In this document: positions 1-64,000 of the stretch, piece by piece | Layout: every line of letters begins with the position of its first letter | Numbering within the stretch: the stretch's first letter is position 1 | Virus record (IMG/VR): IMGVR_UViG_3300045988_026316 | DNA from: a virus | DNA length: 64,000 nucleotides | Strand: one strand, 5' to 3' | The notes under the pieces: generated by a model | The model's database searches: none | What the model was told of the DNA's origin: nothing | Seen by the model: the letters and a program-made list of their open reading frames with translations, nothing else | Translations under genes and position numbers: made by a program

Positions 1-1117
1 AACCAGTAGCGTGACCAGCAGCATCCGTAGCAAACTTATAGAAGCCAGCTGCCTTAACAGCGGCACCAATAGGATTAGAGTGATCGATCGTAACCTTCTT
101 GCCTGCAGCAGTAGAACCAGCTACAGAAATCAGACCAGAACCAGCAAACTCTACAGTATCAGTCTTGCTTGTAGCAGCAAGCGTAGTAGAACCAACCTTA
201 ATGTTAGAATAAGCATCCTGGTTAGCCTCACCACCTGTTGCAACAATACCGTCAACACGCTTAGTTAGTGCAGCAAGGTCAGTCTTGTTGGTATCTGACT
301 GAGACTTTGCGGTATCGATCTTAGTCGTGAGCTCACTGCTAAGCTTAATAGACGCATCTGCGGTCAAACTTGTACCGATTACAAAATTGTCATCGGTTGA
401 AAGCACATTCTTTGTTGTGCTATTGTTCCTACCAGCTCGCAGGGTATGTTCATCCCCCATGCTGAAGCCAATAAAACTCTGATCGATCTTTGTATTAAGT
501 GCATTCGTAATACCAATCGTACGAGTACCATCAGTGTTATTCGTAATCTCAATACCAGTACCAGCCTTATGCTCATTAACGAGATCAGCAACAGCGATAT
601 AAATCTTGTTAGCTGTACTGTTAGCCAGAGTCAACTCAACATACGGAGTAGCATTCTTCTTATCCGTTGCGGGAGTGAACACGCCATCAGCGTAAGAACC
701 CCAAACAACCTTACCAGATTCAACAACCATATCCTTCGGAATGTTGATGGCTTCACCAACATTAGCACCATCCTTCTGGAGGTGATATACGGCAGCATAA
801 TCAGTAGATGTAGACTTGGTGAGCGTATAAGCGGGAACCTTTACAGCACCAACCTTGGTGTCAACATAGTTCGTTGTAGCAAGACCACCAGCATTATCAA
901 CTGAGACATACGCAGTCTTAAGTTTATGATTATCACTTCCGGTGATAATATCTGCGAGAATACCATTCTCAAGATTCTTAATAGGGACAACAGTACCAGT
1001 CTCAATGCTTGAGTAACCGTCTGTAATACCACTATTTGCAAGAGTACCCTTTGTAGCAAACTTGGCCTTAGCAGACGTCCAAAGTTGCTGAAGGCCTAAT
1101 AGATCTAAATATTGCAT
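1..1117 (-). CDS. tail-fibre-like virion protein, 3' end cut by window edge
   Basis: The reverse frame is uninterrupted from ATG 1117..1115 to position 1. It is missing from the ORF track only because no stop lies in the window. The N-terminus MQYLDLLGLQQLWTSAKAKF and the Ser/Thr/Gly/Ala/Asn-rich body resemble phage fibre proteins. There is no in-frame TAG. Confidence 0.55.
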   Translation of the reverse strand, partial: MQYLDLLGLQQLWTSAKAKFATKGTLANSGITDGYSSIETGTVVPIKNLENGILADIITGSDNHKLKTAYVSVDNAGGLATTNYVDTKVGAVKVPAYTLTKSTSTDYAAVYHLQKDGANVGEAINIPKDMVVESGKVVWGSYADGVFTPATDKKNATPYVELTLANSTANKIYIAVADLVNEHKAGTGIEITNNTDGTRTIGITNALNTKIDQSFIGFSMGDEHTLRAGRNNSTTKNVLSTDDNFVIGTSLTADASIKLSSELTTKIDTAKSQSDTNKTDLAALTKRVDGIVATGGEANQDAYSNIKVGSTTLAATSKTDTVEFAGSGLISVAGSTAAGKKVTIDHSNPIGAAVKAAGFYKFATDAAGHATG

Positions 1118-1128
1118 TTATTATTTTA

Positions 1129-1539
1129 TTAAACTGTTATAGTTGTTGTGACAGCAGAGCTCGGTTTAAGAACTGAGATTAGAGCATTGGTTTGATTTAG
1201 TCTACCAATCTCATCGCGTAGTTGCTGAATCGTAGTCTGCTGTTCCAGATTCCAATGATTAGTCAGGGTATCAATGATCTTCTGTGTATTCTGTGTACTT
1301 GTTTCCTTAGCATCACATGCGTTTCGCTCAGCCTGGAAACCTACCTGTGCGAAACCGTTCTGAACAGCATTCTGAAGCGCCTGACTCTGCATCAGAATAG
1401 TATTTGTCTGTTGACAATTGTTCAGTTGATTCTGGTAACCCTGAGACAAAATGGATGTATTAATATTGTTCATACCACCCTGCATCATCGTAGTCATCTG
1501 GTTAACAGCTGACTGTACCTGATCGAATCCGACATTCAA
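1129..1539 (-). CDS. hypothetical Gln/Asn-rich protein
   Basis: Track ORF with a TTG start at 1539 that overlaps the upstream stop (TGA 1538..1536). The same frame is open upstream to 1596, so the start is uncertain. It ends in TAA. Confidence 0.45.
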   Translation of the reverse strand: MNVGFDQVQSAVNQMTTMMQGGMNNINTSILSQGYQNQLNNCQQTNTILMQSQALQNAVQNGFAQVGFQAERNACDAKETSTQNTQKIIDTLTNHWNLEQQTTIQQLRDEIGRLNQTNALISVLKPSSAVTTTITV

Positions 1540-1874
1540 TGTCTGAGATAGTTGTGCAATAGCACCAGGGTTACATTGACAGCCTGCATAGTGAGATCAC
1601 TATTATGGTTGTCTTGAATCTGATTTTGTAAACTCTGGATTTGATCACCAATGCAATTATTTGCGTTATTGCCGAAGCCACCGAACTGACCGGCAAATAT
1701 CAACCATATCAGATATGCAAACGGGTTATTCCACATCTGCTGATTACCACCATTAGCTAACATAGCTGTCAAGGCATCGTTGCGGTCATTATTACCAAGC
1801 ATTGCGCCCATCATAGCACCATTGCTAAAGCTATTAGCCGTGTCACTCGTATAAATTTTGTTAATCTCCTCCAT
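1536..1874 (-). CDS. hypothetical Gly/Asn/Met-rich protein
   Basis: Track ORF starting at ATG 1874. The last ~20 codons look compositionally different, so a frame change into 1129..1539 is possible. Confidence 0.45.
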   Translation of the reverse strand: MEEINKIYTSDTANSFSNGAMMGAMLGNNDRNDALTAMLANGGNQQMWNNPFAYLIWLIFAGQFGGFGNNANNCIGDQIQSLQNQIQDNHNSDLTMQAVNVTLVLLHNYLRH

Positions 1875-1893
1875 AGTTTAAAAATTTAAGTGA

Positions 1894-2385
1894 TTAATTT
1901 AAAATTGATGCGATGTCTTTTGTGTCGATAGAATAATCGTCATTAGAGTCCATAACATCGTTCATCGAGATCTCCATAGAAGATCCGTCAGTCATCTTCA
2001 GACGCAGCACGTTCTGTTTATCACTACCCTTATCGTAAGAACCAGATTCAATTGCAACACCACCCTCTGTTGCAATAGATGACATATCAGCAGATCCAAT
2101 AACAATCCCATCTGGAGAGATTAGTTTTACAGATTTAGTTGCTGGATCATACTCAATCGTCATTTTGTTCACATATGCCTAGAGCATTTTCATATCTACA
2201 CCAGAACCACCACCCTTTCCGATGAGTTCCATTGTGGATTTTGCATCAAGGACATCTCCGAATTGAAACTGAGAGCTATCCACGATTTTCAATTTATCAG
2301 GCTCTTGCATATGTAAAATACGAGGTGTGACAGGAGTACCTGCCGCATTCTGTATATTTGTACGTCTAAGCTTTGAATAAATCAT
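1894..2385 (-). CDS. hypothetical protein; two same-frame ORFs joined across one TAG (2181..2179)
   Basis: The ORF from ATG 2385 ends in TAG. Two codons later the same frame continues into track ORF 1894..2172. An alternative separate start is ATG 2163. Confidence 0.4.
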
Positions 2386-2474
2386 ATTTATATATACGTA
2401 TATACGCAATTACTCCAACCGAAGTTGGAGTAACGCAAATTTAAAAGTCTTTTATGGAAAATATTCTTGTAAAG

Positions 2475-2549
2475 TGGAAGTTGGTGGATTCGAACCATCG
2501 ACCTTCTGCTTGTAAGGCAGACGCTCTAAACCAACTGAGCTAAACTTCC
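2475..2549 (-). tRNA. tRNA-Val(TAC)
   Basis: Cloverleaf with acceptor GGAAGTT/AACTTCC, D arm GCTC-AGTTGGTTTA-GAGC, anticodon arm TCTGC-CTTACAA-GCAGA and T loop TTCGAAT. The T stem has one A.C mismatch. Confidence 0.85.
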
Positions 2550-2577
2550 AAACAACCTTGATGGCTGTTGTTATATA

Positions 2578-3135
2578 TTATTCTGCAGAAGGACCTTGCA
2601 TGTTAGAAGGACCTTGCATCATGATAGGCCTATCCTGTTCTGAAACAACAGGTTCACTGTCGTTAGATGTATCAGCATCAGAATCTACAGCAGTCTGTGC
2701 ATTATCAGAAGATCCGTAACCACCATCAGCTCGATCAGATTCTGAAAGACTATCAGACTCAACAAACTCTACATCAGGAACAGGCAAGATCACCAGCTGA
2801 GCAAATTTATCATCAACCTTGTATACGGCAGGAACAACATCTGTAGTTGCTATAAATTTACCAAGTATTTCACCACGATAACCTGAATCAATCACGCCAC
2901 AACTATTCGTAAGACGTAATGACTTCTTTGCAATAGATGATCTTGGCATCAGCTGAGCAAAGTATCCTTCAGGAATCTCTAATGCAAGATCTGTATGATA
3001 TACGATCACCAACTGACCACACTCATTCAACTCTGTCGTTATACCCGTAGTAGTTAGATCAAAACCAGCATCTGTCTTATGTGCTTTTGAAGGCATTACA
3101 GCCTTATGAGAAAGTTTCTTGAATTTAATTTCCAT
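2578..3135 (-). CDS. dut: dUTP diphosphatase (dUTPase)
   Basis: Carries the motifs AGFDL, PRSS, GVIDSGYRGE and GGYGSS in the order typical of trimeric dUTPases. It has an acidic/Ser-rich C-terminal extension. Confidence 0.9.
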   Translation of the reverse strand: MEIKFKKLSHKAVMPSKAHKTDAGFDLTTTGITTELNECGQLVIVYHTDLALEIPEGYFAQLMPRSSIAKKSLRLTNSCGVIDSGYRGEILGKFIATTDVVPAVYKVDDKFAQLVILPVPDVEFVESDSLSESDRADGGYGSSDNAQTAVDSDADTSNDSEPVVSEQDRPIMMQGPSNMQGPSAE

Positions 3136-3187
3136 CTTATTATATTTTAGTAGCCCTACCAGGAGTCAAACCCGGACCAGGAGGGTT

Positions 3188-4166
3188 CATAAATCGACTG
3201 TTGCATCCAGTCCTAAGACCAGTCTTCTCGTTCAGTCTGTCACGCTGTTTTCACTTGCGCCTCGTCAACATTGTTTTCCGAGTCAATTAGAGAAGATTCT
3301 AATAGCGGATTATTTATTATCCCGCTACCATCCAATATTTTCCAATGACTGTTCAACCAAAAATTATCCTTATTGTACATGATCGTACGAGTACATGTTT
3401 TAATTCGTTTTGTTTTAACTTCGTTGTTGAGAATGAGTTGCTTTGCGGTCTCTATCAAAGAACCATATCGTGCAATTTCGTTCCAGTTCTCATCGTATCG
3501 AATCACATATTTTTGATTAGATTTTTTCAAACCGCTTTCGCTAACAATCCTGTTTACAACATGTCTACGAACACCAAGTGCTGAAGAAACTTGTTTTATA
3601 TTACGACGTTTTTGATACTCAGCTTCAACTAAATTTCTAAGATCGTCTGTAATTTCATATTCAGAATCATTTCTTTGTTGATTTCTACTACCATAAGTAG
3701 TTGTCTGACTATGACAATTCGGACATAGAAACCGAAGATTTTCTATACGATTATCGTTGTTGATTCCGTTTATATGATCAAGTTCTAAACTTAACGTACG
3801 ACCTTGCCATTCAACACATCCGCAAATCGCACATCGATATGGGATTAGATTATTTTTTATGACATATCGTCTTAAAACAGAACGAGTATGTTTACAATTA
3901 GGTTTTAATATATCCGAAGCATTTACTTTGTGTAAAGTACCATATTTCGTAATTGGAGATTTACCTTTAAATATACTTCCGTCTAAATTTAAATCAGACA
4001 TTCTTTGTTTAACTTTAGCAAACCCCCAAGAATTACCTTTTACACTATAACCTAATTTAAATAACACTTCAGATATAGTCGAACTATTCTTGAGCAGCTC
4101 AACAAACTGTTCGTCTGAGAGCTTATATATTTTATTTTCCATATATTCAATTATTCATTGGATAAA
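3188..4166 (-). mobile_element. group-I-like intron with HNH homing-endonuclease ORF inside the tRNA anticodon loop
   Basis: The 979-nt insert begins after an exon U (4167) and ends in G (3188). The R-like box GTGACAGACTGAAC (3243..3230) contains GACTG, which can pair with CAGTC (3200..3196) as P7. I found no convincing P1 guide sequence, and the P3-P6 elements would have to overlap the ORF. Confidence 0.45.
3240..4142 (-). CDS. HNH homing endonuclease
   Basis: The segment CAICGC...LELDHINGINNDNRIENLRFLCPNCH is a classic HNH/zinc-knuckle core. It is flanked by N- and C-terminal helix-turn-helix-like DNA-binding segments. There is no in-frame TAG, and it ends in TGA. Confidence 0.85.
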   Translation of the reverse strand: MENKIYKLSDEQFVELLKNSSTISEVLFKLGYSVKGNSWGFAKVKQRMSDLNLDGSIFKGKSPITKYGTLHKVNASDILKPNCKHTRSVLRRYVIKNNLIPYRCAICGCVEWQGRTLSLELDHINGINNDNRIENLRFLCPNCHSQTTTYGSRNQQRNDSEYEITDDLRNLVEAEYQKRRNIKQVSSALGVRRHVVNRIVSESGLKKSNQKYVIRYDENWNEIARYGSLIETAKQLILNNEVKTKRIKTCTRTIMYNKDNFWLNSHWKILDGSGIINNPLLESSLIDSENNVDEAQVKTA

Positions 4167-4233
4167 AGAGCCTCTTGTGCTAATCGCTACACCATAGGGC
4201 AGTATTAACCTCTTTCTTAAGGAGGTTAATTGA

Positions 4234-4452
4234 TTAAACAAATAATGAAATCACTCCTATTTGAAGTGCTTGTCCGATTAAACCACCTATTTCTGTAGCA
4301 GCTATATCAAGCCGATCGAACTTACCTCCCCATTGTTTATCTTTAAATTCCATCCCAAACGCTAGACCTGTACTGAATAATATCGTACCAACAAAAGCTG
4401 CAGGAATGGCGTACAACAAATGTTTTGGTCTATTAGATTCTTTTAGCCACAT
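4234..4452 (-). CDS. small membrane protein (two hydrophobic helices)
   Basis: The likely start is ATG 4452, because the track start at 4530 runs across the tRNA-like element. The hydrophobic segments are LLYAIPAAFVGTILFSTGLAFG and IGGLIGQALQIGVISLFV. It ends in TAA. Confidence 0.5.
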   Translation of the reverse strand: MWLKESNRPKHLLYAIPAAFVGTILFSTGLAFGMEFKDKQWGGKFDRLDIAATEIGGLIGQALQIGVISLFV

Positions 4453-4466
4453 ATTGTAGTTTTTTG

Positions 4467-4558
4467 CGCTGGGGGCAGGACTCGAACCTGCTTCCATAAG
4501 GATCCCATCTGGTATTATTCCAGACTTCACTTTGCTCTACCTCATAAGCTACTCCCGC
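4467..4558 (-). tRNA. aberrant type-II tRNA-like element (possible pseudo-tRNA)
   Basis: It has T arm GCAGG-TTCGAGT-CCTGC, D arm GCTT-ATGAGGTA-GAGC and a long variable arm. However, the acceptor GCGGGAG/CCCCAGC has 2 mismatches, 9 extra nt precede the anticodon stem, and the loop AATAATA has A33/T37. Confidence 0.35.
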
Positions 4559-4603
4559 ATTGCAGTGTTGTGTGCCACTGCATGGTTTTTAGTAACCAAC
4601 TAT

Positions 4604-4963
4604 TTATTTCTTACGTGTGATCCAGTTCCAGAAACGCTTGAAGATGTTAGGCTTCTTCTCAACCTTCTCTTCCTCTTCCTCTTCTCGCTTTATCACAAGG
4701 TCATCAGGATCTTCCTGATTATCATAAGCACTCTCAATCGTATCAATCAGTGCATCGATATAATCCATTAGAGAAGCACATGACTTGACAATGGTTGAGT
4801 TCATCAGCTCTGTGACGTGCATAGCATAGTTGAACATCTCCTCTTTAGTGATAGGCTCTACACCACACTTAGCCTCTACAAAAGCTGCATATACATCACT
4901 AGGGCTCTCAACGTTTGTAAGATCTACGATTACATATTTCTTAACAGGCTTCATTGACTTCAT
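4604..4963 (-). CDS. hypothetical protein with acidic/Lys-rich C-terminus
   Basis: Track ORF with an ATG start and a TAA stop, packed tightly in the reverse-strand operon. Confidence 0.6.
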   Translation of the reverse strand: MKSMKPVKKYVIVDLTNVESPSDVYAAFVEAKCGVEPITKEEMFNYAMHVTELMNSTIVKSCASLMDYIDALIDTIESAYDNQEDPDDLVIKREEEEEEKVEKKPNIFKRFWNWITRKK

Positions 4964-5270
4964 CGTTAATTGTTTTAAGTTCTTTCATTCGTTTATTATA
5001 GTTATCGAGGTTTTCTTTCCACTCGTCAGATGTTATCTTTATATACTTGTGCGGAAAGTCTGTATCCCAAAAAGCAAGTATAATATCACCAGCTTTAACA
5101 TCGAACTCTTCAACACTCCTGTCGCGATCTATGAACTTGAAATGCATATCTTCAGGAGCCATGTATACTCTGTTGCACGCATTTCTTTGTACATCAAGCG
5201 GTTCGATATTAGCGGTTTCTGTATCGACAATAAGTACATCTGAATTATACGTCGCTGCAATCGTTTTCAT
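4941..5270 (-). CDS. hypothetical protein
   Basis: Track ORF in the operon, overlapping both neighbours. Confidence 0.6.
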   Translation of the reverse strand: MKTIAATYNSDVLIVDTETANIEPLDVQRNACNRVYMAPEDMHFKFIDRDRSVEEFDVKAGDIILAFWDTDFPHKYIKITSDEWKENLDNYNKRMKELKTINDEVNEAC

Positions 5271-5475
5271 GTTTAAATCTTTGTTTTAATTTAAATTTAA
5301 ATAACTTAGCAAACAATATATCTCTTTGATCATTCGGGTCTTTCATAATCGTTGCTGTACAATCAAATACCTGGTGTATAACATCATTGACAATGTTTTT
5401 ATCAATATTGAGTTCTTTAGATATTTGATTGCTCAAACTATTAACATCAATCATGAACCTTTCCGATAATGTCAA
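5245..5475 (-). CDS. hypothetical protein
   Basis: Track ORF in the operon, overlapping its neighbours. Confidence 0.55.
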   Translation of the reverse strand: MTLSERFMIDVNSLSNQISKELNIDKNIVNDVIHQVFDCTATIMKDPNDQRDILFAKLFKFKLKQRFKHENDCSDV

Positions 5476-5863
5476 ATTGTCGTACTAGATGAGAATCTTT
5501 AACAAGATCAAAGTACTCAAAGTGTCTGGCTTTATAGAAAATCGTATCTCCAACATGTATCGGAGGAAGATCATAACTCTTCTCATTCCCCATCCATTTA
5601 GTATATCTGTATGGAACCTTAAGTACAATACCTGTTAAATAGTCTGAATCAACCTCTTTAACTTCTTTCTTTACTTTATCATAATCAGTTGCCTTGATTC
5701 CGTTCTTATCAGCCTTAGGCTTATCTGTCGCAATCGGTGTACTGAATTCCTTCTTGACCTTTACTGGTGTAAGCGGCTTTACTAAAAAGCTGTCAAAGAA
5801 CTCATATTTGATCTTATTACTTACATCCTCAGCTAAAGGTTTCTGATTAATCTTCTCTTGCAT
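5447..5863 (-). CDS. hypothetical protein
   Basis: Track ORF in the operon. Confidence 0.6.
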   Translation of the reverse strand: MQEKINQKPLAEDVSNKIKYEFFDSFLVKPLTPVKVKKEFSTPIATDKPKADKNGIKATDYDKVKKEVKEVDSDYLTGIVLKVPYRYTKWMGNEKSYDLPPIHVGDTIFYKARHFEYFDLVKDSHLVRQFDIIGKVHD

Positions 5864-6267
5864 TACTTCTTAAGACCCTTTAAATAGTTAAGAACTTTGA
5901 TGAGATTAAGCATCACTGTACGTTGTTCAACCTTCATACACTCAGGCATATCCTGTGTATCAACCTTGTTCAGGTCATACGTATACTTCTCGATCAATGA
6001 ATCGATCTCGTCAAACACATTTATAAACGGCTCTGATTTATCAATGAGCTCCTTAAGCATGCCCTCGTCAATAAGCTCTTTTGCATAATCGACAGAGATA
6101 GAGCACTTGGACGAATAGGTAGCCTTTACAGAAGAATCATCATCGTCATTCTCCTTGTATGCAGAATTATACTCTGCAACATAAGACTTTTCGTCATCAG
6201 AGAGATTCATAACATCACCAAGTTCAAGTCCGAAGAACGGTTCAATCACTTCTAATTTCTTTGTCAT
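5863..6267 (-). CDS. hypothetical acidic protein, first gene of reverse operon
   Basis: Track ORF starting at ATG 6267..6265. It is followed upstream by an AT-rich divergent intergenic region. Confidence 0.6.
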   Translation of the reverse strand: MTKKLEVIEPFFGLELGDVMNLSDDEKSYVAEYNSAYKENDDDDSSVKATYSSKCSISVDYAKELIDEGMLKELIDKSEPFINVFDEIDSLIEKYTYDLNKVDTQDMPECMKVEQRTVMLNLIKVLNYLKGLKK

Positions 6268-6325
6268 AGCAATCTGTTGTTTTAAATTACTGGGGCAGTA
6301 ACGTATGAAGTATGCATTTTGGTTG

Positions 6326-6333
6326 CAAAAATA
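6326..6333 (-). promoter_or_regulatory. candidate Bacteroidota -7 promoter box (TATTTTTG = TAnnTTTG)
   Basis: The reverse strand reads TATTTTTG about 60 nt upstream of ATG 6267. This is a single motif match only. Confidence 0.3.
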
Positions 6334-6446
6334 TTAAAAAATTATTTTTTTATAAAAATTTTCACATCTCATGAAACCAAAACGCTTAGTTAATACGTTA
6401 CAGCCACGAGAGCTTCGGGGGAATATTATATTATATATAAACTATA

Positions 6447-6639
6447 TTAGATTATATTAGCTAATATAATAACATGAGTCTAAGTAGAATAGTAAGACTA
6501 ATAATATATATACATGAGTCTCATGATAATAAGTAAGACTATATATAATATAACATGAGTCTCCTTAGGAAAGTAAGACTATATAATATTACTTCTTACG
6601 TCCCTACATAGACTCATGAGACTAATTAGATTATATTAG
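6447..6639. repeat. hairpin-repeat cluster bracketed by 14-bp direct repeats
   Basis: Three direct copies of ACATGAGTCT-N9-13-AGTAAGACTA lie at 6472-6500, 6512-6541 and 6553-6581, and AGTCT/AGACT are self-complementary. An inverted copy TAGACTCATGAGACTA lies at 6609-6624. TTAGATTATATTAG occurs at 6447-6460 and 6626-6639. Confidence 0.65.
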
Positions 6640-6644
6640 ATAAC

Positions 6645-7121
6645 ATGAATAAATTTGAATTAAGTGCTATTTTGTATTATGCGGATTTCTTATCTATGCA
6701 GTAGAAATCAGTTCCTGTAACAGATACATGCAAATATTTCTATATACACAAGATTCCTATGAATATTTCGTATATAGCTGGTGTTGATCCCATGTACGAT
6801 AAACACAATCCTTATGTTGTACAAGCAACAGAGACATATGGAATATTAAAAAAATAGTTTGGAGAAGATGGAATTTTATCTTTTTTAGACAATATTTGCA
6901 ACCTAGGAGTCTCAGGATGCGTTACAGGAGAGTCTATGTTAAAACACATACATCGAGATAGTGATAGATACATACGAAGCAAAGCATATAGAAAATACAA
7001 CGAGTTTAAATAGAATCAATCATATCACTATGTCACACAAGGAGAACACGGACCAGAAACAAAAGAGTGCACAAAATATGTAGCGCACGTCTAGGCTAAA
7101 ATCAACAGCAACAGATCCTGA
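6645..7121 (+). CDS. Panacea/SocA-like (DUF4065-like) protein, 4 in-frame TAG
   Basis: The frame runs from ATG 6645 to TGA 7119-7121. In-frame TAGs lie at 6702, 6855, 7011 and 7092. The N-terminus LSAILYYADFLS...VPVTD resembles Panacea-domain N-termini. Confidence 0.55.
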
Positions 7122-7192
7122 ATATGTAAAATCTGTTGATCGTATGATACAAGCATAGAAGAAGTTATTAAGAATATATAACAACGTTGATT

Positions 7193-7999
7193 ATGAAGAT
7201 GATTAAACCACATGTTGAATTATTTACTCAGCAGTACGACAAACTTGGAATATACGAAATGGTTGAGCTTGCTGGTAGAACTTCGTACAAATCAGAGAAG
7301 AATATGTCTTTTGATGAGAATGGACGTTCTACAACAGCTGAAGCATTCACCAACAAACTCATATCGTATAATCACGGTGCCGCATTAGAACATGCTACGA
7401 TCTATTTGACGGTACCTAAAACCGAGAAGTTGTACAAAGGGATGGTTAAGATGTATCAACAAAACAAGTATTCTAGAGTTATCGAGTTTGATGGAAATGC
7501 ATACATAACAACAAACTATCGAGTGATTATCGAGAATGGTTGGACTTACGATCTCAAATATCTCACAGAGCCTCATAAACTTCATGTAAAACGTTATTCA
7601 TTTAGGATTACGTGCAACAGGATTAACTCTCAATCATTCATGAGACATAGGGTATTTTCATTCCTGCAAGAAAGTACAAGGTATGTTACGTATAACGGAG
7701 ATCTTGAATATATCTATCCATCTGACTGGAATACGTATGATGCTGAAACAAAGAAGCTGTTTAAAGATCATATAACAGCATCTGAATCCGTATATAAGAC
7801 CTTGTTATCTAAAGGTTTGAAAGCTGAACGAGCTAGAGATCTTCTCCCTTGTGGAATTAAGACTGAGTTTGTTATGACAGGATTCATAGATGATTGGGAT
7901 AAAATGTTAAAGTTAAGATTAGCTAAAGGAGCTCATCCAGATGCTCAACTAATAGCACATCAAATATCAGATATACTAAACGATGTTATACAGGATTGA
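7193..7999 (+). CDS. thyX: flavin-dependent thymidylate synthase
   Basis: Carries the ThyX signature RHRVFSFLQESTRY (RHRxxSxxxxSxRY). ATG 7193 is preferred over the track TTG at 7187. It ends in TGA. Confidence 0.9.
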   Translation: MKMIKPHVELFTQQYDKLGIYEMVELAGRTSYKSEKNMSFDENGRSTTAEAFTNKLISYNHGAALEHATIYLTVPKTEKLYKGMVKMYQQNKYSRVIEFDGNAYITTNYRVIIENGWTYDLKYLTEPHKLHVKRYSFRITCNRINSQSFMRHRVFSFLQESTRYVTYNGDLEYIYPSDWNTYDAETKKLFKDHITASESVYKTLLSKGLKAERARDLLPCGIKTEFVMTGFIDDWDKMLKLRLAKGAHPDAQLIAHQISDILNDVIQD

Positions 8000-8423
8000 T
8001 AGTTTTTATGCAGATAAGATAACTATGACACCAACAATTCCTATCAATGGTCTCACCGAGAATGGTCATGAAGATAACAAAACTCCTAGATTATGCTTCA
8101 GTGACTCGTTGATAGGGTGTTTGGCTGCGCAAGGCACACTTCGCTTTAATTATTCATACGTAGTGTATGTGCCAGTTAATTAGAAGATAAAGGTTCATAA
8201 ACCTACGAAAAAACAATGTCCAGATGCTCATATAACAGGCGAGGTTTGGTACACAGGTAAACCGATAGAGTTAGTGCCAATAGGTAAGTTATACACATCA
8301 GATAACCTGTTTGAGGTTGGCAAATATTCGGCTACAGGAAAGAAGAAAAAAATGATCTCATCATATGCGTGCGAATATGCGTTTGTACCATTGAAAAAAT
8401 CTAAAAATAAAAATCATGGATAA
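7983..8423 (+). CDS. hypothetical protein, 1 in-frame TAG (8181-8183)
   Basis: Track ORF 7983..8183 continues in frame past the TAG to TAA 8421-8423. Its end overlaps the next start as ATGGATAA. Confidence 0.5.
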
Positions 8424-8676
8424 TATAGAACATACAAATAACATTGATGTAAATACTTCGTTGTCTAAACAGCTTATGTATATAGCATTTGCATCAATTA
8501 TATCAGCTGATAATGATAAGCTTGATGAAGATACAAAACAAGCTATTATTGCTAAGTACGAGGCTGAGACAAAAGATGAGCCATCTGTGTTGGATTGGGA
8601 TAAGATCTTAGATCCAGTTAAAGATGATGAGTTACGAAACAAATATATAGAACTGTTAAAAGCAACTGAAGTATGA
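8416..8676 (+). CDS. hypothetical acidic protein
   Basis: Track ORF with overlapping start and stop codons on both sides. Confidence 0.6.
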   Translation: MDNIEHTNNIDVNTSLSKQLMYIAFASIISADNDKLDEDTKQAIIAKYEAETKDEPSVLDWDKILDPVKDDELRNKYIELLKATEV

Positions 8677-9320
8677 TAGGATCACATGATAGTTATACGT
8701 TCCATAAAGCTACTAAGGGTATATACAATAAGTCTTTAATACGTAGAACATGGAAAGCTCAAAATATGAGTTTGGACGAACAGTATGAGCATGGAGTTCG
8801 TATGTTTGATGTACGTGTTTGTAGAGACGGATGGAGATGGAGAGTGTGTCATGGAGCGGCTGAGTTCAATGAAACATTTGCAACAATATTATCAATATGT
8901 CACTTCTTTGAGTTACGATATCCAGATGCTATCTATCGTATATGGCTCGAAAAAGGATCAAAAGATGTTGAGAGAAGGTTTATTGCAGAAAGTACAAGTC
9001 AACTCTGTTCGTTATGTGATTTATACCATAATCTATGGAGAGTTGGAATAAAATCGTATAAAGAATGGACGAACGGTATTTGTAACAACAATGATAGTTT
9101 ATACAACAGAGGTTATCTATTTGCTAAAGATGCTCCTTGGAGTGGTAATTGTCACGAGTTACACGGTACAATGTCTTTCAAGAATTACTTCAAAGGATCT
9201 CTTGAGTCTCAAGCTAAAAAGTACAACAGAAAGATTATGAGTACTGTTCCAAAAGATCAGATATACGGAAAAGAACATCTTTATCTGATTGATTTCGTAG
9301 ATCAAATACGCGTTAAATAA
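8673..9320 (+). CDS. PI-PLC X-domain-like phosphodiesterase (putative)
   Basis: GSHDSYT...QYEHGVRMFDVRV matches the N-terminal catalytic signature (G-x-H-D-S ... Q..G.R.FD.R) of PLC-like phosphodiesterases. Confidence 0.5.
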   Translation: MIGSHDSYTFHKATKGIYNKSLIRRTWKAQNMSLDEQYEHGVRMFDVRVCRDGWRWRVCHGAAEFNETFATILSICHFFELRYPDAIYRIWLEKGSKDVERRFIAESTSQLCSLCDLYHNLWRVGIKSYKEWTNGICNNNDSLYNRGYLFAKDAPWSGNCHELHGTMSFKNYFKGSLESQAKKYNRKIMSTVPKDQIYGKEHLYLIDFVDQIRVK

Positions 9321-9384
9321 ACGCGTATTTAAGATCAATTGCGTTGCAATTAAGATCAAATACATACTTAAACAAATTTATTCA

Positions 9385-9412
9385 GGGCCTACGTTAAGTA
9401 GGCTCTTTTTTA
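9385..9412 (+). terminator. rho-independent terminator
   Basis: Stem GCCTAC (9387-9392) pairs with GTAGGC (9398-9403) around loop GTTAA, followed by TCTTTTTTATT. Confidence 0.6.
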
Positions 9413-9414
9413 TT

Positions 9415-11520
9415 ATGCCTAAAATAAGACAAACAAATAGAATGATGAAAGTTGGTAATTAGTGGTTACCAGCTTTCTTAAACAGTGTCAACGGATCTCC
9501 AACATATACGTATATGAATGATTAGGGTCAGTGGGCTGATGCATCTGGTAATACGTACAACGTTGAATATCCATTAGATGAAGTAACTGTTAAATACGAT
9601 CCTAAAACAGGTGGGTATATCAATAAAGCTGCACCAGATTATTGGAGACAATATGGTCAGCGTAGAATGCAATAGACTGCTGGAAATGTTGACAAAGTTA
9701 TAATGGGTACCGTCGGAGCTGCTACAGCACCGCTATGGCTACCTGAGATATACGGAGCTGGGTTGGTACTTGGTGGTAATCCAGCTGTGCGATAGTTTGC
9801 AAGTCAGATATTGTACGGATTAGGTGCCGATGCAGCATTGAAAGCAACAACAGGTTATGATTATTCAGAAGCAGGTTAGAGGTTGTTTAGTCCTGTGATC
9901 CAAAAAATCGGTTTTAGTAAGGGTACATCTGATATTATCGGTCAAATTACAGGCGGTGCGATGAATCCTGGATATTACATGCCTGCAATAAAATTAAACG
10001 CTTAGAATATATTAGACCCTGTTGCGGACTATTTAGTTAAACCGTTTTCGTAGTATAGCAAAAAGCTTCAGATCTTAAATAACGCAGTTTATCCAACAAT
10101 CGGTACTCTGGCTGGAGGTGTTGCTGGAAATTAGCTTTCTAAACAAGACGTACTTCCTGAATATATGAGACCGTATGCTGAACCGGTTGGAATGTTATTG
10201 GGTGGTGGTATAGGTTCGTTGTTGAAGTATGCACCTATACCCAATTCTTATGTTTCAGATATGCTACGATATCCCATAATTGCACCGTATGAAATGGCTA
10301 GAGGAAACTATGTATTTGGGTCAAAAACTAAAGCTATGCTCGAACGTGCGAAACAAGAATCTAAATATTTTAACACGGCATATGATAATCTTGTTGATAA
10401 ATATATTAATAAAAAAGCGTATCCTGGGTTTGGGGATGTGAGGCCTAGGTTTGAAATGGAGATTGCCCCTAAAAACGGTAGTTACAAAGCTTATTATGAT
10501 TATCCAAGTAATACAGTAATAACGCCAATGTTTAATAACAAAAACACCAGAATAGCAATCCCGTTCGATATATATAGAAAAGGCACAATTTCACACGAAG
10601 CCACACATGCATTATACAATAGAGCTGCATAGTATAATTCATTTGATGGCGCGGGAGCTTTTACTAAACGAGGTATTGCGACCAATACTATGACACCGCT
10701 TTCTGTTGCCTTACCAGGAGAATAGTATTGGGAAATGAATCCTGTTTTACGTGATAATCCTGTATACAGAACACACTTGAATAATGTTGAAAACATAAAC
10801 ATCCCTCTATCACATAAACATGACGCTGCTTAGTATAAACAGTGGATGTCTAATCCGGAAGAATGGCATGCTGAATATAATAATATAATGAGTAGAATCA
10901 CCGATGGATCAACAGTTCCAGTGAGTGATCTGACTAGTAATCAAAGAGATATTGTTCTCAACTACTTCATGAATAAATTCGGGGCGAATAGAACCCAATC
11001 CAACCAAGCTCTCGACATGATAAATGCATATCAACGTGATGTCTTAAAAGGAGCTAATGTTAGCGCCAATATCACAAGACCTCATGCAATCAATCTCATG
11101 AATACGATAACGACCCCGCCCCCCAACGCTAAGACGATAAATTATGATCAATTACGTGATAACTTTAAAAAGTTTCGTAAGTATATCGAGAAATTAAATC
11201 ACATGTATGGAAAGGATGTGAAACGCATCGGTTTAGAATACGCAACAGGACAGGGATTAGAACGTATTGGAGATTTTATGATGAAACATACAATTGGTAT
11301 GGATTCAGACCAAGCATCTTACAAGCTATTATCTCCACTCGTGGAACCGTTAGATATCACAGATGGTTAGAAAGAAGGTTTATATAGATTTGGATCTCAA
11401 TATGTGAACCCGGGAAATTGGTTTAATCCATCGAAACGCTTAATTAACGGATATATTATCGATGACATGTATAATTTTGCACGGCTTCCATATGACTGGT
11501 TTACAAATCAGAAGAAGTAA
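9415..11520 (+). CDS. HExxH-motif protein (putative zincin-like metallopeptidase), 12 in-frame TAG
   Basis: The 701-codon frame runs from ATG 9415 to TAA 11518-11520 and joins track ORFs 10165..10632 and 10846..11370. It contains 12 in-frame TAGs and no TAA or TGA. The HEATH motif lies at 10594-10608. Confidence 0.7.
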
Positions 11521-11545
11521 TAGTATTATTAGAATTAATAAGAAG

Positions 11546-11572
11546 TCCAGCCTTCGGGTTGGATTTTTTTTA
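11546..11572 (+). terminator. rho-independent terminator (UUCG loop)
   Basis: TCCAGCC-TTCG-GGTTGGA is followed by a run of 8 T. Confidence 0.7.
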
Positions 11573-11579
11573 TTTTATT

Positions 11580-11690
11580 TTTAAACGAGAAAGTAAAATT
11601 TTTCATATTATGTATATTTAAACGAGAAATAAAAAATATTTTATTTTACATATGTTTAAACTGGAAAGTCCCCTGTTTAAACGGGAAAGT
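11580..11690. repeat. four direct repeats TTTAAAC(G/T)(A/G)GAAA(G/T)
   Basis: Copies lie at 11580-11594, 11617-11631, 11655-11669 and 11676-11690. The last two are extended (GTTTAAACNGGAAAGTCCCC) and start 21 bp apart. Confidence 0.6.
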
Positions 11691-11742
11691 CCCCCAACAG
11701 CCTCCCCCAGCCGATTTGGAAATTGGAACACCCCCTCCCTGA

Positions 11743-11779
11743 TTCGTCAAAGGCGCCTATTCCTACCTATTGGCAACAC
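11743..11779 (+). promoter_or_regulatory. 37-bp promoter-like box, copy 1
   Basis: TTCGTCAAAGGCGCCTATTCCTACCTATTGGCAACAC matches 27 of 37 positions of the copy at 12172-12208. It lies 32 nt upstream of ATG 11811. Confidence 0.35.
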
Positions 11780-11810
11780 AACGTCGTGTTGCTGTAAAAT
11801 TAGATGAATT

Positions 11811-12047
11811 ATGGGATATGTTCTTAAAATCAAGAAGTTAGTCGAGCACGAGTGGAAAACTACCAAGGTTAGAACCTACGTCAACGGTCAGGATGGCAGG
11901 CCTGTTTTGGCCGAAGAACGCGAAGTTCCTGCCACAGTTTGGAGATGGGTTGCTTCTCCCGTCGAGCCTACACTCGAAGCTTTGTTTGAGAAGTACGGGA
12001 AATGGTGCTCCACGCACAAGGACAACTGGTGCATCGCTCCGCAGTAA
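11811..12047 (+). CDS. hypothetical protein (GC-rich island)
   Basis: Track ORF ending in TAA. It is followed by the hairpin GGAATGGGCC-TTCG-GGCCCTTCC (12048-12070). Confidence 0.55.
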   Translation: MGYVLKIKKLVEHEWKTTKVRTYVNGQDGRPVLAEEREVPATVWRWVASPVEPTLEALFEKYGKWCSTHKDNWCIAPQ

Positions 12048-12171
12048 GGAATGGGCCTTCGGGCCCTTCCTTGCTTCTCTTCTTGCTTCCCTTCTTGCTC
12101 TTATTTTGCTTATTTCTTGCTGTTTCGTCAAACAAGACATGGCTCGCTCGTTCCTCGCTCGCCCTTGCTGT

Positions 12172-12208
12172 TTCGTCAAACATGCCTGTTCCTATAGATT
12201 GGCGACGG
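12172..12208 (+). promoter_or_regulatory. 37-bp promoter-like box, copy 2
   Basis: The sequence is TTCGTCAAACATGCCTGTTCCTATAGATTGGCGACGG. The left half CTTGCTGTTTCGTCAAACA is also duplicated at 12116-12134 and 12164-12182. Confidence 0.35.
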
Positions 12209-12403
12209 TATAACATCGTTTATAATCGTTGCGCGTGCTGCGCATAGCACGCTATACCTGCATACGTGTAGGTGCGGGCGGTACAGACATGCGCGTCTGT
12301 ATCGTATAGAGTGGCATGCCGAGATACTCCCAGCAACATTTGTGTTGTCTACACGGGGAACGGCGGTCATGTCCGTGTTAACCCGCTGTTAAGTCAGCTG
12401 GTC

Positions 12404-12468
12404 GGGCATTATGGTACATTCTTGCACAAGTTGCTTGTAATGCACAGGTTCGATTCCTGTGGTGTCCA
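12404..12468 (+). ncRNA. D-arm-less tRNA-like element TLE1
   Basis: Acceptor GGGCATT/GGTGTCC has 4 Watson-Crick and 3 G.U pairs. The T arm is ACAGG-TTCGATT-CCTGT. The box ATGGTAC is shared with TLE2. The internal hairpin ACAAG-TTG-CTTGT is not an anticodon arm. Confidence 0.4.
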
Positions 12469-12547
12469 CTATCCCCCTGTGAAGGACGATTTTAAAATTC
12501 CCATATTCACAATCATGTTTAATATATGGCCCTTCGGGGTCATATTC

Positions 12548-12610
12548 GGGTGCTATGGTACTCTGTCAGATGATAGCGACAGTGCGTAGGTTCGATTCCT
12601 ACGGCATCCA
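12548..12610 (+). ncRNA. D-arm-less tRNA-like element TLE2
   Basis: Acceptor GGGTGCT/GGCATCC, T arm GTAGG-TTCGATT-CCTAC, and internal hairpin CTGTC-(10 nt)-GACAG. It ends 48 nt before ATG 12658. Confidence 0.45.
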
Positions 12611-12657
12611 CAGCGAGAAGGGCAGCGAGGTCGTTGCCCAGCTAAACACACAAAATC

Positions 12658-13347
12658 ATGAGAATGCAAATCGAAAACGTCTACGTGCTCACAGCTCACG
12701 TAGGTACACAGAATGTGGAAACCAAGTACGTCAAGCTCGATCTTATCGACGCAGACGATCCTTGGGGCGAAAGCTGTACTATGACCATCTTCGAGTCTAC
12801 GGACAAGGCTATGGTCAAATACCTCACCAGTATCTATGCTGACGCTCAGGCGGACGGCACAGATCAGTTTGGGCAGGTTAAGTATGCTCCTTCTATCCTC
12901 AAGGATGCCACCAAGGCTCTTCCTGACAATAGAAAGGTCATACCAGGCATCGTGCGAGCTGAGGCTCCTACTCCTGGCGGCGAGCCGTACATTCGTACGA
13001 CTGAAGTCAACGGAGTGCGCGTACCTGCAAAGAACGCTGTCCCAATCAACTCTCTTATGCTCTGGTGCCGCAAGGTCAAGGACAATGAGACTGGTGAGAT
13101 GAGCTGGAAGTCTGGCTGGTCTCCAGCCGAGCGCATGACGAGCATCATCGCACACCTCTACAAGCCTTGTCGCGAGACAGGTTTGCCTGAGACTGGCGAG
13201 ATTGTCAGTGCGCCCGTTCAGGCTCCAGTTGCTCCTCAGATGCCGCAGCAACCTGCTCCGCAGCAGCAAGCTCCTCAGACTCAGCCCCAACAGGCTCAGC
13301 CTCAGCAGCCACAGCAAGCTCCGCAGCAACCTACTGCTACATTCTAA
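12658..13347 (+). CDS. hypothetical protein with Gln/Pro-rich C-terminal tail
   Basis: Track ORF in the GC-rich island. Its composition is protein-like, unlike the Leu/Arg/Ser-rich antisense ORF 12553..13395. Confidence 0.65.
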   Translation: MRMQIENVYVLTAHVGTQNVETKYVKLDLIDADDPWGESCTMTIFESTDKAMVKYLTSIYADAQADGTDQFGQVKYAPSILKDATKALPDNRKVIPGIVRAEAPTPGGEPYIRTTEVNGVRVPAKNAVPINSLMLWCRKVKDNETGEMSWKSGWSPAERMTSIIAHLYKPCRETGLPETGEIVSAPVQAPVAPQMPQQPAPQQQAPQTQPQQAQPQQPQQAPQQPTATF

Positions 13348-13419
13348 CCACTCTTCCACGCCTATCGAGGTCGGGCGTTCTAAATACGACCTCATTCATC
13401 TTCTTAAACACTCACGACA

Positions 13420-13779
13420 ATGAAGAACTCCCTTGCTCTTACAGCAATCATAGCTATTTGCCTATTCGTAGGCTTCGTAGCTGGCCATGCTATTGGCACA
13501 ACTGACGGAAATGCAGCCGCTTACACTCAACAAAAGCGAGCTACTACCGCCGAAGACTCTCTCGCTATCTACCGAGAATTCGCTGACCGAGCACTCACAC
13601 TGCTCGAAGCTCTCGGCATCGATGACGACTCAGTCGATCCCTTCTACGACGGCGACGACGCCAAGGCATACGCAGTCTCAAGCGCATACCGACGCTTCTG
13701 CGACGCCTACAACAAGCTTGCTGGTATCGACAGCTTGCAACAGCTGCCTCCTGCGCAAACGCGCACGGAAGCACGCTGA
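13420..13779 (+). CDS. membrane-anchored protein, paralog of 15124..15462
   Basis: It has an N-terminal hydrophobic anchor. It shares the pattern DP(F/Y)Y(D/N)G...AY..(F/Y)C(D/E).(Y/F)NK with the 15124 product. Confidence 0.65.
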   Translation: MKNSLALTAIIAICLFVGFVAGHAIGTTDGNAAAYTQQKRATTAEDSLAIYREFADRALTLLEALGIDDDSVDPFYDGDDAKAYAVSSAYRRFCDAYNKLAGIDSLQQLPPAQTRTEAR

Positions 13780-13814
13780 CCACCTCGGACACGGGCGCAT
13801 GCTCGTGCCGGTGG
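13780..13814 (+). terminator. nested GC hairpin after stop codon (possible terminator)
   Basis: CCACC..CACG-loop-CGTG..GGTGG follows TGA 13777-13779 directly. There is no T-run. Confidence 0.35.
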
Positions 13815-14063
13815 GGCCTATTCGTATAATATTGCAGATAGTCAAATTCAAAAACCAAGAACCTCGCGATAGTATTAACGGTAAATCGCACAGAACAATG
13901 CAGTACTTCTATATTGTAGGTTACACGCTGATTGGCAACGATCTTACATTCAGACTCGAACCACAATAAATAGTTTATACTCATTCACACCAGGTTTGGG
14001 TTTTATACCCAAGCTTGGTGCTACATAATAAAATCACAAATATTCAATCAAAAAAAGAACAAA

Positions 14064-14222
14064 ATGGATATTGGACAAGTATTGCGGAATGCTATCAACA
14101 ACAAAGTAGCAAAGATCCTGAAAGAAGAGTACGGGATCGAAACTCCAAAAGAGATCACAGACAAGCTGCCTAAAGACGACCAAGATTGCGGAAATTACCA
14201 AAAACAAGCAATTAGTAAATAA
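14064..14222 (+). CDS. small hypothetical protein (52 aa)
   Basis: The frame runs from ATG 14064 to TAA 14220-14222. It is below the track size cut-off, and its composition is charged and protein-like. Confidence 0.35.
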   Translation: MDIGQVLRNAINNKVAKILKEEYGIETPKEITDKLPKDDQDCGNYQKQAISK

Positions 14223-14241
14223 TCTTTTAAAGGAGGTTATC

Positions 14242-15057
14242 GTGTGTTTAGTGACAAGTCAACTTGAGCCATACATAGCTCCTATCGATATTCCGGTTGT
14301 GAAGGTGTTGAAGATAAACGAGTACAATGGGTATGACACTGTATACATGCATACGCCTGTGTTATTAGATCAATTTCTATACGCAAAAGGTACATGGGTA
14401 CTTGACAAAGACCATATCACACAAAACCTTCGTTCAGGCTTGGTGCATGCTTATACAAAGCTCCGTTTCTCTCCATTCGATAAGTATCAAATAGACATGT
14501 TCAATCTGGTGCCAGTAAAAGCATTTATTCCAAAAGGAACAAAATTCTTCATATCAGACGATCATGAGACTATGGCTGCAGAAAAAATGTTTATTTCGAG
14601 CAACGAAGCCTCATATGACTTTGGACTTACGGATGAACAAGTATTCAACCTAACAATTAATCTCAAAATGGAACCGAAACCGAAAAAAGATGATCATGAT
14701 CGGTTAGATCCTAGTCATAAAATAGGACTCTTGATCCTATTATTCATATTCATGCTTTTCGTGACTCGTGCATGTGCTCAAACAGCACAATATGACACAG
14801 CTATCGTGAAGTATCAGAATATCGAACGAATTGTATCTCAAACAACAGACAAAGGTGCAGTTCGTTACTACGCAGTTTACAATGATAAGCAAGAGAATAT
14901 CTCAGAACTAATCCCTGTTTCTAAGACTGTTCTCTCGTACATCAATGCATGTAAACAGAATCAAATTGAACCATCATTGGCTATCCGTCTTAAGAACGGT
15001 ATCATTGTTGGTTTGATACGATACAAAACCAAATACATTGTTAAAAGGAGACGATAA
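14242..15057 (+). CDS. hypothetical protein with internal transmembrane segment
   Basis: The GTG start follows AAAGGAGG (14229-14236) by 5 nt. The hydrophobic stretch is IGLLILLFIFMLFV. Confidence 0.65.
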   Translation: MCLVTSQLEPYIAPIDIPVVKVLKINEYNGYDTVYMHTPVLLDQFLYAKGTWVLDKDHITQNLRSGLVHAYTKLRFSPFDKYQIDMFNLVPVKAFIPKGTKFFISDDHETMAAEKMFISSNEASYDFGLTDEQVFNLTINLKMEPKPKKDDHDRLDPSHKIGLLILLFIFMLFVTRACAQTAQYDTAIVKYQNIERIVSQTTDKGAVRYYAVYNDKQENISELIPVSKTVLSYINACKQNQIEPSLAIRLKNGIIVGLIRYKTKYIVKRRR

Positions 15058-15123
15058 TGATGTACACACCTAAGCAGTCCGGCGTTCTAAATAGGACTGC
15101 ACAACATTTAAACACTCAAAACA

Positions 15124-15462
15124 ATGAACAAAGCGGTTATAGTAATCGTAACAGCCATAATCAGTGTATTTATTGGCTGTTCTGCTGGACAGATGAACAT
15201 GACTGGTGACATGAACCGGGAGATCGCAGAGATGAGCCGTTACTACAAGAGTCAGTACAAAGATACTCTTGATGCATACAAACAGTATGTGGCAGCAACG
15301 GAGAATCTGCTCAGTGAGTCCCAATTCTACGACAACTTCGATCCGTACTACAACGGACCTGATGAGATGAAACGTAGAAAAGGTGTCGCATACAATAAGT
15401 ATTGCGAAACTTTCAACAAGATATCGAAATCTTGTGGAATAACCCCAGTCACTTCATACTAA
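15124..15462 (+). CDS. membrane-anchored/lipoprotein-like protein, paralog of 13420..13779
   Basis: It has an N-terminal anchor with IGCSAG, and a C-terminal half homologous to the 13420 product. Confidence 0.65.
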   Translation: MNKAVIVIVTAIISVFIGCSAGQMNMTGDMNREIAEMSRYYKSQYKDTLDAYKQYVAATENLLSESQFYDNFDPYYNGPDEMKRRKGVAYNKYCETFNKISKSCGITPVTSY

Positions 15463-15482
15463 CAAGTTTTAATCAATAAAAC

Positions 15483-15869
15483 ATGGAAATCGAAAGCAAA
15501 AAGAAGACGTATAACAAGCGTCGTAAGAGCAACAAGCGCAATCGTAAGGTTGCATGTCATCGTAACGGAAATCATGGTGTAATGAACAAACACCAACTAC
15601 GTGAGTTCTTTGGCCATAAGTTTGGTGCCACAGAGGTCAGTGGTTTTATTGCACCCCTGTTACGTTACGAAACTCCCTTTGGTGATGAGATAGATGTGTC
15701 ATTCATCGCAGACAAGAATGACAACATCTGTGATGTGAACGAAGGCTTCATCGTAGAAGCTGGTCTTGACAAAACTCCTTTTGACAAGGAGGATATCGCC
15801 ATAGTAATGAACATCTACAGAGGACAGAATCTGTGCCTTGTAGCAGAATCAGGGAGGGTTGTGCGATGA
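15483..15869 (+). CDS. hypothetical protein, basic N-terminus
   Basis: Track ORF with the N-terminal stretch KKKTYNKRRKSNKRNRK. Confidence 0.6.
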   Translation: MEIESKKKTYNKRRKSNKRNRKVACHRNGNHGVMNKHQLREFFGHKFGATEVSGFIAPLLRYETPFGDEIDVSFIADKNDNICDVNEGFIVEAGLDKTPFDKEDIAIVMNIYRGQNLCLVAESGRVVR

Positions 15870-16186
15870 ACGAGACGCTTGTCGATTTGAAGAAGATGGT
15901 CGATGTCACAAGAGACAAAGACATCAAAGATCCAGGTTTGCTGAGACCTGTGATCGGCGCAATCAACGATGTACTCGTAAAAAACACGAACATCGAGATT
16001 AAGAGTGCAGACAACAATCAAATTGTCATTGAAGTAAGTTATCACACGCGTCAGAAAATGCAGCATGTGATCAATGACAAGGAGATGTGCACTGTACTGG
16101 CTAAGTTGTTGATCGATGTGTATGCGAAATTCAATCGCATAAGCAACATCATAAATGATTACAATAAAACCAAGTGTCATGAGTGA
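15866..16186 (+). CDS. hypothetical protein
   Basis: ATG 15866 overlaps the previous TGA as ATGA. It lies in the frame of track ORF 15833..16186. Confidence 0.55.
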   Translation: MNETLVDLKKMVDVTRDKDIKDPGLLRPVIGAINDVLVKNTNIEIKSADNNQIVIEVSYHTRQKMQHVINDKEMCTVLAKLLIDVYAKFNRISNIINDYNKTKCHE

Positions 16187-16544
16187 TAAAAAAGATCAAG
16201 AACTGTATGAGAGTTCTATAAACTACGATGCGGAAACCGTTATTCATCAAGATAAGTTGTACTGTAAAATAGGACACGGTCTGAATCTGATTAGTGACGC
16301 ATACAGAAAAGAAAACCTTTCCTACTTCATGAATATGCTCATGAAACGTGAAGGTGCTCGTTTCTGGATAACAGACACCAAACTTCATTTTGAGATCCCA
16401 TTGCCTGATAAAGAACTTTCAGTTGTGGAGATTAGTGACATATCAAGTGATGTTGAACACTTAATGTTATCATTACAAGATATCGTGTGTAATTGTGTAA
16501 ATGCAAGCCAAGACATGGACGCAATAATGAGTCAAATGCAATGA
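16179..16544 (+). CDS. hypothetical protein
   Basis: ATG 16179 overlaps the end of the previous gene. It lies in the frame of track ORF 16155..16544. Confidence 0.55.
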   Translation: MSDKKDQELYESSINYDAETVIHQDKLYCKIGHGLNLISDAYRKENLSYFMNMLMKREGARFWITDTKLHFEIPLPDKELSVVEISDISSDVEHLMLSLQDIVCNCVNASQDMDAIMSQMQ

Positions 16545-16729
16545 AAATAGCTAAGACGGACAAGCAGGGCAACCCAACATCAAAACTATTCTTACGAATA
16601 GGTGGTAGCTCTATCCTAATCGCAAGTAAACTAACAGTTGTACAAGCTGTGTTGTTGAAAAAGCAGATTGAGGAATATACGAAGAAAACAGGTTCAAAGA
16701 TTAACGGACATTTATACACGGTCCAATAA
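16541..16729 (+). CDS. hypothetical protein
   Basis: ATG 16541 overlaps the previous TGA as ATGA. It lies in the frame of track ORF 16493..16729. Confidence 0.5.
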   Translation: MKIAKTDKQGNPTSKLFLRIGGSSILIASKLTVVQAVLLKKQIEEYTKKTGSKINGHLYTVQ

Positions 16730-16730
16730 T

Positions 16731-17084
16731 ATGCGAGTACATTATTTAAGCGTAAGTCTGATCACATGTGCAGCAGCAAACAAAGCCGTTGCTGAGCACA
16801 TTGGATCTCAAGAAATTGAGATTCATGTAAATCCTGTGAAAAGTATGCGTGAGTGGTTAGAAAAAGACTTCGTAGAAGATAAAACCATGTTGTTGAAACT
16901 AATAGTTCCATACAACCATGACAGGTCAGAACTTCTCGAAGTACATGCGTATAAAAAGGTCATAGTGGCTGGACAGCCCAAATACAGACTGTATGTACGT
17001 AAAGTAACAAAGAATAGACTTAGAAAACTAACAAATATGTTTGGAGATCTACGTCTTAAACCAACTCAGTTTTTAACTGATTAA
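16731..17084 (+). CDS. hypothetical protein
   Basis: ATG 16731 lies 1 nt after the previous TAA. It is in the frame of track ORF 16668..17084. Confidence 0.55.
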   Translation: MRVHYLSVSLITCAAANKAVAEHIGSQEIEIHVNPVKSMREWLEKDFVEDKTMLLKLIVPYNHDRSELLEVHAYKKVIVAGQPKYRLYVRKVTKNRLRKLTNMFGDLRLKPTQFLTD

Positions 17085-17090
17085 CATTAT

Positions 17091-17120
17091 CCCCTATAGA
17101 GCTTTCCCACTCTATGGGGG
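17091..17120 (+). terminator. 11-bp hairpin after operon end
   Basis: CCCCTATAGAG pairs with CTCTATGGGGG around an 8-nt loop. The T-tract is weak. Confidence 0.45.
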
Positions 17121-17215
17121 ATTTCGTTTAATGTAGCCATCGAAAGATGAGAGTCACAAGCCTCTATAAATACAGAGTGAACGAACATATATGTTTAATT
17201 TAATTCATTATCAAA

Positions 17216-17659
17216 ATGAAACATTTCATCAAAGCATCGCTCATTGTAGCGGTAGTGTGGGCTGTGGTCGTAAGTATGGCGTTGTCAACGTCATCATGCG
17301 AGCATAAGCCCGACGTAACACCGGTTGATACCACAACAGTGGTTTCAAAACCGGCTGAACAGTGGTCCAGAGTGACGGACTTCTTGAGTTGGGTCAACGA
17401 CGAGGTCAACAGCAATTATTGCGACAGTATCATCTTTAAGGCAATGTCGCCTGAAGACTTGTACAATGTTGCAACTGTTGTTTCGTCAAAGAGCGAATCA
17501 TTCACTAAAAAGGATATTGTACGAGAGTTCCTCGATCGTAAGGATGTTTATTCCGCCTTGCGAGGGAAACACACGGCAGATTCTATAGTATGTGATACAA
17601 AAGATACTATCATTGATGGTGTCAAAGTCCAACTTATAAACAATTCTCGCTATGAGTAA
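17216..17659 (+). CDS. putative lipoprotein
   Basis: It has a signal-like N-terminus ending in LSTSSC, and the upstream box CATTATCAAAATG. Confidence 0.6.
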   Translation: MKHFIKASLIVAVVWAVVVSMALSTSSCEHKPDVTPVDTTTVVSKPAEQWSRVTDFLSWVNDEVNSNYCDSIIFKAMSPEDLYNVATVVSSKSESFTKKDIVREFLDRKDVYSALRGKHTADSIVCDTKDTIIDGVKVQLINNSRYE

Positions 17660-18173
17660 AAGAGTAGAGCTCCTCCGCAAACCAGCAAAGTATATTGTCG
17701 TTGTGGAGTACAACGGTAAGATGCCGAGTATTGAAGATCAGCGTAAGATTGTCGAAGCATTCGTCGATCTTTGTGCTGACGGATTGGTGAACTATCCAAA
17801 CGTGTCTGTTCTCAACGCAGATGACATCACGAAGATTGTTGTCAAGCACATTGTTGAGTCTAGTGATCGATTTGAGCAGCCTGAAGTGGCGATAACGCCC
17901 GAAGCGGCTGCCGCAAAGGTCATTGGTACAACTTTTGAGAGCAAACTCGAAAGTGGCAATCCTGCTGTGATCACACTTGCGTTTAACGCAGCACTGGTGA
18001 AGCACTTGAACAGTAACACTGACGTGTCGAGAGCATTACGAAGCGCATTCGTGGTGCTCAGCAGAGACAACGTGTTCATCAAGATACCTCTTGAACTTCG
18101 TGAGAAGTACAACATCACGAAAGAGGTTATCAACATCATCCGTGATCTGGCAAAGATACACCAGCTTCGTTAG
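17652..18173 (+). CDS. hypothetical protein (ends in TAG)
   Basis: Track ORF whose stop is TAG 18171-18173. The next in-frame non-TAG stop is TAA 18201-18203. Confidence 0.6.
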   Translation: MSKRVELLRKPAKYIVVVEYNGKMPSIEDQRKIVEAFVDLCADGLVNYPNVSVLNADDITKIVVKHIVESSDRFEQPEVAITPEAAAAKVIGTTFESKLESGNPAVITLAFNAALVKHLNSNTDVSRALRSAFVVLSRDNVFIKIPLELREKYNITKEVINIIRDLAKIHQLR

Positions 18174-18174
18174 T

Positions 18175-18312
18175 ATGAGTAGATCGTACAAGGACTATCG
18201 TAAAGATAGTCAGCCTGTAAAGGCAAAACGTCATAAACAAATGACGCCGTACAACAGATCCTTCAGACATAGCACAGTGTTTGATGAAGATTTAGACAAA
18301 TATGTGTATTAA
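18175..18312 (+). CDS. small basic protein (45 aa)
   Basis: ATG 18175 lies in the frame of track ORF 18091..18312. Confidence 0.4.
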   Translation: MSRSYKDYRKDSQPVKAKRHKQMTPYNRSFRHSTVFDEDLDKYVY

Positions 18313-18336
18313 TTAACTTTTAAACATTTATCAAAA

Positions 18337-18906
18337 ATGGCAAACAAGAACAGTGTAAAGCCTGCAAAGGCAACAACCCCGGTAGTAATGACCAGCGACA
18401 ACGTGATGGACGTGATCAACGCCAAGAATCTCGGTAGCTCTGAGATGGCCACGAAGATCCAGGAAGAGCTCAAGAATGAGCAGGACGAGCGCATCAAGGA
18501 GATGAAGAAGGTGCGCTTCTCGCGCGCCTCATTCAAGGAGGCAAAGACTCTCATCGATGTTCGTCGTCGCAAGCGCGAGATGGAGATCACCAAGGAGGAG
18601 TTGGTCCGTCGTTCAGACTTCGTGAAGTTCCTGATGGGCTTCGAGGTCACACGTGAGTTCCTCGATCATCACAAGGTCAAGGGCGATGAGATGACTCTCA
18701 AGATGCCTGGCAAGGACAACAAGCTTGAGGACAAGAAGGTCAAGCTTGGTGACAAGTTCGAGCCGTGTATCGACATCACCGACTACGATGTCTGGGAGAG
18801 CAAGATCAACGACGACATCTACGAGCTTCGTCGCAAGTGCGATGATCAGTTCGACAAGGAGATGAACAAGGTGCGCCTCGCGTTTGGCGAGTACTACAAA
18901 TGGTAA
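18337..18906 (+). CDS. hypothetical highly charged protein
   Basis: Track ORF with G/C-ending codon preference and the upstream box CATTTATCAAAAATG. Confidence 0.65.
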   Translation: MANKNSVKPAKATTPVVMTSDNVMDVINAKNLGSSEMATKIQEELKNEQDERIKEMKKVRFSRASFKEAKTLIDVRRRKREMEITKEELVRRSDFVKFLMGFEVTREFLDHHKVKGDEMTLKMPGKDNKLEDKKVKLGDKFEPCIDITDYDVWESKINDDIYELRRKCDDQFDKEMNKVRLAFGEYYKW

Positions 18907-19338
18907 TCTATCATCAGATAGTATCTGTAAATAGAACTACAAAGTCCAACTCAAGAGCCTAAGAACCATGAGCGCTTTTGAAATATTAATAACCCGATGT
19001 ATCACTCAATATGACCGCAGATGGATCATGATTGTTTGGAGCCGTAGAAACGTATTTTAAAAGCATAAGAATCGACTTATCACACAGAGCCATGAGCCAA
19101 TGTGGGACGAAAACACTCTAACAGGGGTGGATAAACTACTGTCGTATCAAATGATCGAACATGCAAGAACTATAAGTCTTTAAGGCCCCTACATATGCGT
19201 GTAGGTTCCGTCTTGAAGTGTGTTTTATCAAAGAGAATATAGTTAGCCCAAACAGAATCTTGAATCAGTTTTGGAATCTCTAACTATCGCAGTATTTCGT
19301 AGCGTGCTGCATCCATAGGGAGTTTGGCCATTCTCTAT

Positions 19339-19399
19339 GGAACTATGTGTGGGGATGAGTTAATCATACAAGACGTGGGTTCGAATCCCACTAGGTCCA
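19339..19399 (+). ncRNA. D-arm-less tRNA-like element TLE3
   Basis: Acceptor GGAACTA/TAGGTCC pairs at 6 of 7 positions. The T arm is GTGGG-TTCGAAT-CCCAC, and there is an internal imperfect hairpin around AGTTAAT. Confidence 0.4.
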
Positions 19400-19626
19400 C
19401 GAATTCCATAAGTTTTTTAATTGATGTTTTTTAATTATTGTTTATTATCGTAACTCATAGGGTAACGGTTCGTGAGAATAGTTACTCATTTTATGGGCCT
19501 AACTGGTTTTGATTGTATGAGGAAGTAAATCCGTTAACTGCGCATTAAACATCAACTGGCGATTATAATATCGTAGATTACACTCACATAGCGTAAGTGC
19601 TAATCAGGTTCGACTACCAAAGTGTC

Positions 19627-19673
19627 ATGGGCGAGTAATAGGACTGTATGGGGTTCGATCCCCCACGCCCAAC
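19627..19673 (+). ncRNA. acceptor/T-arm minihelix TLE4
   Basis: Acceptor ATGGGCG/CGCCCAA pairs at 6 of 7 positions. The T arm is TGGGG-TTCGATC-CCCCA, with only a 15-nt connector. It ends 16 nt before ATG 19689. Confidence 0.4.
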
Positions 19674-19688
19674 TAAAACAGAATCAAT

Positions 19689-20222
19689 ATGAAACACTCA
19701 TCAAAAGGTTTCCGAGGAATGATACGTGACAGATTACCTGTACATGTTGATATTGCTTTACAAATTTGTAAGTGCAAAAATAATTATATTGAGCACATAT
19801 ATAACAAGTTTGTAAAAGATATGCCTGTAGAACAAAGAAGTCTTGCTGTAAAGCAAGCTCTTGGTTTAAAACAGGCTGTGACTGCTGAAGACGTGAGAGT
19901 ATGGTCATGGAAACATGCAAACATACTTAAACAACACAGATACAGTATTCACAACATACCGAAAAGAATGTTTTTCCATACGTTTTGGACAAGTATTAAT
20001 TTTCCAGACTTAGATAAAGATGTCTTTGAAAGATTCAAAATAGCTGATAAATGGGTACAATATCTACAAAGAATGTATCCTGTTTTTCAAAACATATATG
20101 ATATAAATCATAACGTGCTATACAAATCAGAAGAAGATACTATCAAAGAACTGGAATCGAAATACAAGTTAACTCAAGATGTAGTAAAAATAATTCTAAA
20201 GCACATAAAACATGGTACGTAA
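19689..20222 (+). CDS. hypothetical protein
   Basis: Track ORF. Confidence 0.6.
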   Translation: MKHSSKGFRGMIRDRLPVHVDIALQICKCKNNYIEHIYNKFVKDMPVEQRSLAVKQALGLKQAVTAEDVRVWSWKHANILKQHRYSIHNIPKRMFFHTFWTSINFPDLDKDVFERFKIADKWVQYLQRMYPVFQNIYDINHNVLYKSEEDTIKELESKYKLTQDVVKIILKHIKHGT

Positions 20223-20655
20223 TCAATTCCCATTGAGCGCAGGCACATATATGTGTCAACGCGACACGGACCTCATCATAATCGTGGTGAAAGGTCTATT
20301 TCCTACGTTACAATTAGACGGAGGTTTTGACTTGGGGTATTTCCTCAAGAAGCGCAAATTAAGAGAAGCATCAAAAGAGATACTGGCTAATATTGAGCTG
20401 TTCCCTGAGATGTGGACCTTTACACCTATGCGTGGCATGAACTATTCTGTTTTTGCAAAGAACGAATTCCATACAACAGGAAAGCTCGAACTCCCGATGG
20501 ATAGGGAGACCGATATCAAGGAACAGTACTACTTGCTCACTCAGCAGGGAGTGTCTAGTACCAAGATTATTCGAGCTCTTGTACAAGAATTTAAGGTTTC
20601 GGTGGATACCATCTGTGATTTAATAAACGGATTTGATAGGCAAGCTCTATGTTAA
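20212..20655 (+). CDS. hypothetical protein
   Basis: Track ORF overlapping its neighbours. Confidence 0.6.
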   Translation: MVRNQFPLSAGTYMCQRDTDLIIIVVKGLFPTLQLDGGFDLGYFLKKRKLREASKEILANIELFPEMWTFTPMRGMNYSVFAKNEFHTTGKLELPMDRETDIKEQYYLLTQQGVSSTKIIRALVQEFKVSVDTICDLINGFDRQALC

Positions 20656-21032
20656 TAGGTCATACCTTTACTATCAAGGATAAGAACAACTCATTACGAG
20701 ATCGTTACGAACTACTCTTGCCGTTTGTGAAGCAACATTCTCACTTAGTGGCGATAAATCGATATGAGACGTTCGGACCGTATCCACCAACCTTTATTAC
20801 TAATCATATGTTTGCAGAGATGTGGGACTTCAACCAATGGATACTCGGGAATATCCTGTGTGAACTTGGAAGAGCCAGCTATCTCACAATAGGAGTATTA
20901 CTTCGTATAGCAACATCTAAGCTGAATAAGCTTGATTTAACTAAAGAAGAAAAGCTCTTAATTCATACAAACATGACTAGAAATATATGGAATGAATTCT
21001 ACAGAATAGAGAATGAAGAACTTCCATTCTAA
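20649..21032 (+). CDS. hypothetical protein ending in ...ENEELPF
   Basis: Track ORF. Its C-terminal acidic-LPF tail resembles an SSB tail. Confidence 0.6.
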   Translation: MLIGHTFTIKDKNNSLRDRYELLLPFVKQHSHLVAINRYETFGPYPPTFITNHMFAEMWDFNQWILGNILCELGRASYLTIGVLLRIATSKLNKLDLTKEEKLLIHTNMTRNIWNEFYRIENEELPF

Positions 21033-21040
21033 CCCTGAAG

Positions 21041-21074
21041 ACAGGAGGGAGTAGGCAGATTGAGGCCCTCCTGT
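21041..21074 (+). terminator. 9-bp GC hairpin between genes
   Basis: ACAGGAGGG pairs with CCCTCCTGT, followed by TTACAA. The T-tract is weak. Confidence 0.4.
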
Positions 21075-21104
21075 TTACAATGCACACAAAAGTGCAGATT
21101 GTGT

Positions 21105-21659
21105 ATGAACTTACCAGACATTACTCCAGAAGAAATAACTCTGGTTAAGAACGCGAAAGAAGGAAAACCGCATTCCTTCACTGCTCTATTCAAGAGATAT
21201 AAACATTTTGTAGATCATGTGCTTTACGAATATGTAAAAGACATGGACGAGGCACGTGATTTAACAAATGTTGTATTTCTTAAGGTCTACCAGAAACTCC
21301 CAAGCTTCACTGAATATAAATCATTTGGTGGATGGTTGAGAGTTATCTCAAATCGAGTTGCTGTGGATTATTTACGATTACGTTCGAAACACCGATTTAC
21401 AGAAGATGTTGAAAAGGACTGGGTTGTACCGAAACAGAAAGAAGTTAATGAGACCGATCTGATCAATCGGTTGATTTATCAGGAGTCTGTGGACTACTTC
21501 AAAACCCTACCACATTCTCAAGGTCGTATAAACGAACTATATTATTGTAATAGTTACACAGTCGATGAGATTTCAAAAGCCTTATTCGTGCCCCTAGGTA
21601 CTGTAAAATCAGTCCTATTTAGGACACGTAAGGAATTACGTAAACTTTTTAAACATTAA
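21105..21659 (+). CDS. ECF-type sigma-70 family factor
   Basis: Region-2-like FTALFKRYKHFVDHVLYEY...DLTNVVFLKVYQKL...GWLRVISNRVAVDYLR and region-4-like YTVDEISKALFVPLGTVKSVLFRTRKELRK. ATG 21105 is preferred because the track TTG 21060 lies inside the upstream hairpin. Confidence 0.75.
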   Translation: MNLPDITPEEITLVKNAKEGKPHSFTALFKRYKHFVDHVLYEYVKDMDEARDLTNVVFLKVYQKLPSFTEYKSFGGWLRVISNRVAVDYLRLRSKHRFTEDVEKDWVVPKQKEVNETDLINRLIYQESVDYFKTLPHSQGRINELYYCNSYTVDEISKALFVPLGTVKSVLFRTRKELRKLFKH

Positions 21660-21663
21660 CAAA

Positions 21664-22068
21664 ATGAGTCTACTTATTTATTGCATCGTAGCTGTGCTTC
21701 TCGCTTTCGCCATTGGTCGATCAAAGCGTTCAGCAAAGCTTTTTTGGCTGCTCATTACCTGTTTCGGTATTGGTGCCATTGGTGCAGCTATCTTCTCTTC
21801 GTGTGAGAAGATTAAGGGGACTGATGATGTTGAGAAGAAAGCTTTCACGTCGATGAACGCTGGGGTGCAGAAGTCAGCCATTGTTGCAGACATTGCCCCA
21901 GTGTACATTGCTCTCTTTGAGCAGCCTTCGATGAGTCAGAAGCAATCTTATCACTATGACATCATTCCAGTATCTCATGCTGCAAGTAGCTCTGACATTA
22001 CTGTCAGGGGAAATTTCATCAATCTCTTAAACCCAGGATTAGTGTTTAAGTACTTTGACACATCATGA
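21664..22068 (+). CDS. membrane protein directly downstream of sigma factor (anti-sigma candidate)
   Basis: It has two N-terminal hydrophobic helices and starts 5 nt after the sigma stop. Confidence 0.5.
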   Translation: MSLLIYCIVAVLLAFAIGRSKRSAKLFWLLITCFGIGAIGAAIFSSCEKIKGTDDVEKKAFTSMNAGVQKSAIVADIAPVYIALFEQPSMSQKQSYHYDIIPVSHAASSSDITVRGNFINLLNPGLVFKYFDTS

Positions 22069-22143
22069 ACCTAGAGTCTTCCATGCGGATAGATGATAAG
22101 TTCATTCATTAAATTAAGTTTAACAGTTTAAATCATTATCAAA

Positions 22144-23769
22144 ATGAGCAAGAAGAACAAGAAGAACAACAAAGTTGTGACACCTCCCGTAGTTGAGACT
22201 AAGCAGGAGGAGAGTGAGGTTAAGGACACGAATGTCCAGGTGGATAACGAGCAGGATGCTGAGCAGAATGCTGATACCAAGGTGGAGACTCCGATGGTTC
22301 CACCTCAGCTCGATTTGCCGCTCATGCCGAGTACTGATGTGCAGGCAAACGGCCTCGATCCTAACCATCAGGTGGACCTGATCAGGATGACGCACGAGTA
22401 CTTCAAGAACTCTCCTGATCTTATTCAGAAGTTCGACATTTCGCAGGGTGTTGTTGACAACATGAATCATGTCAACATGATTGCCATTGCCGCAGCATGG
22501 GCCAATGAGATGACATTCTCTAAGACCCCGTTCGCAGGAAAGCTGCGTACCGCAGTGCTGCCTGAGATGGCAAGTGCTCTTAAGGAGCTCGGTATCAAGG
22601 CAGATAAGATTCTCGCCTTGCCGTCTTCATCTGACGGTACTACAACCGTCACGTCTAAGGATGTTCAGATTCCTAAGACCGTGAAGGACCAGATGAAGGC
22701 CGAGAACAAGATCCAGCAGGAAAAGATTGAGCTCGACCCCACGAAGATTCACAACAAGACTGAGGTCTTTAAGACCGTCCAGTATCTTCTTACGAACAAG
22801 GGTGCTGTTTACAGCAACATCAAGGCCGCTGTGAACTTCTATCGTTCATGGCTTCTTATCCAAGCTAAGGATGACCAGGCCGAGAAGGACCGCATCAATG
22901 CACGTACTGTCAAGGATATCATCCTCGACATTGCAGACTTCACTAACGCATGTCCTTTCGTTCTGAAGGGTGTTGGTGGTTATCTGCTGCGTCTTACGAT
23001 GACTCACAATAGTATTGTTCCCGCATTCTGTATTATGCGTAATACGGTGCGTAACAAGGTGACCGGAAAGACGACATGTGACGAGCAGGAGATTGCCGAC
23101 ATCTGCTATGCAGTTGTCAATTGGGCAGCTAATGCTCGTATCTCTGAGAAGAAGAAGAACATCGAGGTCCTTAGCGCAGACAAGAAGCGCAACAAGGAGG
23201 CTATCGACGGTGTCAATGCTGACATCAAGGCCATTGAGGACGTTATCTCAATGCTCGATAACCCGAACAGCGACTTTGCTGACAACGTTCTTGACAACCT
23301 CAAGAGCGATGATGCAATCGTTGTTAAGCACGCTCAAGAGGCGTTCGGAATCATCGCTAAGTGCTACTATCCAGGCACTGACCTCCGCAAGCGTTACACC
23401 AACCTTGCGGACAACGTAAAACAACTTGCCGGAATCATCACGAATCTCTTCCGAGATCCGATGAGTCCGCTTAGCAACTTCAACATCGCAAATCTCGACC
23501 AGGAGCTCATTGAGGCTCCGAAGGACGAGGAGAAGCCTGCTGAGACTACTGAGAAGACTGACGAGTCTTCTGAGGAGTCTAAGGAGACTTCCGAGGCAAA
23601 CAATCCTGAGAAGGCTGACGAGTCTTCACAGGATTCCAAGGAGTCTGACGAGACTACTGAGGAGACGCCTGCAGAGGAACCATCTAAGGAAGAAAAAAAA
23701 ATGACTCCGAAGATGTCGCGCAAGATGAAGAAGGCTGCGAAGAAGCTCGGTCTTTCGCGCAAAAAATAA
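22144..23769 (+). CDS. hypothetical 541-aa protein with basic N- and acidic/basic C-termini
   Basis: Track ORF with strong G/C-ending codon preference and the upstream box CATTATCAAAATG. Confidence 0.7.
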   Translation: MSKKNKKNNKVVTPPVVETKQEESEVKDTNVQVDNEQDAEQNADTKVETPMVPPQLDLPLMPSTDVQANGLDPNHQVDLIRMTHEYFKNSPDLIQKFDISQGVVDNMNHVNMIAIAAAWANEMTFSKTPFAGKLRTAVLPEMASALKELGIKADKILALPSSSDGTTTVTSKDVQIPKTVKDQMKAENKIQQEKIELDPTKIHNKTEVFKTVQYLLTNKGAVYSNIKAAVNFYRSWLLIQAKDDQAEKDRINARTVKDIILDIADFTNACPFVLKGVGGYLLRLTMTHNSIVPAFCIMRNTVRNKVTGKTTCDEQEIADICYAVVNWAANARISEKKKNIEVLSADKKRNKEAIDGVNADIKAIEDVISMLDNPNSDFADNVLDNLKSDDAIVVKHAQEAFGIIAKCYYPGTDLRKRYTNLADNVKQLAGIITNLFRDPMSPLSNFNIANLDQELIEAPKDEEKPAETTEKTDESSEESKETSEANNPEKADESSQDSKESDETTEETPAEEPSKEEKKMTPKMSRKMKKAAKKLGLSRKK

Positions 23770-23773
23770 GTAC

Positions 23774-24262
23774 ATGCGCAACGAAGATGGCAGCCGCTTT
23801 CAAAGAGTTGTTTTCGTAAAAAACAAAAAAGCTATCAAAGCTATGGGTAAAATATCAGTTTTGTCGTTCTGCATAATATTCTTATTCTTAGGGATCAAGG
23901 GTATGCGCAGTAACTTGACGATCAGTGGCCCAACTCAGACAGTGTCTGCAAGTCAGCCACGTGCACCTGGTTTTGACATAAACCATTTGCGCACTAACGC
24001 CTTGACTCAACAGCGAGATACTGTACGTGATACAGTATACGTTGAATCAAAGCAAAGTTCAACACCAATGAGCGTAACGGTTGTGGCACCCAAACGCAAA
24101 CAGATTAAGTATCGTACTCGCAACAAGTCTTATCTGTTCATAGCAACACCACGGGATCGTGCAAAGCTCTCCCTCGATTCAGTACTGGCGGACAGTACTA
24201 TGCGCATATCAGAACTGACATGTGTAGGATCGAAAAACGTAAGAAGCTTAGCGAGGGATTGA
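23774..24262 (+). CDS. hypothetical membrane-anchored protein
   Basis: Track ORF with the hydrophobic segment ISVLSFCIIFLFLGI. The start is uncertain. Confidence 0.5.
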   Translation: MRNEDGSRFQRVVFVKNKKAIKAMGKISVLSFCIIFLFLGIKGMRSNLTISGPTQTVSASQPRAPGFDINHLRTNALTQQRDTVRDTVYVESKQSSTPMSVTVVAPKRKQIKYRTRNKSYLFIATPRDRAKLSLDSVLADSTMRISELTCVGSKNVRSLARD

Positions 24263-25900
24263 CAAGGTCTCCCTCGGTCAGTACATTTTAGTTATGTCTC
24301 ATTAGCATAGGTACTATATCGGTAAGACCACAGCTTGTCACTGAATCCGATGAATTAGACACGGTCGAGGATAATCAACCGTTAAACGACAACCAACAAA
24401 CTTGATCCGAGAATATGTTAACCCTCTCAAAGGGTGAGAAACTCAAAAGGTAGGATGAAATGCTATGAATGTGAAAAACTCATAGTAAGTAGGGTCAGCG
24501 TTGTATCAACCCTACTCTGTACATACATGAGAACCGTCTGGCGATGTGTGTATATGAAAAGACGCATAAGTCTCAAGAAGAGCAAAACGAACCGTATCGA
24601 TAAGTACAACAATGATACTAAGTTGTGCATTAACGTACACGAGTTGACATACATACAATTCCAACCTGTATGTAAGTATCAATAGCTTAGTTTAGTGTCA
24701 CACGCCTCCAAAGCGTGCATTGAGGAACGAAGAATTTCACGAAGACTATGAGAGTACTACTCATAGGGTGACCATTAGGATAGCCGTACGGAAGTCCCAC
24801 TGGTTCGATTCCAGTGATCTCAGTTGAATGGGAGACCGGGGATGGGGTGCAATAGTACAGAGTGAGACCGCCAGGCTTTAGTCGTTTATGCGGTATATAA
24901 AAGTAAAATGACCAGACTCTCGATGCAGGAGAGTAGTAGGAGTGAAAGCCTTACCCGACACGAGACCGGGTTCATAAGTCTGATGTTAAGTTTACAACTA
25001 GCCCTTAGCAAGCAATGTTGTATTCAAGCGAAAGCGAGTAGGGTGACGCCGGATAGTCAGCCTGAGCTACAGGATACGTAGCAAACAAAAAACAGAAGAA
25101 CTGATCGATTCGAAAACCAACATGCCAAGTTGGAAGGACCTCCGTCAGTTGTTAATACGAATAAGTTTTAGTAGTGTTAAGTATATATGGTACTTTTTAA
25201 GACTATGATACGAATGGTTTGGAGCCAGTAAAAATGTAGAATAAACGCCTACAAGTCGTAGCAGAATGCTTTTAACTTATCATATCAGTCTCCTTGACAC
25301 GAAATCAACCGACAGTCGTAGACGCATTTATAGAGTTAATTAACATGTTTAACAGTATGTCCTCCGGATGGAAGTAACGCTCACTATATCATACGTTGTA
25401 AGTATGTGAATGAGAATGGATAAGCTATCGTTGTAAGATAGACACTGCCTGTACCTCCCGGAAAGTTACTAATGGAATACACTATGTCGAATAGATAGGT
25501 AAAGCGCATACAGCAAATATGCGTGTATCGAGTCTATAGAACATATATCGTGAACCTAGTAGGCAGCTTCGTAGCCCATGAGACGCAGTGCAAAAGCGTA
25601 TGCAGGTTTGGTTCGGTAACGCGGCCATAATCACACTCCCCTGTCTCGGGATGTTGTGATAAGCAAGAAGTGGGTGATAATTAGTAATAGCGATAGGGTT
25701 GAAGTCCCAAGTAATATTTCATGAAAAAGAAGAACTGACAGCAAAGTCAGGGCAAAAAAGCCGTAGATACGCTTAGTATGTTCGATAATGAAACGCACTC
25801 CTCGCGTACTCTCTACTGGAAGAGAGCAGGGTAGGTTTTCGAGTAAGACGGATGATTTATGTCTCTACTATAATCATCTTGAGGAAACAATAGGCTTTTG
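24263..25900 (+). ncRNA. ~1.6-kb ORF-free, hairpin-dense region (candidate large structured RNA)
   Basis: No credible ORF lies on either strand. Many 5-8 bp stems are present, for example CTATGAG/CTCATAG, GTAGGGT/ACCCTAC, the GNRA hairpin GCGAAAGC, and the T-arm-like ACTGG-TTCGATT-CCAGT at 24799-24815. The box GTTTGGAGCC lies at 25217-25226. Confidence 0.35.
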
Positions 25901-26387
25901 TTGCTTTTAGCCTTTTATGCAAGCAACTCGGATGGAAACACAAAATATATCCGATCTTTCAATTTTCGTTGGTTAAGCCAGATTGAATCGAAATTTTGTC
26001 AACGTATTTATACTATGAGCATTAGTCGAGACGATTTGGTTGTTAGTAAGAATCATAAATACAAAAACTATTGGAGGTCTAGAAGAGTCCCTGAACCAGA
26101 CCTTCAAGAGTTATACGTATACACAGAAGTGTCAAGGATCATTCAAAGCTTTCCTGACGGTGACTATAGAGTAAGGGCTTAGCTAATCCTACCGTTGGAT
26201 TCCCAAATACACTGATTGAGCTTCTTAAAGGAATATAAAGGTGTAGGCTATAGAAAATAAAAGCGGCACACCATGTGTGCATCCTTTGAACGTATGACTT
26301 AAAACAAATAAACCGTTTCAGAGATAAATAACATTGTATAATTCGTATCGTTGGTCAATCACTGACGATCTCAAAGAGGATACGAAC

Positions 26388-27014
26388 ATGGAGAATAAAG
26401 TAAAAATTGACGCAGCAGTTCTGCGGGGTAATCGTATGGAGTTGAGTAACATTGGTGGAACGCTTGGTGGACGGTTCTTCCGCCTTAACAAGCACGCAAT
26501 TGACGATGAGTATGGTAATCTCATCGCACAGATTCGTAACACGGGTAACAAGGAGTTGTGCCTCAACCGAGGCATCAACCGGTACGCAATTCAGGGCTTC
26601 GATATTCATCGCATCGAGTTCAAGAACGCAGGTGACGGCACGCCGTGCGTCTTTATCAACGAGGGTGACAAGAACTCTCGTGGTGAGGACATGAGTGCAG
26701 TATGCCCCGTGGGCAATCGTAACCGACCGTTCACGGAGGCTTCCGAGGAGAGTATTGGCGAGGCTATTGAGTCTCAGCGACGGGATCTTATCTTTGCTGA
26801 TCCCGATGGTGTGGTGGATATCGTAAATCGCTACAACCAGAATGAGATGGCACGAATCGACAGTCTCATTCAGCAGCTCACCAAGGCTAAGAACAACATC
26901 GTTCAGACGATCGAGAACAACAACAAGCGTGCCATGGAGTACAAGAAGGAGTTACGGGACAGTAGTAAGACCGTGACATCCGCATCGATCGTTGGATCCA
27001 TTAGCGTCGAGTAA
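26388..27014 (+). CDS. hypothetical protein
   Basis: ATG 26388 lies in the frame of track ORF 26334..27014. It shows G/C-ending codon preference. Confidence 0.65.
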   Translation: MENKVKIDAAVLRGNRMELSNIGGTLGGRFFRLNKHAIDDEYGNLIAQIRNTGNKELCLNRGINRYAIQGFDIHRIEFKNAGDGTPCVFINEGDKNSRGEDMSAVCPVGNRNRPFTEASEESIGEAIESQRRDLIFADPDGVVDIVNRYNQNEMARIDSLIQQLTKAKNNIVQTIENNNKRAMEYKKELRDSSKTVTSASIVGSISVE

Positions 27015-27016
27015 CT

Positions 27017-27589
27017 ATGAGTGTGACATCCAATTGTATAACCGAAAACAGTAAGCTCCACATTCAGGAGATGCTTCTCACTCCTCAGATCAGTGAGACT
27101 GTGTATTCTGATGTAAAGAAGGGTAAGACCTATAAGCTTACACGGATCCGAAACGACGGATCAATTTATCTCGGTGAGACTTCTTATGAGTGGTGGAACA
27201 ATCTGTTCAACCTTAGTAAGGAGATCTCATTTGAGACGTTCTGTATGCGAGTATACGAGGCTATTGCCCAGATGGCTGGTGCAGAGGGCTCCGATACCCA
27301 AAAGACAATCATGCGTGGTTTGAATAAAGACATTCTTACTGCGCTAATAGCTACGAAAGATGTGAATATCGTGGTGGATCGTTTGTTCGATACACTGCGC
27401 TTCGCAATCGAATCTAGCCCCATGGCGTCTAAGGGGACTCCCTTACGGCGTGAGTCTGCTGAGGATATCCTTAGTAAACTAAAATTCACTGGAGGAGCCG
27501 ATCTTCCTGTATACGACTCCCGAGGCGACATTCTCGTGACACTTTACATGGAACCTACTGGATATAAGGTACGGCATGTGGACGATTAA
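27017..27589 (+). CDS. hypothetical protein
   Basis: Track ORF starting 2 nt after the previous stop. Confidence 0.65.
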   Translation: MSVTSNCITENSKLHIQEMLLTPQISETVYSDVKKGKTYKLTRIRNDGSIYLGETSYEWWNNLFNLSKEISFETFCMRVYEAIAQMAGAEGSDTQKTIMRGLNKDILTALIATKDVNIVVDRLFDTLRFAIESSPMASKGTPLRRESAEDILSKLKFTGGADLPVYDSRGDILVTLYMEPTGYKVRHVDD

Positions 27590-27599
27590 CTTGGGCTAA

Positions 27600-27913
27600 C
27601 CAGATGCTACAGTCATCTGTAGTTGCAGATCAATGCGTATCTGTAACATACCTTTATGTGAGCTCGTAACATATCGTATCATTAAACCAATAGACTTCCT
27701 ACATTATAAGCCAAAATGTTCTATGAACAACTTATGTTCCATATGCTGTAGTCATATGCCGTCTTAAGATCAATGCGTATCTTAAGAGCAAAGTTTGTAT
27801 GTTCAATGAACTAAGAGCTAACTCCAAACAACAACAATCACCCCTAAAGAACTGCGTTTGCGCTCCGTATGCTGTAGTCATACGCCTTTGTAAGATCAAT
27901 GCGTATCTTACAA
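27600..27913 (+). repeat. three copies of a ~49-nt two-hairpin element
   Basis: Copies lie at 27600-27647, 27739-27787 and 27865-27913. Hairpin 1 stems are CAGATG/CATCTG, CATATG/CATATG and CGTATG/CATACG, with loop CT(A/G)(C/T)AGT. Hairpin 2 has 8-bp stems that differ between copies, with the invariant loop CAATGCGT. Confidence 0.75.
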
Positions 27914-27935
27914 GTCAAGCTTACGCAGTTCACAC

Positions 27936-28007
27936 TGTCCCGTGGTGTAAATGGAAACACAACAGATTTTGGTTCTGTCATTCATGGTTCGAACCCATGC
28001 GGGATAA
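27936..28007 (+). tRNA. tRNA-Gln(TTG)
   Basis: Acceptor TGTCCCG/CGGGATA with a U1-A72 pair, D arm GTGT-AAATGGAA-ACAC, anticodon arm ACAGA-TTTTGGT-TCTGT, and T arm CATGG-TTCGAAC-CCATG. Confidence 0.85.
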
Positions 28008-28064
28008 CTAGGTAACTTACGAGGCACTCGAATTCAACTATGTTTTACTTTAAAGATATCAAAT

Positions 28065-28598
28065 ATGAAGAAGAATAAGAAGTTGAATGCCAATGATATT
28101 ATCAGCACTCGTAAGCGTCTCGATAGTGAGATTGCCACCTATTGGTCTTTTATCAAGGCCGAGAACACATTGCGTAATAACGCTCTGAAGTTTCGTACAC
28201 ACAATCTTCTGGAGCTATATAACCAAATTACGCAGAAGATTGAGCACCGAATCCTGATTAAGGGTTTGCTCAATAATCTTAACAACGACAAGCTTAGTTT
28301 TAGTAGTTCTGAGTTTATGAAGACTCATTACTATAACATTTTCCGTCTTCAGGAGTGTCAGGAGCAGATTACGAAGCTTAATGAGATTCGTAAACGCTGT
28401 CTTGCACCTCAATTGAAGGCTCAGAAGGGTAAGAAGGCGCTCGGTTATAACGAGGTGTTTACCCATGAGAAGATTTCATCTATCATCAACAAGCTTGAGT
28501 TGATGGTGGCATCTTGCAAGAGTGCAATTGCCAAGTATAATGACGAGACGCAGATTGAGATAATTGACAACAGTCTCGATGCCGTTCTTGCGGCATAA
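28065..28598 (+). CDS. hypothetical coiled-coil-like protein
   Basis: Track ORF. Confidence 0.65.
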   Translation: MKKNKKLNANDIISTRKRLDSEIATYWSFIKAENTLRNNALKFRTHNLLELYNQITQKIEHRILIKGLLNNLNNDKLSFSSSEFMKTHYYNIFRLQECQEQITKLNEIRKRCLAPQLKAQKGKKALGYNEVFTHEKISSIINKLELMVASCKSAIAKYNDETQIEIIDNSLDAVLAA

Positions 28599-28779
28599 AA
28601 CAAGATAGAGCTTAGTGTTTTGGACTGCCCAGAGGGGATTCTGATCGATGCAGAAAAAGCTCACAGAGAGCGTTTAATCAGCACGGCTTAACAACTAACC
28701 ATGAGACGTGTTAGATGCGCTTAGAAGGCCTGTATGAGGCCTTAAATCGAATGTATCACACACTAAAGACATTATCAAA

Positions 28780-29700
28780 ATGAACACATATAATATCGAC
28801 AAGCAGTTTAAGAAGTTTTGGAAGATTAGTCATACAAAGAGCGCATTGTTGTGGAAAATAATGTGTTTTTTGGAAACCAAAAGAGGTCAATCATTCGTTA
28901 ACAACCTGCACAAATTCTCTTTGAAAGAGCTTGGCATGAGGTACGGTATGAACCTTATGACTATTAACAATAGTAAGGACGTATATACAATCATCGATAA
29001 GGCGATGAATCTGTGTAACATGAAACCTACTCCAGGAGCCCCGTATAAGCCCTGGAATGTACCTGAGAAGCCAAATTATCCCATGTACCTTACAAGTGGA
29101 CGTCAGCCCATTAAAACGATCCATACGGCCGTTTATAGGCGTTTTCCGCACACTAAGAAGGTTGAGGACTATGGTTGGGACATCAAGTATCGTGATATCT
29201 CTGACGTAGGATTGTTGGATAACAAGCGTATTTATTGGCGATATGAGTATTATCGTGATTATACGAAACTTCTTGAGAAACATAAGATGGAGCGTTGGGA
29301 GCGTAAGCACCCACGTCCTACGGATACGATGCTGAAACAAGACCTCTTCCCTGAGATGCTAACAGCAGCATGGAAGAAGCGAGAGGGTGAAGCACATAAC
29401 TACATACGTAATCTTGTGAAAGAAAAGTATGACAAATCATCTGTACCGTGTATCGCACGAGTCAAGAACTATGATGGCACGTACAAGAATGAGATTGTGA
29501 GTTGGATCAGTGATCCGCATAACAATATCGGTCGTATAAACAATGACGACTATGCAAACAACTCGTTAGTTCGTACAGGAGCAAAAGATCTCCTGTCATA
29601 TTCCATGAACAAAAATGTTGTATGCGGGTACATACAGAATCGAACTCAGACGTTAGGTCGTACATTGACGATGGACATGATTCATCAGATTGCTGCCTAA
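28780..29700 (+). CDS. hypothetical protein
   Basis: Track ORF with the upstream box CATTATCAAAATG. Confidence 0.65.
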   Translation: MNTYNIDKQFKKFWKISHTKSALLWKIMCFLETKRGQSFVNNLHKFSLKELGMRYGMNLMTINNSKDVYTIIDKAMNLCNMKPTPGAPYKPWNVPEKPNYPMYLTSGRQPIKTIHTAVYRRFPHTKKVEDYGWDIKYRDISDVGLLDNKRIYWRYEYYRDYTKLLEKHKMERWERKHPRPTDTMLKQDLFPEMLTAAWKKREGEAHNYIRNLVKEKYDKSSVPCIARVKNYDGTYKNEIVSWISDPHNNIGRINNDDYANNSLVRTGAKDLLSYSMNKNVVCGYIQNRTQTLGRTLTMDMIHQIAA

Positions 29701-29705
29701 CGTGA

Positions 29706-29744
29706 GACCTATTTAGCACTATAATGGTGCTAAATAGGTCTTTT
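29706..29744 (+). terminator. strong rho-independent terminator
   Basis: A 14-bp stem GACCTATTTAGCAC/GTGCTAAATAGGTC with loop TATAATG, followed by TTTT. Confidence 0.7.
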
Positions 29745-29825
29745 GCGAATGTGGTGGAACGGTAGACACGTAACACTTAGGATGTTATGCTAAATAGCGT
29801 GCAGGTTCGAGTCCTGTCATTCGCA
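29745..29825 (+). tRNA. tRNA-Leu(TAG), type II
   Basis: Acceptor GCGAATG/CATTCGC, anticodon arm TAACA-CTTAGGA-TGTTA, variable arm GCTA-AA-TAGC, and T loop TTCGAGT. Confidence 0.85.
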
Positions 29826-29936
29826 CAATGCATATTGATTGATTTTAAGTTTTTAGTTATTGGAATTTCTTATAAACAAGTCTGTGTCACAAGCGTGTGA
29901 TGAAAATACTCAGGTGTGTGAACATATGAGTATCTT

Positions 29937-30009
29937 GACTCCGTAGCTCAGAGGTTAGAGCAGGGCATAGTTAATGTCAAGATCACAGGTTCGAGTCCTG
30001 TAGGAGTCG
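29937..30009 (+). tRNA. tRNA, probably Asn(GTT), atypical anticodon loop TAGTTAA (A33)
   Basis: It forms a standard 73-nt cloverleaf with D arm GCTC-AGAGGTTA-GAGC and T arm ACAGG-TTCGAGT-CCTGT. Position 33 is A rather than U, and the 7:66 pair is G.A. Confidence 0.55.
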
Positions 30010-30139
30010 CTTTGGTTAATTGTCTTTTTATTAGCATTTTTTACTTTAAATTAAGGTTCTGCAATGATTTGATGATACCACAAAAACATAGTTGCTGTGA
30101 AACAGCTATGTTTTAGCACTAACAGCGGTTAGTGTATTT

Positions 30140-30212
30140 GCCTCTTTAGCTCAGTTGGTAGAGCACGGGCTTTGTACTCCCGGGGTCGTTGGTTCGAATC
30201 CGACAAGAGGCT
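30140..30212 (+). tRNA. tRNA-Thr(TGT)
   Basis: Acceptor GCCTCTT/AAGAGGC, D arm GCTC-AGTTGGTA-GAGC, anticodon loop TTTGTAC, and T arm GTTGG-TTCGAAT-CCGAC. Confidence 0.85.
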
Positions 30213-30218
30213 CTATAT

Positions 30219-30304
30219 GGCGTGATGGTGAAAATGGTAGACACGATGGATTTAAGATCCATTGGCCAGTAATGGTCGTGTGGGTTCGAACCCCACTCGC
30301 GCTA
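30219..30304 (+). tRNA. tRNA-Leu(TAA), type II
   Basis: Acceptor GGCGTGA/TCGCGCT with 2 G.U pairs, anticodon arm ATGGA-TTTAAGA-TCCAT, long variable arm GGCCA-GTAA-TGGTC, and T arm GTGGG-TTCGAAC-CCCAC. Confidence 0.8.
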
Positions 30305-30390
30305 CGTGTTATTTTGTTTTTCCATTAGTTACAACATGTGGTTTTTTTCCATTTATTTCTCATACGGTCTGTGAAGATAGTATGAGACCC

Positions 30391-30463
30391 GGGCCTTTAG
30401 CTTAGTGGTTAAAGCAGCTGACTCATAATCAGAAGATCACAGGTTCAAGCCCTGTATGGCCCA
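30391..30463 (+). tRNA. tRNA-Met/Ile2(CAT)
   Basis: Acceptor GGGCCTT/ATGGCCC with one mismatch, anticodon loop CTCATAA, and T arm ACAGG-TTCAAGC-CCTGT. Confidence 0.8.
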
Positions 30464-30678
30464 CACAACACGAACAGCTGAAATATGTGCTTTGAATATA
30501 AGCAGTAAGTCGTGGCAAGCTTACTTTAAAGTATTTAGCCTTCATGTACTGATAAATATGATTGTTCGTGACACATAACGGCTATAGACGTATAGATCGT
30601 AAAGCCAAAGCCTCTGATGATTCAAGCAATGGCGCAGAACGTAGGCTGCAGTTAGCAACTCACTATAGTTTAAGTTGC

Positions 30679-30730
30679 AGGGCAGAGTGGTTCGAAAATT
30701 CGAGAAAGGGTTCGACTCCCAACTGCCCTC
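30679..30730 (+). ncRNA. weak tRNA-like minihelix TLE6
   Basis: It has a 7-bp acceptor-like stem AGGGCAG/CTGCCCT, but only a 3-bp T-like hairpin GGG-TTCGACT-CCC. It ends 25 nt before ATG 30755. Confidence 0.25.
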
Positions 30731-30754
30731 TATAACCAAACGAGTCTTAGAACC

Positions 30755-32659
30755 ATGGTAATACATAACAAACCAGTTATCGTCTACGATATTGAGGTGT
30801 TTCCGAATGTGTTTCATTGCACTTGCAAAAACACTGAAACTGGAGAGTATAACAAGTTCGAGATTTCGCAACGTAGAATTGATATTGATAGTTTGGTTGA
30901 GTTCTTCAATAGAGATTATCTCTTTTGTGGATACAACAATAAACGCTACGATGATGTTGTAATCAACTATATTATCATGTATCGAGAACCATTATCCAAA
31001 TCTCCTATATGGAGATGTACGGATAGTATCTACAAGCTGTCTCAAACAGTCGTATTGTCCAAAGACGGAGATACTAAAGCATTTAGACGATGGATGTTCG
31101 CAAATTATTTCGAATCTATGGATTTACTAACTATGCTATTTAGTAGTAAGTTACGTGTAGGTTTGAAAGAAATGCAAATAACGATGTTCTATCATAATGT
31201 CCAAGAGTACGATGGAGATTTCAATGAATTTCTTCCACTTAACCAGATTGACAAAATGATAGAGTATAACATCAACGACGTAGATTCAACTGAACAGTTG
31301 CTGAATACGTTACAAAAGAAAGGAGAGATCGATGTACGGTTATTCATGGAAGATGAGTATAATATTAACGCATTATCCATGGACAGCGTCAAATTCGGAG
31401 AAACGATGCTTCTTAAGGAGTATTGTAAACGTACACACCAAAGGGAGAGTATAGTCAGTGAACAAAGATCTCCAATGGATTACGTACCTCTGAAGGACGT
31501 TATATTACCGTTCATTACATATAAAAATCCGATATTACAAGGTGTTTTGGAAGATATGAAACGACAAGTCGTTCCTACCAGAAAAGAGCTTATTCCAAAA
31601 GGCCAAAAAGCATACGAGAAGTGTTTTGTTATCTCGAAAACGCGCTACTCTGTGGGAGTTGGAGGAATTCATTCTTTAAACAAACCAGAGATCTTCGTTC
31701 CAAGTGAAGGTGAGTACATAGGGCATGCAGATGTCACCTCAATGTACCCATCTTTTATTGTACAATACGAGTGGGTACCCCGTCACTTAGGAAAAGAATT
31801 TTGGGAGCTGTATAAGCATGTATATCATGAACGTATAGCTGCCAAACGTAGTGGAGAATCAGTCAAGTCGACAGCTCTAAAGCTTGTACTGAACTCAGTA
31901 ACAGGGAAAATGCAGCAAGAAACCTCATGGATGTATGATCCATTTTCAGTGTTTAAGATTCGTATCAATGGACAATTGGTACTTCTTATGCTTGTAGATA
32001 GATTGCTCCAGTTGGGCTGTAGGATTGTGCAGGTCAATACAGATGGTGTCATGTATGTTGCTAAGGAAGCAGATAGGAGTGGTGTCCAATCAGCAATCCA
32101 TGAAGTAGAGCAACTTACACGTTTAGGTTTCGAAACTGATGACTACGAAGCGTTTTATCAGTACGCTGTTAACGATTATTTCGGTGTCGTTAAAGGGTAT
32201 TCTCAATCCAAGAATCCAAAATTGATAGAGAAAAAAGGAATGTTTATCACAGATGCCAAACTAGGTAAAGGTCTTGCACCATTGATCATACCTAAAGCTG
32301 TGATTAACTATTTCCTTACAAAACAAGATGTGTCAGAGTTTATCAAAAATGCTAATAACATTGATGATTTTTTAATGACACAACGCGTTGATAAGAAGTT
32401 CAAGGTTGAATACGCAGATAAGTATATTCAGCGAATCAACCGCTTCTATGCATCAACAAATGGACACTACTTGTTTAAGGTCAAATATGAGGATGATGGT
32501 CCTCATTATTCGAACATGCTAACAAAATCCGGCATAACGATCTTGAATAAGTTAGATTCCAAACCAATTGAAGACAGAAAGATCAACTACAGCTATTATA
32601 TATCAGAAGCTCGTAAGATTATAAATGATCTAAAATGTCGACAGTTAGAACTCTTTTAG
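30755..32659 (+). CDS. family B DNA polymerase with 3'-5' exonuclease domain
   Basis: Exo I VYDIEVF, Exo II GYNNKRYDDVV and Exo III EYNINDVDS. Polymerase motif A is DVTSMYPS, motif B is KLVLNSVTGKM and motif C is VNTDGV. The stop is TAG 32657-32659, immediately followed by TAA. Confidence 0.9.
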   Translation: MVIHNKPVIVYDIEVFPNVFHCTCKNTETGEYNKFEISQRRIDIDSLVEFFNRDYLFCGYNNKRYDDVVINYIIMYREPLSKSPIWRCTDSIYKLSQTVVLSKDGDTKAFRRWMFANYFESMDLLTMLFSSKLRVGLKEMQITMFYHNVQEYDGDFNEFLPLNQIDKMIEYNINDVDSTEQLLNTLQKKGEIDVRLFMEDEYNINALSMDSVKFGETMLLKEYCKRTHQRESIVSEQRSPMDYVPLKDVILPFITYKNPILQGVLEDMKRQVVPTRKELIPKGQKAYEKCFVISKTRYSVGVGGIHSLNKPEIFVPSEGEYIGHADVTSMYPSFIVQYEWVPRHLGKEFWELYKHVYHERIAAKRSGESVKSTALKLVLNSVTGKMQQETSWMYDPFSVFKIRINGQLVLLMLVDRLLQLGCRIVQVNTDGVMYVAKEADRSGVQSAIHEVEQLTRLGFETDDYEAFYQYAVNDYFGVVKGYSQSKNPKLIEKKGMFITDAKLGKGLAPLIIPKAVINYFLTKQDVSEFIKNANNIDDFLMTQRVDKKFKVEYADKYIQRINRFYASTNGHYLFKVKYEDDGPHYSNMLTKSGITILNKLDSKPIEDRKINYSYYISEARKIINDLKCRQLELF

Positions 32660-32690
32660 TAACCAACTTGTTAACCTTTGAGTATAAGAG

Positions 32691-33260
32691 ATGATTATTG
32701 AATTAGATACAAAACTTGCGGATTTACCGCAACAACTCAATATGAACCAGTTGGTGTTCCTAAGTATGGTATTAGACGACAATCACAAAAATAATCAAGA
32801 CGTCCAAAAAATTGTCAGCCTAATTACGGACGATGAAATATCATACTTAGTTTCTCAGGGACTTATAACCTCGATAGAGAGAGGCAATTCAATTACGTAT
32901 CAAGCAACTGATCAGCTTAAAAACCATCTAAAACCTGAAAAGGATTGGTTTGATCAGTTTTACGATATGTACCCCGTCTATATTATGCGACCAGATGGTG
33001 TAAAAACCTATCTTAGAGCAAATGTAAACAAATGTAGACGCATGTTTAATTCAAATGTTGGAAAAAGCTCAGCAATGGCCCAACATCTCATTGACTGTCT
33101 TAAGTTTGAACTCGATAAAAAGAGTAGAACAGGAAAGTTGATGTATATGAAGACAATGTGGCGATGGTTAGTTGACCATCAGTGGGAAGAATCTGAGGAA
33201 GAAATGCAAGACCAAGTAAACGAAACAAAACAACAAAGTTATGGAACAGAACTCATCTAA
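32691..33260 (+). CDS. hypothetical replication-module protein
   Basis: Track ORF lying between the polymerase and the helicase. Confidence 0.6.
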   Translation: MIIELDTKLADLPQQLNMNQLVFLSMVLDDNHKNNQDVQKIVSLITDDEISYLVSQGLITSIERGNSITYQATDQLKNHLKPEKDWFDQFYDMYPVYIMRPDGVKTYLRANVNKCRRMFNSNVGKSSAMAQHLIDCLKFELDKKSRTGKLMYMKTMWRWLVDHQWEESEEEMQDQVNETKQQSYGTELI

Positions 33261-34170
33261 TCTTAAGATACGACCAATGTCTATAGTAGCTCAAGAAGCT
33301 ATTGACTATATACGTGGTAGGAAGGAACACAGTGTTGTGTCTTTAAGAACAAGATGGAATAAGCTCAACTCTCAGTGCATGGGAGGTATAGAGCCAAACA
33401 CTGTTTATACGTTTACTGGAATTTCAGGAACAGGTAAGAGCTCTCTTGCAAATCTTATCGCAACGGACATTATTGATCTTAATCCGAGTGAAGACATTGT
33501 GATTCTTAATTTTTCGTTAGAAATGGTTGGCTTTAGGCAGGTCGGAAGGACGCTCTCAAACAAGCTTAAGAGAACGACTTCTGACCTGTATAGTTCTGAA
33601 AAGGACCTGGACGACAAAACCTTCGCTAGTGTCGTATCAGTAGCTTCCAAGCTAAAGAAGTATCCAATCTACTTTGTAGACAATCCTGGTACTTCTACGC
33701 AAGTTAAGAACACAATTATGGCATTCTATGAAAAGTACGTAAAAGATACTGGAAAACATTTCATTATAATGTACGATCACGCACTTCTAACAACGCGTGA
33801 TGGTTCAGTATTGGAGACAATAAGCAACCTGCTTCAAGTCTTCATACAAGCTAAGAAGTTACCTCTTACGAGTGTTATACTTCTTACACAAATGAATAGA
33901 AACATAGAACAGCCAGAAAGGATTAACAACCCATCGGGACATTTCCCGATGAGAAGTGATTTATCATCATCAGATGCTGTATTCCAAGGCAGTGATTATG
34001 TCTTGGCAATGCATCGACCGGAATTGTTGGGAATAAGGGAGTACGGACCCATGAAGTTACCAACAGAGAATAAGGTTTACATGCATATCTTAAAAAACAG
34101 AGATGCAGGTAAGCCGTGCATCATCGAATTCGAGAACGATCTTAAGTTCAACAATCTGATTGAGTGCTAA
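33241..34170 (+). CDS. DnaB-family (RecA-fold) replicative helicase-like ATPase
   Basis: Walker A is GISGTGKSSLA and Walker B-like is FIIMYDHALL. The layout matches a DnaB C-terminal domain. Confidence 0.75.
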   Translation: MEQNSSNLKIRPMSIVAQEAIDYIRGRKEHSVVSLRTRWNKLNSQCMGGIEPNTVYTFTGISGTGKSSLANLIATDIIDLNPSEDIVILNFSLEMVGFRQVGRTLSNKLKRTTSDLYSSEKDLDDKTFASVVSVASKLKKYPIYFVDNPGTSTQVKNTIMAFYEKYVKDTGKHFIIMYDHALLTTRDGSVLETISNLLQVFIQAKKLPLTSVILLTQMNRNIEQPERINNPSGHFPMRSDLSSSDAVFQGSDYVLAMHRPELLGIREYGPMKLPTENKVYMHILKNRDAGKPCIIEFENDLKFNNLIEC

Positions 34171-34212
34171 GCATCTGAGAAGACGTTTAACACATTTTAT
34201 AGGCTGAATATT

Positions 34213-34659
34213 ATGATTAAGAATACTTTTATCGTTGACAAGACTAACACCAATAACAATTACAATACGTATGACAACTATTCTGAGGATCTCACTTCTC
34301 TTATTTTGTCTTCTGTGATTGCAAAGAACTCTTCTATGCAGCAGCAGAAGCCCAAGAAGAAGAGTTTGTTTAGTTTTGTGTTCAACAATAAGCCTGCGAA
34401 GACAACGAAGCCGACCAAGGAGATTGGCTTGTTGGAGGCAATCAACTATCTTGCAAACGACTATCACCCCAACAACTATTGCGGTGATTATACGAAGATT
34501 AAGCTTTCTGACGGTACGATTATTCGTATCTTCGGCGACGATGAGGTTCAGATCAACGATACTCTTTTGAGTCTTGATGATTCTGCAGCCATTCTCAAGT
34601 TGCTGAAGCCGTCAACACAGAAGTTGATAATTGATTTCGTGATCAATTTCAAGTTCTAA
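34213..34659 (+). CDS. hypothetical protein
   Basis: Track ORF. Confidence 0.55.
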   Translation: MIKNTFIVDKTNTNNNYNTYDNYSEDLTSLILSSVIAKNSSMQQQKPKKKSLFSFVFNNKPAKTTKPTKEIGLLEAINYLANDYHPNNYCGDYTKIKLSDGTIIRIFGDDEVQINDTLLSLDDSAAILKLLKPSTQKLIIDFVINFKF

Positions 34660-34682
34660 TATAAAAAATAGACTCAAGAAGC

Positions 34683-36251
34683 ATGATAACACTACCTACA
34701 AGTAAGGTTCCAGCAACATCCACGAATCCCAAATTTTTGATTCTTTATGGGCGCCCTGAAGTTTTGGGGCTTTGTCAGGTGACTGACATCGAAAAAACCT
34801 CTAATTTCTGAAACCACTTTATGTTTTTCAACGTTTTTATATAAAACACGGAAAATTAAAGTAAATCAGAAGCTAAGTTATGGTGACACAAAAAACTATT
34901 GAAAGGTACACAAAATTTGTCGGGCTTGATTTCGGCTGTATTCATGTAGACAGCATCGATTTGTCAAAAATCAAGTCAAACAGAGTTTATTTCAACTGCA
35001 CATGTACTGTGTGCGGAAGAAAATTACACATGCGATCAGACGGCTTGCGTAAAACAAGAGTTGGCTGTAATAAATGTATGGGTATTTGGAGAAAATCCCA
35101 TTTTGAAGAAATCGAATCTAAAAATCCTATTAAAAAAGACATTAGAAACAAATATTCGCATTTTAAAAACAACGCAATTGTGCGTGGAATCAATTTTGAT
35201 TTAACAAAAGAAGACGTTCTAAATATGTGTGAACAAAAATGTTTTTATTGCGGAAAAGAAAGATGTCTTGGAATAGACAGGCTCGATAATTCAAAAGGAT
35301 ATACTGTAAAAAATTGTGTACCATGTTGCGGATGCTGTAATAAAATGAAGATGGATTTAGAACCAAATTTCTTTTTATCACAGATTGAAAAAATTCACAA
35401 CAATATTGAAACCATAAAAAGTTCATCGACTATCTCGAAAGAGAGTACATCTAAAACTATTGTAGATGGAAACGGGGTTCATCTCAAATTTGATAGAGAT
35501 GGTGATATAGTCAAGTCTGCATAGTGATATGCAGCAGTTCATAAGAGAACGCATTCGAAGTAGTGAATCGAATGGAATAAAAACGAAATGCGGAAAAACG
35601 TCCGCTCTTGCCCAATTAGATGATAATCTAATAATCGATCTGGAGGGAGGAAGTACGTTCATTGATGCTATGGCTGTACAAGCCAGAAACGTTAGTGATC
35701 TTGGAGAGATTGCTCAAGCCATTAGAGCTAAGAACACTGAAGTGGGGCATAATTTCTACAGACATATCACTATTGATAATGCCACTCGTTTAGAAGAAAT
35801 CTGCCTAGGTTACGCCGCTACGTTATACAAGAAAACTCCACTTGGTAAGAAGTGGGAAGGAACAGACGTCAAAACTCTTCCGAACGGATCCGGGTATTTA
35901 TATATTCGCCAAGCCGTCCGCAAAGTTATTGATATGTTCCGTGAATTGTGTGATGAGTTCATTCTAGTAGGTCATGTAAAAGACATACAGATTGAACAGA
36001 ATGGTGAAGAACTTAGCCAGATGGCCCTCGATTTAGTGGGAAAACTTGGAACTATCATCTGTGGCGAATCTGATGCTGTTGGACTCGTATATCGTAAAGG
36101 TAACGAAACACATGTCAGTTTTGTTGGAGGTGATGGTACAACAAAGGAAGCACGAGCTCCCCATTTGCGTGGAAAAGACATTATTATTGCAACAGGTAAT
36201 GATGATGGTACGATAACCACGTATTGGGATAAAGTGTACAAGAACGATTAA
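34683..36251 (+). CDS. AAA_24/Sak4-like P-loop ATPase, two exons 34683..34757 + 35586..36251
   Basis: Exon 1 ends ...KFLILYGRP and exon 2 begins KCGKTSALAQLDDNLIIDLEGG. Only the joined product has an intact Walker A motif, G-RPKC-GKT. Confidence 0.7.
34758..35585 (+). mobile_element. group I intron carrying an HNH endonuclease ORF
   Basis: The exon ends GCCCU, which pairs with the guide GGGGC (34766-34770) and puts U.G at the splice site across an 8-nt loop. An R-like box GTCAGGTGACTGACA lies at 34774-34788 and the S box GATATAGTC at 35504-35512. Two 3' hairpins follow, and the terminal G is at 35585. Confidence 0.7.
34880..35524 (+). CDS. HNH homing endonuclease (intron-encoded)
   Basis: It has an N-terminal Cys4 knuckle, and GIDRLDNSKGYTVKNCVPCCGCCNKMK is a typical phage HNH core. 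The stop TAG is followed directly by TGA. Confidence 0.8.
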   Translation: MVTQKTIERYTKFVGLDFGCIHVDSIDLSKIKSNRVYFNCTCTVCGRKLHMRSDGLRKTRVGCNKCMGIWRKSHFEEIESKNPIKKDIRNKYSHFKNNAIVRGINFDLTKEDVLNMCEQKCFYCGKERCLGIDRLDNSKGYTVKNCVPCCGCCNKMKMDLEPNFFLSQIEKIHNNIETIKSSSTISKESTSKTIVDGNGVHLKFDRDGDIVKSA

Positions 36252-36272
36252 GAACTATAAAGTCAAGAAATT

Positions 36273-36872
36273 ATGTTTAATACGAAGAACGCAGTTATTA
36301 CAAATACAGAGAGTAACGGCAACTACATGCCTGCCGGTATCAATGAGAATGTGCATTTGAAGGAGGTTAACGTAAATGTATCTCCTACTGGTCTAGACTT
36401 CCTGGAGATTGTCTTTGAGAACAAAGATGGTCAGACAGTTAGTATGAGTGAGTGGCAGAACAAGAAGGGTTTGTATACAAAGACCGATGAGGATCTTCAG
36501 CGTGCTGATGATCGCCAATTTGGTCGTTTGATTCAGATCATCAATTGTTTCTATCTGACAATCGAGGATGTTGAGCTTAACTCATTCAAGGAGATGATCA
36601 CTTGGGTTAAGAATAAACTTGATCCCATGATCGCTACGCAAAAGGAGCTTCGTCTCAAGGCCGTGTTCGATAAGAACAATTATGTAACAGTCTCAAAGAA
36701 CGGTATCTTTGTAGAGCCGATGACTGTAGACAAGAAAGATTCCCAGATAAAGAAGTTTAGTCGTGACAATTTTGAACGTACAATTGTTGCTGACAAGGAG
36801 ACTTCTAATGACCCGCTTACTGGTAAGAGTACTCCGGATACTGGGAAAGGTGCTGACGACCTTCCATTCTAA
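36273..36872 (+). CDS. single-stranded DNA-binding protein (putative)
   Basis: The C-terminal tail ...GKGADDLPF matches the acidic D-D-(I/L)-P-F tip of SSBs. The gene sits in the replication module. Confidence 0.55.
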   Translation: MFNTKNAVITNTESNGNYMPAGINENVHLKEVNVNVSPTGLDFLEIVFENKDGQTVSMSEWQNKKGLYTKTDEDLQRADDRQFGRLIQIINCFYLTIEDVELNSFKEMITWVKNKLDPMIATQKELRLKAVFDKNNYVTVSKNGIFVEPMTVDKKDSQIKKFSRDNFERTIVADKETSNDPLTGKSTPDTGKGADDLPF

Positions 36873-36939
36873 AATGGTCAGTGGTGGAATGAATCCTAAA
36901 CCCTAAGCTTACCGGATTGTGCTTTAAACAATCCGACAA

Positions 36940-37006
36940 CTCGTGAACGGTTTTCCTTAGTTTGTGTGTTTAATAGGGAAGAGAGGTTCGATTCCTCTCC
37001 ACGAGA
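36940..37006 (+). ncRNA. D-arm-less tRNA-like element TLE7
   Basis: Acceptor CTCGTGA/CCACGAG pairs at 6 of 7 positions. The T arm is AGAGG-TTCGATT-CCTCT, and a 7-bp stem with a 17-nt loop replaces the anticodon arm. It ends 24 nt before ATG 37030. Confidence 0.4.
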
Positions 37007-37029
37007 CTAACATAGAACTTATAAGTCAA

Positions 37030-38031
37030 ATGTATAGCACAAGAACAGCTAAAACAATGAGTTTAAAAGACTTATTGGATAAGTTGGATGATTATGCTAT
37101 TTTCTCGTATTATCTTGGTGATTTTAAGATCAACAAGCTAATGAATAGTCCACTTCGATCTGATGACAAGAATCCATCGTTTGCTGTATTTAGAAGCAGA
37201 ACTGGAGGGTTGTTGTATAAAGATCACGGCACTGGTGATGGAGGTAACGCTATTGATTTTATCAAGCGATATCGAAACATCAACACAAGACCAGAGCTTG
37301 AAAAAGAACTACTTCGCATAATAAGAAGGGTTAATCCTTCTCAATCCTATCATATCTCCACATACGATTACTCTACGTACCATGATATGGATTTCGGAAT
37401 AGTTCGACAACCGTTTACTAGCGTAGATAGAGATTACTGGAAACAGTTTTCGGTATCTATGTCTACGTTAAACTTATATCAAGTGTTTAGCATTAAATAT
37501 TTTCTTTGTAATAGAATCGTCCGTGGAATCTACAAAGAATGTAATCCTATGTATGCGTATAAGGTTGGTAACAAATTTAAAATATATCGACCTTTAGCCT
37601 CTAAGTATACTAAATGGCGTTCTAATCTGACAAATGAGGACGTACAGGGATTATCTGAATTACCCAAGGAGGGTGGGAGTATTCTCATTATCACAAAGTC
37701 TCTTAAAGATGTGATGGTACTACATGAGATGGGATTTAATGCTATTGCCGCAGCAAGTGAGACAACATTCATACCTGAAGATATACTGGCTACTTTGAGT
37801 ACCAAGTGGTCTAAAATACTGATACTGTACGATCGAGATGCAACAGGAATGTTAAATGCTCGTAAGTTAAGTAAGAAGTATGGATATGATGCATTTTTCA
37901 TCCATAAGAGCTTTAAAGCCAAAGATATATCAGATGCTGTTAGAGACAACGGCTTTGATAAAGTAAAACAATGGTTGACCAAAACGTTAAGTAGATATGA
38001 AGATACTATGATACAAAATGTCGAAAGTTAA
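37030..38031 (+). CDS. DNA primase (TOPRIM domain)
   Basis: The N-terminal segment is SPLRSDDKNPSFAVF...YKDHGTGDGGNAIDFI. The TOPRIM region is ILIITKSLKDVMVL...ILILYDRDATG. The track start at 36964 would translate the tRNA-like element. Confidence 0.75.
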   Translation: MYSTRTAKTMSLKDLLDKLDDYAIFSYYLGDFKINKLMNSPLRSDDKNPSFAVFRSRTGGLLYKDHGTGDGGNAIDFIKRYRNINTRPELEKELLRIIRRVNPSQSYHISTYDYSTYHDMDFGIVRQPFTSVDRDYWKQFSVSMSTLNLYQVFSIKYFLCNRIVRGIYKECNPMYAYKVGNKFKIYRPLASKYTKWRSNLTNEDVQGLSELPKEGGSILIITKSLKDVMVLHEMGFNAIAAASETTFIPEDILATLSTKWSKILILYDRDATGMLNARKLSKKYGYDAFFIHKSFKAKDISDAVRDNGFDKVKQWLTKTLSRYEDTMIQNVES

Positions 38032-38428
38032 GGCTAACAAAGCGGTTCCTAAAGGAACTAGGTTAAAACATGTAATTCAAGATGGCTATGAATTTAAAAG
38101 TCCATTAGAGGCTTATACTTGGAACGAATTCAAAAAACATAATATTCCAGTACAGTATGAGCCTCAACATTTTGAACTACAACCAAAGTTCGAATACCTC
38201 GGGAAACGCTATCGCAATATAAAGTATACTCCAGACTTTATTGGAGATGGGTTTGTGTGCGAATGTAAAGGGAGGGTGCAACGAGACTTCCCCCTTCGTT
38301 GGAAGATGTTTTTATACAACTTTAAGCTGAAAGGCTTAGAACGAAAGGCGTACATCGTACATAATCACAAAGAGGTAGATTCAATGATTCAAGAGATTAA
38401 ATCCAGAAACAATGAAAGAATTTGCTAA
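38018..38428 (+). CDS. DUF1064-like PD-(D/E)XK nuclease (putative resolvase)
   Basis: Carries the pattern GYEFKSPLE...YTPDF...ECKG. Confidence 0.5.
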   Translation: MSKVKANKAVPKGTRLKHVIQDGYEFKSPLEAYTWNEFKKHNIPVQYEPQHFELQPKFEYLGKRYRNIKYTPDFIGDGFVCECKGRVQRDFPLRWKMFLYNFKLKGLERKAYIVHNHKEVDSMIQEIKSRNNERIC

Positions 38429-39167
38429 AATGGGTGACCGAATTATTCCGTCACCTCAGGGTATTGATTATGAGCTTAATTGTGATCATGTGTATGAGAT
38501 GCAATATGATCCATATAGTGGTGAAATATATCTTGTAGAACGAGATCCTATTAAGGATCAAGTGCTATATTTTACACAAGATGACAAGAAGTTTATTAAT
38601 TGTGTCCTAAACCATGCATCTCGAAGTGAGAAGACTACTGGTGTACTGCTGTGTGGTCTAAAGGGTTCAGGTAAGACTGCTATGGCTAAACATATAGCTA
38701 AGAAGTCAGGAATGCCTGTACTGATTGGAAATCCCTGTATCAGGATAAATCGTCTGAAAGAGTTTTGTGCAAAGATTCATCAAGCTGTTTGTATAATATT
38801 TGATGAATTTGAGAAGGAGTGGGATTCTTCTGAGGTACTAACTCTTTTGGATGGAGTCCAAGACGGTTGTAAGCGATTAGTGCTTATGACTTGTAATGAC
38901 AAGAAAGGTTTGTCTGATTATTTGTTTGACCGCTGTTCTCGTATACGTTATCAACGAGAATTCTATGGCGTTGGCGAAGACATAGTCAACAAGTTGGTTA
39001 CTAGTGTTTGTGGAAAAGAGGATAAAGAATTAGCTAATTTTATATTCAGCAAGTTCAAAGTGTTGTCTTACGACAATATAATGTCTTTCTTGGACGAGTT
39101 AAATCATTCCAATGATTCGAAAGAAGATATTCTCAAATTCATGAACATAGCACTCAAAAATGAGTAA
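38412..39167 (+). CDS. AAA+ ATPase
   Basis: Walker A is GLKGSGKTAMAKHIA and Walker B is CIIFDEFEK. Confidence 0.7.
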   Translation: MKEFAKMGDRIIPSPQGIDYELNCDHVYEMQYDPYSGEIYLVERDPIKDQVLYFTQDDKKFINCVLNHASRSEKTTGVLLCGLKGSGKTAMAKHIAKKSGMPVLIGNPCIRINRLKEFCAKIHQAVCIIFDEFEKEWDSSEVLTLLDGVQDGCKRLVLMTCNDKKGLSDYLFDRCSRIRYQREFYGVGEDIVNKLVTSVCGKEDKELANFIFSKFKVLSYDNIMSFLDELNHSNDSKEDILKFMNIALKNE

Positions 39168-39291
39168 TAAAGAGTCAGACGAACTGAAAAAGCAATTCGA
39201 GATTGCATTTAAAAACCATGATCCTAAGCTTGCGTTAGAAATAATACGTAGGCATAAGGGTTTGAGACATCGATCCAATGGAAAAGACTAA
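39160..39291 (+). CDS. small hypothetical protein (43 aa)
   Basis: The frame runs from ATG 39160 to TAA 39289-39291 and overlaps both neighbours. It is below the track cut-off. Confidence 0.3.
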   Translation: MSNKESDELKKQFEIAFKNHDPKLALEIIRRHKGLRHRSNGKD

Positions 39292-40258
39292 GATCCCGTA
39301 TTATGAGGATATGACTCGAATAAGCAATAGCAACATAGGCTGGTTCCTAAAGAAGGGGCCAGCCTATTTGCGTAATATGCTTGATGGGAAAGAAGAAGGT
39401 TTGAGCTTACCACAATTAGCTAAGGGTACAATGATACACGAATACCTTCTTCAACCTGAAGAGTTCCAAAAAGACTACGTTGTATGGGATGCTCCGCAAC
39501 CGAAATCCTCACAAGAAACAAAGTTCTGTGAAGAGCTAGCTACAACCACTGAAATAGAGCCTGATAAAGCCGTTCTAAGCGCATATAAAGCCGCATACAG
39601 GACAACTGGCCAGAGTGAGAGTAAAATGCTCTCAGAAGGCCTAAAAAAGGCCTCTACGCTTAATTCGTATATCCAGAGCATCAAGGAGAACGATAAGCGT
39701 ATTAAGATAAGCCCATATACGATGAATAAGCTCATGGAACTGTCTGAAGTATGTAACAAACACAAGAAAGCAAAAGAGCTTCTTGAGAATGTAACTAATT
39801 CGGATGTAAAAACATATCATGAGTTTCACATCAACTGGTATGCATATGGTGTTGCATGTAAATCACTGTTAGATTGTGTCAAATTTGACATCGATCATAA
39901 AACAATAACATTGATGGACATTAAGACAACATCACATCTATACTCATTTGAAGATAGCATGAAGGAGTTTGACTATTTGAGACAATTATGTTTCTATACG
40001 ATGGCTCTTAACTGGTATATTGAGAATGAATTAGATGACGACCCTTGTGACTGGGCTTTCAAGTGGTATATTGTAGGAATTTCTAACGATTGGTCTAATC
40101 AGGTGAGAGTGTTTGAATTCACATCTGATCAGGTCTGTAGTAGGGAAAATACTATAATTAACGCTCTTCAAGAAATCAAATGGCATCAAGAGACAAATCA
40201 GTGGGATTATTATAGATCTTACTATGAGTCCGATGGTGCTGAAAAACTGAACCTATGA
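39278..40258 (+). CDS. PD-(D/E)XK (RecB/YqaJ-like) exonuclease
   Basis: LLDCVKFD...ITLMDIKTT fits a D...(D/E)xK nuclease core. The gene sits in the recombination-gene neighbourhood. Confidence 0.6.
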   Translation: MEKTKIPYYEDMTRISNSNIGWFLKKGPAYLRNMLDGKEEGLSLPQLAKGTMIHEYLLQPEEFQKDYVVWDAPQPKSSQETKFCEELATTTEIEPDKAVLSAYKAAYRTTGQSESKMLSEGLKKASTLNSYIQSIKENDKRIKISPYTMNKLMELSEVCNKHKKAKELLENVTNSDVKTYHEFHINWYAYGVACKSLLDCVKFDIDHKTITLMDIKTTSHLYSFEDSMKEFDYLRQLCFYTMALNWYIENELDDDPCDWAFKWYIVGISNDWSNQVRVFEFTSDQVCSRENTIINALQEIKWHQETNQWDYYRSYYESDGAEKLNL

Positions 40259-40713
40259 GTCAATTGTTAAAATTTGCTGTATCTAATCTAAATACGAATC
40301 TGACTTATTCTGATGTTAGTCCACAAGCAGGCTTTGTTAAAGCCAGTTTTGACGATATCGATAGGCCGTTCTTAGATAATCACTTTTTTCTAATGTATGA
40401 TTGGAGTGTTAAGGATAAGCAAGTAGCTGCTACAGAATATAAACTACGATCGTTTGATAATTTGTATAATGTACGTACAATGTTTGTCAATAAAAAGCCT
40501 TATGTTGTATATGCATTTACATTGCCTGTGAATCTAAAGCGTATGAAGAGTTGTTCGTTTATAGATACGAAGACTAAGAAAAACGCATTAGACTTTTGGT
40601 GGAATTACGATTTCAACTTTAGTTCGGACATACTGAACAATAAGTTGTATACACCATATGTGTATGATCCTATTCCTGCACAAGATTATAGGCCAGACGA
40701 CGAGTCTATGTAA
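40255..40713 (+). CDS. hypothetical protein
   Basis: Track ORF, the last gene of the forward block. Confidence 0.55.
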   Translation: MSQLLKFAVSNLNTNLTYSDVSPQAGFVKASFDDIDRPFLDNHFFLMYDWSVKDKQVAATEYKLRSFDNLYNVRTMFVNKKPYVVYAFTLPVNLKRMKSCSFIDTKTKKNALDFWWNYDFNFSSDILNNKLYTPYVYDPIPAQDYRPDDESM

Positions 40714-40760
40714 CAAAAAAAGGAGATGTTCAGATATACTGAACGTCTCCTTTTATTTTT
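40714..40760. terminator. bidirectional terminator between convergent blocks
   Basis: An A-run precedes the 12-bp stem GGAGATGTTCAG/CTGAACGTCTCC, and a T-run follows it. Confidence 0.7.
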
Positions 40761-40821
40761 TATATTACATATTACATTATTTGTCGTGAGGTTAAACAGA
40801 TAACAACATTACAGATAGTCA

Positions 40822-43800
40822 TCAGAAGTCGTCTGTAAAGCCTTCGTTACCGAAATCATCCGTAAATTCATCATCAGAAACCTTGGATTGATTATTCTCA
40901 ACCCATTGTGTCTTTTTAGGAACGATGAAGTTATTAGGCGATTGTTGTAAATAGAAGTTTGTGGTGGATTTAATACCTTCTACATGTAATCCTTTAATGA
41001 GTGCATCTGCAGAAGTATTTTGGAATATTTTAAAAATATCCTTAGTGAATCTATTAAAACCTTTATATCCACCTTGTTTGACCTCCTCATCTGATCTATC
41101 GTTGATGATATCCATTGGAATATCCATCCATCTATTCAAATTTTCAATATACGATTTTGCAACAGACGGTGTACTAAGTATATCCATAACAACGCCTGGT
41201 GAATACGCAGAAGCTCGCTCTTGAAACAACTTTAACGTAAATGCAAGCATGTGCCAACGAGCTAGATTCTTAGTTGCCTAATCCATATTACTTGTGTCTA
41301 CGTCAATTATAGGTTTTCCATTAAATGGAAGTAAGTCGATAACCCATTCAGGATCTTTATCAGGATCATCTCCATCATGACCATATGTAAACGGAACAAC
41401 AAATCCTAACAACGCTACAACAATACCAGCCAATATAGTCATATCAGCAATCGTTCTACGAACAGCATATCGTTGATTGTCTGTATATTCAAGATTCATA
41501 CCAGATTGTTCAGACTTCTTTTTCCATCCAATAGCTTGACTTAACCAAGTTCTACGTAACCACTTCTGACAGCCACGTATAAAGTCTTTAAACACAGCCC
41601 CATCAAACTATCCTGTTGATAGATTTTCGTAACCCATTTGATCTCCAACATGTCCGTATTCACTAGACCAGCTTATGTTTTCATTCTTATTGTTGAATTT
41701 AACATAATCAATACCGTTGTTTCCAAACATGTCCCAATATCGATTTACGAAGAATCCACGCATCAATAAGAAGAATGAACCCCATATGTTCTAAGATAAG
41801 AATGCTTTTTCAGACTGATGAACAACTCCATTATATACGGATGTGCGATCATGTAATAGTTTAGCCATTCTGTTCTTAAGATCTTCTGTGACGTATTGTT
41901 CATACTCTTTTTTAACAGAGAAGTTACCATCTTTGTCAAACTCATAAGCATCCCACAGTGTTATTTCTGATCTTTTCCAAACACGTTTACCAGCTTTACG
42001 ACCAAGCTTCATATTATTCAGAATATTACGCTCCATATCAATGATTTGATTACGAGACATAAACTTCTTCTCACCAGTTGTTAGATCTTCAACAAGCTTA
42101 AAATGTCTATAAAAAGCAATCAGCGTTGATGTGTTAATCATATAATCAGCTAACGAATATCCAGCCATTCTTCCAAAGAACATGTGTGCAAGTTTATTTA
42201 GCTTACTACGATCTGTTTGTTTAAATATACCATGTATATCTTTATCACCAGCCTGATTATATCGCATAGCTGCTTCGAGCTTGTTATGAGCTTCTCTAGC
42301 TCCTATGTTGAAAAACGATTGCAGCGAATATATCATTGCATGTGTCCATCCGTATATGAAATCTGAAACGGTCATATATTTACCACCAATAGCGTCAACA
42401 AATGAGCTTATCCATGCATCAGCATAACCGACAGTCATTACCGTGATATTGTTACCCAAAAGAGCAACTGTTGCCAAAGAACGTATTGTTTTAGCACGTT
42501 GTTGAATGGTTTTATCTGACTAAGCATCACGTTTGCTTTTAGTTCTAATCTTAGCAGATGTCTCTTGACCAAATACACGAGAATCAAGTATGTTCTTAAG
42601 TTTCTGAGCTTGCTTACCTTGATCTGTACGTAACTATTGGTTACCACCAGGTTCTGTTGTTTCAAGGGCTCTTTGTAAAAGTTCCCACGATGCAACATGC
42701 TTAGATTTGTTGTTAAAGTTAGCAGCCATTTGATAATACATAATAACAGATCCTAATACATCTGTTGTTATCAAAGATGGATCTTCTAATCGTTGTACCC
42801 AACGAACTGGTAGGTTTGTAATAGGAGTACCATCTGGTCTACGAGGAATATCTAAGTTACTAGTTGCATCTGCATGTTGTTCAGAATATTTACCGCTAAA
42901 TGCATCAACACCCATGTATTTAATAGTTTTCCACATATTACCATTAAACATGTTACGATACAACATTTGCATCTTGTCGCCAGTTATTTGTGGTAATAAT
43001 TCTGATCGCTCTGAAGCATGTTGAGGTATATATGAATTAGCCTCATCCATAGTGCTTTTCAATGCGTTTAAGAATTGCATGTATTTACTATTCTTAGCCA
43101 ACTTATCATATTTATCATTATGATAAATATCCTCATGTGGTTGTACGGGATGATTATCGTTTGAATCAAAACCTTTGTGATTTACAAAGTCTGATGCTTC
43201 ATCAAGTTCTTGATAATCACTTATTGGAACTCTTTCAATCAGTTTATACGTCTTACCACCCTCAGATATTGTATCAAGTTTTGGTGCTAAATATGAAAAC
43301 GCACTTAACTATACAGTTCTACCACTTTCGTCGACATACGTAAATAAATCTGCAAACTGTTGATACATTGCAGGATTAGTTGCACCAACTTTATTATACA
43401 CTTGCGATAGATAGTTGAAATACGCAGTACGACTACCATCTGTTGTAACACACTGAATCATATCAGCAAATGTCTTGAAGGGAATTTTAGGTTTTGTTTT
43501 AGAAATCTTACCTTGTTCAATAAGCTCACGTTTAACCTTAGCAATCTCCTAGTCGATTCTCTTAAGCTCCCTCCACATAGATGTGTCAGTTGATAATCCA
43601 GTACCAGCTTTATCTAAGTTAGGTTGATAGAACCCGAGTTTATATTTCATAAGATTTATAAGCTCTTTCTTACGCTTATTTAAAGCGTCTAGTCTTGGAT
43701 CTTTATACTTACGACCTAACTGTGATAAAAGATCATAAAAGTCATCGGTAAGTTGTGTAGAAGTATTATCATTTATGAACCTATTACGTTCGTTAGGATC

Positions 43801-46800
43801 TGTTATTTCTGATAAACGTTTATTATAAACATCATAGTTGATTTTAAACTTAACATGATTTTTTATAAATGCGTACCAATCAGAAAGTTCATCAGCTATA
43901 CGTAATGCATCACCTTCTTTTGCTCGTACATTTGTTATTCCGTCTGAATCAACCCATGATTCATAGTGTGAACTAAGAGCATTCTTCTATCTTCGTAATA
44001 CTTCAAGCTACCTCTTCTCTTGAGGAGACAATAAGTTTGTGTTGATAAATCCATCCTTATCACGTATATTTTTGGTTATAAGATTTATATTACGATTTAT
44101 CTGATTCAGAGCAATAAGTGTGGATCTTGACAAATAACGTCTACGCTGTTTATAATAATCAACAGTATATCGTCTATTCGAATGTGTATCCAACCAATCA
44201 TCTAACTCATCGTAATATTGATTATAAACAGACTTATCTGCAAGTTCGTCATCATCATGAAACTAGACATTACCTTCATCGTCGAATGTTATAGCATGAG
44301 CTCCGTATTTATCAACGTTTGAGTATTTCTCATTTAACTATGCAATGATTTCATCACGATCTTTATAGAACTATCCGTAGTTAATAGGTCGTATAAAGTA
44401 TCCAGTTGGAGCACCTTTTTTATCAAGTTCCATGAACTATTTTTGAAAGTTCAATATACTTAATTGAGAGCCTATAGGTCGTATCTCGTTATACATTCTA
44501 ACGAGTTTGTTGCCAACACTTAATGTTTGACGATGAGTTTCAAGATCTGCATTTTTAATAGCATCATCGATCATACGTATAAGTGAAGACCTACTACGAG
44601 AAGCCATACCTATCCAAAATTCACCAGAATTTAGTTGTCCATACATATATGAACCCTCTAAAAACTCATAAGCTCTTTGTCTAAAAGCTGCTTTATCTTT
44701 AAGATCTAATGTATTTACAGTCTGATCTATATAATATTTAGCATATGGATGAAGCAGATGTGTTTTATATGTATCATATAATGTGTTTAACGCTACATTT
44801 AATTGTTGACAATATGCAGCAAGGTCAACTCTACCATCTGGGTTTAAACTATACCAATATTTGTTATACTGAGAAACAGCCGATGTTGGAGATGAAAATA
44901 GTTGATTTATATATGAGAATAATAGCTGATAATGACCTAACAAATCTCGTTCTAGAGATATCAACATATCTGGGTTCCACTCAGAAGGATTCTTATGAAC
45001 AATAGATTGTATATATTGATATACATGTGCGATATCGCTATCAGCATTACGTAACGAATCAAATAGTGCATCATACAAATCTTCAACCTTGTCACCATCA
45101 TATTGTTCAAATCGTTCAATCTGGTTCTTAAGTCTAACTATTAATTTCTCATTACGATTCTTTTTAGCTTGAGAAGCTTTTAAACGACTTGTTGTACTAG
45201 AATGTAGTTTGTGCAATATATCACGATCTTTTTCATTTAACAACAGAGATGATGAATAATCACCAACAGCTCTATCGTATATAATCTGTACATTCTAATC
45301 GTGATGGAGTTCTGCATTCCACATTTGTGCAGCACGTATAGCGTTAATAACTTCTGCTTTTTGTTGATCAGTAATAGTCTTAACACCAAAAACGCTCTTA
45401 GCTAATTTGGTAAGATTATCCCAGAAGCTAGCTATATAATCAAGTATAGACTTGTTGTTTATACGATCGTTGATGTTTTGATCAGTGACGGCATTTACTA
45501 AAGCTCTTTCAAGATATTCAGACGTCCTAGAACCAGTGTCATTGAATATATCTAAGCCTTTTTGAATAAGATCAGAATTCCAAAATAAACGAATATAATC
45601 ACGAGCAATTGCTTTATCAACAGCTACTATATCACATTCAATGAAAGCTTTATATAAAGCTGTTGTTACATTGTTATAATCACTAACACCAGCTACTTCA
45701 TGATATAGCTCGGAATATTTAGAACGATATTTCTACCATGTATCCTCGTTTAGTTGATTTATAGTATATTCTAAAAAATCATCTGTTTTACGATGTCTTG
45801 TTGCAACGTAGATACCATCGACATACTATAAGTTGTAACGATTAGCCAATAACTATTGTACGGACTTAAGAGAATCTTTCATACGATGACTATCATACTC
45901 GACAATCTTAGCAGCTCTTGTTTGATTATCCCAACCTGTTATAGATTTATTTATCTTACTACTAACACTTACGAAAGCATCTTCTTGAGACTTTAGCCAT
46001 CTATCTTTTTCGGATTTAACCTAATCAAATACATCAGATATACTCTTTAAAAACAGTTGGTTGCTTAATGAAAAACGTTGTTCAAAATCAGAAATTGTTT
46101 TAAGCTCAACAAACTACACATCATCTGATAATATCAGTTCTGTGAGTCTTTTAAAACCAATACCTTCAGCCAAGTTTTCAGCTGTGATTTCATATTTCTG
46201 TATGATAGCATTAAACTTAGGAACGCGCTTTAGATACCCGACAATACCTTTAAACAAATCTAAAACTTTATCTCCGAAATTATATTTAGCTTTAGATTTC
46301 TTTTTATCTGAAAAGCGATGTTTAAACTCATCAAATACGTATCTACTCAACGCCTGAGTAACCAACTCTTCATCTTGGTGTTCTTTATACAAAGCGTTTA
46401 TTTCAAGATTCAATTCTTTAAAATTATCCTTTGCAAACGATAAGAGTCTTTTGAATAATTCAGGATTATCCTGCTTAATATTGTATATAAGAACGTGCAA
46501 CATTTCTTCAGCTAGAATCTAACCGTTAAACCTACCAGCACGCAAGTATATTGTATTACCAGCAATGAACGAATTAGCAGATCTTGCTTCAATACCAGTA
46601 CCTTTTCCAACAGACCAATCTGATAACTTATTCCATGTTTCTTCGCCAGCAACAATTATTTTAAACCTGTTTCCAAATACGTCCTATAGCTTTTGTTTAA
46701 AAGCTCTTAGCATATCGTCTGGATTCCCAGGCTTGAATAAGTCACGGGATATTATATCCTTGCGATCTACTGTCAAAGGCTTTTTAGACTAGCTATATGC

Positions 46801-47517
46801 TTGTATAATAGTATAACCACCTTGGAAAAACCATTCATTACCATGTCTTATATATTGACGTGTTGGGTTAATTCCACGATTATTCAAAAGTTGTCTGGCT
46901 TCCTTAACAGCTCTATATGTATGACCAGTTTGTGTTTTGTTTTCCTCAAACCAGTTGATCATTGATTGTACATCAAGACTGTATCGTAAACCACCCTGTA
47001 ACGGACTTATTGTACCGTCTCTGTTGATAGATCTTATGTTATACTGATCTGCAACGTTGACAACAACGTTGTACGAGTCATCATCAACTATAGATAGTGA
47101 TTTATCTAATGTAGATACGTAACATGGATATACGGAAGAACTTGTATCTGATAACGATATTGCCTTATTTGTAAAGGCTGTAGATGGTTCGTTAGACTCA
47201 TAAAACAAAACCCTCGGTTCTCCGTTAGAATCAACAGATGTACTTTTATAATCAAGACCGGTGAGCCAATCTCCAAACCAATCTTTAAAATATTGTGTGT
47301 ATGTTACAGACTTAGCTTTTATAGCCTATGATCGATCTCCATATAACGATTGGAGATTTGAAAACAAAGTAGAGTCGGCTCCGTTAGGAGCCTTATCTAC
47401 CATGTATCCATTATTAAGTGACCATACAGCATATGCACCTACTTCACCTAAAGTAGACACAAGCTCATTAAACTCTTTAGCTACGTCTGGATTACTTAAA
47501 TTAGGACAAAAATACAT
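40822..47517 (-). CDS. giant virion (polyvalent/ejected-type) protein, ~2230 codons, 23 in-frame TAG
   Basis: Twelve track ORFs from 47326..47517 down to 40822..41250 are all in one frame, separated only by TAG. The start is ATG 47517 and the true stop is TGA 40824..40822, next to the terminator. The FKDWFGDW motif is shared with the upstream giant gene. Confidence 0.75.
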
Positions 47518-47518
47518 A

Positions 47519-50500
47519 TTAATTACCTTTACAATGTTTCATAATATCATCGTTAAACAACGATTGTTGACGAGAATCATCATACTTAACATCAATAGAT
47601 TTGATTATAGGAATTGCAACGTCGTCATATGACTTTTTCTAACAACGCTTCTAAAGCTCAAAACCTATATAGTGTGCGACAAGTCCTCTAGCGTCATCAT
47701 AATTCATATAATCTGCAAGCATTAGTAAAATACTATTTGGCACAGTACCAAAGCTTAAAAGATTAAATAATGCTTCTCGGTCATATGAATACAGTATTCG
47801 TGATATCTTTTCACGTACTACTTTATCAGAAACCTCTAAATAGTTATCAGCATTAAAAATATTAGCAGCTATATTTATCGCATCAATGAGCGATACTCCA
47901 GTTATGAACGTTTCTCCTGTTATAACAGGTGTTATATATTGTTCTTCATTTGGAGAAATAGCTTTTATTTTATCTATAGCGCGCTAGACATCATCAGATA
48001 GTTCGATATCATTATCATGTTCAACAAAACCTGTTATGTGTAGTTTATTCCATAATGGTAAATGCGCATCTGATTCGTTATACGCAACTTCAGCGTTACT
48101 TGTTATGAAATCCCTCAGCGGCATATGATTAAAGTCTTTTAATGTCAGAGTTTCAATGTCTGCATAAGACCAATCAGAGAATGTTTGCTTAAGGCTCTAC
48201 CAGAACTTAAGAATCCAATCCTTAAGCTTGGATATTATATCAGAAGATCCTTGCTTAGCTTCAATCTCTGAAATAAGTTTAGCACCGCCTTCACCAACAA
48301 GCCTTGCATGAACCTCAGAAGCAATCATAAACTCACGCTGTGCATCAGACATATTAGACCACTTCTTACCATAGAACTCACTATTAGCTATTTCATTCCA
48401 AAGCTTACCACCATTGAATTGTTTCATTAACTCAACACCACGTATCCACAAAGATGGGTTTTTCAGAGCCACAACTCTATCCCAAATGTGCGTATATTCA
48501 TGTATAGGATGTTCTGGCTTAATCTTATTTTTATCAAGATGTATAATACCAGCGTCATCAACATATCCATAGACAACACCTTTTGAATCTTTAAAGAAGT
48601 GAATGTTGTTATTAGTTCTTGAGAAAGTTGTATTTTCTCCACCAGCTGATTTAATTTGATTAGGAGATATGAAACTATAAGAAATACCACCTCCTTCTGC
48701 TTTATTTTCATATTTTGTGCCATCGTATCCTAAAGAAAGCATTAACTTTCTTAATTCAGAATTAGATATTCCTCTAAGAGACGAATATCTCTCTCTAGAA
48801 ATAATGCCTTGTTTATATAACTCTGACAACATATAACTTGCAGTTTCATGTACAAAATCATCTGTATACAGTGGGTTTCTTGCGTTGAGGAATAAAGCAA
48901 GTTGATTACCTTTAATCGTATTAGCAGTTTCCTGTGTTCCTACATGGCCAAAAGGTTCTGACATACCTGGAAGAATCCTTGACTCGTGATCCATGTCAAA
49001 TACGCTAAACTTAAAAGGAGTATTGTGGTACACTACCAACGGTTCACCATTCTCATCAATTACTTTCGATGCATTCTTAGGATCATTCTACCAATCACCA
49101 AACCAATCTTTAAACTCTCTAGTTCTTACTTGAGCATATAGACGTTCTGGTAAATTAGATGGTTTACCATTAGGAGCTAACAGTCTACCTTTAGAATCTC
49201 TTGGAGCTTCATCTAAGATAGTCTACAATCTCTGTTCATAATCATCTGTTTCAGTAGAAATAGTATTCGGTCGTTCTATAGCAAACTGATAATCTTCATT
49301 CCTTTCAATATCATTCTTGTCGATACCGTATACAGTAAAACCACTATCTTTAAGGTGTTGAACAAGTTGTTCTGTTACTGATTTTTCAGAGCTATCAGTG
49401 CTAGTAGGTGTACTTGTTTGAGGTTGAGTAGTACTCTGGGATTTACGTAACTCGTCACGAACCTCCATTAATAATCTTGGGAATTCAGTCTTCCATTTAG
49501 ATTCATCTTGGTTATGCGTGAGTGTAGCATTACCAGTGTCGAGAAGCCTTTGAGCTGCTTGAGGATTTTGTTCAAAAGATTCTTTAAGCAGCTGTTTCAT
49601 GACATTATAAGAATTAGCATCCCATTTAGTAACATCCAATTCTTTTATCTTATGCCCAAGATTCCTCAATTTTGATCCAGATGTTGTGTTCATTATATCA
49701 TTAAGGGTGGTACTATTAACACCTTGTTTTGCAAACAATGCTCCTTTAATATAATGAAACGCCTGTTCTACAGATTGGAATGTCTTCTGAGTACTATCTT
49801 CGAATGTATGAACAAACGGTCTTATTGCAAAGTTACTTAATTCAGCATTTTCTTCAGATTTAAAGTATATATTGATAGGTTTATAGTTTGACTAAGTCTG
49901 TTGCTGAGTCTTATTAGCAGTACTTGGTTGATTACCAGTATTGATAGGTTGTGCTTGATCATCATCAGTAATAGCTGCTGCTACACCACCAGTTTGCTCT
50001 GTTCGTAGATCATTCAATATTGCAGTATACTCATCTCCGAAATTCTTTTTTATTGCAGGTAGTTGATTTATAAAATCTGCTGATTCTACAAAGGCTCGTA
50101 ATGCACCTTGGTTTACAACATACTCTGTACTAGATGGAGTTGAATCATTACGACCATATTCTGTAACCATGAATCCTCCAGATACTTTAGTACCCTTAGG
50201 CTGTACGAGCACATATACAGGATACATAATACCACTATCGTGTCTTGCAAATCCATATAGTTGATATACATTATATTGACGCTGTGAATCATAGTGGTTA
50301 TACGAACGTGGTATCTTTATGAACTTTGGTGAGCTTTCAACTGCAATACTAGGTTCATACATACCCTCATCATTCTTTTTAAGAGCTGCTAATATTGTAG
50401 GATAAGCTGATAACGTTTGCTTATTACCATTAACAATATTCATCTTAGCGACACCTATAAAGTTAGAAGACCTCTTACCATTAGCATCTTTTGAATAGAA

Positions 50501-53500
50501 TTGATATGTAGGAACAAGTTTGTTATCATACCAATTATTCAAAAGAACATCATTAAGATCAACAGTAGGAATAGAATTGAGCTATACTAGTTTTCTATTG
50601 ATGAAATCTGCATAACCGCTCTTCTTACGCCAAGATGCTGGTACATACTTAAACATCTTTGTAAAACCTTGAGTATCTCCAGATGTTATGAAAGCGTATA
50701 CAACAAGATCTCTTGCAAAATTACGTATATATTCAGCTACTTGCGGTTGTTTATCATTCTAATATTCCAACAACTCATTCCAAGCGTTGATTATATAGTT
50801 CGTATTAATACCACCATCATCAACAAAGTTTTGAAGCTTGACAAACTTCAGATCATCATACGTATCAGGACGTTCTCCAAGAACAGCATCTTTGGGAGAA
50901 TATTTAACTCGTTTTCCAGGGATAAGCATTTCTAACAATAGATTACCCTGTAAATCAGAATAGTTACTGTTATGATATATCATAGGTTTGAGACGAGATA
51001 ATCTGTCAAAAATAGTATTAGCTCCTCCAAGTAATCTACATACTCCGTTAAAATTACCATTTATAGATATATTCAGCTGAATCTTATCGTCTTTTGCTGT
51101 CAACACCTTTAACGGAAGTGCATTGCCGTTTTTATCACGAGGAATATATTGTTGAGGATTTCCATCTTTATCCTTGTACCAAAGTAGTATAGGTTGTCCA
51201 ACATAACTCTTTAAAGAATGCTTATTGCCAGTAATTGACATACTATTTGTAGAAGCATCATAAGAGAATTCAAGATCTTCAGAACTAGAGTTGACAAGAT
51301 CGTGCATATATCTTGGATTATCAGATATTCTAGAAACATAATCATTGAAGAACTATGACTTAATAGCTGCAGACAATGCCTTTTGTGCTGATTGTGCAAA
51401 TGATACAGATAATGATGTATTACCAGCCATTGTATTCAGCTAACGTAACATTTGTATGAATCCCGTAGTTGATGACATAAATTGTCCTCCGAGTATAACT
51501 TTTGTTAGCGAAATTGCATTTCTAGTCTTCGTACCAACATAACTATGTTCAACCAGATCTAACAATCCAGCAGGTTCGAACAATGCACCAACATCTCCTT
51601 TCTTAATCAATACGCCATCTTCGTCTGTAGCAAATTCAAACAGTTCGTCAAAACCTTCTTTATATACAAGTTGTTCAGCAGCACTCTTACCATGCTTTTT
51701 AGTATCAATCTTACAGTATTTAACAAGGTTTGCTAAAGCATTTGCGTACTTGCTAAATTGAACGTATGCGAGATAAATACCTAGCTGACGAGACTTTAGG
51801 CCTTTTTGATCAGCGACATCATTTCCTTGTGCATAATCCCTAGCGTCTTGTTTAAATTGTTCACTCTCAAACAACTTCTTTATAGCTTCATTTATAGCCT
51901 ATATAGACTCTTTGTCACCAGCATCTATTAAACTTAATGCATCATCAAGAGTGTTACCATCGAATGTTACATCTTTACCAAAATACTGTTCAGCAACATC
52001 TTTAATAGACTACTGTTGTCTGCTATACGTAGATCCGTTCTATTGCATGTATTGAGACGAAGCTTTTACATAAGCATCAGCCATTTGTTTCATAATAGGC
52101 TGAGTTAAGAAGTAGAATGTGTTTCCGCCCCATCCTGTACGTAATAACAGGTTTGTAATATTATACGAGAATGGATTGACATTAAGTCTGGATATCCAAG
52201 GATCTTTAGCGATATCTACGTGGGCATTGATCATAGCTGAAATCCATGACATGATTGAGTTACCATCAACATCAAGTTGCTTATCAAGTCTACTTAATCC
52301 AAGCGTGCTTAAGAGACTTGACTGGGATTCTCTGAATGATATATGATATATCATTGTTAGGATTTGATTATTGTTGTTCAATGCAAACGGTCCAATACCA
52401 ACCTTACCTGTGATATAATCGTTCTTAGATGCTGTTTGACGAGCTAATGAGTAGAATGAATATGGAGATTCTATTTTAGATTTACCAGAACCCTCTATAT
52501 CTTTAAGAACACTCTTAGCTAAGTCAGTATCGTTATCAATAGATCTATGTAATATCTGTACGTTACGAGGTCCGCCATTATCCTTTTTATCGATAAGTAA
52601 CGCCAAATACATGTCGATAATCTTATTCTGAAGTCGATGTTCCTCTGTGAGTTCAGATTCCTTAACAAGACGTTGTTCTACATAACCATATATGTTTTCA
52701 ACACCCTCGGTCTTATAATTAAGACCTGATAAAAATAATTTATCAATATCCATTTATATTAACTTATACTTACGTATAAGATTAGACTATATCTTCACAC
52801 TTACGTGTGTTTCCAATTTCCACATTACTGTGTACATCCAACGAACGTCTTCGTTGGCTCAAATCATAAGTTATTTTATGTATCATAGACGGTACTTGTA
52901 ATACATATGGTTTTACTATATTTATAAATTTAACACCTTCTTTTGTACCACAACACAATGAATACGAATCTTCTTTATGACCTTCATGAAACATATAAAA
53001 TGATATGTCCCATACTTCTTTAAAATAATCAATAAGAATTTGAGTATCATGTTTTGTAGTACAAGTAGATATTTTAATATAGAAACCCATCTGTCTACCA
53101 TCTTTGGTCTTACGTATATTTATATGACCATCGTCCATATACCAAATAGCTATCCCTTTAGCATCTAATCGATTTAGCAATTTACGATTAGCTATTTGTT
53201 TTATTGGTTTATAAAACACTCTACGTAATACTTTAGTAAACGGTATAATGTTTAATTGTGTATATACAACATCAGACCCTTTATTATATCCTGCAACACA
53301 GGTGTATGATTTACAACCATTGTTACGAATACCAGCATTATTTAATTGTTTTATCTACCACTCAAGATAATCTTGTTGTTTATATGAACGAGCTATCTTA
53401 TATACATTATTTTTAGAAATCGTACCATCGCCTATTAGCATTGCGATTAGTAAATTTCTACTATCTTTATTAAATTTAGTTTTCATAACGATAAACGTAT

Positions 53501-56500
53501 GTTATTTATGATTTGACATTAGTCGTTGAACCTTCTTCTATAAACGTATACTATAGAAGCTTGGCTGCTGATTATCCATGTAATATGGACTTCCCAGCAA
53601 TTAAAGAAATTTAATGACTCCAATATTTTAAAGTCAGAACCAGTAATCTTTGTAAACTCTTCTGGTAGAATAACAGTATCGTTAACAACGGGAATTACAT
53701 CGACACATCTTAATGCATGGATTGAAGACTGTGCCTGCGTAGGAATACGATATGCTAATATATTTGCTTTAGCCTCTTCTCCGATTATACCGTTGTTAAT
53801 AAGCCACTAACGAGCCTCTTCAAAAGATAATTGACGTTTTTCTAGTTTTGTTTTATATATGGTGTTGCCATCCTTATCAACCTTAATATTACCGTCTTTA
53901 TCCTTAAGAGGTATTTTTGCTCCATCCTTTGTTAACTCAAACGTTCGTTTTGTTTGTATATCAAAATCTCCAAGAAGCTTCTTAAAGTAGTCTATTGATA
54001 ATACGCAGTCCATAGAACCCTCTTTGTTTATCATCTACAGACGCTTACCGTTGTATAAAGTTACATTATTGTCTCCAACTATACCGCCATCACTACGTTC
54101 AAAAAGCTTAGATCCCTACATTCCCCATACAGATCTTTGAATAAACGCAGCACCAGGAGTTTTCGTATCAATAACTTCTCCATTGATCTTAGCAATAAGT
54201 TTACTCTCTAAGAAGTTAGAAGACTACACAGCATCTACAGGCATTGATAAACGATAACCAGATTTCTCGTCACCTTCAACCTGAAGTGATGATAATAAGT
54301 TTATATTTGGATCATCACTCTTGATCATATCAAGAACAGTTTCAATAAACTTCTTCTAATCTATTACAACCCTTGATAGATTACCATCATCAATAACTTT
54401 TCCGTCTCCATCTATAATCTGTCCGTCTTCATTGGTTTTGAAGAATTGTTTCATTACATTCTACATACCAATGTCTGACAACCTGTTCATAGAATTCATG
54501 ATTGTATCTAAGAGATCTTGTCCTTTTATCTTAGTTCCATCACGTAATACATAATAGTTATTGACATTCAAGTTACTCATTACAATTTTAGTAGCTTGAG
54601 TACCGATGTTCATGTATTTTTTCTCATTCGGATCAGTATTCAACTGCTTACGTAAATACTTAAAACGTTGTTCGTATGAGTTGAATTTAAATGTATCTAA
54701 GAACAATGGCTTTTCATCTCCTTCGACACTGGAGTAATCATCCCATTTAATAGGCTGAGATCCTTGCGAACCAACTTTAATAGCAGAGTTAATCTTTAGT
54801 TGATCAACACCTTGTTTTTTCATTGCATGGAATATGTTGGCTGTACGACCATATGCAATACTTTCAAAAATCGGGAACAATGCATACTTATCGTAATACG
54901 TAATCATTATTCCAGTTTTAGGATCTCTACGACGTCCAAATGCAGTATATTTCTGAGTACCGATGACTGTTGTAACAATTTTGTTATACGCATTCAATTT
55001 AGTACGAACAGTATATATATTACCACTACGTAAAATCTTAAATGCTTCTTCAATATCACTGCTCCAAGAACCAACCATTCTCAGCAAAGCTTCGCACATT
55101 TCATCAGTTATGTACGCACCACCATCAGCAACATCTATACCATCGAGTTTTTCATCCTTAGACAACCTATAACTATCTATAACAGATTTAGCCTTCTTTT
55201 TTATAACAGCAATAATACCTTTGTGCTTTGATTCTAGAAGTTTTTCGATCTCTTCATCACTCATGCGTTCAAGCTGGCTGTCAACTTCATTACGAGCTTT
55301 TTGTTCAAGATTATATTTGCGCCTACTAGCTTGTATATCAGTCTCATCTTTATATTTTTTGAAACCCTCCAACTCTTTTTCAATATACTCATCACATAAC
55401 ATTGAATAAGCAGTCTGTCTAAGCTGACCAGTATATACAAGAGGTCTCATATATTCAACCTGGGGAGACTCAATCATTTCATTATCAACCTCTGCTGATA
55501 CATAAACACCTTTCTGATAACGATCTGGTAACCCAACAAGACCTTCGAAGTTATTTGTTCCAGTGGAAACCATACCACCAAGACGTTTAAGCTCATCGAC
55601 AGTTCTATCAATCAAGTTACCATCATCATCGTATTTCCACTTATAGAAAGCAGGATTTCCAGCAAACAATCGCTCAACCTCATGTCCAGATATCAAAGCT
55701 TTGTTAGAAAGATCGTTGATATAAGCAACTATTGCTTGGTTAAGTATCTTATCACGTTGTACCTGATCTTTTTCTTGTCCCTTCTTGATATTATATTTAG
55801 CACATATAGCACTATAAATACCTTCAATGGCACTATTGTTTAAACCTATATTTTTAATAACATAGTTCTTCTTGTTATCAAGTCCGATGACATCGATAAG
55901 GCCTAAATCTGCAAGATTCTGTATCTCATTTCTGGTATTATGATCAAGATTTCTAGCGATTAGTCTACGTTGTTCAGAAATAGGTTTACTAAAGAAGTGC
56001 TCTTCAGCTGTTTTAATATTATCTTTATATGTATGGCCATCCTTTTTATCATTAAATGACACAAATACCTCATCGCCATTATTATCAAGCTCCCACACAC
56101 CAAGTAGTGATGAGAATCTAGCACCTTGTTCTTTGGTATAATAGTTTGCAACAGCTGTAGATTTAGTGCCGTCTTCATTCATCTAATCAAGAGCTTTTTC
56201 AGCATCTTTAACAGATTGATATTCAGAATAAGCATAGCTCATAAACAGATCTATAACATCTTCTTGTTGCATGATGTTTCCATCAATCATACCTATACTT
56301 TCAGCAATTTCAGGTACAGATAATATTGTTCCGTTTGGAGCATACATCTTGAGATAATCAATTCCAGGAAGTTTTATTCCACTAACGAATGTCCAAGATT
56401 TTTTATCAGACAATGTTGGCATTATAACACCACCTGACTCAAGTATACAAAGTTTTGATATACAGTCTTCAGTATGACTTATGTCAAAATAATCCGAACC

Positions 56501-59500
56501 AATATCATCTTTATTATCCGTTCTAAAACCAATAAAGTTGTGTAATCCAATACGAAGATTCGGGTTGTTTGATAACTGGTCCAATACGTATGATCCGATG
56601 AAATGTTTTCCTCCAAAAGCATCATCCTCAAGCTTTCTATATATGAATGGATCACGACCATCTGTTAACTCTACGAAATCAGAGTTTCGCATGTTTAGAT
56701 CATGCACAACATCAGACATATAGTTATTATCAGACATCAGATAGAATTTGTTCTTACCCGTGCCTAACACTGTCAACTGGTCTGAATTATGTCTATAATT
56801 ATAAACCCACGTTGCCAGATTTTTAGTAAATGCAAATCTGTCATATATAGTCTCCAACATAACCTTGCCAGATCCCCTTAACGAATACGCCATGTTGTCA
56901 TCAACATTAAGCTTTCCGTTTTTACTTATGTCACGTAAGAATTGTAAGAATGACGTCGGTGAGTCTTCGATATTTGTAGAAGACAACATCTAGTTCAGTG
57001 CTTTGTAATTAACAGAACCGTATTTATTAAACAATATCCAATCAAATACAGGCCTTGTTATATTGATTCCAACAGCATTTAAACCACTTACAAGTCTATC
57101 TAACGCCATATCGAAATCATCCTTACGTCCAGGGCTATCCAGATATTTAATTTCATATACAGGCTTTCCGGCTTCTTTACTCTTCTTAGCATTGTACTGA
57201 CGTACAGGGAATAAGTAAATCTCTCCTTTAGGTCTTCCTGTATGAGGCCAAGATGCTCTCCAGGCAACCCATTGTTTTAAACCAACAATGTTTGCAGCCT
57301 AACCGTTCTTAAGCGTAACCTGTTTGTTAGAGTCAATCATATCAGCAATACTAGTAAACATCGTACTAGCATTCCTGTTTCTAGGATTAAGAACACGACG
57401 TCCATACTGGTCTATAGATACTAAATCAGTACCTCCATTTGCTAACTAAGCACTCCATTGTAATGAATATTCACGAGCAGAATACTCTGTTCCTGAAGGA
57501 GTTAATGTCAATTTATAAAGACCGAACGGAGCTTCTGACTTAGCTAATTCTTTATTGTATTGAGAACGTACAATATCAAAATTATATTTATTCGATCTGA
57601 TGTTTGATACTAGCTGTACAAACAATGCTTCTGCGTCTGCGTCACCTTTATCAACCTTCTACTTAAGGGCCTTTAATTTTGTGTAAGCAACGTAAAATAA
57701 TCCATTGGACATGCTTGCATTACGCAACGTATCCAATAATTGCTGTACGTTTTCACAATCATGACATAGGTTAAGTATCATGTTGTACGCAATATTCATA
57801 GGTACATATTGCGGTAGTCCATACTTGTTAAGCTTATTTATAACTTTATATTGAACTAAACCGTCTTTATATACCAATTTACCCTTTTCAGTAAGTGGTT
57901 TTAGCTCACAATCAGCTATTGTTGAAAAGAAGAACTTAACACGAGATGATGATTTATCAAATCTACTGAATTCAAAACTTTGTCTTGTATGTTCTCCAAT
58001 ATCATTTCCAACAGAAGATCCTGCATCAGATGCGTCTCTTGAATCACGTTCAATACGTTCATGAAAATCGGTTGAAATACTTGAAATACGTGATGCCATA
58101 TCTCTTCTTAACTCAACAGCATCAAATTTTTCAAGAATCTCTCCCATACCAAGCTGAGCTGGAGTTTTATATTCACCATGTCCGAGTATATCTAATCCAG
58201 ACTTATATAGACTTTCAACACCTTTTTCGAATGTTTCTTTATTGATATGTTTTCCAATATTTGCAATATTCGAACCATCGTCTTTAACATCGAATCCGTG
58301 CATGATACAGAACTTTGCAGTCTCCATTAGATTGTCAAACATATCATCACTAATGATATTTGAAAACTCAATACCGTGGTTTTTATAATACAAACCGCCA
58401 AATAGATCATTAAATCTCTATACAGACTTCTTGTCAGGTTCTATTCCAGCATATTTACCTCGTATTATAGCTGCATACAAATTATTAAGATTTCTATCAC
58501 TTCTTTGACTAAAGCTTAATATGAAATCTCTTATATTGTTAATAGCACCTTTTATCCGAGTTTTAATACGACCATCACCTTCTTTTTGCTCAACATACCA
58601 TTTAGAATAGTTCATGAACCTATCTGCAAGAAGCTCAGCAACTTCTCTTATAGCATTCTTACGAATAGCATCATCTTTGCTATGGATATCCAAATTGTTA
58701 CGTTTTGCATAGTACTCATATAAGTCATCACGTATTGCTGCAGGAACACATAATTCAAATGCAAAGTGGAACGCCTCGTGAAAATCAACTCTATCTGGAG
58801 CGTATTCGCTAAGTACAATGGCAGATGATTTACAAATACCCAACACAGACGGGTCACGCATTGCATTAGATATAAGGTTCTTTCTGAATTCGATCTTACC
58901 TTCAAATTGCTTACCAAGTATCGTTGTTATACGACGTTGTGCTTTTGCTTTACTTATATGAGTTTTACTAGGCTCTTTCTGCTTATAAAAAACAACACTT
59001 GATTCATCAGTATTATCTATTTGAGATTCGCTAAGTCCTTCATCAGAATCATTATCAGGCATTTGTTCAGCCCAATCTTGATTCGTAGTATAATCATCAG
59101 GATTTATACCAGGATCTGGTTTAGAGTATCCTTCCGGTTTAACTTCAGGGTCTTCTTGAACTTGAACATCTGGTTGTATAGGGCTGTTTGCACCAGTGTT
59201 AGAGGGTGCCTAGTTTGGATCTACAGTTGATATATCTGTAATATACATATTAGGTGGTGCAAAACCAGCACAGTCTGTTAAAAATACACCGTGTTTAACA
59301 TACCACCCAAGGCCACTCAATCCACTATAATCATCAACAGCTTTAAAATCAGACATATCAAATGTCAATGTTTCAGTAACCTTGAACTATTGCTAATCTG
59401 GATGTTGTATAAACCAATCTCTAATTGCTTTTATAGGAAGTGTATTGTCTTTATTAGAACCAAGTCTAGCTAACATGAAACTATGTTGCTCAGGTATGGT

Positions 59501-62500
59501 TAATGTTTTCATCACACTGCGGAAATTTGTTTTTCCAGCATCTGTGTTCAAATCAATCTCACCAGCATATCCAAGTTGATTGTTAGCGGCTAGATCTTGA
59601 CGCATTCGTATGCGTATCACACCAGGTCTTCCAGGAATTAACTCAATTGCTTTTAATCCGACAAGGTTGTCTTGACTTGCTGCTATTGGCATCAACAATG
59701 ATGCAAGTGCTCTATTAGATACTCCATTTGTTTTACCATTGAGTATATCTGTATTGCTCAATACACTGATCAAGAAGTCAATATCATCATCCGCAAATGA
59801 TTTCTTTTGAACAGTAACTGGAATTACAGCAGGCTGCTTATTACCTTCATCACGTGCAATTCTTTTTAAATAAACAAGGGTACCTCGCTCAGGAGCGTGA
59901 TTTGGATTGTTATATCTAAATATTGTTCGTTGTTCACGATCTCCAACAAGTGTGTTGATATTCTCACCATTAGCGAATCCAAAATCGTTTGATGCATTTG
60001 ACATCTCTATTTTATATAGATTTGTACCAGCAAGAAGCTGTGCATCTGGATCTGTCAGTGGTCTTAACACATCTTCTTTAACAACAATACGACCATTTGT
60101 ACGAGCCATATTAGCTATTATTTTCACACCGGGCTGTGCATCTTCAATACTAACAACACGGTTGTACAGATTCTATCCGTTCTGGCTTAGTGTACGTGGT
60201 TTACCTTTAACAAACGCTTGATACAGATTAAGCGGTATGTTGTTATAAGTCTTACCACGGTACGTGATATGTGCAAATAAACTTGGATTTGTATGTCTGG
60301 CACTTTGTGCACCAGCATGTCGTTCAACACTACTTATTTCAACAACAGCATGTGTTATAAAATCAGGAGCATTAAGTAGTTGTGCAAGCTCTTTATTTTG
60401 ATTTTTATAGAAGAACTCGTAATCCAATGATGGAGACGGGTTTGTTTTAAGATCACCTTTGTTTGTAGCAACTCTATATTCTCCAGGAGTATATTGAGGC
60501 TACTCCGGTTTAGGTTGTGCAGTTTGAGGTGTACGATCTTGTACAGGCTACGTTGGCGTATTAAGTATCTTATATATATCAGCATTATTTACTTGGTCAA
60601 ACGGAGTCATTTTGTTTTTGAGACCGTTGTTGATTATATCTGGCCACTGTCTCGCACCGTCATATGCTGATTTCAAATAAGGTACTACATCCTGTCCAAG
60701 TTCATTAACGAGATGTTTTACAAAATCGTTGAACGAATATATACCACGATCAATTATGCCAACAGCATATTTTGCCATCAAGGTTAATAATCTCGGATCT
60801 ACTCCAGAATTTAACTGTCCGGTCTTACCTTTAAGTATATCAAGAATTTCACTACGAAGTTTGCTCATCTCTTCGTCAGAAACTAATCCGAACTAACCTT
60901 CGTTCTAATTAGCATCAACACCAGGACCTTGTTGCTGTGATGGTAGTATTTTAACTTCACCGTCATGCATCTCGCCTATAGACGATTTTGTTCTAACAAT
61001 AGCTGTTGACTCTACAAATTGCCCGTTCTCAGTTTTGCTTATATAAGATCTTACACCAAGTATCGTTATATTAAGTCTTGTGCATTTATCAACAAACTCT
61101 TGATCGAGAGAATATTCTGACGGTAATTCAAGTGTTGCAACACCTCCAATGTATTTACCGTCTTTTGCATTTTTTGCAACAAACTCTGTGGATTGTACAC
61201 CAGCTTTCTCCTCAGTACCGTTGTTTACAAATCCAGTATAATATACACCTTTTTTACCTTCTTTTCTTACAGTAGTACCTTGTACGAATAACTTTTCATT
61301 AGCCGCTTGAGAATCACTAGGATCCTGTTCTCCAGTCAAAGAACCTTCTCTATCAATATTAGCAATGTCTTGTATGTATTGTTGTGAGTTGATATAATTA
61401 TCGTAAGCAGTAGCTGTTTGTGCATACTCGGCTTCAAGATTAGATATGCTGTTACGTACATCATTAAGCATGCTGTAATACTTAACAGCCTTATCAATTC
61501 TAGATTTTAAGTTCTTAGCCTATTCAAGGGCGTTTACAGTAAGTGATTGTTCGTCTATTAACTGCGACTCTTCATTAAATCGATTTATATCATTAACAAG
61601 TTTATCGAGAGCTTTGATGTATTTATCAAGAGATTTAAGCCTTGGATCTGAAATATAATCGTATGTATCTGCAAAACCATCATACGTACTTAGTTCTGAT
61701 AAATATTGATATAGCGTATTATACTGGGTATCGATCTCTAATTTAAGCTGTTGATATTGCTGCCAAGCCTCATTAACAGTGTCAGGTTGCGTTGTATATA
61801 GTCGTTGCATTTCAGTGCTTATAGGCAGCATTAAACGCAACGGAGCACCGTTTACAAAGTTACTAACGCTCAAGTTGTATATGTTATAACCATCATTAGT
61901 TTCATCCCATCCATATTTAACAACATATGGTAAAATTTCAAGAGACTCTACACTTAAACCAAGTTCGGCTTGAATAAGCATCTAATAAACAGTTTGTTGA
62001 TTCGTGTAGTTTTCGAATGGAGATTGTTTTTGTCCATATTTCTGATTTGCTTGATAAAAGAATCCAGAATACTCAGCTATGACAACAATTTCACCATCTA
62101 CAACATCTAATTCAACACCGTATTGATTATTAGCCGCTTTACGAATGCTGTTGAGTACACTGCGTGCAGCATCTGTATTGTTCTTTACATCATCAACTGT
62201 TAACTTATCAAGTTCAGATTTAAAATCTCGTGCAATAGTACTATTTCTACCTCGTGTTTTAGCAAACTAAAGTCTAGATGTTTTAAAATCGATGATATGT
62301 ATTTTACCATCTTGATCGATACCGATCATATCTGTTTCACCAGCGACTCTACCAACTCCAGGAAATTCAGCATGCCACGTATAAGCGTTTGTGTTCAACA
62401 CCCATCCAAGATCCGTAAACTATTTTAGAATACCTGCCAATTCGATAACAAGATCGCGGATTTGTTCATCAGACATCACCTAACTTGCATCAATGTCGTT

Positions 62501-64000
62501 AAGTATAGACTTCACGATGTTAATTGCGTATTTTACATTTTGCTCATACTTATCTTTAGTATCAGAATGCATGGTGATATATTCAAGAGCTTCTACGCCT
62601 TCAAAATGTCCAAACATGAACCTTGAAATCTCATCAACAATGTTTCCTACTACAACACTAGGTCCTGGCGACTTCTGAATAACAATATGTGCAATATCTG
62701 TTATGGCAGCCTACCACTCAGAATTGTTTTCAAGATTATTGAATATAGGATGCTCAGTAATATACGTACGATATACAACAAGGTCGTGTAACATGGATTT
62801 TTTCAGACGTTCATCTTTCAGTTTTTCGTTAATCCATTTAACAACCTCAGCCTTTGTAGTAAGTTTAGATAACTCCTGAACTACGAGTTTACGACTTTGG
62901 ATCAGATCATCACTCTCCTTGTATGCTTCAGGTAAAGTACTATGGACTCTATTGTAACGTAATACAGAACCATCATCTTGTTTTATAAAGTATGACCTGC
63001 TTGTAGTATCATACTTACCATCCATTGCAGATACAACATCGTCTGCATTACGTACACTTAATGGTTGTTTTATTACACGAGCTTCGTCATCTTTTAGTTT
63101 ATTTTCGAGCGCATCGAACGTTTCTTCCTGTGAAGTCTTTGTTTCACTAGAGCTTAGCTGTGTACCACTACCTGCTGGAGTATACTGCTGTTCAGGCTGT
63201 TTCTGAGTAGGCTGTGATTCTGGCTTCTACTGTGGGCTCTGAGCAGGTTGTGATTCTTGACCTTGTCCAGCACCAGCCTGAGATTCTTGTTGTTGTCCCT
63301 CAGTAGGTTTTTGTTTATCATCTGGTTTTTGTTCTCCAGCAGGCTTTTGTTCTCCAGTAGCTTGTTGTTTGCCACCAGTATTGCTTTTATCTTCAGGAGC
63401 TGTTGTGTCAGCTGGCTGTTCCTAACCTTTTTGTAGTTCAGCGTATTTTTTACTATGTTCCTTTTTAGTTCGTGCAAAAGGAGTATCTCCTTCTGGATTA
63501 TAGAATTCATATCCAACATCGACTCCTTCTAACAATGATGCCATACGTTCTGTATACGTATGTCCTGAATTAGAATCCCATTCTCCAAAAATAGGAGTTT
63601 CTTTCACCTCATGTTTATCAGAATAGTCATATAAATAACCATCTTTATCAATAAATGTACCATCTGGGAGTGGGTTTACAGGAACACCGTCTTCGTCAAG
63701 CTTAACTTTAATCTAGTTTCCGTTGCTACCGATAACAGGATTCGGCTTAGATACTATGAGAGGACTCCATCCGTTTTCCTCATCCATCTTTGCTGCAACC
63801 TCTTCGTCAGATTCAAATGCGTCAGATGTAAGTTCATTCCAGAATTCATCATTTGTCTATTGTGTTTTACGAATGTTGTCCATTATCTGAGCACCATTTC
63901 CACCGACAAATTTGATCTTCTTATTATCTTTTTCCTACTTACCAATAAAGTTTGCAACAGCTTCGTTTGCGTTATTAATATTTTGTTCTAATGCAAATCG
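47519..64000 (-). CDS. giant multidomain virion protein with RNA-polymerase catalytic module; 5' partial; >=45 in-frame TAG; intron 52751..53629
   Basis: A single frame runs from the window edge to TAA 47521..47519 when TAG is read as sense. The beta-prime-like segment is YRIPTQAQSSIHAL...GSDF|DIDK. It also carries a PD-(D/E)XK-like motif (about 62276-62341), HEAFH (58783..58769), a NADAR-like region (about 49223-49890) and HEYTH (48502..48488). Confidence 0.75.
52751..53629 (-). mobile_element. group I intron carrying a LAGLIDADG endonuclease ORF
   Basis: The exon ends GACUUU, which pairs with the guide GGAGUC (53621..53616), with U.G at the splice site and an 8-nt loop. The R box GGTTCAACGACTAATG lies at 53532..53517 and the S box AAGATATAGTCT at 52795..52784. 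A GUAA-loop P9 hairpin follows, and the terminal G is at 52751. Confidence 0.8.
52782..53486 (-). CDS. LAGLIDADG homing endonuclease (intron-encoded), 1 in-frame TAG
   Basis: The two motifs are LIAMLIGDGTI and GIAIWYMDDGH. ATG 53486 joins track ORF 52782..53219 across TAG 53357..53355. It ends in TAA. Confidence 0.85.

Follow-up and report, generated by a model that had tools for sequence, protein, structure and literature searches.

A probable amber-suppressor tRNA(CUA) gene interrupted in its anticodon loop by a mobile, HNH-encoding group I-type intron in a crAss-like gut phage

The closest described systems come from several directions. Introns are known from Azoarcus tRNA-Ile(CAU), cyanobacterial and plastid tRNA-Leu(UAA) and cyanobacterial tRNA-fMet genes. 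That of Azoarcus, 205 nt in length, self-splices efficiently (PMC13168695), and the Synechocystis tRNA-fMet intron encodes I-Ssp6803I (Bonocora and Shub 2001, as cited in PMC3984707). Despite the many tRNA genes carried by phages, all phage group I introns known at the time of a 2014 review were in protein-coding genes (PMC3984707). In Lak megaphages, tRNA introns have been termed ‘enigmatic’ and were left unclassified (Devoto et al. 2019, PMC6784885). Recoding is also pertinent. Recoded genomes without a detectable suppressor tRNA have been noted (Yutin et al. 2021, PMC7886860; Borges et al., preprint 10.1101/2021.08.26.457843), and crAss-like surveys include cases where TAG reassignment is clear in the absence of such a tRNA (PMC7886860, PMC12386605).

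The locus considered here is in the genome of a crAss-like gut phage (Crassvirales, near Suoliviridae), and ‘the window’ denotes the whole 64,000-nt stretch of its DNA that was analysed (IMG/VR record IMGVR_UViG_3300045988_026316); all features of the locus described below are on the minus strand. Our reading, held with considerable confidence, is that a functional amber-suppressor tRNA(CUA) gene has been invaded between U35 and A36 by a mobile HNH group I intron, with splicing, charging and suppression all being inferred in the absence of RNA data.

A preliminary description of this DNA placed two tRNA halves at 4201..4167 and 3187..3151, and both are indeed there. The 5′ exon (4167..4201) provides an acceptor strand, the D arm, the anticodon-stem 5′ strand AGAGG and loop nucleotides C32-U33-C34-U35. 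The 3′ exon (3151..3187) provides A36-A37-C38, the anticodon-stem 3′ strand CCUCC, a 4-nt variable loop, the T arm, the acceptor 3′ strand and a discriminator A, with CCA not being encoded. Joined after U4167 and after G3188, as had been proposed, they give a 72-mer that ARAGORN identifies as tRNA(cta) irrespective of whether flanks or CCA are included, folding as a cloverleaf whose anticodon loop is of 7 nt and has U33 and a purine at position 37. The ligated junction (U35/A36) would read GGCUCU/AACCCUCC, i.e. ...AGAGGCUCU/AACCCUCC.... The argument that CUA is the sole anticodon fitting a 7-nt loop is incorrect, as U33, A37 and a loop of 7 nt are equally obtained with joins yielding UGA, CGA or CUU. 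What selects CUA is not loop length, but the rule that the exon ends in U and the intron in G, together with the existence of an intronless allele. That allele, at 7167-7239 of contig L004, is an identical, uninterrupted tRNA(CUA), the two parts of which have the same sequence as the two exons. In BLAST comparison with the window its breakpoints are exactly 4167/3187, between U35 and A36 (95.2% and 96.9% identity on the two sides), so the splice junction is fixed independently.

The joined product is not entirely orthodox. It lacks G18-G19 and has U, not C, at position 56, in keeping with the earlier caution about non-canonical D and T loops, and these, like its A27.C43 and U1.U72 mismatches, count against the reading favored here. 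With ARAGORN in intron mode (-i0,1200), the split gene at the locus was not detected. Nevertheless, in more than 19 diverged copies 93 of the 95 cells of the anticodon stem, which is divided between the exons, are standard pairs and compensatory changes are numerous, and the pairing of the acceptor stems is likewise kept with compensatory changes. With the halves ~1 kb apart and each having complete helical strands, it might be asked if they are expressed separately and function as a split tRNA, joined in trans or as a non-covalent complex, as in some archaea. This is scarcely credible, as the halves and the ORF between them are co-oriented with a group I ribozyme intervening, there are no bulge-helix-bulge motifs and no complementary leader/trailer sequences, and bacteria, to our knowledge, lack the archaeal splicing endonuclease.

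The putative intron (3188..4166; 979 nt), missing from L004, starts UUUAUCC and ends AUUUAUG, its terminal G being at 3188. The predicted ribozyme core, P2-P8, occupies 3195..3328 and comprises P2 (3328-3321 with 3309-3302), P3 (3296-3290 with 3229-3223), P4 (3282-3279 with 3264-3261), P5 (3275-3272 with 3270-3267), P6/P6a (3260-3257 and 3254-3253 with 3248-3247 and 3245-3242), P7 (3239 and 3237-3233 with 3200-3195, with a bulge at 3238) and P8 (3222-3217 with 3212-3207). Its support comes from an alignment of 18 sequences (A1) in which 41 pairs in seven helices, P2-P8 including the P3/P7 pseudoknot, were assessed against slid and shuffled controls. In it 97.8% of alignment cells pair, as against 33-48% in the slid controls, and compensatory double changes are present in 22 of the 41 pairs; none of 500 shuffles reached the observed value. 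Independently, RNAalifold predicted the nested helices P2, P3, P4, P5, P6 and P8. An extra outer helix that it proposed, between the guide region and J8/7, is incompatible with P7 and without any compensatory change, and was not adopted. The P7 pair G3237-C3196, of the type that binds guanosine, is invariant (18/18), though binding itself is an inference, and the bulged nucleotide 3238 is flanked by a covarying pair, 3239-3195, that is C-G in 11 of the sequences and A-U in seven. Presence of a group I core is consequently supported by covariation, and self-splicing is inferred from it. The Rfam group I model (Intron_gpI, RF00028) does not recognize it: there was no match at E<=10 with the whole insert in window positions 2900-4500, with the isolated core in 3170-3350, or with the core of a P9-containing homologue (L024). 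Location of the ORF in L1, the missing P9 and divergence of the periphery may explain this failure.

Upstream of the core, UCCAAUGA (4155..4162; intron nt 5-12) and UCAUUGGA (3341..3348) form a P1-extension helix that closes the ORF-containing loop, with the second strand also coding the conserved ...SHW... part of the HNH protein. The helix is present in every lineage with differing sequences and covaries, as with CCAAUAACUA and UAGUUAUUGG in L016. Contrary to the original impression that there is no good guide for P1, a candidate internal guide sequence, GGA (3331..3333), can be assigned by inference to pairing with exon U33-C34-U35, with G.U at the splice site, but the helix is of just 3 bp. 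Two U's immediately 5′ of it (3335..3334) are able to pair with A36-A37 of the 3′ exon (P10). The sequence GGAUG is invariant in all 18 aligned introns; since its exon partner is a fixed anticodon-loop sequence, both sides are invariant and P1 is beyond the reach of covariation.

The ORF itself (3240..4142; 300 aa, with ATG start and TGA stop) matches PHROG 10822 ‘HNH endonuclease’ (E=4e-44) and Pfam PF01844 (E=1.9e-4; 21.9 bits, the cutoff being 21.4), its catalytic motif reading CAICGC...LDHINGINNDNRIENLRFLCPNCH (His, Asn, His with a CxxC zinc finger). It has no in-frame TAG, and there is none in any of the 19 HNH ORFs. It is positioned in the P1 loop and extends into the ribozyme, the last ~33 codons crossing P2-P6 in the subfamily to which the window belongs; in the P9-containing subfamily it stops at the start of P2. 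The previously expressed reservation that only ~75 nt of the insert is non-coding is no obstacle, as the ORF overlaps the ribozyme core.

In the window subfamily there is no P9 hairpin, with only 7-10 nt separating P7′ from the terminal G, and on account of its absence efficient unaided self-splicing is uncertain. When this is taken with the 3-bp P1 and an ORF that overlaps the guide sequence and P2-P6, there is some case for a group I intron that is non-autonomous, its P9-less core being in need of the HNH protein as maturase, a host RNA chaperone or the tRNA body as scaffold. Some endonucleases encoded by introns, for the most part LAGLIDADG enzymes, are known to double as maturases, though we know of no HNH endonuclease that acts as a maturase. 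Retention of the P9-less form in several different tRNA bodies also does not favor such dependence, nor does the efficiency with which the compact Azoarcus intron mentioned above self-splices. Non-autonomy is rated as unlikely.

With regard to the utility of an amber decoder, the contention that it is needed for giant virion genes is borne out. Treating TAG as sense merges the late region into long ORFs, of 2239, 1745 and >3494 aa with 23, 14 and 31 in-frame TAGs respectively, and the late genes visible in the window have >80 in-frame TAGs. Neither ARAGORN nor Rfam revealed an uninterrupted tRNA(CUA) in the window, and no intact one was found in the remaining ~34 kb of contig 015832, which is 96.7% identical and carries the intron. 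Two candidates for a second suppressor were discarded: ‘tRNA-?(acta)’ at 19309-19400 is part of a tmRNA-like RNA, and no CUA anticodon can be assigned to a weak tRNA match at 4467-4558. The inferred genome-wide absence of another decoder is a composite from two near-identical genomes, and detectors miss some odd tRNAs. With that proviso, the suggestion that the decoder depends on splicing is sustained by the lack of any other intact tRNA(CUA) in the window or the rest of the 015832 genome, and the altered genetic code of the phage appears to depend on RNA splicing.

Might the HNH insertion simply have destroyed the tRNA gene, with TAG being decoded by another phage tRNA, a host suppressor or read-through? 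Phages commonly carry free-standing HNH genes, one of which, different from that in the intron, adjoins the tRNA locus in L070; the lack of recognition by Rfam could be viewed similarly. Furthermore, a GenBank copy from a Bohxovirus (PV686213.1) looks degenerate, its intron ending in A instead of G and the final histidine of HNH being replaced by Tyr, so that decay of some copies is possible. However, a dead gene is hard to reconcile with ~150 nt of the insert constituting a conserved, covarying group I-type fold, with cross-exon pairing kept through compensatory changes in the diverged copies, with failure to find another tRNA(CUA) over a genome-equivalent, and with an exon U directly preceding the insert and a G ending it in every copy (19 of 19 representative introns aligned). 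Its likelihood is considered very low. The initial proposal was that an HNH-encoding group I intron divides, within the anticodon loop, a gene for an amber-suppressor tRNA(CUA); this is instead supported by the intronless allele, the covarying core and the preserved pairing between exons.

The identity of the amino acid inserted is less directly approached. The features earlier regarded as Gln-like (U1, a weak 1:72 and the 4-nt variable loop) are genuine and reappear in other family members, and U35 and A73 are further features cited for Gln. An attempt to infer the residue from protein homologues, where 141 of 236 aligned residues (60%) were Q, was rejected as circular because the database proteins had been translated with TAG as Q; the DNA checked has TAG at those sites. 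GenBank phage homologues of the late proteins, with 25-32% identity, are too distant for residue assignment. The tRNA is probably charged with Gln, charging being inferred from published work on recoded crAss-like phages (PMC7886860) together with the tRNA features.

Distribution of the intron is informative about its nature. Alleles without it are in L004, L073 and L057, and alleles with it are in the window, L006, L007 and L065-L069; the same allele is present in at least five independent metagenome assemblies. More than 30 crAss-like phage contigs have a homologous insert of 972-1003 nt at this point in a tRNA(CUA) gene, and their tRNA bodies differ. For many pairs the identity of the introns exceeds that of the exons, e.g. 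84% versus 56%, a sign that the element has moved from one tRNA(CUA) gene to another, different one. In GenBank the element is annotated only as ‘hypothetical protein’. No ORF-less copy of the intron was among 28 viral-contig matches to the conserved 3′ core motif, and among bacterial genomes the element was seen only in a Muribaculaceae MAG, into which a phage contig had been binned, the two other matches being chance ones within coding sequence. The element is judged mobile from sequence comparisons alone, since it is variably present at one fixed site and has spread between alleles; cleavage of the intronless site is inferred.

The same distribution bears on a regulatory possibility, namely co-option of the intron as a timer, in which ribosomes on the HNH ORF would block ribozyme folding and so delay suppressor maturation and translation of the TAG-rich late genes. 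There is a precedent in phage T4, where translation into a group I core inhibits splicing (as cited in PMC3984707). Here the ORF covers the guide and the P1-extension 3′ strand, continuing across P2-P6 in the window subfamily, and is itself devoid of TAG; the decoder is the only one found. However, as the near-identical phages L004, L073 and L057 have the same tRNA without the intron, the intron is dispensable, and the notion that it times or gates the code switch is weakened. Timing is also not what would be anticipated from an ORF that stops before P2 in the P9-containing subfamily, and decoupling of intron and exon identities is as expected of a selfish mobile element. Co-option as a timer is rated as improbable. 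A more elaborate proposal has the intron as the sole route to a TAG decoder, with passage of the endonuclease ORF through guide and core making HNH translation and suppressor maturation mutually exclusive and so delaying the code switch, and with the endonuclease additionally being a weapon against the decoder gene of intronless rivals. It too is doubtful, without being dismissible. The preferred view is of a selfish mobile intron, tolerated because splicing works and not needed as a regulator.

For such an intron a course of events can be envisaged for which the anatomy is observed and the chemistry inferred. A precursor of ~1.05 kb would be transcribed from the tRNA gene. The HNH ORF would be translated in the standard code, and on that account the suppressor would not be needed for HNH synthesis. 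The long-range helix between 4162-4155 and 3348-3341 would close the ~800-nt ORF loop and bring the 5′ splice site beside the guide GGA (3333-3331), paired with exon UCU as the short P1. Binding of guanosine by the compact P2-P8 core, at the invariant P7 G-C pair, may then permit two transesterifications by which the intron is released after its terminal G (3188) and C34-U35 is rejoined to A36. Following presumptive trimming of the ends and addition of CCA by host enzymes, the tRNA, probably charged with Gln, would decode the numerous UAG codons that lie in frame in the late virion genes. The endonuclease is envisaged as cutting intronless tRNA(CUA) alleles of co-infecting relatives, with repair copying the intron in.

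An RNA-splicing step would thereby be placed upstream of a change in the genetic code. As to possible tools, the ribozyme is very compact (~150 nt plus a short leader), and the endonuclease may be one that recognizes amber-suppressor anticodon regions, though such recognition is inferred.

Like the phage intron, those of Azoarcus tRNA-Ile(CAU), cyanobacterial and plastid tRNA-Leu(UAA) and cyanobacterial tRNA-fMet are in the anticodon loop, have a very compact core and leave the exon anticodon stem intact. P1 of the Azoarcus intron is also short, 3 bp, CAU pairing with GUG. The phage intron differs from these in that its host gene is a phage stop-codon suppressor and not a cellular sense tRNA, in its insertion between 35 and 36, in having a ~900-nt ORF in the P1 loop, in lacking P9 (in the window subfamily) and in going unrecognized by the Rfam group I model. 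The Synechocystis tRNA-fMet intron is distinct in that its endonuclease, I-Ssp6803I, is of the PD-(D/E)XK type and not HNH, and in being in an initiator tRNA gene of a cyanobacterial chromosome instead of in a suppressor gene. Phage group I introns with HNH endonucleases (SPO1, Twort, Bastille, T-even) are likewise mobile in lytic phage and show presence/absence polymorphism among relatives, but unlike them the present intron is in a tRNA gene.

The Lak introns are, like the present one, in tRNA genes of TAG-recoding phages and were found by comparison of alleles with and without the insert; they are, however, described without mention of a group I fold or an endonuclease gene, one of them perhaps specifies a tRNA of its own, and the only ones named in the accessible portion of that work are in tRNA-Tyr(GTA) and putative tRNA-Thr(TGT) genes, not a suppressor (PMC6784885). 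The preliminary description was aware of no account of this arrangement, and no published one was found; in the searchable literature, no earlier group I intron is on record from a phage tRNA gene. Recoded crAss-like phages likewise have a tRNA(CUA) for TAG reassignment that is concentrated in late genes, but the suppressors there are encoded by uninterrupted genes, unlike the present one (PMC7886860; 10.1101/2021.08.26.457843). tRNA finders do not see a suppressor gene that is split by a 1-kb intron, and such splitting may explain at least part of the ‘missing suppressor’ problem in phages of this type.

On the minus strand of the window, a tRNA gene is split into a 5′ exon at 4201..4167 (UGCCCUAUGGUGUAGCGAUUAGCACAAGAGGCUCU) and a 3′ exon at 3187..3151 (AACCCUCCUGGUCCGGGUUUGACUCCUGGUAGGGCUA) by a 979-nt insert (4166..3188) whose 300-aa ORF (4142..3240, same strand) has a Pfam HNH match and matches PHROG 10822 'HNH endonuclease' with E=4e-44. 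When the exons are joined in silico, the resulting 72-mer is recognised by ARAGORN as a tRNA(CUA) whether flanking sequence is included or not, which bears out the tRNA halves and 72-nt cloverleaf of a preliminary description as well as the non-canonical D and T loops remarked on there; mismatches are present at 1:72 and 27:43. What interrupts the only TAG decoder detected in this phage is a mobile group I intron encoding an HNH protein, with self-splicing and homing being inferred.

The earlier contention that CUA is the sole anticodon fitting a 7-nt loop does not stand, as UGA, CGA and CUU joins also give such a loop with U33 and A37, and from the window sequence CUA is chosen only because of the rule that the exon ends in U and the intron in G. 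The junction is fixed instead by intronless alleles. An exact search of viral contigs for the spliced anticodon arm yielded L004, a 96,418-bp contig that also carries the T arm and acceptor of the same tRNA; there the identical 72-nt tRNA(CUA) is uninterrupted, has the same neighbour genes on both sides and is called by ARAGORN. Its BLAST alignment to the window has 95.2% identity up to window 4167 and restarts at 3187 with 96.9% identity and, since the insert's end bases differ from the flanking bases, the insertion point, between anticodon U35 and A36, is unambiguous. That the interruption is an assembly artefact is excluded, as the intron-free tRNA is also in a near-identical genome, L073, and the intron-containing form is in near-identical genomes L006 and L007 together with five independent ENA and Logan assemblies (L065-L069).

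In viral contigs, 23 loci encode relatives of the HNH protein, and a search of such contigs for the conserved 3′ core motif gave 28 more loci, 10 further contigs among them; nearly all family contigs are ~50-160 kb, as is typical for crAss-like phages. At every locus with both flanks available the element is 972-1003 nt in the context ...CUCU|...G|AA(A/C)..., and its removal restores a tRNA(CUA). A search of 185,579 bacterial and archaeal genomes gave a single match, a phage contig binned as a Muribaculaceae MAG and again in tRNA(CUA), and no ORF-less copy was found in the element searches. The tRNA bodies diverge widely while the introns stay alike (e.g. intron identity of 84% versus 56% for the exons), the pattern left, judged from sequence comparison alone, by an element that spreads among different tRNA(CUA) genes. 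In the group of L008 and L010-L015 the exons have GGCAGCA as T loop and lack GG in the D loop, and all four stems pair; ARAGORN called no tRNA on their in-silico spliced exons. In this clade suppressor tRNAs as a rule depart from the standard form and are easily missed. The same intron is in the tRNA(CUA) of a deposited complete genome, Bohxovirus sp. 'endotrachealis' (L064, GenBank PV686213.1, 1096-2150), the single GenBank copy found, with 'hypothetical protein' as its only annotation. Its intron has a terminal A, not G, and the last His of its HNH motif is Tyr (CPNCYSQ), which may reflect decay or sequencing errors.

An Infernal check with Intron_gpI, proposed in the preliminary description, failed as a membership test, Rfam Intron_gpI matching neither the insert nor, even at E<=10, the isolated core. 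The terminal ~150-180 nt of the intron are much better conserved than the ORF, and a group I model comprising P2, P3, P4, P5, P6/P6a, P7 and P8, with P7 pseudoknotted over P3, was set on an alignment of 18 distinct cores. Standard pairs occupy 97.8% of its cells, against 33-48% in controls with partners slid 1-3 columns; 22 of the 41 pairs are changed on both sides (109 cells), a count without a control value. The observed value was attained in none of 500 shuffles. Compensatory changes are present in 6 of 8 pairs of P2 and 6 of 7 of P3, and also in P4, P5, P7 and P8, and RNAalifold, blind to the model, gives the same P2, P3, P4, P5, P6 and P8. In P7 an invariant G-C pair is beside a bulged base and the flanking pair covaries, being C-G in 11 sequences and A-U in 7; the GUGACAGACUGAACGAG and GGAUGCAACAGUCGA strands resemble the classical group I R and S elements. 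A second subfamily (L021, L023, L024, L027-L029) has a P9 hairpin whose stem covaries when judged by eye (CCG/CGG, CCAC/GUGG, CCUC/GAGG, CCUUU/AAAGG), and in the window's subfamily P7′ is only 7-10 nt from the terminal G. RNAalifold also gives an alternative helix, 3334-3341 with 3199-3206 (-), between the guide-sequence region (UAUUG.AU) and J8/7 with the start of P7′; it has no compensatory change, competes with P1 and P7, and as a predicted structure may represent either an inactive conformer or an artefact of prediction.

Directly 5′ of P2 in the aligned cores is an invariant GGAUG, whose GGA (3333-3331) could pair with exon U33-C34-U35, putting G.U at the cleavage site, and the two U's before it could pair with 3′ exon A36-A37 as a putative P10. 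Covariation cannot probe this candidate P1, since its length is a mere 3 bp and the anticodon fixes each side. The P1 of the Azoarcus tRNA-Ile intron is equally short, of the 3-bp type. P1/P1ext of that 205-nt intron is described in a recent cryo-EM paper (PMC13168695). In all lineages the intron's initial 5-35 nt are complementary to and pair with a stretch immediately upstream of the guide, forming a P1 extension that varies in sequence (UCCAAUGA/UCAUUGGA in the window, CCAAUAACUA/UAGUUAUUGG in locus L016, with others differing too) and closes a ~800-nt loop containing the ORF. The P9-subfamily ORF has its stop (TAA) where P2 begins; that of the window's subfamily is ~33 codons longer and runs through P2-P6 to a TGA in J6/7. 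Given this overlap, the initial caveat that only ~75 nt of the insert is non-coding has been removed.

With TAG taken as a sense codon, the late region resolves into ORFs of 2239, 1745 and >3494 aa with 23, 14 and 31 in-frame TAGs respectively; a further gene, of 744 aa, contains 13. None of 19 HNH ORFs contains TAG, and the endonuclease is therefore independent of the tRNA that it interrupts. In the intron-split genes, standard pairs fill 93 of the 95 cells of the anticodon stem, one strand of which is in each exon, and compensatory changes are numerous; the acceptor stems are likewise paired with compensatory changes. Without selection on the joined RNA such cross-exon pairing would, on comparative grounds, be difficult to account for. 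By ARAGORN and Rfam the window has seven ordinary tRNAs and no uninterrupted tRNA(CUA). For the part of the genome outside it, contig 015832, which is intron-bearing and 96.7% identical to the window, serves as stand-in, ~34 kb beyond the window being covered by L071, L154 and L153. An intact suppressor elsewhere in the genome was part of a refuting condition set in the preliminary description, and none was found in the window plus these three loci by ARAGORN, at default and relaxed thresholds, or by our own loop-agnostic cloverleaf scan, which recovers the odd tRNAs of L004 and L057 and missed that of L073. The junction, the intron family, the fold, exon conservation and, within the sequence searched, the lack of another tRNA(CUA) are shown, and the anatomy and main reading of the preliminary description proved right. 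Its suggestion that splicing times or gates the code switch is not supported, as nothing testable favors it and the intron-free sister genomes weaken it.

Charging with Gln is inferred, resting on the literature (PMC7886860) and on tRNA features. U1, a GUGU D stem, a 4-nt variable loop and A73 are common to the suppressor and the phage tRNA-Gln(UUG), and the combination of U1 and a weak 1:72 pair is found repeatedly within the intron-bearing tRNA(CUA) family; Gln-like features had been ascribed to the window tRNA in the preliminary description. A homologue alignment with Q at 60% of TAG-aligned positions was discarded as circular because TAG had been rendered as Q in the database proteins; the DNA inspected for two homologue genes (P0001 and P0020, in L057 and L058) has TAG at every one of those Q positions, and both database entries are flagged 'translates_to_query: no'.

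Conserved beside the suppressor locus is an intergenic tRNA-like element at 4467-4558 (-), with canonical D and T arms, two acceptor mismatches and ~20 extra nt in its anticodon arm. It scores 29.4 bits with Rfam tRNA against a cutoff of 29, and ARAGORN labels it 'tRNA-???(ggaa)' in relatives and, with the threshold relaxed, Ser(gga); it was ruled out as a suppressor, no CUA anticodon being assignable. The suppressor locus itself is occupied by another tRNA(CUA) body, without an intron, in two genomes that match the window at 92-96% identity (L057 4672-4743 (-), L070 3029-3605 (+)); its anticodon stem is UCUGU/ACAGA, its D and T loops are odd, and ARAGORN misses it. The L070 tRNA is followed by a different, free-standing 153-aa HNH gene and then by a leftover window-type tRNA 3′ end (GGGTTTGACTCCTGGTAGGGCTA). 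These layouts suggest that endonuclease activity has driven replacement at the locus more than once, perhaps with cleavage-resistant variants as a result.

Farther along, a ~400-nt intergenic RNA at 19310-19687 (+) is 93% identical even in L058, where the one compared protein, P0020, is ~55% identical. With compensatory changes in tRNA-like helices, an ARAGORN call of permuted tmRNA with tag GDYNIVDYTHIA*, an Rfam tmRNA_permuted (RF04321) score of 39.9 bits (below the cutoff of 47, E=1.3e-6) and a partial beta_tmRNA match (E=1e-9), it probably represents a two-piece tmRNA-like RNA encoded by the phage, which itself reassigns a stop codon. The gene downstream of the terminase-like 688-aa gene encodes an 828-aa portal protein in some relatives, and in L065 (19731-20558; compared with L068 16407-17231) the product of the same gene is 1177 aa with intein (Hom_end_hint) matches, so that some genomes in the clade apparently have an intein in the portal gene.

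The intron has practical consequences for annotating recoded phages and offers a clear experimental handle. Full-text literature searches turned up no account of a phage suppressor tRNA interrupted by a group I or HNH intron. As of 2014, according to a review, protein genes were the only known sites of phage group I introns even though phages have many tRNA genes (PMC3984707), and in studies of crAss-like phages group I introns are in core protein genes, suppressor tRNAs are uninterrupted and some recoded genomes are without a detectable suppressor (PMC7886860, PMC12386605). For the 'enigmatic' tRNA introns of Lak megaphages, the first reported in phage tRNAs according to their authors, no group I fold or endonuclease gene is reported (PMC6784885), and to that extent they differ from the window intron, which has both.

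Follow-up and report, generated by a model that had tools for sequence, protein, structure and literature searches.

Known Large RNAs and the ORF-Free Locus

GOLLD (RF01998) is a very large, multi-domain "ornate" noncoding RNA of phages, about 800 nt long, with no known protein partner and no known function, for which a cage-like 14-mer assembly has been shown. ROOL (RF03087), of about 580–660 nt, is a large structured RNA of phages and prophages with many covarying helices and likewise of unknown function. Both sit near tRNA islands, and ROOL forms a nanocage without protein (PMC12286853). OLE (RF01071), also large and ornate (about 600 nt), is a membrane-associated bacterial RNA of extremophilic Firmicutes that adjoins the partner genes oapA, oapB and oapC; its conserved loops are protein-binding sites, and it shows that ornate RNAs can serve as ribonucleoprotein scaffolds. 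Group II introns and other large ribozymes (0.6–2.5 kb) have a multi-domain fold with many hairpins around junctions, and T-loop modules occur in tRNA, tmRNA, RNase P and T-box RNAs.

The DNA analyzed here, referred to as the window, is a stretch of 64,000 nucleotides from a crAss-like phage (Crassvirales, Suoliviridae; IMG/VR record IMGVR_UViG_3300045988_026316). No phage order is more abundant in the human gut than Crassvirales; to our knowledge, its RNA biology is entirely uncharacterized, as are the majority of its genes. The hosts of these phages are gut Bacteroidota, and no Suoliviridae isolate is known to us. A 2-kb stretch of the window without ORFs most likely encodes a very large folded RNA, conserved across Suoliviridae and outside the described families.

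The locus, as inferred, resembles GOLLD in being a very large multi-domain phage RNA without a known protein partner or function, in lying in a region rich in RNA genes and in combining one conserved region with less conserved parts. However, at about 1.9 kb it is about 2.4 times longer, it is found in crAss-like phages of gut Bacteroidota whereas GOLLD occurs in Lactobacillales, Mycobacterium and marine phages, and no data on cage-like assembly exist for it. With ROOL it shares the phage setting, the many covarying helices, the unknown function and, less clearly, a position near tRNAs, which lie 1.6–4 kb away; it is about three times longer, without evidence of pseudoknots or oligomerization. 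It is large and ornate like OLE, but neither bacterial nor known for membrane association or adjoining partner genes. Although its size and architecture are comparable to those of large ribozymes, it differs from group II introns in having no domain V/VI match, no intron-encoded protein and no interrupted gene. Since it occupies the same site in every relative fetched, it does not behave as a mobile element. Finally, the hairpin at 24799–24815, with a 5-bp stem closing UUCGAUU, is similar to the T-loop modules, but unlike the T-arm of tRNA or tmRNA it stands alone within a 2-kb RNA.

An earlier interpretation of the bare letters, called here the sequence-only reading, had proposed a giant structured RNA, could match it to neither GOLLD nor ROOL and suggested an Rfam scan. 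With cmscan and Rfam 15, a scan of the whole window at gathering scores gave no match in the gap, and in 23700–26500 no GOLLD, ROOL, OLE, HEARO, raiA, group I or group II intron was detected even at E ≤ 10. Hits at that threshold were limited to sn2524, Entero_CRE and a beta_tmRNA fragment of 17 nt, each far under its gathering score; the last, with 10.3 bits where 84 are required, covers the T-arm hairpin only. ARAGORN found nothing in 24263–26387. An assignment of the T-arm-like hairpin to a tRNA or tmRNA gene was rejected, as neither ARAGORN nor the tRNA and tmRNA models find one there. A full-text literature search returned no description of this RNA.

Coding Potential and Selection

The sequence-only reading saw no credible ORF in 24263–25900, which holds for the whole of 24263–26387 and under any genetic code. 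The longest stop-free run between the 162-aa ORF and ATG 26388 is 99 codons, and reading TAG, TGA or TAA as sense (four codes in all) did not create a long ORF in the gap; stop-codon recoding is in use in some relatives. Five small ORFs of the gap, compared by tblastn with 27 representatives, gave matches only at conserved nucleotides, on both strands and with 1–5 stops each. The 94-aa ORF at 25898–26182, already regarded as doubtful, has no homologue in relatives.

Among seven genomes of the window's own clade, 66 of 2125 sites in the gap are variable (3.1%), split by phase as 26/19/21, whereas the flanking genes in the same-clade comparison show 6.6–19.7% variable sites with a strong third-position excess (e.g., 1/2/42). 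With no ORF and no codon periodicity, the gap is non-coding, and, judged from these substitution counts, purifying selection on it is stronger than on the flanking genes. A minus-strand CDS is annotated across the 5' domain in two GenBank relatives, and some GenBank CDSs on the element are spurious.

The gap had also been called exceptional in an otherwise tightly packed genome. It is indeed the longest ORF-poor stretch of the window, but the genome is not uniformly tight, with other such stretches of 0.4–0.85 kb.

Conservation among Relatives

A gap of 2.03–2.49 kb between the same flanking genes is present in about 85 IMG/VR and GenBank loci, counting those in which both flanks were located. 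DNA matches were obtained in 15 GenBank genomes belonging to two subfamilies, Oafivirinae and Loutivirinae, and the annotated gap was verified in 11 of them. In Loutivirinae the gap measures 2.1 kb in the three genomes checked, and only the first ~165 nt of the 5' core can be aligned by sequence. Every relative fetched has the syntenic gap, held at 2.0–2.5 kb; the order of the domains is never altered, and the 5' domain is present in 100 of 120 pattern hits. No further copy of the locus and no single domain of the RNA was found elsewhere in the window.

In eight phages of other genera, the 541-aa flanking protein shows only 26–31% identity, and nucleotide matches in the 10-kb neighborhood fall almost exclusively within the gap. 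In all relatives examined, from two subfamilies, the surrounding proteins are less conserved than the RNA, which must therefore be important for these phages.

About 15–20% of the locus is poorly conserved (25009–25068, 25169–25190 and 25810–26100). The GNRA hairpin noticed at 25028 falls in such a stretch (column identity 0.29–0.5), so that proposal was not supported. Nor is the GTTTGGAGCC box shared with 19034 conserved in relatives: an exact 10-mer occurring twice in 64 kb is the chance expectation by simple arithmetic, and a one-mismatch scan of GTTTGGAGCC gave 6 hits versus 1.7 expected.

Structure and Covariation

The elements mapped along the locus are collected in Table 1.

Table 1. 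Features of the ORF-free interval and of the RNA inferred from it (window positions; a slash separates paired segments).
Feature	Position	Strand	Remarks
ORF-free interval	24263..26387	.	between 162-aa ORF (23774-24262) and next gene (ATG 26388)
Upstream hairpin UAUG-UCUCAUUAG-CAUA	24293..24309	+	conserved loop; probably 5' end region of RNA locus
Clade-specific insert, ~90 nt	24310-24399	+	3' of upstream hairpin, window's clade
5' core domain	24400..24644	+	multi-helix junction
5' core closing helix ACUUG/CGAGU	24400-04/24640-44	+	invariant, hence no covariation test
5' core closing helix AUCC/GGAU	24405-08/24453-56	+	covarying
Hairpin ACCC-UCUCAAA-GGGU	24421..24434	+	covaries: CCC/GGG, GCG/CGC, CCG/CGG, CCU/AGG
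Hairpin GCUAUGA...UCAUAGU	24461..24484	+	conserved UGAAAA-type loop
Hairpin GUAGGGU-CAGCGUUGUAUCA-ACCCUAC	24489..24515	+	loop conserved
Hairpin with loop GAGAACCGUCUGGNGA	24524..24546	+	loop nearly invariant; covarying stem, ACAU/AUGU in window
Two hairpins	24570..24628	+	covarying: GUCUC/GAGC (24570-83), GUACAAC/GUUGUGC (24604-28)
Domain 2	24686..24936	+	34 predicted pairs in 8 helices, compensatory 24/34
Domain 2 helix	24690-93/24725-28	+	
Domain 2 hairpin, loop CUCCAAA	24701-17	+	
Domain 2 hairpins	24746-66 and 24767-85	+	
T-arm-like hairpin ACUGG-UUCGAUU-CCAGU	24799..24815	+	loop fits tRNA T-loop consensus; stem compensatory 4/4
Domain 2 invariant block GACCGCCAGGC	24866-76	+	
Domain 2 helix; hairpin	24881-87/24906-12; 24916-34	+	
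Central covarying hairpins	24954..25247	+	24954-70; 25071-87; 25100-10/25139-49 around 25118-31; 25209-15/25241-47
Linkers	25009-25068, 25169-25190	+	poor conservation; between central hairpins
Domain 3	25390..25708	+	32 predicted pairs, compensatory 23/32
Domain 3 hairpin, loop GUUGUAA	25390-25406	+	
Domain 3 helix	25563-71/25666-75	+	encloses 25585-87/25601-03 and hairpin 25637-51
Domain 3 pairing	25696-98/25706-08	+	
Covarying hairpins	25762..25806	+	25762-84, 25794-25806; adjoin conserved block GUUCGAUAAUGAAACG
Variable linker	25810..26100	+	low column identity; contains most of ORF 25898-26182
3' domain	26112..26284	+	includes hairpin 26119-32
3' domain helix GCUUU/AAAAG	26148-52/26259-63	+	
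3' domain GGG/CCC + AAUCC-UACCGUU-GGAUU	26175-26204	+	
3' domain helix AAAUACAC/GUGUAGG	26205-12/26241-47	+	
3' domain terminal hairpin GCACAC-CAU-GUGUGC	~26267-26281	+	
Leader hairpin of next gene, 7 bp	26343..26385	+	6 compensatory; conserved, around ribosome-binding region AAAGAGGA

Compensatory base changes were found in more than 25 helices across 24405–26284, and three blocks were formally tested: A3 (24686–24936), A4 (25380–25730) and A7 (26095–26300). In A3, 94.1% of cells are paired, versus 71.8% in shuffled and 35–41% in slid alignments, with 24 of 34 pairs compensatory and a covariation score of 0.642 against 0.218 (shuffled) and at most 0.135 (slid). The corresponding values for A4 are 93.5% versus 74.7% and 29–54%, 23/32 compensatory pairs and a score of 0.553 against 0.233. 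None of 500 shuffles reached the observed score in either block. For A7, 11 of 12 pairs are compensatory, and beyond the tested blocks covarying helices lie in 24405–24628 and 24954–26284. Scanning the whole length for helices with at least three compensatory pairs gave 19 on the plus strand, 10 on the minus strand and 0 in row-shuffled alignments. Since the conserved G-U pairs (e.g., U-G in 19/27 and 22/27 and G-U in 18/27 sequences) would be A-C mismatches on the opposite strand, the RNA is assigned to the plus strand.

The six stems listed by the sequence-only reading are all present in the sequence and fared well in this comparison. Those at 24421 (ACCC/GGGU), 24463 (CUAUGA/UCAUAG) and 24490 (UAGGG/CCCUA) are compensatory in relatives, as are all five pairs of both the stem at 24700 (CACGC/GCGUG) and the one at 24746 (CUAUG/CAUAG), and all four of the stem given as 25117 (CAAC/GUUG at 25118). 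The T-arm recognized at 24799–24815 is likewise borne out as a T-arm-like hairpin by its compensatory stem (Table 1); 13 of the 27 representatives have GTTCGATTC there, while UGCAAAU-type sequences take the place of the loop in roughly one third of the relatives. The most widely conserved element of the RNA family is the hairpin at 24524–24546, whose stem reads CCAU/AUGG, CUUGU/ACAAG, CCCU/AGGG or UUAAUAU/AUAUUAA in relatives. In the upstream hairpin, TCTCATTAG is shared by 19/27 representatives, and the window contains it only this once. A further enclosing helix of domain 3 exists in relatives and is unformed in the window's clade as aligned.

The description of the region as dense in hairpins, on the other hand, does not exceed chance for a single sequence. 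Minimum free energies against shuffles gave z-scores of −1.68 for the 5' 546 nt and of −0.27 and +0.44 otherwise; the reverse strand scored −0.32, and no value was significant. Since the folding energy is not unusual, the support for an RNA rests on the comparison with relatives, and thermodynamics alone would miss it.

No covariation-supported helix joins the 5' and 3' halves, and the longest supported helices span about 100–330 nt; several RNAs in tandem are therefore not excluded. Sequence-based alignments of a 2-kb RNA are poor at detecting long-range pairs, and the MAFFT columns of the 5'-core hairpins were out of register. GGUAGGAU (24449–56) is complementary to AUCCUACC (26186–93), and the variants in relatives do not covary. 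Two other long-range candidates were discarded: GUGUC (24695) with GACAC (25441) is window-specific, and the 9-bp complement 25389–97/26289–97 is within chance expectation. When partners of the loops GUUGUAA, CUCCAAA, UACCGUU and the T-loop were sought in each relative as the reverse complement of its own loop, a homologous position recurred in at most 4 of 27.

Possible Transcript Ends and Gene Neighborhood

The locus lies in a rightward early/replication block and is co-oriented with it, in the order sigma-factor-like gene, hypothetical genes, RNA, tRNAs and DNA polymerase. Both neighboring genes, the downstream one encoding 208 aa, have its orientation. A conserved permuted tmRNA is 4.6 kb upstream, tRNAs follow 1.6–4 kb downstream and the DNA polymerase gene 4.4 kb downstream; a tRNA directly adjoins the locus in only 1 of 26 relatives (tRNA-Met, upstream side).

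A sigma-70 promoter scan gave chance-level results, and the Bacteroidetes TAnnTTTG motif is absent upstream of the RNA and of the next gene; no promoter or start site of transcription was identified. A hairpin followed by a U-run is found 70–110 nt before the next gene in most relatives, and after this terminator-like hairpin the gene keeps its own conserved leader hairpin, which probably belongs to the neighbor and lies outside the RNA. The window's clade lacks this terminator, and transcription of the RNA could continue into the next gene here. Several relatives have a hairpin with a T-run near the position of window ~26086, and the representatives share neither a conserved internal terminator nor a conserved internal promoter. 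A simple terminator finder overlooked bulged terminators that are seen in the alignment.

Comparison of nine or ten neighbor proteins with Pfam and PHROGs identified the sigma factor and the DNA polymerase only. A PDB sequence profile search on the neighbor proteins gave no match, and the conserved ones have no recognizable RNA-binding domain. None of the 51 homologues of the 541-aa upstream protein has a Pfam domain. Its AlphaFold model (pLDDT 68.9) predicts an all-alpha core with disordered Lys-rich tails, for which Foldseek returned nothing better than E 0.05 and TM ~0.1, and no functional clue was obtained from this protein.

Alternative Explanations

The comparative evidence (synteny, constant length, selection and strand-specific covariation) agrees with a giant structured RNA, and we are highly confident that the plus strand carries a functional structured RNA. 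This explanation would have failed if the region were variable junk in relatives or if another code or a small ORF revealed a conserved protein, and neither is the case. Whether it is one molecule is less settled. The supported helices are local (up to ~330 nt, none joining the halves), the domains are separated by poorly conserved linkers, the Loutivirinae conserve sequence in the 5' ~165 nt only and the hairpin with T-run near ~26086 recurs in several relatives, as expected for several smaller RNAs or cis elements side by side, namely a ~250-nt 5' core, a second of ~250 nt, a third of ~330 nt and a ~170-nt 3' element, made or processed separately. We consider such an array unlikely, though not to be dismissed, since the total gap length is kept at 2.0–2.5 kb in all lineages, the domain order is fixed with no lone domain elsewhere in the window or in bacterial genomes, and conserved internal terminators or promoters are missing across representatives, while long-range pairs are hard to find by sequence-based alignment of a 2-kb RNA. 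A cis-acting untranslated region, either a structured 3' UTR of extreme length belonging to the upstream operon or a 5' leader of the 208-aa gene, controlling stability, transcription timing or translation, would account for the orientation shared with both neighbors, the lack of a separate promoter, the missing clear terminator in the window's clade and the conserved regulatory hairpin at the next gene's ribosome-binding region. It seems quite improbable nonetheless: most relatives place a hairpin with a U-tract 70–110 nt ahead of that gene's own leader hairpin, the sequence is better conserved than the genes supposedly regulated, and no bacterial or phage leader known to us comes anywhere near 2 kb with invariant loops and over 25 conserved helices.

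The location among the replication genes, with the DNA polymerase gene 4.4 kb downstream, could also suggest an element acting as DNA, such as a replication origin, a packaging site or a protein-binding array, and compensatory stem changes would preserve hairpins of structured single-stranded DNA as well. However, the turning points of the cumulative GC skew are near 6 kb and 40 kb rather than at 24–26 kb, the gap has no iterons, AT-rich tract or significant repeats, and the conserved G-U (G-T) pairs, with 19 versus 10 helices in favor of the plus strand, fit a one-strand RNA. We know of no origin resembling a 2-kb multi-domain structure with T-loop-type motifs, and this explanation is very hard to sustain. 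It is scarcely credible, finally, that the region codes for protein in a decayed or unusual form or for several conserved small proteins, or that it is a self-splicing intron without ORF or another mobile element. Recoding in some relatives could be cited in favor of this, as could the minus-strand CDS annotated across the 5' domain in two GenBank relatives, but no reassignment opens a long ORF, the substitutions have no codon phase, the small-ORF matches contain stops and fall on both strands, and the group I and II intron models fail to match even at E ≤ 10. On either side lie separate genes, the downstream one with its own start and leader, and the constant site speaks against a mobile element.

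Proposed Role and Significance

We therefore regard as likely the proposal that ~24.29–26.29 kb (plus strand) is the gene for a highly structured noncoding RNA of ~1.9–2.0 kb, a conserved component of Suoliviridae, with a trans-acting architectural role included. On the single parts of this proposal, we lean only slightly towards one transcript of at least 1.5 kb, and the architectural or assembly role, drawn by analogy, is tentative and falls short of being probable. It rests on analogy only, because no loop partners were found and the 541-aa protein gave no clue. Transcription, transcript ends, the single molecule, trans action and assembly are all inferred, without expression data.

According to this proposal, the folded RNA would comprise four or more multi-helix domains with variable linkers between them: the 5' core, domain 2 with the T-loop hairpin, domain 3 and the 3' domain (Table 1). 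Its 3' end in most relatives would be the hairpin with U-tract ahead of the next gene's leader hairpin. It might be a stable, trans-acting architectural RNA comparable in kind to GOLLD and ROOL, with the ROOL nanocage as a model, adopting a large tertiary structure and assembling with itself and/or with proteins during infection. The nearly invariant loops GAGAACCGUCUGG, CUCCAAA, GUUGUAA, UACCGUU and UUCGAUU may provide the contact surfaces. A bolder version, which is speculative and rather doubtful, would make the whole ~1.9-kb locus one autonomous RNA forming a defined higher-order particle, either RNA-only and cage-like or a ribonucleoprotein, that works with the permuted tmRNA and the tRNAs; during infection by Suoliviridae it would either remodel the translation of the host or protect the RNAs of the phage. 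If it is indeed one autonomous RNA, it would be the largest structured noncoding RNA known from any bacterial virus and, in prokaryotes, second only to 23S rRNA.

Beside the ornate phage RNAs GOLLD and ROOL, this RNA would represent a third class of much greater size, two to three times longer than these. Their function is a long-standing open question, and an unrelated example from another phage lineage allows a fresh comparison, in which shared features (RNA-gene neighborhood, invariant hairpin loops and multi-domain build) should hint at function. In practical terms, it is a cryo-EM target for large natural RNAs, calls for a new Rfam family and for annotation correction, and, being highly conserved, is suited as a nucleotide marker by which Suoliviridae can be detected.

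Within 185,579 bacterial and archaeal species genomes, the element gave 5 hits only, all binned into metagenome-assembled genomes (MAGs), and no domain occurs alone in bacterial genomes; as far as these searches reach, the element is phage-specific. Four of the hits lie on 40–100-kb contigs typical of crAss-like genomes and one on a 4-kb fragment. Two of the phage contigs are included in Segatella copri MAGs, which is a weak lead to a host.

Non-Coding Status of the Interval

Between the stop codon of the 162-aa ORF (24262) and the next gene's ATG (26388), the longest ORF does not exceed 99 codons, which bears out the ORF-free stretch reported by the sequence-only reading. Reading TAG, TGA or TAA as sense opened no long frame, so a conserved protein under another code, which would have refuted the giant structured RNA proposed there, was not found. 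Across seven genomes from the clade to which the window belongs, 3.1% of the sites in the gap are variable, with a phase split of 26/19/21, and the four flanking genes have 6.6–19.7% variable sites with a marked third-position excess (e.g., 1/2/42). Small ORFs within the gap were not found to be conserved as ORFs. The flanking 541-aa protein is just 26–31% identical to its counterparts in other genera, and almost all nucleotide matches of the 10-kb neighbourhood to genomes of other genera fall inside the gap. The interval is not variable junk in relatives, and these comparisons show it to be non-coding and under strong purifying selection.

A minus-strand "hypothetical protein" is annotated across the 5′ and second domains of the RNA in the GenBank records of two relatives (loci L001 and L013). 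Since the RNA covaries and no ORF conservation is seen, these CDSs are probably spurious.

Covariation and Strand

Loci were reduced to 27 representatives (<~90% identity) and aligned. A whole-length scan for runs of ≥4 stacked pairs with ≥3 compensatory pairs detected 19 helices for the + strand and 10 for its reverse, with 0 in three row-shuffled controls; the helices are distributed over 24367–26385. For domain 2, RNAalifold predicted 34 pairs with double changes in 24 of them; paired cells reached 94.1% vs 71.8% in shuffles and 35–41% with the partner slid, compensatory cells 205 vs 55, and the covariation score 0.642 vs 0.218 in shuffles and ≤0.135 slid. In domain 3, whose helices enclose 100–330 nt, 23 of the 32 predicted pairs are compensatory, with 93.5% paired cells (74.7% in shuffles) and a score of 0.553 (0.233). 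Compensatory changes affect 11/12 predicted pairs of the 3′ domain, where block-wise realignment added three helices. The 5′ core is a junction closed by AUCC/GGAU (GCCC/GGGU or AUAC/GUAU in distant members) with six covarying hairpins in its interior. The RNA is assigned to the + strand because conservation of several pairs as G-U is compatible with that strand alone. Nearly all consensus pairs form when mapped back to the window; the window clade, as aligned, does not form one of the enclosing helices of domain 3. Covariation, which the sequence-only reading suggested looking for in homologous phage regions, is extensive along almost the whole gap, and on this evidence the element is shown to be multi-domain, structured and + strand along almost its entire length.

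All six stems listed from the sequence alone are present and correspond to supported helices in the comparison with relatives, and the T-arm-like hairpin is also covariation-supported. Other details did not hold. The GNRA hairpin at 25028 sits in a poorly conserved stretch, and conservation of the GTTTGGAGCC box shared with 19034 was not found in relatives; in 64 kb, chance alone would be expected to produce an exact 10-mer repeat, although a one-mismatch scan gave 6 matches vs 1.7 expected. Hairpin density alone is not statistically special, since folding is no better than in dinucleotide shuffles (z-scores −1.68, −0.27 and +0.44; reverse strand −0.32).

Anatomy of the Locus

In most relatives, two hairpins immediately follow the upstream gene at the start of the locus, and the loop of the second is GUCUCAUUAGC. 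The window's motif occurs once in 64 kb and is followed by a clade-specific insert of ~90 nt. The family's most conserved element is a hairpin of the 5′ core, whose stem covaries freely around a loop, GAGAACCGUCUGGNGA, that stays nearly invariant across Oafivirinae and Loutivirinae. Four more loops are kept on varying stems, CUCCAAA being recognisable by eye in Loutivirinae as GCGGG-CUCCAAC-CUCGC. No consistent Watson–Crick partner was found for these four inside the RNA, which fits tertiary, protein or intermolecular contacts. In most relatives, the 3′ end is a bulged hairpin and then a U-run, 70–110 nt ahead of a conserved leader hairpin at the ribosome-binding region of the next gene. This terminator is missing from the window clade, whose last element is the hairpin GCACAC-CAU-GUGUGC.

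In the window, the stem of the leader hairpin is UCGUAUC/GAUACGA, with compensatory changes at 6/7 pairs, and a second conserved hairpin, CGUUGG...ACGA, is nested within it. The ribosome-binding region AAAGAGGA, shortly before ATG 26388, lies inside this structure, which likely controls translation of the 208-aa gene. The sequence TCTCCCTCG(AT/G)TCAGTAC occurs as two nearly identical direct repeats, the first within the final part of the 162-aa ORF and the second shortly after its stop codon, ahead of the RNA locus.

Coordinates of the proposed RNA locus and of other features (window positions unless a relative's locus is named)
Feature	Position	Strand	Remark
5′ core	24400-24644	+	
Domain 2	24686-24936	+	block A3
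Domain 3	25380-25730	+	block A4
3′ domain	26095-26300	+	block A7
Helices added in 3′ domain	26148-52/26259-63, 26205-12/26241-47, 26265-68/26281-84	+	
Second upstream hairpin	24293-24309		UAUG-UCUCAUUAG-CAUA
Kept loop CUCCAAA	24706-12		varying stem
Kept loop UUCGAUU	24804-10		T-loop, varying stem
Kept loop GUUGUAA	25395-25401		varying stem
Kept loop UACCGUU	26190-96		varying stem
Poorly conserved linkers	25009-25068, 25169-25190, 25810-26100		
Nucleotide-match patches	24391-24655, 24803-24916, 24956-24988, 25577-25607, 25780-25808, 26139-26245		
Leader hairpin	26343-26385	+	
Direct repeat	24169-24186, 24269-24285	+	100 nt apart
Sigma-factor-like gene	21060-21659		rightward block
DNA polymerase gene	30755-32659		rightward block
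Permuted tmRNA candidate	19310-19687	+	ARAGORN
tRNA call	4467-4558	-	Rfam, 92 nt
ORF-poor stretches	6334-7171, 9318-10134, 18937-19310, 53808-54463		0.4-0.85 kb
GC island	12001-14000		
Overlapping ORFs in GC island	12553-13395 / 12658-13347	- / +	
CDS annotations over RNA	L001 4268-4774, L013 4264-4746	-	GenBank
CDSs with in-frame stops	L002 1932-3488, L013 6058-6663, L014 3469-4035		cr124_1, cr7_1, cr131_1
tRNA-Met gene	L055 6533-6607		
T-arm + acceptor-like fragment	L029 ~6405-6440		no ARAGORN call

Distribution and Synteny

DNA and protein comparisons place the source of the window among crAss-like phages. Eight GenBank phages (Crassvirales, Suoliviridae, Oafivirinae) share ~72–82% identity in patches with the ORF-free region. 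They comprise Bohxovirus, Burzaovirus, Buhlduvirus, Cacepaovirus, Chuhaivirus and an unclassified lemur-gut virus, and in all eight the same pair of gene families flanks a 2.0–2.2 kb interval, unannotated or doubtfully annotated. With a profile built on the 541-aa protein upstream, 80 IMG/VR loci were retrieved, and the gap measures 2.03–2.49 kb at every locus with both flanks located (~85 in all). Searching with motif TGAGAACCGTYTGGNGA added 120 stretches, 100 of them with the 5′ domain (nhmmer); 34 make up a more distant group in which gene order is unchanged and the gap is 2.0–2.5 kb. Its GenBank members belong to the subfamily Loutivirinae (Buchavirus, Buorbuivirus), with a 2.1 kb gap in the 3/3 examined.

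Among 185,579 bacterial and archaeal species genomes, a composite motif matched just five contigs, all binned into MAGs (two labelled Segatella copri): four of 40–100 kb, typical of crAss-like genomes, and a 4-kb fragment. Judged from these matches, the element is therefore phage-specific. It is specific to Suoliviridae and co-oriented with early/replication genes. Its neighbourhood is a rightward block with a sigma-factor-like gene, hypothetical genes, tRNAs and the DNA polymerase. Pfam and PHROG gave no function for the neighbouring proteins; the model of the 541-aa protein has an all-alpha core and disordered tails rich in Lys, without a match in structural search.

Known Large RNAs and Possible Role

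The Infernal scan proposed with the sequence-only reading identified neither GOLLD nor ROOL, and Rfam 15 gave no match to these or to OLE, HEARO, raiA, group I/II intron, RNase P, tmRNA or rRNA models; at E ≤ 10, only noise and a 17-nt T-arm appeared. ARAGORN found no tRNA or tmRNA in the gap. GOLLD and ROOL, for which assembly into RNA-only cages was recently demonstrated (PMC12286853), are the closest analogues. They are phage-encoded and near tRNA islands, with unknown function and no known protein partner, and the setting here may be comparable, with a tmRNA 4.6 kb upstream, tRNAs 1.6–4 kb downstream and, in only one of 26 relatives, an adjoining tRNA-Met. However, the present RNA is unrelated in sequence and fold, and its locus (~1.9 kb) is two to three times longer. 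No description was found in Rfam 15 or the searchable literature, among it the principal comparative study of crAss-like genomes and a survey of structured RNAs from the human microbiome; publication beyond the searched literature is not excluded. The RNA belongs to the known "large ornate phage RNA" kind, without relation to its described members.

The non-coding pattern, covariation and synteny support the proposed giant structured RNA, and that the locus is a functional structured RNA is held with high confidence. Transcription and a single molecule are inferred. The locus would be transcribed into a discrete, trans-acting RNA ending where most relatives have a terminator. One molecule of at least 1.5 kb is only slightly favoured. 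Several smaller RNAs in tandem remain possible: the linkers between domains are variable, and no covariation-supported helix joins the halves. A giant cis-acting UTR can be entertained chiefly for the window clade, where the terminator is missing, but it is hard to square with the size and with sequence conservation above that of the supposedly regulated genes.

A DNA element, a protein-coding region and an intron were tested and are poorly supported: no repeats or iterons were found in the gap and the extremes of cumulative GC skew lie at ~6 kb and ~40 kb instead, coding lacks codon phase, a long recoded frame and conserved small ORFs, and no group I/II model matched. An intron or mobile element was rejected, since no gene is interrupted and the element is never absent in the relatives examined. 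For the structured RNA, an architectural role is the favoured function, given the GOLLD/ROOL analogy and the possibly comparable setting; a large folded RNA would contact its own copies or protein/RNA partners through invariant loops. This architectural or assembly role remains tentative, short of an even chance.

Neighbouring Features

The permuted (two-piece) tmRNA candidate, called with tag GDYNIVDYTHIA*, scores 39.9 bits with Rfam tmRNA_permuted (RF04321; E 2.4e-6), below the gathering score of 47. Since ~9 relatives have the same kind of gene 4–5 kb upstream of the giant RNA (ARAGORN), with related tags (GNYNVVDYTHVA, GNFNVVDYTCVA, DNVNNIVDYTNVA, GNSYIADYTKLAA), it appears to be a phage-encoded tmRNA conserved in Suoliviridae. 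The tRNA-Met gene of locus L055 lies directly against the giant RNA's 5′ end, and locus L029 has a T-arm and acceptor-like fragment at that place. The Rfam tRNA call in the window (29.4 bits, gathering score 29), not reported by ARAGORN, may represent an unusual tRNA or one that carries a long insert.

Relatives cr124_1, cr7_1 and cr131_1 (Burzaovirus/Cacepaovirus) appear to use stop-codon recoding, as inferred from 1–3 in-frame stops (table 11) in annotated CDSs; the window itself does not need it around the RNA locus. Among the other ORF-poor stretches, that at 6.3–7.2 kb coincides with the leftward-to-rightward gene switch and the cumulative GC skew minimum, and is a better replication-origin candidate than the gap. 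The GC island (GC 0.515 vs ~0.36–0.40 around), where long ORFs of the two strands overlap, may be a gene acquired recently.

Follow-up and report, generated by a model that had tools for sequence, protein, structure and literature searches.

Among viruses of the human gut, crAss-like phages are the most abundant, and almost nothing is known about the processing and regulation of their transcripts. Structured RNA in phages takes several described forms. The tRNA cluster of phage T4 yields the stable RNAs species 1 and 2 (rnaC/rnaD), which are small, structured and of unknown function. HK022 put RNA consists of two stem-loops about 1 nt apart, together ~70 nt long, located between an early promoter and terminators. 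In the promoters of the N4 virion RNA polymerase (RNAP), a 5-7 bp stem carries a 3-nt loop whose central base is a purine; they lie on the template strand close to a genome end. To our knowledge, tRNA-like punctuation with a protective structure has so far come from organelles and from MALAT1. In plant mitochondria, t-elements presumably guide RNase P and RNase Z to the sites at which mRNA ends are cut (PMC1920247).

The locus described here lies in a 64-kb stretch of crAss-like phage DNA (hereafter the window). Like the t-elements (PMC1920247), it has degenerate sense-oriented tRNA-like structures with a GGTTCRANYCC T arm between genes, in a bacteriophage rather than an organelle. Only in the phage does a covarying helix or three-way junction lie 0-5 nt before the tRNA-like element, where we infer cleavage. 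In MALAT1 and MEN-beta, RNase P cuts at the tRNA-like mascRNA and a compact structure sits on the new upstream 3′ end, as we propose for the phage; there is no homology, and the structure is a triple helix there versus a three-way junction or hairpin here.

The T4 species 1 and 2 are also structured RNAs beside phage tRNA genes, presumably freed by tRNA processing, but they are not multi-copy hairpin modules and no sequence or structure relation is expected. With HK022 put the locus shares two adjacent stem-loops in nascent RNA, more than one copy per phage and stems kept by covariation. It differs in size and context, with no visible promoter-terminator setting and with its third copy in a junction at a tRNA. 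The likeness to N4 promoters lies in three hairpin elements recognised by shape and a few bases, and in a virion RNAP that prefers a single-stranded template; here, however, the locus is mid-operon and has paired hairpins with loops of 7-8 nt and, in addition, a long-range helix. Finally, many of the loops in relatives read C-NNN-G-U, as in the pseudo-triloop (CAGUGN) of the iron-responsive element, and ViennaRNA folds these loops with the C:G closed and the 3′ U bulged. This resemblance is a formal one of loop geometry only, and the window's own loops have 7 and 8 nt.

Three double hairpins between two conserved genes

The conserved structured region fills the whole gap (~350-480 nt) that separates two conserved genes in a replication-gene block. 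TAG recoding is visible in the minus-strand late genes of this phage. The genes, the flank and the first two modules are as follows.

27017..27589, + strand: upstream gene A, 190 aa, conserved and syntenic
27595..27600, + strand: single-stranded flank GCTAAC, a few nt past the upstream stop codon; CTAAC invariant in 7 lineages
27601..27647, + strand: module e1 (copy 1), hairpin 1, TA(G) linker, hairpin 2, then a conserved CATAC flank
27601-27619, + strand: copy 1 hairpin 1, CAGATG/ctacagt/CATCTG
27622-27647, + strand: copy 1 hairpin 2, GTTGCAGAT/caatgcgt/ATCTGTAAC
27740..27787, + strand: module e2 (copy 2), both hairpin types, lineage-specific
27740-27758, + strand: copy 2 hairpin 1, CATATG/ctgtagt/CATATG
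27762-27787, + strand: copy 2 hairpin 2, TCTTAAGAT/caatgcgt/ATCTTAAGA
27866-27884, + strand: copy 3 hairpin 1, CGTATG/ctgtagt/CATACG
27887-27914, + strand: copy 3 hairpin 2, TTTGTAAGAT/caatgcgt/ATCTTACAAG
28065..28598, + strand: downstream gene B, 177 aa, helical bundle, conserved and syntenic as far as Suoliviridae/Oafivirinae

Each two-hairpin unit is ~48 nt long (27601-27647, 27740-27787 and 27866-27914, all on the + strand), with stems of 6 bp and 8-10 bp, loops of 7 and 8 nt, and 2-3 nt between the paired hairpins. Stem sequences vary from copy to copy, and the spacers between copies measure 92 and 78 nt. The spacing of 139 and 126 nt before a tRNA-Gln, as given in the original prediction, was recovered exactly as start-to-start distances, with tRNA-Gln(UUG) at 27936-28008. 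The bounds of 27600-27913 proposed at the same time are too narrow: an outer helix encloses copy 3, and that element spans 27849-27931. Absent from the prediction was the view of the copies as modules of a larger tRNA-coupled conserved region.

The 16-mer AGATCAATGCGTATCT occurs exactly 3 times in 64 kb, every time inside the gap. Scored with a covariance model built from them, the 3 copies reach E 1e-16 to 1e-19, and a search of the 64-kb window with this model found no copies beyond the three. Complete relatives have 3 exact core matches, or 2 in the case of two strain variants with a single loop change. Many samples contain contigs with 97-100% identity to this phage. A dispersed repeat (REP/MITE) or CRISPR-like array was rejected, as there are 3 copies in a single gap and their stems differ.

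Database searches link the region to no described family. Against Rfam 15 (E up to 10), region 27400-28100 returned only the tRNA-Gln, and a scan of the whole window likewise gave no relevant family. The equivalent regions of 10 relatives returned only a chance-level mascRNA match on a tRNA-like minihelix; for the L047 minihelix it has 25.7 bits and E 0.43, a sub-threshold value that reflects tRNA likeness only. The 26-30 kb segment had no Megablast match in INPHARED, and literature searches found no description of the structured element. A hammerhead or twister at the site was considered and rejected, with no model match. For the flanking genes A and B, Pfam and PHROGs searches gave no matches. 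The AlphaFold model of gene A is poor (pLDDT 52.6); that of gene B reaches pLDDT 80, and its fold has no significant match in the PDB (none better than E 0.13).

Compensatory change in the stems

In folding, every unit adopts the predicted structure (z-scores -2.2 to -3.1). Pairing was counted over 5 distinct copies from the window and from the relative L089, whose upstream protein is 79% identical to the window's. In hand-made, N-padded alignments, where the result depends on the chosen anchoring, 98.7% of cells are paired compared to 25-51% for slid partners, and 9 of 16 pairs show changes on both sides, a count matched by 0 of 500 shuffles. These figures bear out the original proposal that the stems co-vary and that selection acts on structure. 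Pair counts set against shuffles and a motif search in relatives, along the lines suggested at the time, found compensatory change and conserved orthologous modules.

Nucleotide identity to L089 is 82% for e1, 90% for e2 and 98% for e3, compared to 70% and 67% for the two spacers. Module e2 differs from its L089 counterpart by 5 changes, 4 of which form two compensatory pairs, and the loops are identical. Among 18 haplotypes, we counted 3 variable sites in 137 nt of stems and loops, 14 in 153 nt of spacers and around 11 per 100 nt in genes. The hairpins are accordingly less variable in the population than either the spacers or the flanking genes.

Orthologs of e1 form a tandem hairpin in six lineages (L052, L055, L056, L071, L072 and L051), anchored by CTAAC / YAG / CATAC. 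In every relative that has e1, it sits immediately behind the upstream gene's stop codon. In these orthologs 96.3% of cells are paired (38-47% for slid partners), 12 of 17 pairs show two-sided change, and the anchored helices contain 8 G-U pairs versus 2 A-C mismatches. The covariance model built from the window matches the e1 of L052 at E 1.4e-4. At the e2 position, relatives carry another two-hairpin module, GATATT(hairpin)G GTT..(hairpin)..AACAAAATC.

Compensatory stem change with lasting loops holds among the copies, against L089 and across lineages down to ~40% identity. The triplicate double hairpins are confirmed and evolve under selection.

A three-way junction beside a tRNA or a tRNA look-alike

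Copy 3 belongs to a larger fold that ends just before the tRNA gene.

27849..27931, + strand: module e3, three-way junction, with the same minimum-energy fold in 10 lineages
27849-27861 with 27919-27931, + strand: outer helix P1 of e3, a long-range pairing
27936..28008, + strand: tRNA-Gln(UUG), beginning 4 nt past P1
28008..28037, + strand: trailer CTAGGTAACTTACGAGGCACTCGAATTCAA, kept in all relatives

Within e3, helix P2 is copy 3 hairpin 1 (27866-27884) and P3 is copy 3 hairpin 2 (27887-27914). Across the 10 lineages the junction folds with z-scores of -3.1 to -6.5, and the same architecture is found in the annotated Oafivirinae phages cr7_1 and Bohxovirus. P1 has 4-15 pairs overall (11-15 pairs in 9 of 10 lineages) and ends 4 nt before tRNA-Gln in the window and 1-5 nt before the next element in relatives. 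Compared to L089, e3 is 97.6% identical, and its sole two changes form one compensatory pair within P1. Of the junction helices, plain MAFFT alignment brought out P2 and the lowest part of P3 alone, and N-padded junction alignments were shifted by MAFFT and so excluded from counting. The evidence for the junction therefore comes from the independent folds and their z-scores.

At the position of tRNA-Gln, relatives have either a tRNA-like minihelix made of acceptor stem and T arm, or a long hairpin whose loop reads CUUGAGUAA. L047, L053, L055 and L051 have minihelices; L052, L056, L071 and L072 have tRNA-like folds of odd shape. The T-arm stems of these tRNA-like elements covary and the T loop is kept. 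In L047 and L055, the tRNA is cut down to acceptor stem and T arm, which together are the classic minimal RNase P substrate. Decay of a tRNA to such a substrate in some lineages implies selection for processing rather than decoding.

A sense-oriented tRNA or tRNA-like fold (acceptor stem, T arm GGTTCRANYCC) adjoins the element. As in MALAT1, a structure lies directly upstream of the predicted cut site, here P1, and this arrangement recurs across the window. A stable helix ends 0-4 nt before the first base of nearly every tRNA in the window; the background frequency of this arrangement is 11%. For example, an 18-bp helix precedes tRNA-Leu at 29745 with a 2 nt gap. The same is seen at Asn, Thr, Met, Val and Gln, at a tRNA-like element at 30679, and at tRNA-Trp of L055 and L056. 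Exceptions are the tRNA-Leu of L089, which has no helix, and the tRNA-Ser of L088, which has a 7-nt gap. The window holds several degenerate tRNA-like elements in addition to its true tRNAs.

On these data, the copies form part of a more extensive folded non-coding RNA region, not described before, which lies beside a tRNA or tRNA look-alike in crAss-like gut phages. This strongly covarying RNA structure, absent from Rfam, is kept from this phage to annotated Oafivirinae.

Probable action as sense-strand RNA

Folding energy alone does not decide the strand. The whole-region minimum energy favours the + strand in 7 lineages and the - strand in 5, and the window's own - strand is slightly better. 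The stems of the three-way junction are almost all Watson-Crick (G-U in 12 of 281 pairs), and the - strand mirror structure is nearly equal in stability.

The C(YNMG)G tetraloop is an RNA-type motif. In cr7_1 and Bohxovirus, all 7 apical loops are C(YNMG)G tetraloops on the + strand. These + strand tetraloops, the excess of G-U over A-C in e1, the covariation in P1 and the orientation of the genes and the tRNA point to sense-strand RNA, not DNA. A three-way junction with a long-range helix also suits a single strand of RNA.

Loops shared within a genome

Loops are common to the hairpins within one genome and different between lineages. The window has CTGTAGT and CAATGCGT; L044, L047 and L052 have CTGTGT; L051, L055, L071 and L072 have C(T/A)NTGT; L073 has CAGCGT twice; and cr7_1 and Bohxovirus have YNMG. 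The loops of L055 and L056 are short and heterogeneous. The loops, first described as invariant, are not strictly so in the population: all 3 window copies share caatgcgt, but copy 2 has CAATACGT in two strains and CCGTAGT in one.

Hairpins with a C...GT loop, a motif defined post hoc from the data themselves, are ~23-fold enriched on the + strand of the gap (20 in 4.5 kb versus 20 in 102 kb), and only 1 is found on its - strand. These lineage-specific common loops offer a handle toward a putative RNA-binding factor. A mimic of the tRNA anticodon arm was rejected: CUGUAGU fits the form of a 7-nt loop with U at position 2 and a purine at position 6, but the copy 1 loop of L089 has 6 nt and the loops of relatives 3-8 nt.

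Proposed function and alternatives

Three candidate roles had been named for the hairpins, of which RNA processing or stability best fits the anatomy; an attenuator and a hairpin promoter for the phage RNAP find no support. We propose, at a probability of about 0.5, that the copies work as modules of sense-strand RNA in processing, stabilisation and insulation, in concert with cleavage by RNase P. Most likely they give RNA ends their shape and stability, and do not serve as promoters or attenuators. The region would be transcribed rightward along with the neighbouring genes, and RNase P would cleave at the 5′ boundary of the tRNA or of its tRNA-like counterpart. After this cut, the upstream RNA would be left with a 1-5 nt tail behind a very stable helix. 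An end capped in this way should withstand 3′ exonucleases, and the upstream helix should prevent the tRNA from mispairing with the RNA before it. Copies 1 and 2 could likewise act as decay barriers or insulators inside the transcript; because they lie 130-330 nt from the tRNA, the RNase P argument is direct for copy 3 only. A single partner, probably a protein co-evolving with the lineage, may contact all of the conserved loops. Mere barriers to decay, or insulators, do not need conserved loops, which counts against the proposed function.

An alternative reading, which overlaps with ours and which we consider possible but doubtful, makes protein capture the main function: the region would be a stand-alone ncRNA scaffold or sponge whose 5-6 lineage-specific loop copies capture one RNA-binding protein (phage or host) to titrate or recruit it, and the tRNA-like element would merely release and stabilise the RNA. 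Loops uniform within a genome and lineage-specific between genomes, stems that change under loops that stay, and the ~23-fold enrichment of C...GT-loop hairpins on the + strand of the gap all agree with it. So does phi14:2, a crAss-like phage with very abundant intergenic RNAs of unknown function; a similar hairpin family sought in its long intergenic RNAs was absent, and the region there holds a tmRNA. Nonetheless, domain and structure searches of the flanking genes gave no candidate loop-binding protein, the loop motif is post hoc and the loops of L055 and L056 are heterogeneous. In addition, the YNMG tetraloops of distant relatives resemble stability caps, not recognition sites, and duplication with gene conversion could explain the common loops. 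A reading without any function, with the copies as recent neutral duplications, would account for a lineage-specific copy 2 and for loops common to three copies. It is very improbable, given that pairing is kept by compensatory change in each copy, orthologous modules persist to ~40% protein identity, and population variation is below that of spacers and coding sequence.

The remaining alternatives place the hairpins in transcription or replication control. Two adjacent sense stem-loops 2-3 nt apart, repeated in an operon rich in strong helices, recall the processive antitermination of HK022 put, where the transcribed unit would bind the elongating RNA polymerase and lead to read-through of downstream structures (tRNA, tRNA-like elements, terminators) into the replication genes. 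We regard this as unlikely: the units have ~48 nt against ~70 nt for put, no sequence or model-based link exists, and copy 3 sits in a three-way junction abutting a tRNA, unlike put sites. Promoter and terminator scans also placed neither, with nothing usable in the gap for sigma-70 or Bacteroidota-type (TTTG ... TAnnTTTG) promoters and no terminator-like site on the + strand of 27590-27935. Similarly small is the chance that the hairpins work as single-stranded DNA, either as N4-like virion-RNAP promoters or as priming or origin signals in the replication module. The crAss-like virion polymerase gp66 does transcribe single-stranded, not double-stranded, DNA in vitro, the stems are nearly all Watson-Crick with a - strand mirror nearly as stable, and the hairpins lie within the replication-gene block. 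Hairpin promoters, as suggested originally, are disfavoured in their N4 form, however, by loops of 7-8 nt rather than 3, by copy 3 lying inside a three-way junction, a fold that with its long-range helix of 9-15 bp does not readily extrude from duplex DNA, and by the sense-strand YNMG tetraloops of relatives, which indicate RNA. The close link with the tRNA 5′ end also speaks against DNA hairpins. According to the published study of phi14:2, no common motif lies upstream of the early transcripts at the early promoters. Turning points of the cumulative GC skew lie at ~6 kb and ~40 kb and none at the hairpins, so a replication origin there was dropped. Least credible of all is a leader-peptide attenuator or TAG-decoding sensor acting through an 11-codon mini-ORF, which ends at the TAG in the hairpin 1 loop and would tie translation or suppression to the forming of the hairpin. 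The mini-ORF exists at 27717-27752 and TAG is reassigned in the late genes, but the ORF is present at copy 2 only, and no hairpin is followed by the U tract of an attenuator or terminator (the next letters are CATAC, GCAAAG or GTCAAG). The ATGTTC(T/A)ATGAAC motifs said to precede copies 2 and 3 are present at 27717 and 27799, yet 23 and 67 nt before these copies and out of register. In L089, these motifs (including ATGTTCNATGAAC) and the mini-ORF with its ATG are gone and the hairpins remain, which speaks against the suggested link to TAG decoding; relatives with other loops have no TAG there. L089 has thus already largely refuted this explanation.

If RNA-end processing coupled to RNase P is the true function, the locus would show tRNA-like punctuation with built-in protective helices in a bacteriophage. 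If confirmed, it would offer a small defined RNA element for studying RNA-end formation in Bacteroidota hosts. More speculatively, the region could represent a new family of phage ncRNAs in Suoliviridae-like crAss phages. The modular RNA would be freed by the host's tRNA-processing enzymes via its degenerate tRNA 'handle', and its 4-6 hairpins, with a loop motif that would co-evolve with a phage-specific partner, might titrate or recruit this partner and so time the switch from replication-gene expression to the TAG-recoded late genes. Units of helix plus tRNA-like element might more broadly be a general punctuation of the long early transcript, which would make them a bacteriophage counterpart of mitochondrial tRNA punctuation. 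We advance this only tentatively.

Short motifs in and around the gap

The short sequences TATGTTT, GAATTCAA and CTAGGTA were tested and are not genome-wide motifs. The conserved trailer after tRNA-Gln may serve as a processing site or may contain the promoter of the gene that follows. A trailer-like motif is also found after the first T arm of a permuted tmRNA, at 19390-19406.

The repeated hairpins upstream of tRNA-Gln

The gap between an upstream ORF (gene A, 27017-27589) and tRNA-Gln(UUG) at 27936-28008 holds three two-hairpin units, with start-to-start distances of 139 and 126 nt as originally noted.

Two-hairpin units in the window
27601-27647, + strand: unit 1 (copy 1), two hairpins, about 48 nt
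27740-27787, + strand: unit 2 (copy 2), two hairpins, about 48 nt
27866-27914, + strand: unit 3 (copy 3), two hairpins, about 48 nt

In hairpin 1, a 6-bp stem carries a 7-nt loop that reads CTACAGT or CTGTAGT; 2-3 nt separate it from hairpin 2, whose 8-10 bp stem is capped by the 8-nt loop CAATGCGT. Each unit folds in this way with ViennaRNA (z -2.2 to -3.1); in these folds the first C of loop 1 pairs with G and the last U is bulged. Chance does not explain the repeats. The 16-mer core AGATCAATGCGTATCT occurs three times in the window, always in the gap before tRNA-Gln, and a covariance model trained on the window copies found no fourth one in the 64 kb. Among related IMG/VR contigs, seven carry three exact core matches, and another two have only two, owing to a single loop change in their copy 2.

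Selection on stems and loops

We compared the three copies among themselves and with L089, the closest diverged relative, whose gene A is 79% identical. Every stem difference keeps pairing. From the window to L089, the loop-closing pair of hairpin 1 in copy 2 changes from G-C to U-A, and hairpin 2 changes from A-U to G-C in copy 2 and from AGAU/AUCU to GGAU/AUCC in copy 1. For five distinct copies, padded by hand with N, 98.7% of cells are paired compared to 25-51% with slid partners, and 9 of 16 pairs are changed on both sides, a value reached by none of 500 shuffles. The selection on structure and loops inferred originally is borne out. The loops themselves are mostly rather than strictly invariant: CAATGCGT (three times) and CTGTAGT (twice) are unchanged in L089, whereas the copy 1 loop CTACAGT reads CTATGT there and the copy 2 loop is changed in the two strains mentioned.

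Identity between the window and L089 (e1 to e3, the modules of copies 1 to 3; e3 includes an outer helix)
e1: 82%
spacer 1: 70%
e2: 90%
spacer 2: 67%
e3: 98%
gene A, third codon positions: 51%
gene B (downstream ORF, 28065-28598), third codon positions: 81%

Among 18 near-identical haplotypes, stems and loops have 3 variable sites in 137 nt, compared to 14 in 153 nt of spacer and about 11 per 100 nt in the flanking genes.

A larger conserved region

The same intergenic gap was gathered from lineages with flanking proteins 41-79% identical, together with cr7_1 and Bohxovirus, two distantly related Oafivirinae phages. The comparison places the copies within a longer stretch that is conserved. 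Module e1 is orthologous to a tandem hairpin located behind the gene A stop codon and bracketed by conserved unpaired sequence (CTAAC [hairpin] YAG [hairpin] CATAC). With these anchors guiding the alignment, e1 orthologs from seven lineages have 96.3% of cells paired compared to 38-47% when slid, and 12 of 17 pairs are changed on both sides; the covariance model from the window copies alone also matches e1 of lineage L052 (E 1.4e-4).

In e3, an outer helix (P1, 27849-27861 with 27919-27931) encloses the two hairpins of copy 3 (P2 and P3) to form a three-way junction. In ten lineages, folding each sequence independently to its minimum energy yields the same junction (z -3.1 to -6.5), with 4-15 pairs in P1 (11-15 in nine of ten), 5-8 in P2 and 8-13 in P3, and cr7_1 and Bohxovirus show it as well. 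When the real sequences are run through plain MAFFT/RNAalifold, P2 and the base of P3 reappear, and 8 of 11 pairs show compensation. The window and L089 have only two differences in e3, together one compensatory pair in P1.

Module e2 occurs only in the window lineage, its place being taken in L052, L055, L056, L071, L072 and L090 by a different two-hairpin module. This second conserved module, GATATT[hairpin]G GTT..[hairpin]..AACAAAATC, has covarying stems (L052 2185-2250, L055 2233-2290, L056 2205-2260, L071 1159-1215, L072 1138-1195).

Loops are common to hairpins of different modules within one genome and differ between lineages.

Apical loops by lineage
window: CTGTAGT and CAATGCGT
L044, L047, L052: CTGTGT
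L051, L055, L071, L072: CTTTGT, CTATGT, CATTGT and similar
L073: CAGCGT (twice)
L056: AGATG/CATCT stems shared, loops varied
cr7_1, Bohxovirus: C(UGAG)G, C(UGCG)G, C(CGAG)G in 7 of 7 apical loops

Using a motif defined after seeing the data, hairpins with C...GT loops are about 23 times denser in the plus strand of the gap than elsewhere in the same loci and nearly absent from its minus strand, a figure to be read with caution. The lineage-specific maintenance of loops suggests a shared partner, probably a protein; genes A and B gave no family or fold match and no candidate for it.

tRNA and tRNA-like elements after the junction

In the window, 4 nt separate P1 from tRNA-Gln; in relatives, P1 stops 1-5 nt short of an element. 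This element is only an acceptor stem and T arm in L047, L053, L055 and L051, and an odd tRNA-like fold not called by ARAGORN in L052, L056, L071 and L072. It is a 10-bp hairpin with covarying stems and an identical 9-nt loop, CUUGAGUAA, in L044 (1247-1275), L073 (1399-1427) and L074 (about 1370-1400). In the T arm, the TTCRANT loop is conserved and the stems covary, and the trailer CTAGGTAA...GAATTCAA follows the tRNA or tRNA-like element in all lineages.

Nearly every window tRNA that does not itself follow another tRNA has a stable helix upstream, with 0-4 nt between the helix and its first base (sites within 29695-30390 and 2550-2600). For example, tRNA-Leu at 29745 follows an 18-bp helix (-25.9 kcal/mol) after 2 nt; tRNA-Asn, tRNA-Thr, tRNA-Met, tRNA-Val and a tRNA-like element at 30679 are similarly preceded. 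For random positions, the frequency by a comparable helix criterion is about 11%. The arrangement recurs at tRNA-Trp in L055 and L056, and tRNA-Leu in L089 has no preceding helix.

Five further T-arm motifs (stem-GGTTCGAnTCC-stem), all sense (+), are not called as tRNAs: 12447, 12589, 24802, 30709 (just upstream of the DNA polymerase gene) and 36985 (just upstream of the primase gene). At least 12547-12610 and 30679-30729 have tRNA-like folds.

Possible mechanism and alternatives

Folding energies do not decide between RNA and DNA or between strands. We infer that the region acts as sense-strand RNA from four observations: distant relatives have sense-strand YNMG tetraloops, anchored e1 helices hold 8 G-U pairs versus 2 A-C mismatches, the long-range helix P1 covaries, and the region has a fixed orientation and abuts tRNA-like elements.

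In the best-supported reading, the gap would be transcribed together with neighbouring genes and cleaved by RNase P at the tRNA or tRNA-like element, leaving an upstream RNA that ends in P1 and a 1-5 nt tail. To engage, PNPase, RNase II and RNase R need a single-stranded 3′ tail longer than this, and the end should therefore resist these 3′ exonucleases. The helices may also insulate folding of the tRNA, with copies 1 and 2, of the same build, as putative internal barriers or insulators. An acceptor stem with a T arm is the minimal RNase P substrate; that the tRNA has decayed to this form in some lineages while P1 was kept argues for processing, rather than decoding, as the conserved trait.

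Several other readings fit poorly. The hairpin promoters originally proposed are disfavoured, since N4-type promoters differ in loop size and neither paired hairpins nor a three-way junction fits them, and the attenuator role, like a terminator, lacks a U tract. The mini-ORF ending at TAG in the hairpin 1 loop, once thought to hint at coupling to TAG decoding, is lost in L089, which speaks against a TAG sensor. Three copies at a single site do not resemble a dispersed repeat or CRISPR-like array, and the varying loop length argues against an anticodon mimic. 

That this is a new structured RNA region of crAss-like phages is well supported, and we infer for it a function in tRNA-linked processing and stability. 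No Rfam family matches it in the window or in relatives. Its nearest known parallels are the t-elements of plant mitochondria (PMC1920247) and the MALAT1/mascRNA arrangement. In another crAss-like phage, phi14:2, abundant intergenic RNAs of unknown function and early promoters without a shared motif were described.

Phage identity and other genome features

Three giant minus-strand ORFs (40822-47538, 47519-52753 and 53519-64000) are open only with TAG as sense; these three, in the late-gene region 40822-64000 (-), range from about 1,700 to over 3,400 codons. A plus-strand block from 7 to 41 kb encodes DNA polymerase, a DnaB-like helicase, primase and nuclease, mostly in standard code; 9289-11520 also needs TAG as sense. 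Relatives are contigs of 95-103 kb, and the nearest annotated relatives of gene B are Oafivirinae (Crassvirales; Suoliviridae; about 40% identity). Judged by the late ORFs and gene B relatives, the phage is a TAG-recoding crAss-like phage, and the units sit in its replication-gene block.

Group I intron matches within 52765-53636 (-) (45.8 bits, E 1.9e-8 at 53511-53636; 25.2 bits at 52765-52797) lie between two TAG-recoded ORFs, which suggests that 47519-52753 and 53519-64000 are one intron-split giant gene. A type-P1 twister ribozyme match at 17125-17183 (+) (56.6 bits, E 4.7e-10, below the Rfam gathering score of 67.2) lies in sense orientation inside the early-gene block. A weak tRNA match at 4467-4558 (-) (29.4 bits, no ARAGORN call) has a 35-nt insert in the anticodon-arm region; it may be a suppressor tRNA or one with an intron. 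The 1.7 kb at 24686-26387 (+) have no ATG ORF of at least 70 aa on an otherwise densely coding strand, and contain one T-arm motif (24802); an intron, a recoded gene or non-coding RNA could account for this stretch. A G+C island at 12000-14000 (51.5% compared to 33-44% for the genome) includes two tRNA-like elements, and both of its strands have ORFs that overlap.

A permuted two-piece tmRNA lies at 19310-19687 (+) (ARAGORN tag peptide GDYNIVDYTHIA*; Rfam tmRNA_permuted, 39.9 bits, E 1.6e-4); after its first T arm, ACTAGGTCCACGAATTC resembles the trailer after tRNA-Gln. In phi14:2 (NC_021806), whose record has no RNA annotation at 4031-4500, ARAGORN calls a tmRNA there (tag GSSVQKLAMVA*), in the long intergenic region reported to yield abundant RNA.

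Follow-up and report, generated by a model that had tools for sequence, protein, structure and literature searches.

The window analyzed here, a 64,000-nucleotide stretch of viral DNA (IMG/VR record IMGVR_UViG_3300045988_026316), has its closest named relatives in the Crassvirales, Oafivirinae, and its source is a Delta-group-like crAss-like phage. Within its replication module, with a DnaB helicase gene on one side and a primase gene on the other, lies an AAA_24/Sak4-like ATPase gene whose plus-strand coding sequence is divided in two. Exon 1 (34683-34757; 25 codons, MITLPTSKVPATSTNPKFLILYGRP) begins with the ATG at 34683 and runs to T34757, its translation closing with ...LILYGRP; 828 nt past this end, at A35586, the frame is taken up again by exon 2 (35586-36251), which reads KCGKTSALAQL...KND* to its stop codon. 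These coordinates, given in a preliminary description of the locus, check out. The interruption parts the Walker A motif (GRP|KCGKT) after its Pro codon and before its Lys codon, such that an intact motif, GRPKCGKT, which fits the pattern GxxxxGK[ST], exists only in the spliced product, a predicted protein of 246 aa. The earlier proposal of a recombination-type ATPase agrees with profile searches, in which the spliced protein scores 74.2 bits against Pfam AAA_24 (gathering cut-off, 27 bits) vs 64.2 bits for the downstream ORF alone, and 86.7 vs 70.1 bits against the Sak4-like PHROG 124 (E 4e-24 for the spliced protein), the match of the spliced protein reaching the start of the profile. The Sak4-like name is a profile annotation, and a role in single-strand annealing or recombination is putative. 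Gene callers place a false exon 2 start at the ATG at 35529, within ribozyme helix P9, which yields a 240-aa ORF that is still matched by AAA_24; public contigs show equivalent mis-called AAA_24 ORFs of 222-240 aa. Recognizing the intervening sequence restores the 246-aa ATPase with its intact P-loop, in place of an orphan 42-codon ORF and a 240-aa ATPase whose N-terminus is an artifact encoded by ribozyme hairpins.

The intervening sequence (34758-35585, plus strand; 828 nt) has a G+C content of 33%, vs 42% for exon 2, and from its sequence and those of its relatives it is very probably a mobile, td-like (IA2-type) group I intron that splices seamlessly out of the Walker A motif of the ATPase gene. 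Its boundaries are taken from intron-less alleles. The ATPase gene is uninterrupted in eight IMG/VR contigs (L001-L007, L061) that are 93-98.7% identical over the coding sequence, and their junction, GGGCGCCC(T/C)|AAATGCGG, reading (T/C)|AAATGC, matches the predicted boundary to the base; the predicted ligated-exon junction is GGGCGCCCU-AAAUGCGG. One of these alleles (L001) encodes, without interruption, exactly the predicted spliced ATPase (100% identity), as expected from the seamless P-loop first proposed. Against these alleles the 3' boundary is unambiguous, and the terminal G of the preliminary description is G35585, the omega G at the 3' splice site; in every related copy the upstream exon ends in U and the intron in G. 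The intron is present in some and absent from other genomes that are 98-99% identical, and one copy (L011) has lost 367 nt, all within the P6 loop, a deletion that destroys the ORF and leaves all helices intact. A search of the flanking sequences revealed no co-conversion tract: the intron-plus alleles share only a T at -1, which is also present in three intron-less alleles.

The RNA is predicted to adopt a complete td-like (IA2-type) layout, P1 through P9.2 inclusive of P7.1/P7.2. As first described, P1 is formed by the final 5 nt of exon 1, GCCCU (34753-34757), and the internal guide GGGGC (34766-34770), with a U.G pair (G34766.U34757) at the cut and an 8-nt loop; P1 comprises only 5 bp, and a possible P10 only ~3 bp. 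Downstream lie the P2 hairpin GUCAG-GUGA-CUGAC with its GNRA loop (34774-34787; all 5 pairs compensatory among lineages), the P3 5' strand AACCUC (34796-34801), which pairs with GGGGUU (35474-35479) in a pseudoknot with P7, and the segment 34805-34872, in which P4 (34805-34811/34866-34872) surrounds P5 (34816-34821/34857-34862) and a P5 extension. The P6 5' strand UUAUGGU (34878-34884) holds the endonuclease ATG at 34880 and pairs with ACCAUAA (35411-35417); its counterpart in the phage cr53_1 is UUAUAUAAUU/AAUUAUAUAA, at the same place. The previously noted R-like box and near-consensus S box were both found. The former, GTTCATCGACTAT at 35421 (35421-35432, GUUCAUCGACUA), lies inside the endonuclease ORF and contributes the P7 5' strand (35428-35432), and the latter, GATATAGTC at 35504 (35504-35512, GAUAUAGUC), overlaps codons D-I-V of the ORF and contributes the P7 3' strand (35508-35512). 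Both boxes align to the consensus of the Rfam model RF00028, and an R...S pattern at this spacing occurs in >120 viral contigs vs a chance expectation, roughly estimated, of <1. Between the boxes are P7.1 (35433-35436/35441-35444, GAAA loop) and P7.2 (35448-35453/35463-35468), which are IA-type peripheral hairpins (35433-35468), followed by the P3 3' strand and P8 (35480-35484/35497-35501). Two hairpins had been reported toward the 3' end; three were found 3' of the S box, P9 (35517-35523/35528-35534, GUGA loop), P9.1 (35537-35540/35547-35550) and P9.2 (35552-35558/35568-35574). The IA2 subgroup is marked by P7.1 and P7.2 between the P7 5' strand and the P3 3' strand, together with P9.1/P9.2 (Michel and Westhof; review PMC3984707). 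P7.1 (35433-35444) and P7.2 (35448-35468) are present here, both with compensatory changes, and the 3' core can be aligned with a td intron.

Comparative evidence for this fold comes from five lineages of related introns, in all of which 13 of 13 helices form with identical junction lengths. In a register-preserving alignment of these lineages, 99.6% of cells pair and 33 of the 73 pairs change on both sides; none of 500 shuffles matched the observed covariation, and slid controls gave 0-6 compensatory pairs. This alignment is in register with the proposed helices and hence biased toward them, and the invariant junction lengths argue against its having been cherry-picked. A plain MAFFT alignment of ORF-less mini-introns left P1, P3, P5, P6 and P8 out of register in some lineages, and was replaced by script-checked helix tables and the gap-free, register-preserving alignment. 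P7 is invariant among the lineages and therefore carries no covariation information. The P1 guide co-varies with the exon in relatives (GCCCU/GGGGC vs GCCU/GGGC), and the copy in the window has no mismatch across its 73 pairs.

An Infernal search with RF00028, proposed earlier as a check, did not reach the gathering score (26.3 bits vs 50). At that score, a scan of the whole window returned no match at the ATPase intron, whose 5' half went unseen, and a permissive run aligned only the part 3' of the ORF, matching P8/P7'/P9 at E 2e-4. Deletion of most of the ORF, as in L011, brought no improvement (26.6 bits), and a td-type control intron, annotated with I-TevI, scored 49.5 bits and thus also fell below threshold. 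The low score of the ATPase intron is best attributed to failure of the model on this architecture, given that the td-type control shares it: RF00028 bridges neither an ORF in P6 nor P7.1/P7.2, and a gathering score is a detection threshold rather than a defining property. Because both introns fall below that score, threshold-based Rfam scans may under-count group I introns of the P6-ORF, P7.1/P7.2 type in phages. The LAGLIDADG insert in another contig (L064) gave no RF00028 match.

The P6 loop carries an ORF of 214 aa (34880-35524, plus strand) for a PacI-like HNH protein of the beta-beta-alpha-metal type. The HNH endonuclease assignment of the preliminary description holds, as a PacI-like variant, on matches to PHROG 3118 ("HNH endonuclease," E 1.4e-18) and to PacI (PDB 3ldy), the only significant PDB match by sequence (E 0.0024) and by fold (E 4.8e-4, probability 1.00); the ORF also matches PHROG 1035 ("endonuclease VII," E 5e-17). 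Pfam returned no family at E up to 10, nor is a Pfam domain found in any of the best 120 of 428 endonuclease homologues. D133, R134, N145 and N154 are invariant, as are C121/C124 and C149-C150/C153, the putative zinc-binding cysteines that flank the fold, and the beta-beta-alpha-metal core (strands 131-134 and 146-149, helix 151-157) is modelled at pLDDT >90. The canonical first His of the H-N-H motif is absent from the ORF; in its place stand D133-R134, as in PacI (VDR), and the protein is accordingly filed as a PacI-like variant within the superfamily and not as canonical H-N-H. PacI and the intron ORF have in common CLG(I/V)DR.D...GY...N...C..CN..K; PacI is a 142-aa restriction enzyme, whereas the intron protein is larger, with an extra N-terminal Cys4 domain and a helical region, and its role in homing is putative. 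The ORF runs on through P6'-P7-P7.1-P7.2-P3'-P8-P7', such that codons 182-214, the last ~33, are ribozyme core, and the predicted protein structure falls to pLDDT <50 from residue 182 on.

In the proposed pathway, the ATPase gene would be transcribed through the intron and the RNA would fold into P1-P9.2. An external guanosine would attack after U34757, held in P1 by the guide GGGGC, and the freed exon 1 would then attack after G35585, joining the exons into an mRNA for the 246-aa ATPase. The PacI-like HNH protein would presumably cut intron-less alleles in co-infecting phages, and repair would copy the intron in (homing), for which the indirect support is the presence or absence of the intron in genomes 98-99% identical. 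We infer both the catalysis of splicing and the endonuclease activity.

Several other readings of the locus were weighed. Free-standing endonucleases are known to split phage genes into separately translated parts, and the three separate ORFs annotated on public contigs, together with the AAA_24 match of the 240-aa ORF from ATG 35529, could be read as an HNH gene inserted without splicing, the ATPase being either two polypeptides or broken. This we consider highly improbable: strand beta-1 and half of the P-loop would need to come in trans from an exon 1 of just 25 codons, all copies obey the U/G splice-site rule, and a complete group I fold, 33 of its pairs compensatory, is built from the ORF tail and the 183 nt of insert outside the ORF. 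Retention of all helices in the ORF-deleted L011 copy would also be unexpected if the endonuclease gene alone mattered. A decayed, non-splicing group I intron, with the ATPase a pseudogene in this genome, would accommodate the low RF00028 score, but is very unlikely in view of a window copy with 0 of 73 pairs mismatched and exons that show no decay, their product matching that of intron-less relatives at 100% identity. The intron is moreover retained at its site across hosts in copies with HNH proteins that share only 57-89% identity with that of the window, a degree of persistence that points to long-term retention under selection. The group I intron splitting the Walker A motif, as originally described, is upheld by the intron-less alleles, the 33 of 73 compensatory pairs, the U.G pair and the omega G.

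Splicing that occurs only with the help of a protein, be it one supplied by the host or the intron's own product in a maturase role, is a narrower alternative. P1 and P10 are short and, since the ORF extends over the core between P6' and P7', translation and folding compete. Many group I introns need helper proteins in vivo (review PMC3984707). The arguments against such a dependence are general ones, the completeness of the core and the td-type analogy, and we regard it as rather unlikely here; phage introns of the td type self-splice in vitro. Other classes of intervening element were also considered and ruled out: an intein by the in-frame stops and the placement of the ORF in another frame, a group II intron by the lack of a reverse transcriptase or domain V and the presence of a group I core, and a bulge-helix-bulge intron by size and structure.

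crAss-like phages are already known to carry group I introns in this ATPase gene: for the Delta group, Yutin et al. (2021, PMC7886860) list ATP_43b, an AAA-domain ATPase, as a target of such introns. Those introns and the one in the window have in common the phage order, the replication-module ATPase and the kind of element. The main text of that study recognizes introns via their endonuclease domains and gives neither ribozyme structure nor splice sites nor insertion position; defined here beyond that main text are the site (GRP|KCGKT), a full secondary structure, intron-less alleles and further sites. A literature search combining Sak4 and group I introns returned nothing relevant. Among 393 phage records to which the 3' core aligns are the td intron of a T4-like phage, in which I-TevI lies between split thymidylate synthase coding sequences, and the AR9 terminase gene, annotated as a five-piece join. 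The td intron of Pseudomonas phage PspYZU05 (NC_055720; 71.6% identity over 88% of the 3'-core query) resembles the ATPase intron in having its ORF in the P6 region, P7.1/P7.2 and P9.1/P9.2, and likewise scores under the RF00028 gathering cut-off; td introns differ in their host gene, thymidylate synthase, and in encoding the GIY-YIG enzyme I-TevI in place of a PacI-like HNH protein. Two crAss-like records hold members of the same ribozyme family, in the DNA polymerase gene of cr53_1 (NC_055889, gp42/gp43/gp44) and in the ATPase gene of cr50_1, at ~residue 158 (NC_055868, gp073/gp072/gp071). Both cover 76-92% of the 3'-core query at 72-78% identity overall, with the best local segments of cr53_1 96-97% identical, and in both the P6 loop harbors a homologous HNH ORF, that of cr53_1 33-34% identical. 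In both records separate coding sequences are annotated and the introns are not.

The ATPase gene is an intron hot spot, with at least five insertion positions that bear HNH, LAGLIDADG and GIY-YIG enzymes. Two closely spaced sites hold related introns, the P-loop site (site B; ..CCU|AAR, GxP|KxGKT) and, 27 nt upstream of it, a second position in the ATPase gene (site A; ..CCU|AGA, NP|R); the two have in common only a short guide-complementary sequence. From these sequences, the intron family may have moved at least twice independently from site B to site A by guide-directed transposition, a proposal that we put forward tentatively. In such an event, the intron would reverse splice into RNA, and reverse transcription and recombination would follow. 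In both moves the new site A is again CCU followed by A, and the guide retains a 3' C that would pair with the G of GCCCU or GCCU at site B but finds no partner at site A; the recurrence of CCU|A and the retained guide 3' C form the signature expected of guide-directed transposition. Support for transposition by reverse splicing has so far been circumstantial, coming from rDNA introns (PMC3984707). If the moves are real, their recurrence, together with intron-less alleles for both sites, would provide a tractable test case and a concrete system, in a phage protein-coding gene, for asking how group I introns get to new sites.

A second intron in the window, at 52.8 kb, had been described as sharing the scaffold of the ATPase intron, including an S box that overlaps D-I-V codons. 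The latter part stands: the ORF at 52782-53219, on the minus strand, also ends ...EDIV* across GAAGATATAGTC. The common scaffold does not, as in the 52.8 kb intron the ORF occupies the P8 loop, P7.1/P7.2 are lacking and P7 leads straight into P3', whereas in the ATPase intron the ORF occupies the P6 loop and P7.1/P7.2 are present. The two introns are of different subtypes and have only the universal group I core in common.

Alleles without the intron prove the limits of the 828-nt insert (window 34758-35585, plus strand; 5' end GAAGUUUUGGGGC, 3' end ...AAAAACG). Searching IMG/VR for the spliced protein returned 145 relatives. In one of them (contig L001) the gene is unbroken and its protein is 100% identical to the predicted spliced product; the P-loop reconstructed in the preliminary description is seamless when set against homologs. 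Eight such alleles (L001-L007 and L061) share 93-98.7% DNA identity with the spliced coding sequence and read GGGCGCCC(T/C)^AAATGCGG, where the caret here and below marks an insertion point, precisely where the junction was predicted. Because the intron ends and exon ends have no base in common, these boundaries are unambiguous. Genomes with and without the intron differ by just 1-2% across 6.7 kb; the intron is a presence/absence polymorphism inside one phage population, and the ATPase gene is uninterrupted at the same site in 46 of the 46 GenBank phage records having it.

The host gene has a DnaB-type helicase gene (33241-34170) on one side and a DnaG-type primase gene (36964-38031) on the other, and its nearest named relatives are found in the Crassvirales subfamily Oafivirinae (Bohxovirus, cr130_1; 83% protein identity). 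Exon 1 opens with the ATG at 34683 and reads MITLPTSKVPATSTNPKFLILYGRP to T34757; continued past that base, its frame gives EVLGLCQ... and reaches a stop at 34811. Exon 2 runs from A35586 through 36251 in the long ORF's frame (KCGKTSALAQL...), and the exons joined at the predicted sites yield a 246-aa protein. Splicing improves the profile scores, from 64.2 bits (beginning at profile position 12) for the downstream ORF by itself to 74.2 bits (positions 5-175) against Pfam AAA_24, and from 70.1 to 86.7 bits against PHROG 124, a Sak4-like ssDNA annealing protein. In public contigs, automatic gene calls begin the ATPase within the intron, in the P9 region (window 35529-36251; L212 2150-2872; also L213, L214, L217, L220 and L221), and the resulting proteins of 222-240 aa carry a spurious N-terminus and are without the beta-1 strand or the GxP of the P-loop. 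These calls amount to a systematic database mis-annotation of the ATPase gene.

At the gathering score, the Rfam group I model RF00028 found no match to the intron, and a permissive run returned 26.3 bits (E 2e-4), its alignment being limited to P8, the S box and P9. Since RF00028 is weak on this intron, the structure was derived from the sequence and tested on relatives. P1 pairs GCCCU (34753-57) with GGGGC (34766-70), with a U.G at the cut and an 8-nt loop, and is followed by P2 (GUGA loop), the P3 5' strand, P4, P5 and P6, the last having a 5' strand, UUAUGGU, that includes the ATG of the intron ORF and a loop that contains the ORF. Then come the R box GTTCATCGACTAT (35421), carrying the P7 5' strand, P7.1 (GAAA loop), P7.2, the P3 3' strand and P8, and finally the S box GATATAGTC (35504), which carries the P7 3' strand and codes for D-I-V near the end of the 214-aa ORF (34880-35524), P9 (GUGA loop), P9.1, P9.2 and the terminal G. 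The exons, P1, R box and S box agree with the preliminary description.

The relatives used in the covariation test comprised L011 (the same intron, lacking 367 nt of the P6 loop through a deletion), L205-L207 (HNH proteins 59-62% identical, same codon boundary), L162, L096 and L139 (about 73%) and the DNA-polymerase intron of crAssphage cr53_1 (about 33%). Throughout, every helix forms and all junction lengths are equal. In a gap-free, register-keeping alignment, standard pairs fill 99.6% of the 511 cells and two-sided change is seen at 33 of the 73 pairs, values reached by none of 500 shuffles; when the 3' partners are shifted by 1-3 columns, 0-6 two-sided pairs and 32-45% pairing remain. P1 co-varies with the exon (GCCCU/GGGGC in the window vs GCCU/GGGC in L205-L207 and L221). 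The alignment was made from helices of our own choosing, which biases it in their favour, but an alignment artefact is very unlikely, given that junction lengths do not vary and that so many changes are compensatory. Together with the intron-less alleles and the improved spliced-protein scores, the covarying helices support a group I intron splitting the ATPase gene, as originally proposed, and we regard it as very probably functional and spliced; the observation is confirmed and its interpretation supported with minor corrections.

The placement of P7.1 and P7.2 between P7 and P3', with the ORF in P6, is the td-like IA2 pattern, a classification that is established knowledge (review PMC3984707). 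The td intron of PspYZU05, a T4-like phage whose record places I-TevI between two coding sequences for thymidylate synthase, aligns over the 3' core at 71.6% identity; it too falls under the RF00028 gathering score (49.5 vs 50 bits) and is matched solely 3' of its ORF. The same 3' core matches 393 phage records, among them the AR9 terminase gene (an annotated five-piece join).

The intron ORF found no Pfam match, and its reading as an HNH-type endonuclease is upheld by PHROGs (HNH family, E 1e-18; endonuclease VII family, E 5e-17) and by the HNH restriction enzyme PacI, to which residues 128-160 align (E 0.0024) and which is the sole significant PDB fold match (E 4.8e-4, probability 1.00) of an AlphaFold model built with 42 homologues (mean pLDDT 84.6). 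Two Cys4 clusters, D133, R134, N145 and N154 are invariant in the homologues, and, as in PacI, Arg replaces the canonical first His. The model is confident as far as residue 181, and its pLDDT is under 50 from residue 182 (nucleotide 35423), where the R box starts; from there (window 35421-35524, codons 182-214) the ORF reads through P7, P7.1, P7.2, P3', P8 and the S box. This tail, although predicted to be disordered, is invariant in the 42 homologues down to 31% identity (S182, T184, I185, S189, T190). Because the modelled fold ends where the R box starts, the C-terminal peptide is conserved as ribozyme core and not for the protein, and is a protein segment kept for RNA reasons. The L011 intron (2553-3006 of IMGVR_UViG_3300045988_048007), at the window's site, is a natural ORF-less derivative: its deletion leaves an ORF of ATG GTG ACA TAA with all ribozyme helices intact, and selection in it acts on the RNA.

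The passages of Yutin et al. 2021 (PMC7886860) on ATP_43b describe introns in that gene of Delta-group crAss-like phages, identified via endonuclease domains. In RefSeq, the same ATPase gene of cr50_1 is interrupted near residue 158 by an HNH ORF whose core is related (L211, NC_055868 54222-55973), and the DNA polymerase of cr53_1 contains a related intron, neither being annotated as an intron. The present intron therefore belongs to a kind already known in the ATPase gene, and the element itself adds little that is new.

The ATPase gene is an intron hot spot. Site B, the window's site (GxP^KxGKT), is also occupied in L011, L205-L207, L212-L214, L217, L218 and L221, while site A (NP^R), 27 nt upstream, is occupied in the group L162/L096/L139/L216 and in L220 by close relatives of the window intron (L162 about 780-1607; L220 about 1370-2270), the L162-type junction being confirmed by intron-less alleles reading AAAACCCT^AGATAT. 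At site C, three codons downstream in the P-loop (GRPKSG^KT; GGU^...G^AAG), L064 (IMGVR_UViG_3300008136_000003, 1926-3000) carries an insert of about 1,075 nt whose limits were set by comparison with the intron-less L037. A LAGLIDADG ORF lies towards the 5' end of this insert and roughly 230 nt of hairpin-rich RNA make up its 3' end; RF00028 found no match in it. An HNH insert lies near residue 105 in L223, a GIY-YIG ORF (the second endonuclease ORF in L218) follows a 113-aa fragment in L218 and L219, and a second endonuclease ORF of 206 aa follows a 150-aa fragment in L216.

Recurrent switching between sites A and B is the most interesting lead of the analysis. In neighbour-joining trees of HNH proteins (residues 1-179 only) and of ribozymes (P1 and P2 excluded), the site A intron of L220 is sister to the site B intron of L221 (bootstraps 173/200 and 171/200, respectively), the L162 type falls within the window-type site B clade (196/200 and 141/200), and site A introns are monophyletic in 0 of 200 bootstraps of either tree. 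These topologies indicate two putative independent moves from the P-loop site to site A, each to CCU^A, a sequence found at both sites. Both site A introns retain in the guide a C that is mismatched at site A but would match the G of site B. The hosts of the site A introns are not alike at site B: the L162-type hosts read UCCA^AAG and are without the required U, and L220's own site B (ACCU^AAA) has kept the U, its pairing with the guide being at least as good as that of L220's site A. The pattern is consistent with guide-directed transposition through reverse splicing, a pathway for which a review (PMC3984707) notes circumstantial support only, from rDNA introns; alternatively, the switching may reflect gene conversion between site A and site B introns present in one genome.

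A second group I intron of the window (52765-53636, minus strand; RF00028 45.8 + 25.2 bits) has the S-box overlap described for it, its LAGLIDADG_2 ORF ending EDIV-stop over GAAGATATAGTC. The idea that the two introns share a scaffold fails, as the second intron has its ORF in the P8 loop and its P7 is directly followed by P3', leaving the universal core alone in common. The match of the 145-aa ORF to Pfam LAGLIDADG_2 is confined to the C-terminal half of the profile (positions 83-168), and the endonuclease may therefore be truncated or frameshifted; the flanking 237-aa ORF had no Pfam match.

Among other RNA features, a 92-nt weak tRNA match (4467-4558, minus strand; Rfam 29.4 bits, at threshold), uncalled by ARAGORN, may be the tRNA previously described as having an intervening sequence. 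An ARAGORN 'tmRNA*' with tag peptide GDYNIVDYTHIA (19310-19687, plus strand) is probably a false positive, because Rfam at the gathering score finds no tmRNA there. A tRNA-Val gene (2474-2549, minus strand) and a cluster of six tRNA genes (Gln, Leu, Asn, Thr, Leu, Met; 27936-30464, plus strand) form a complement typical of crAss-like phages.
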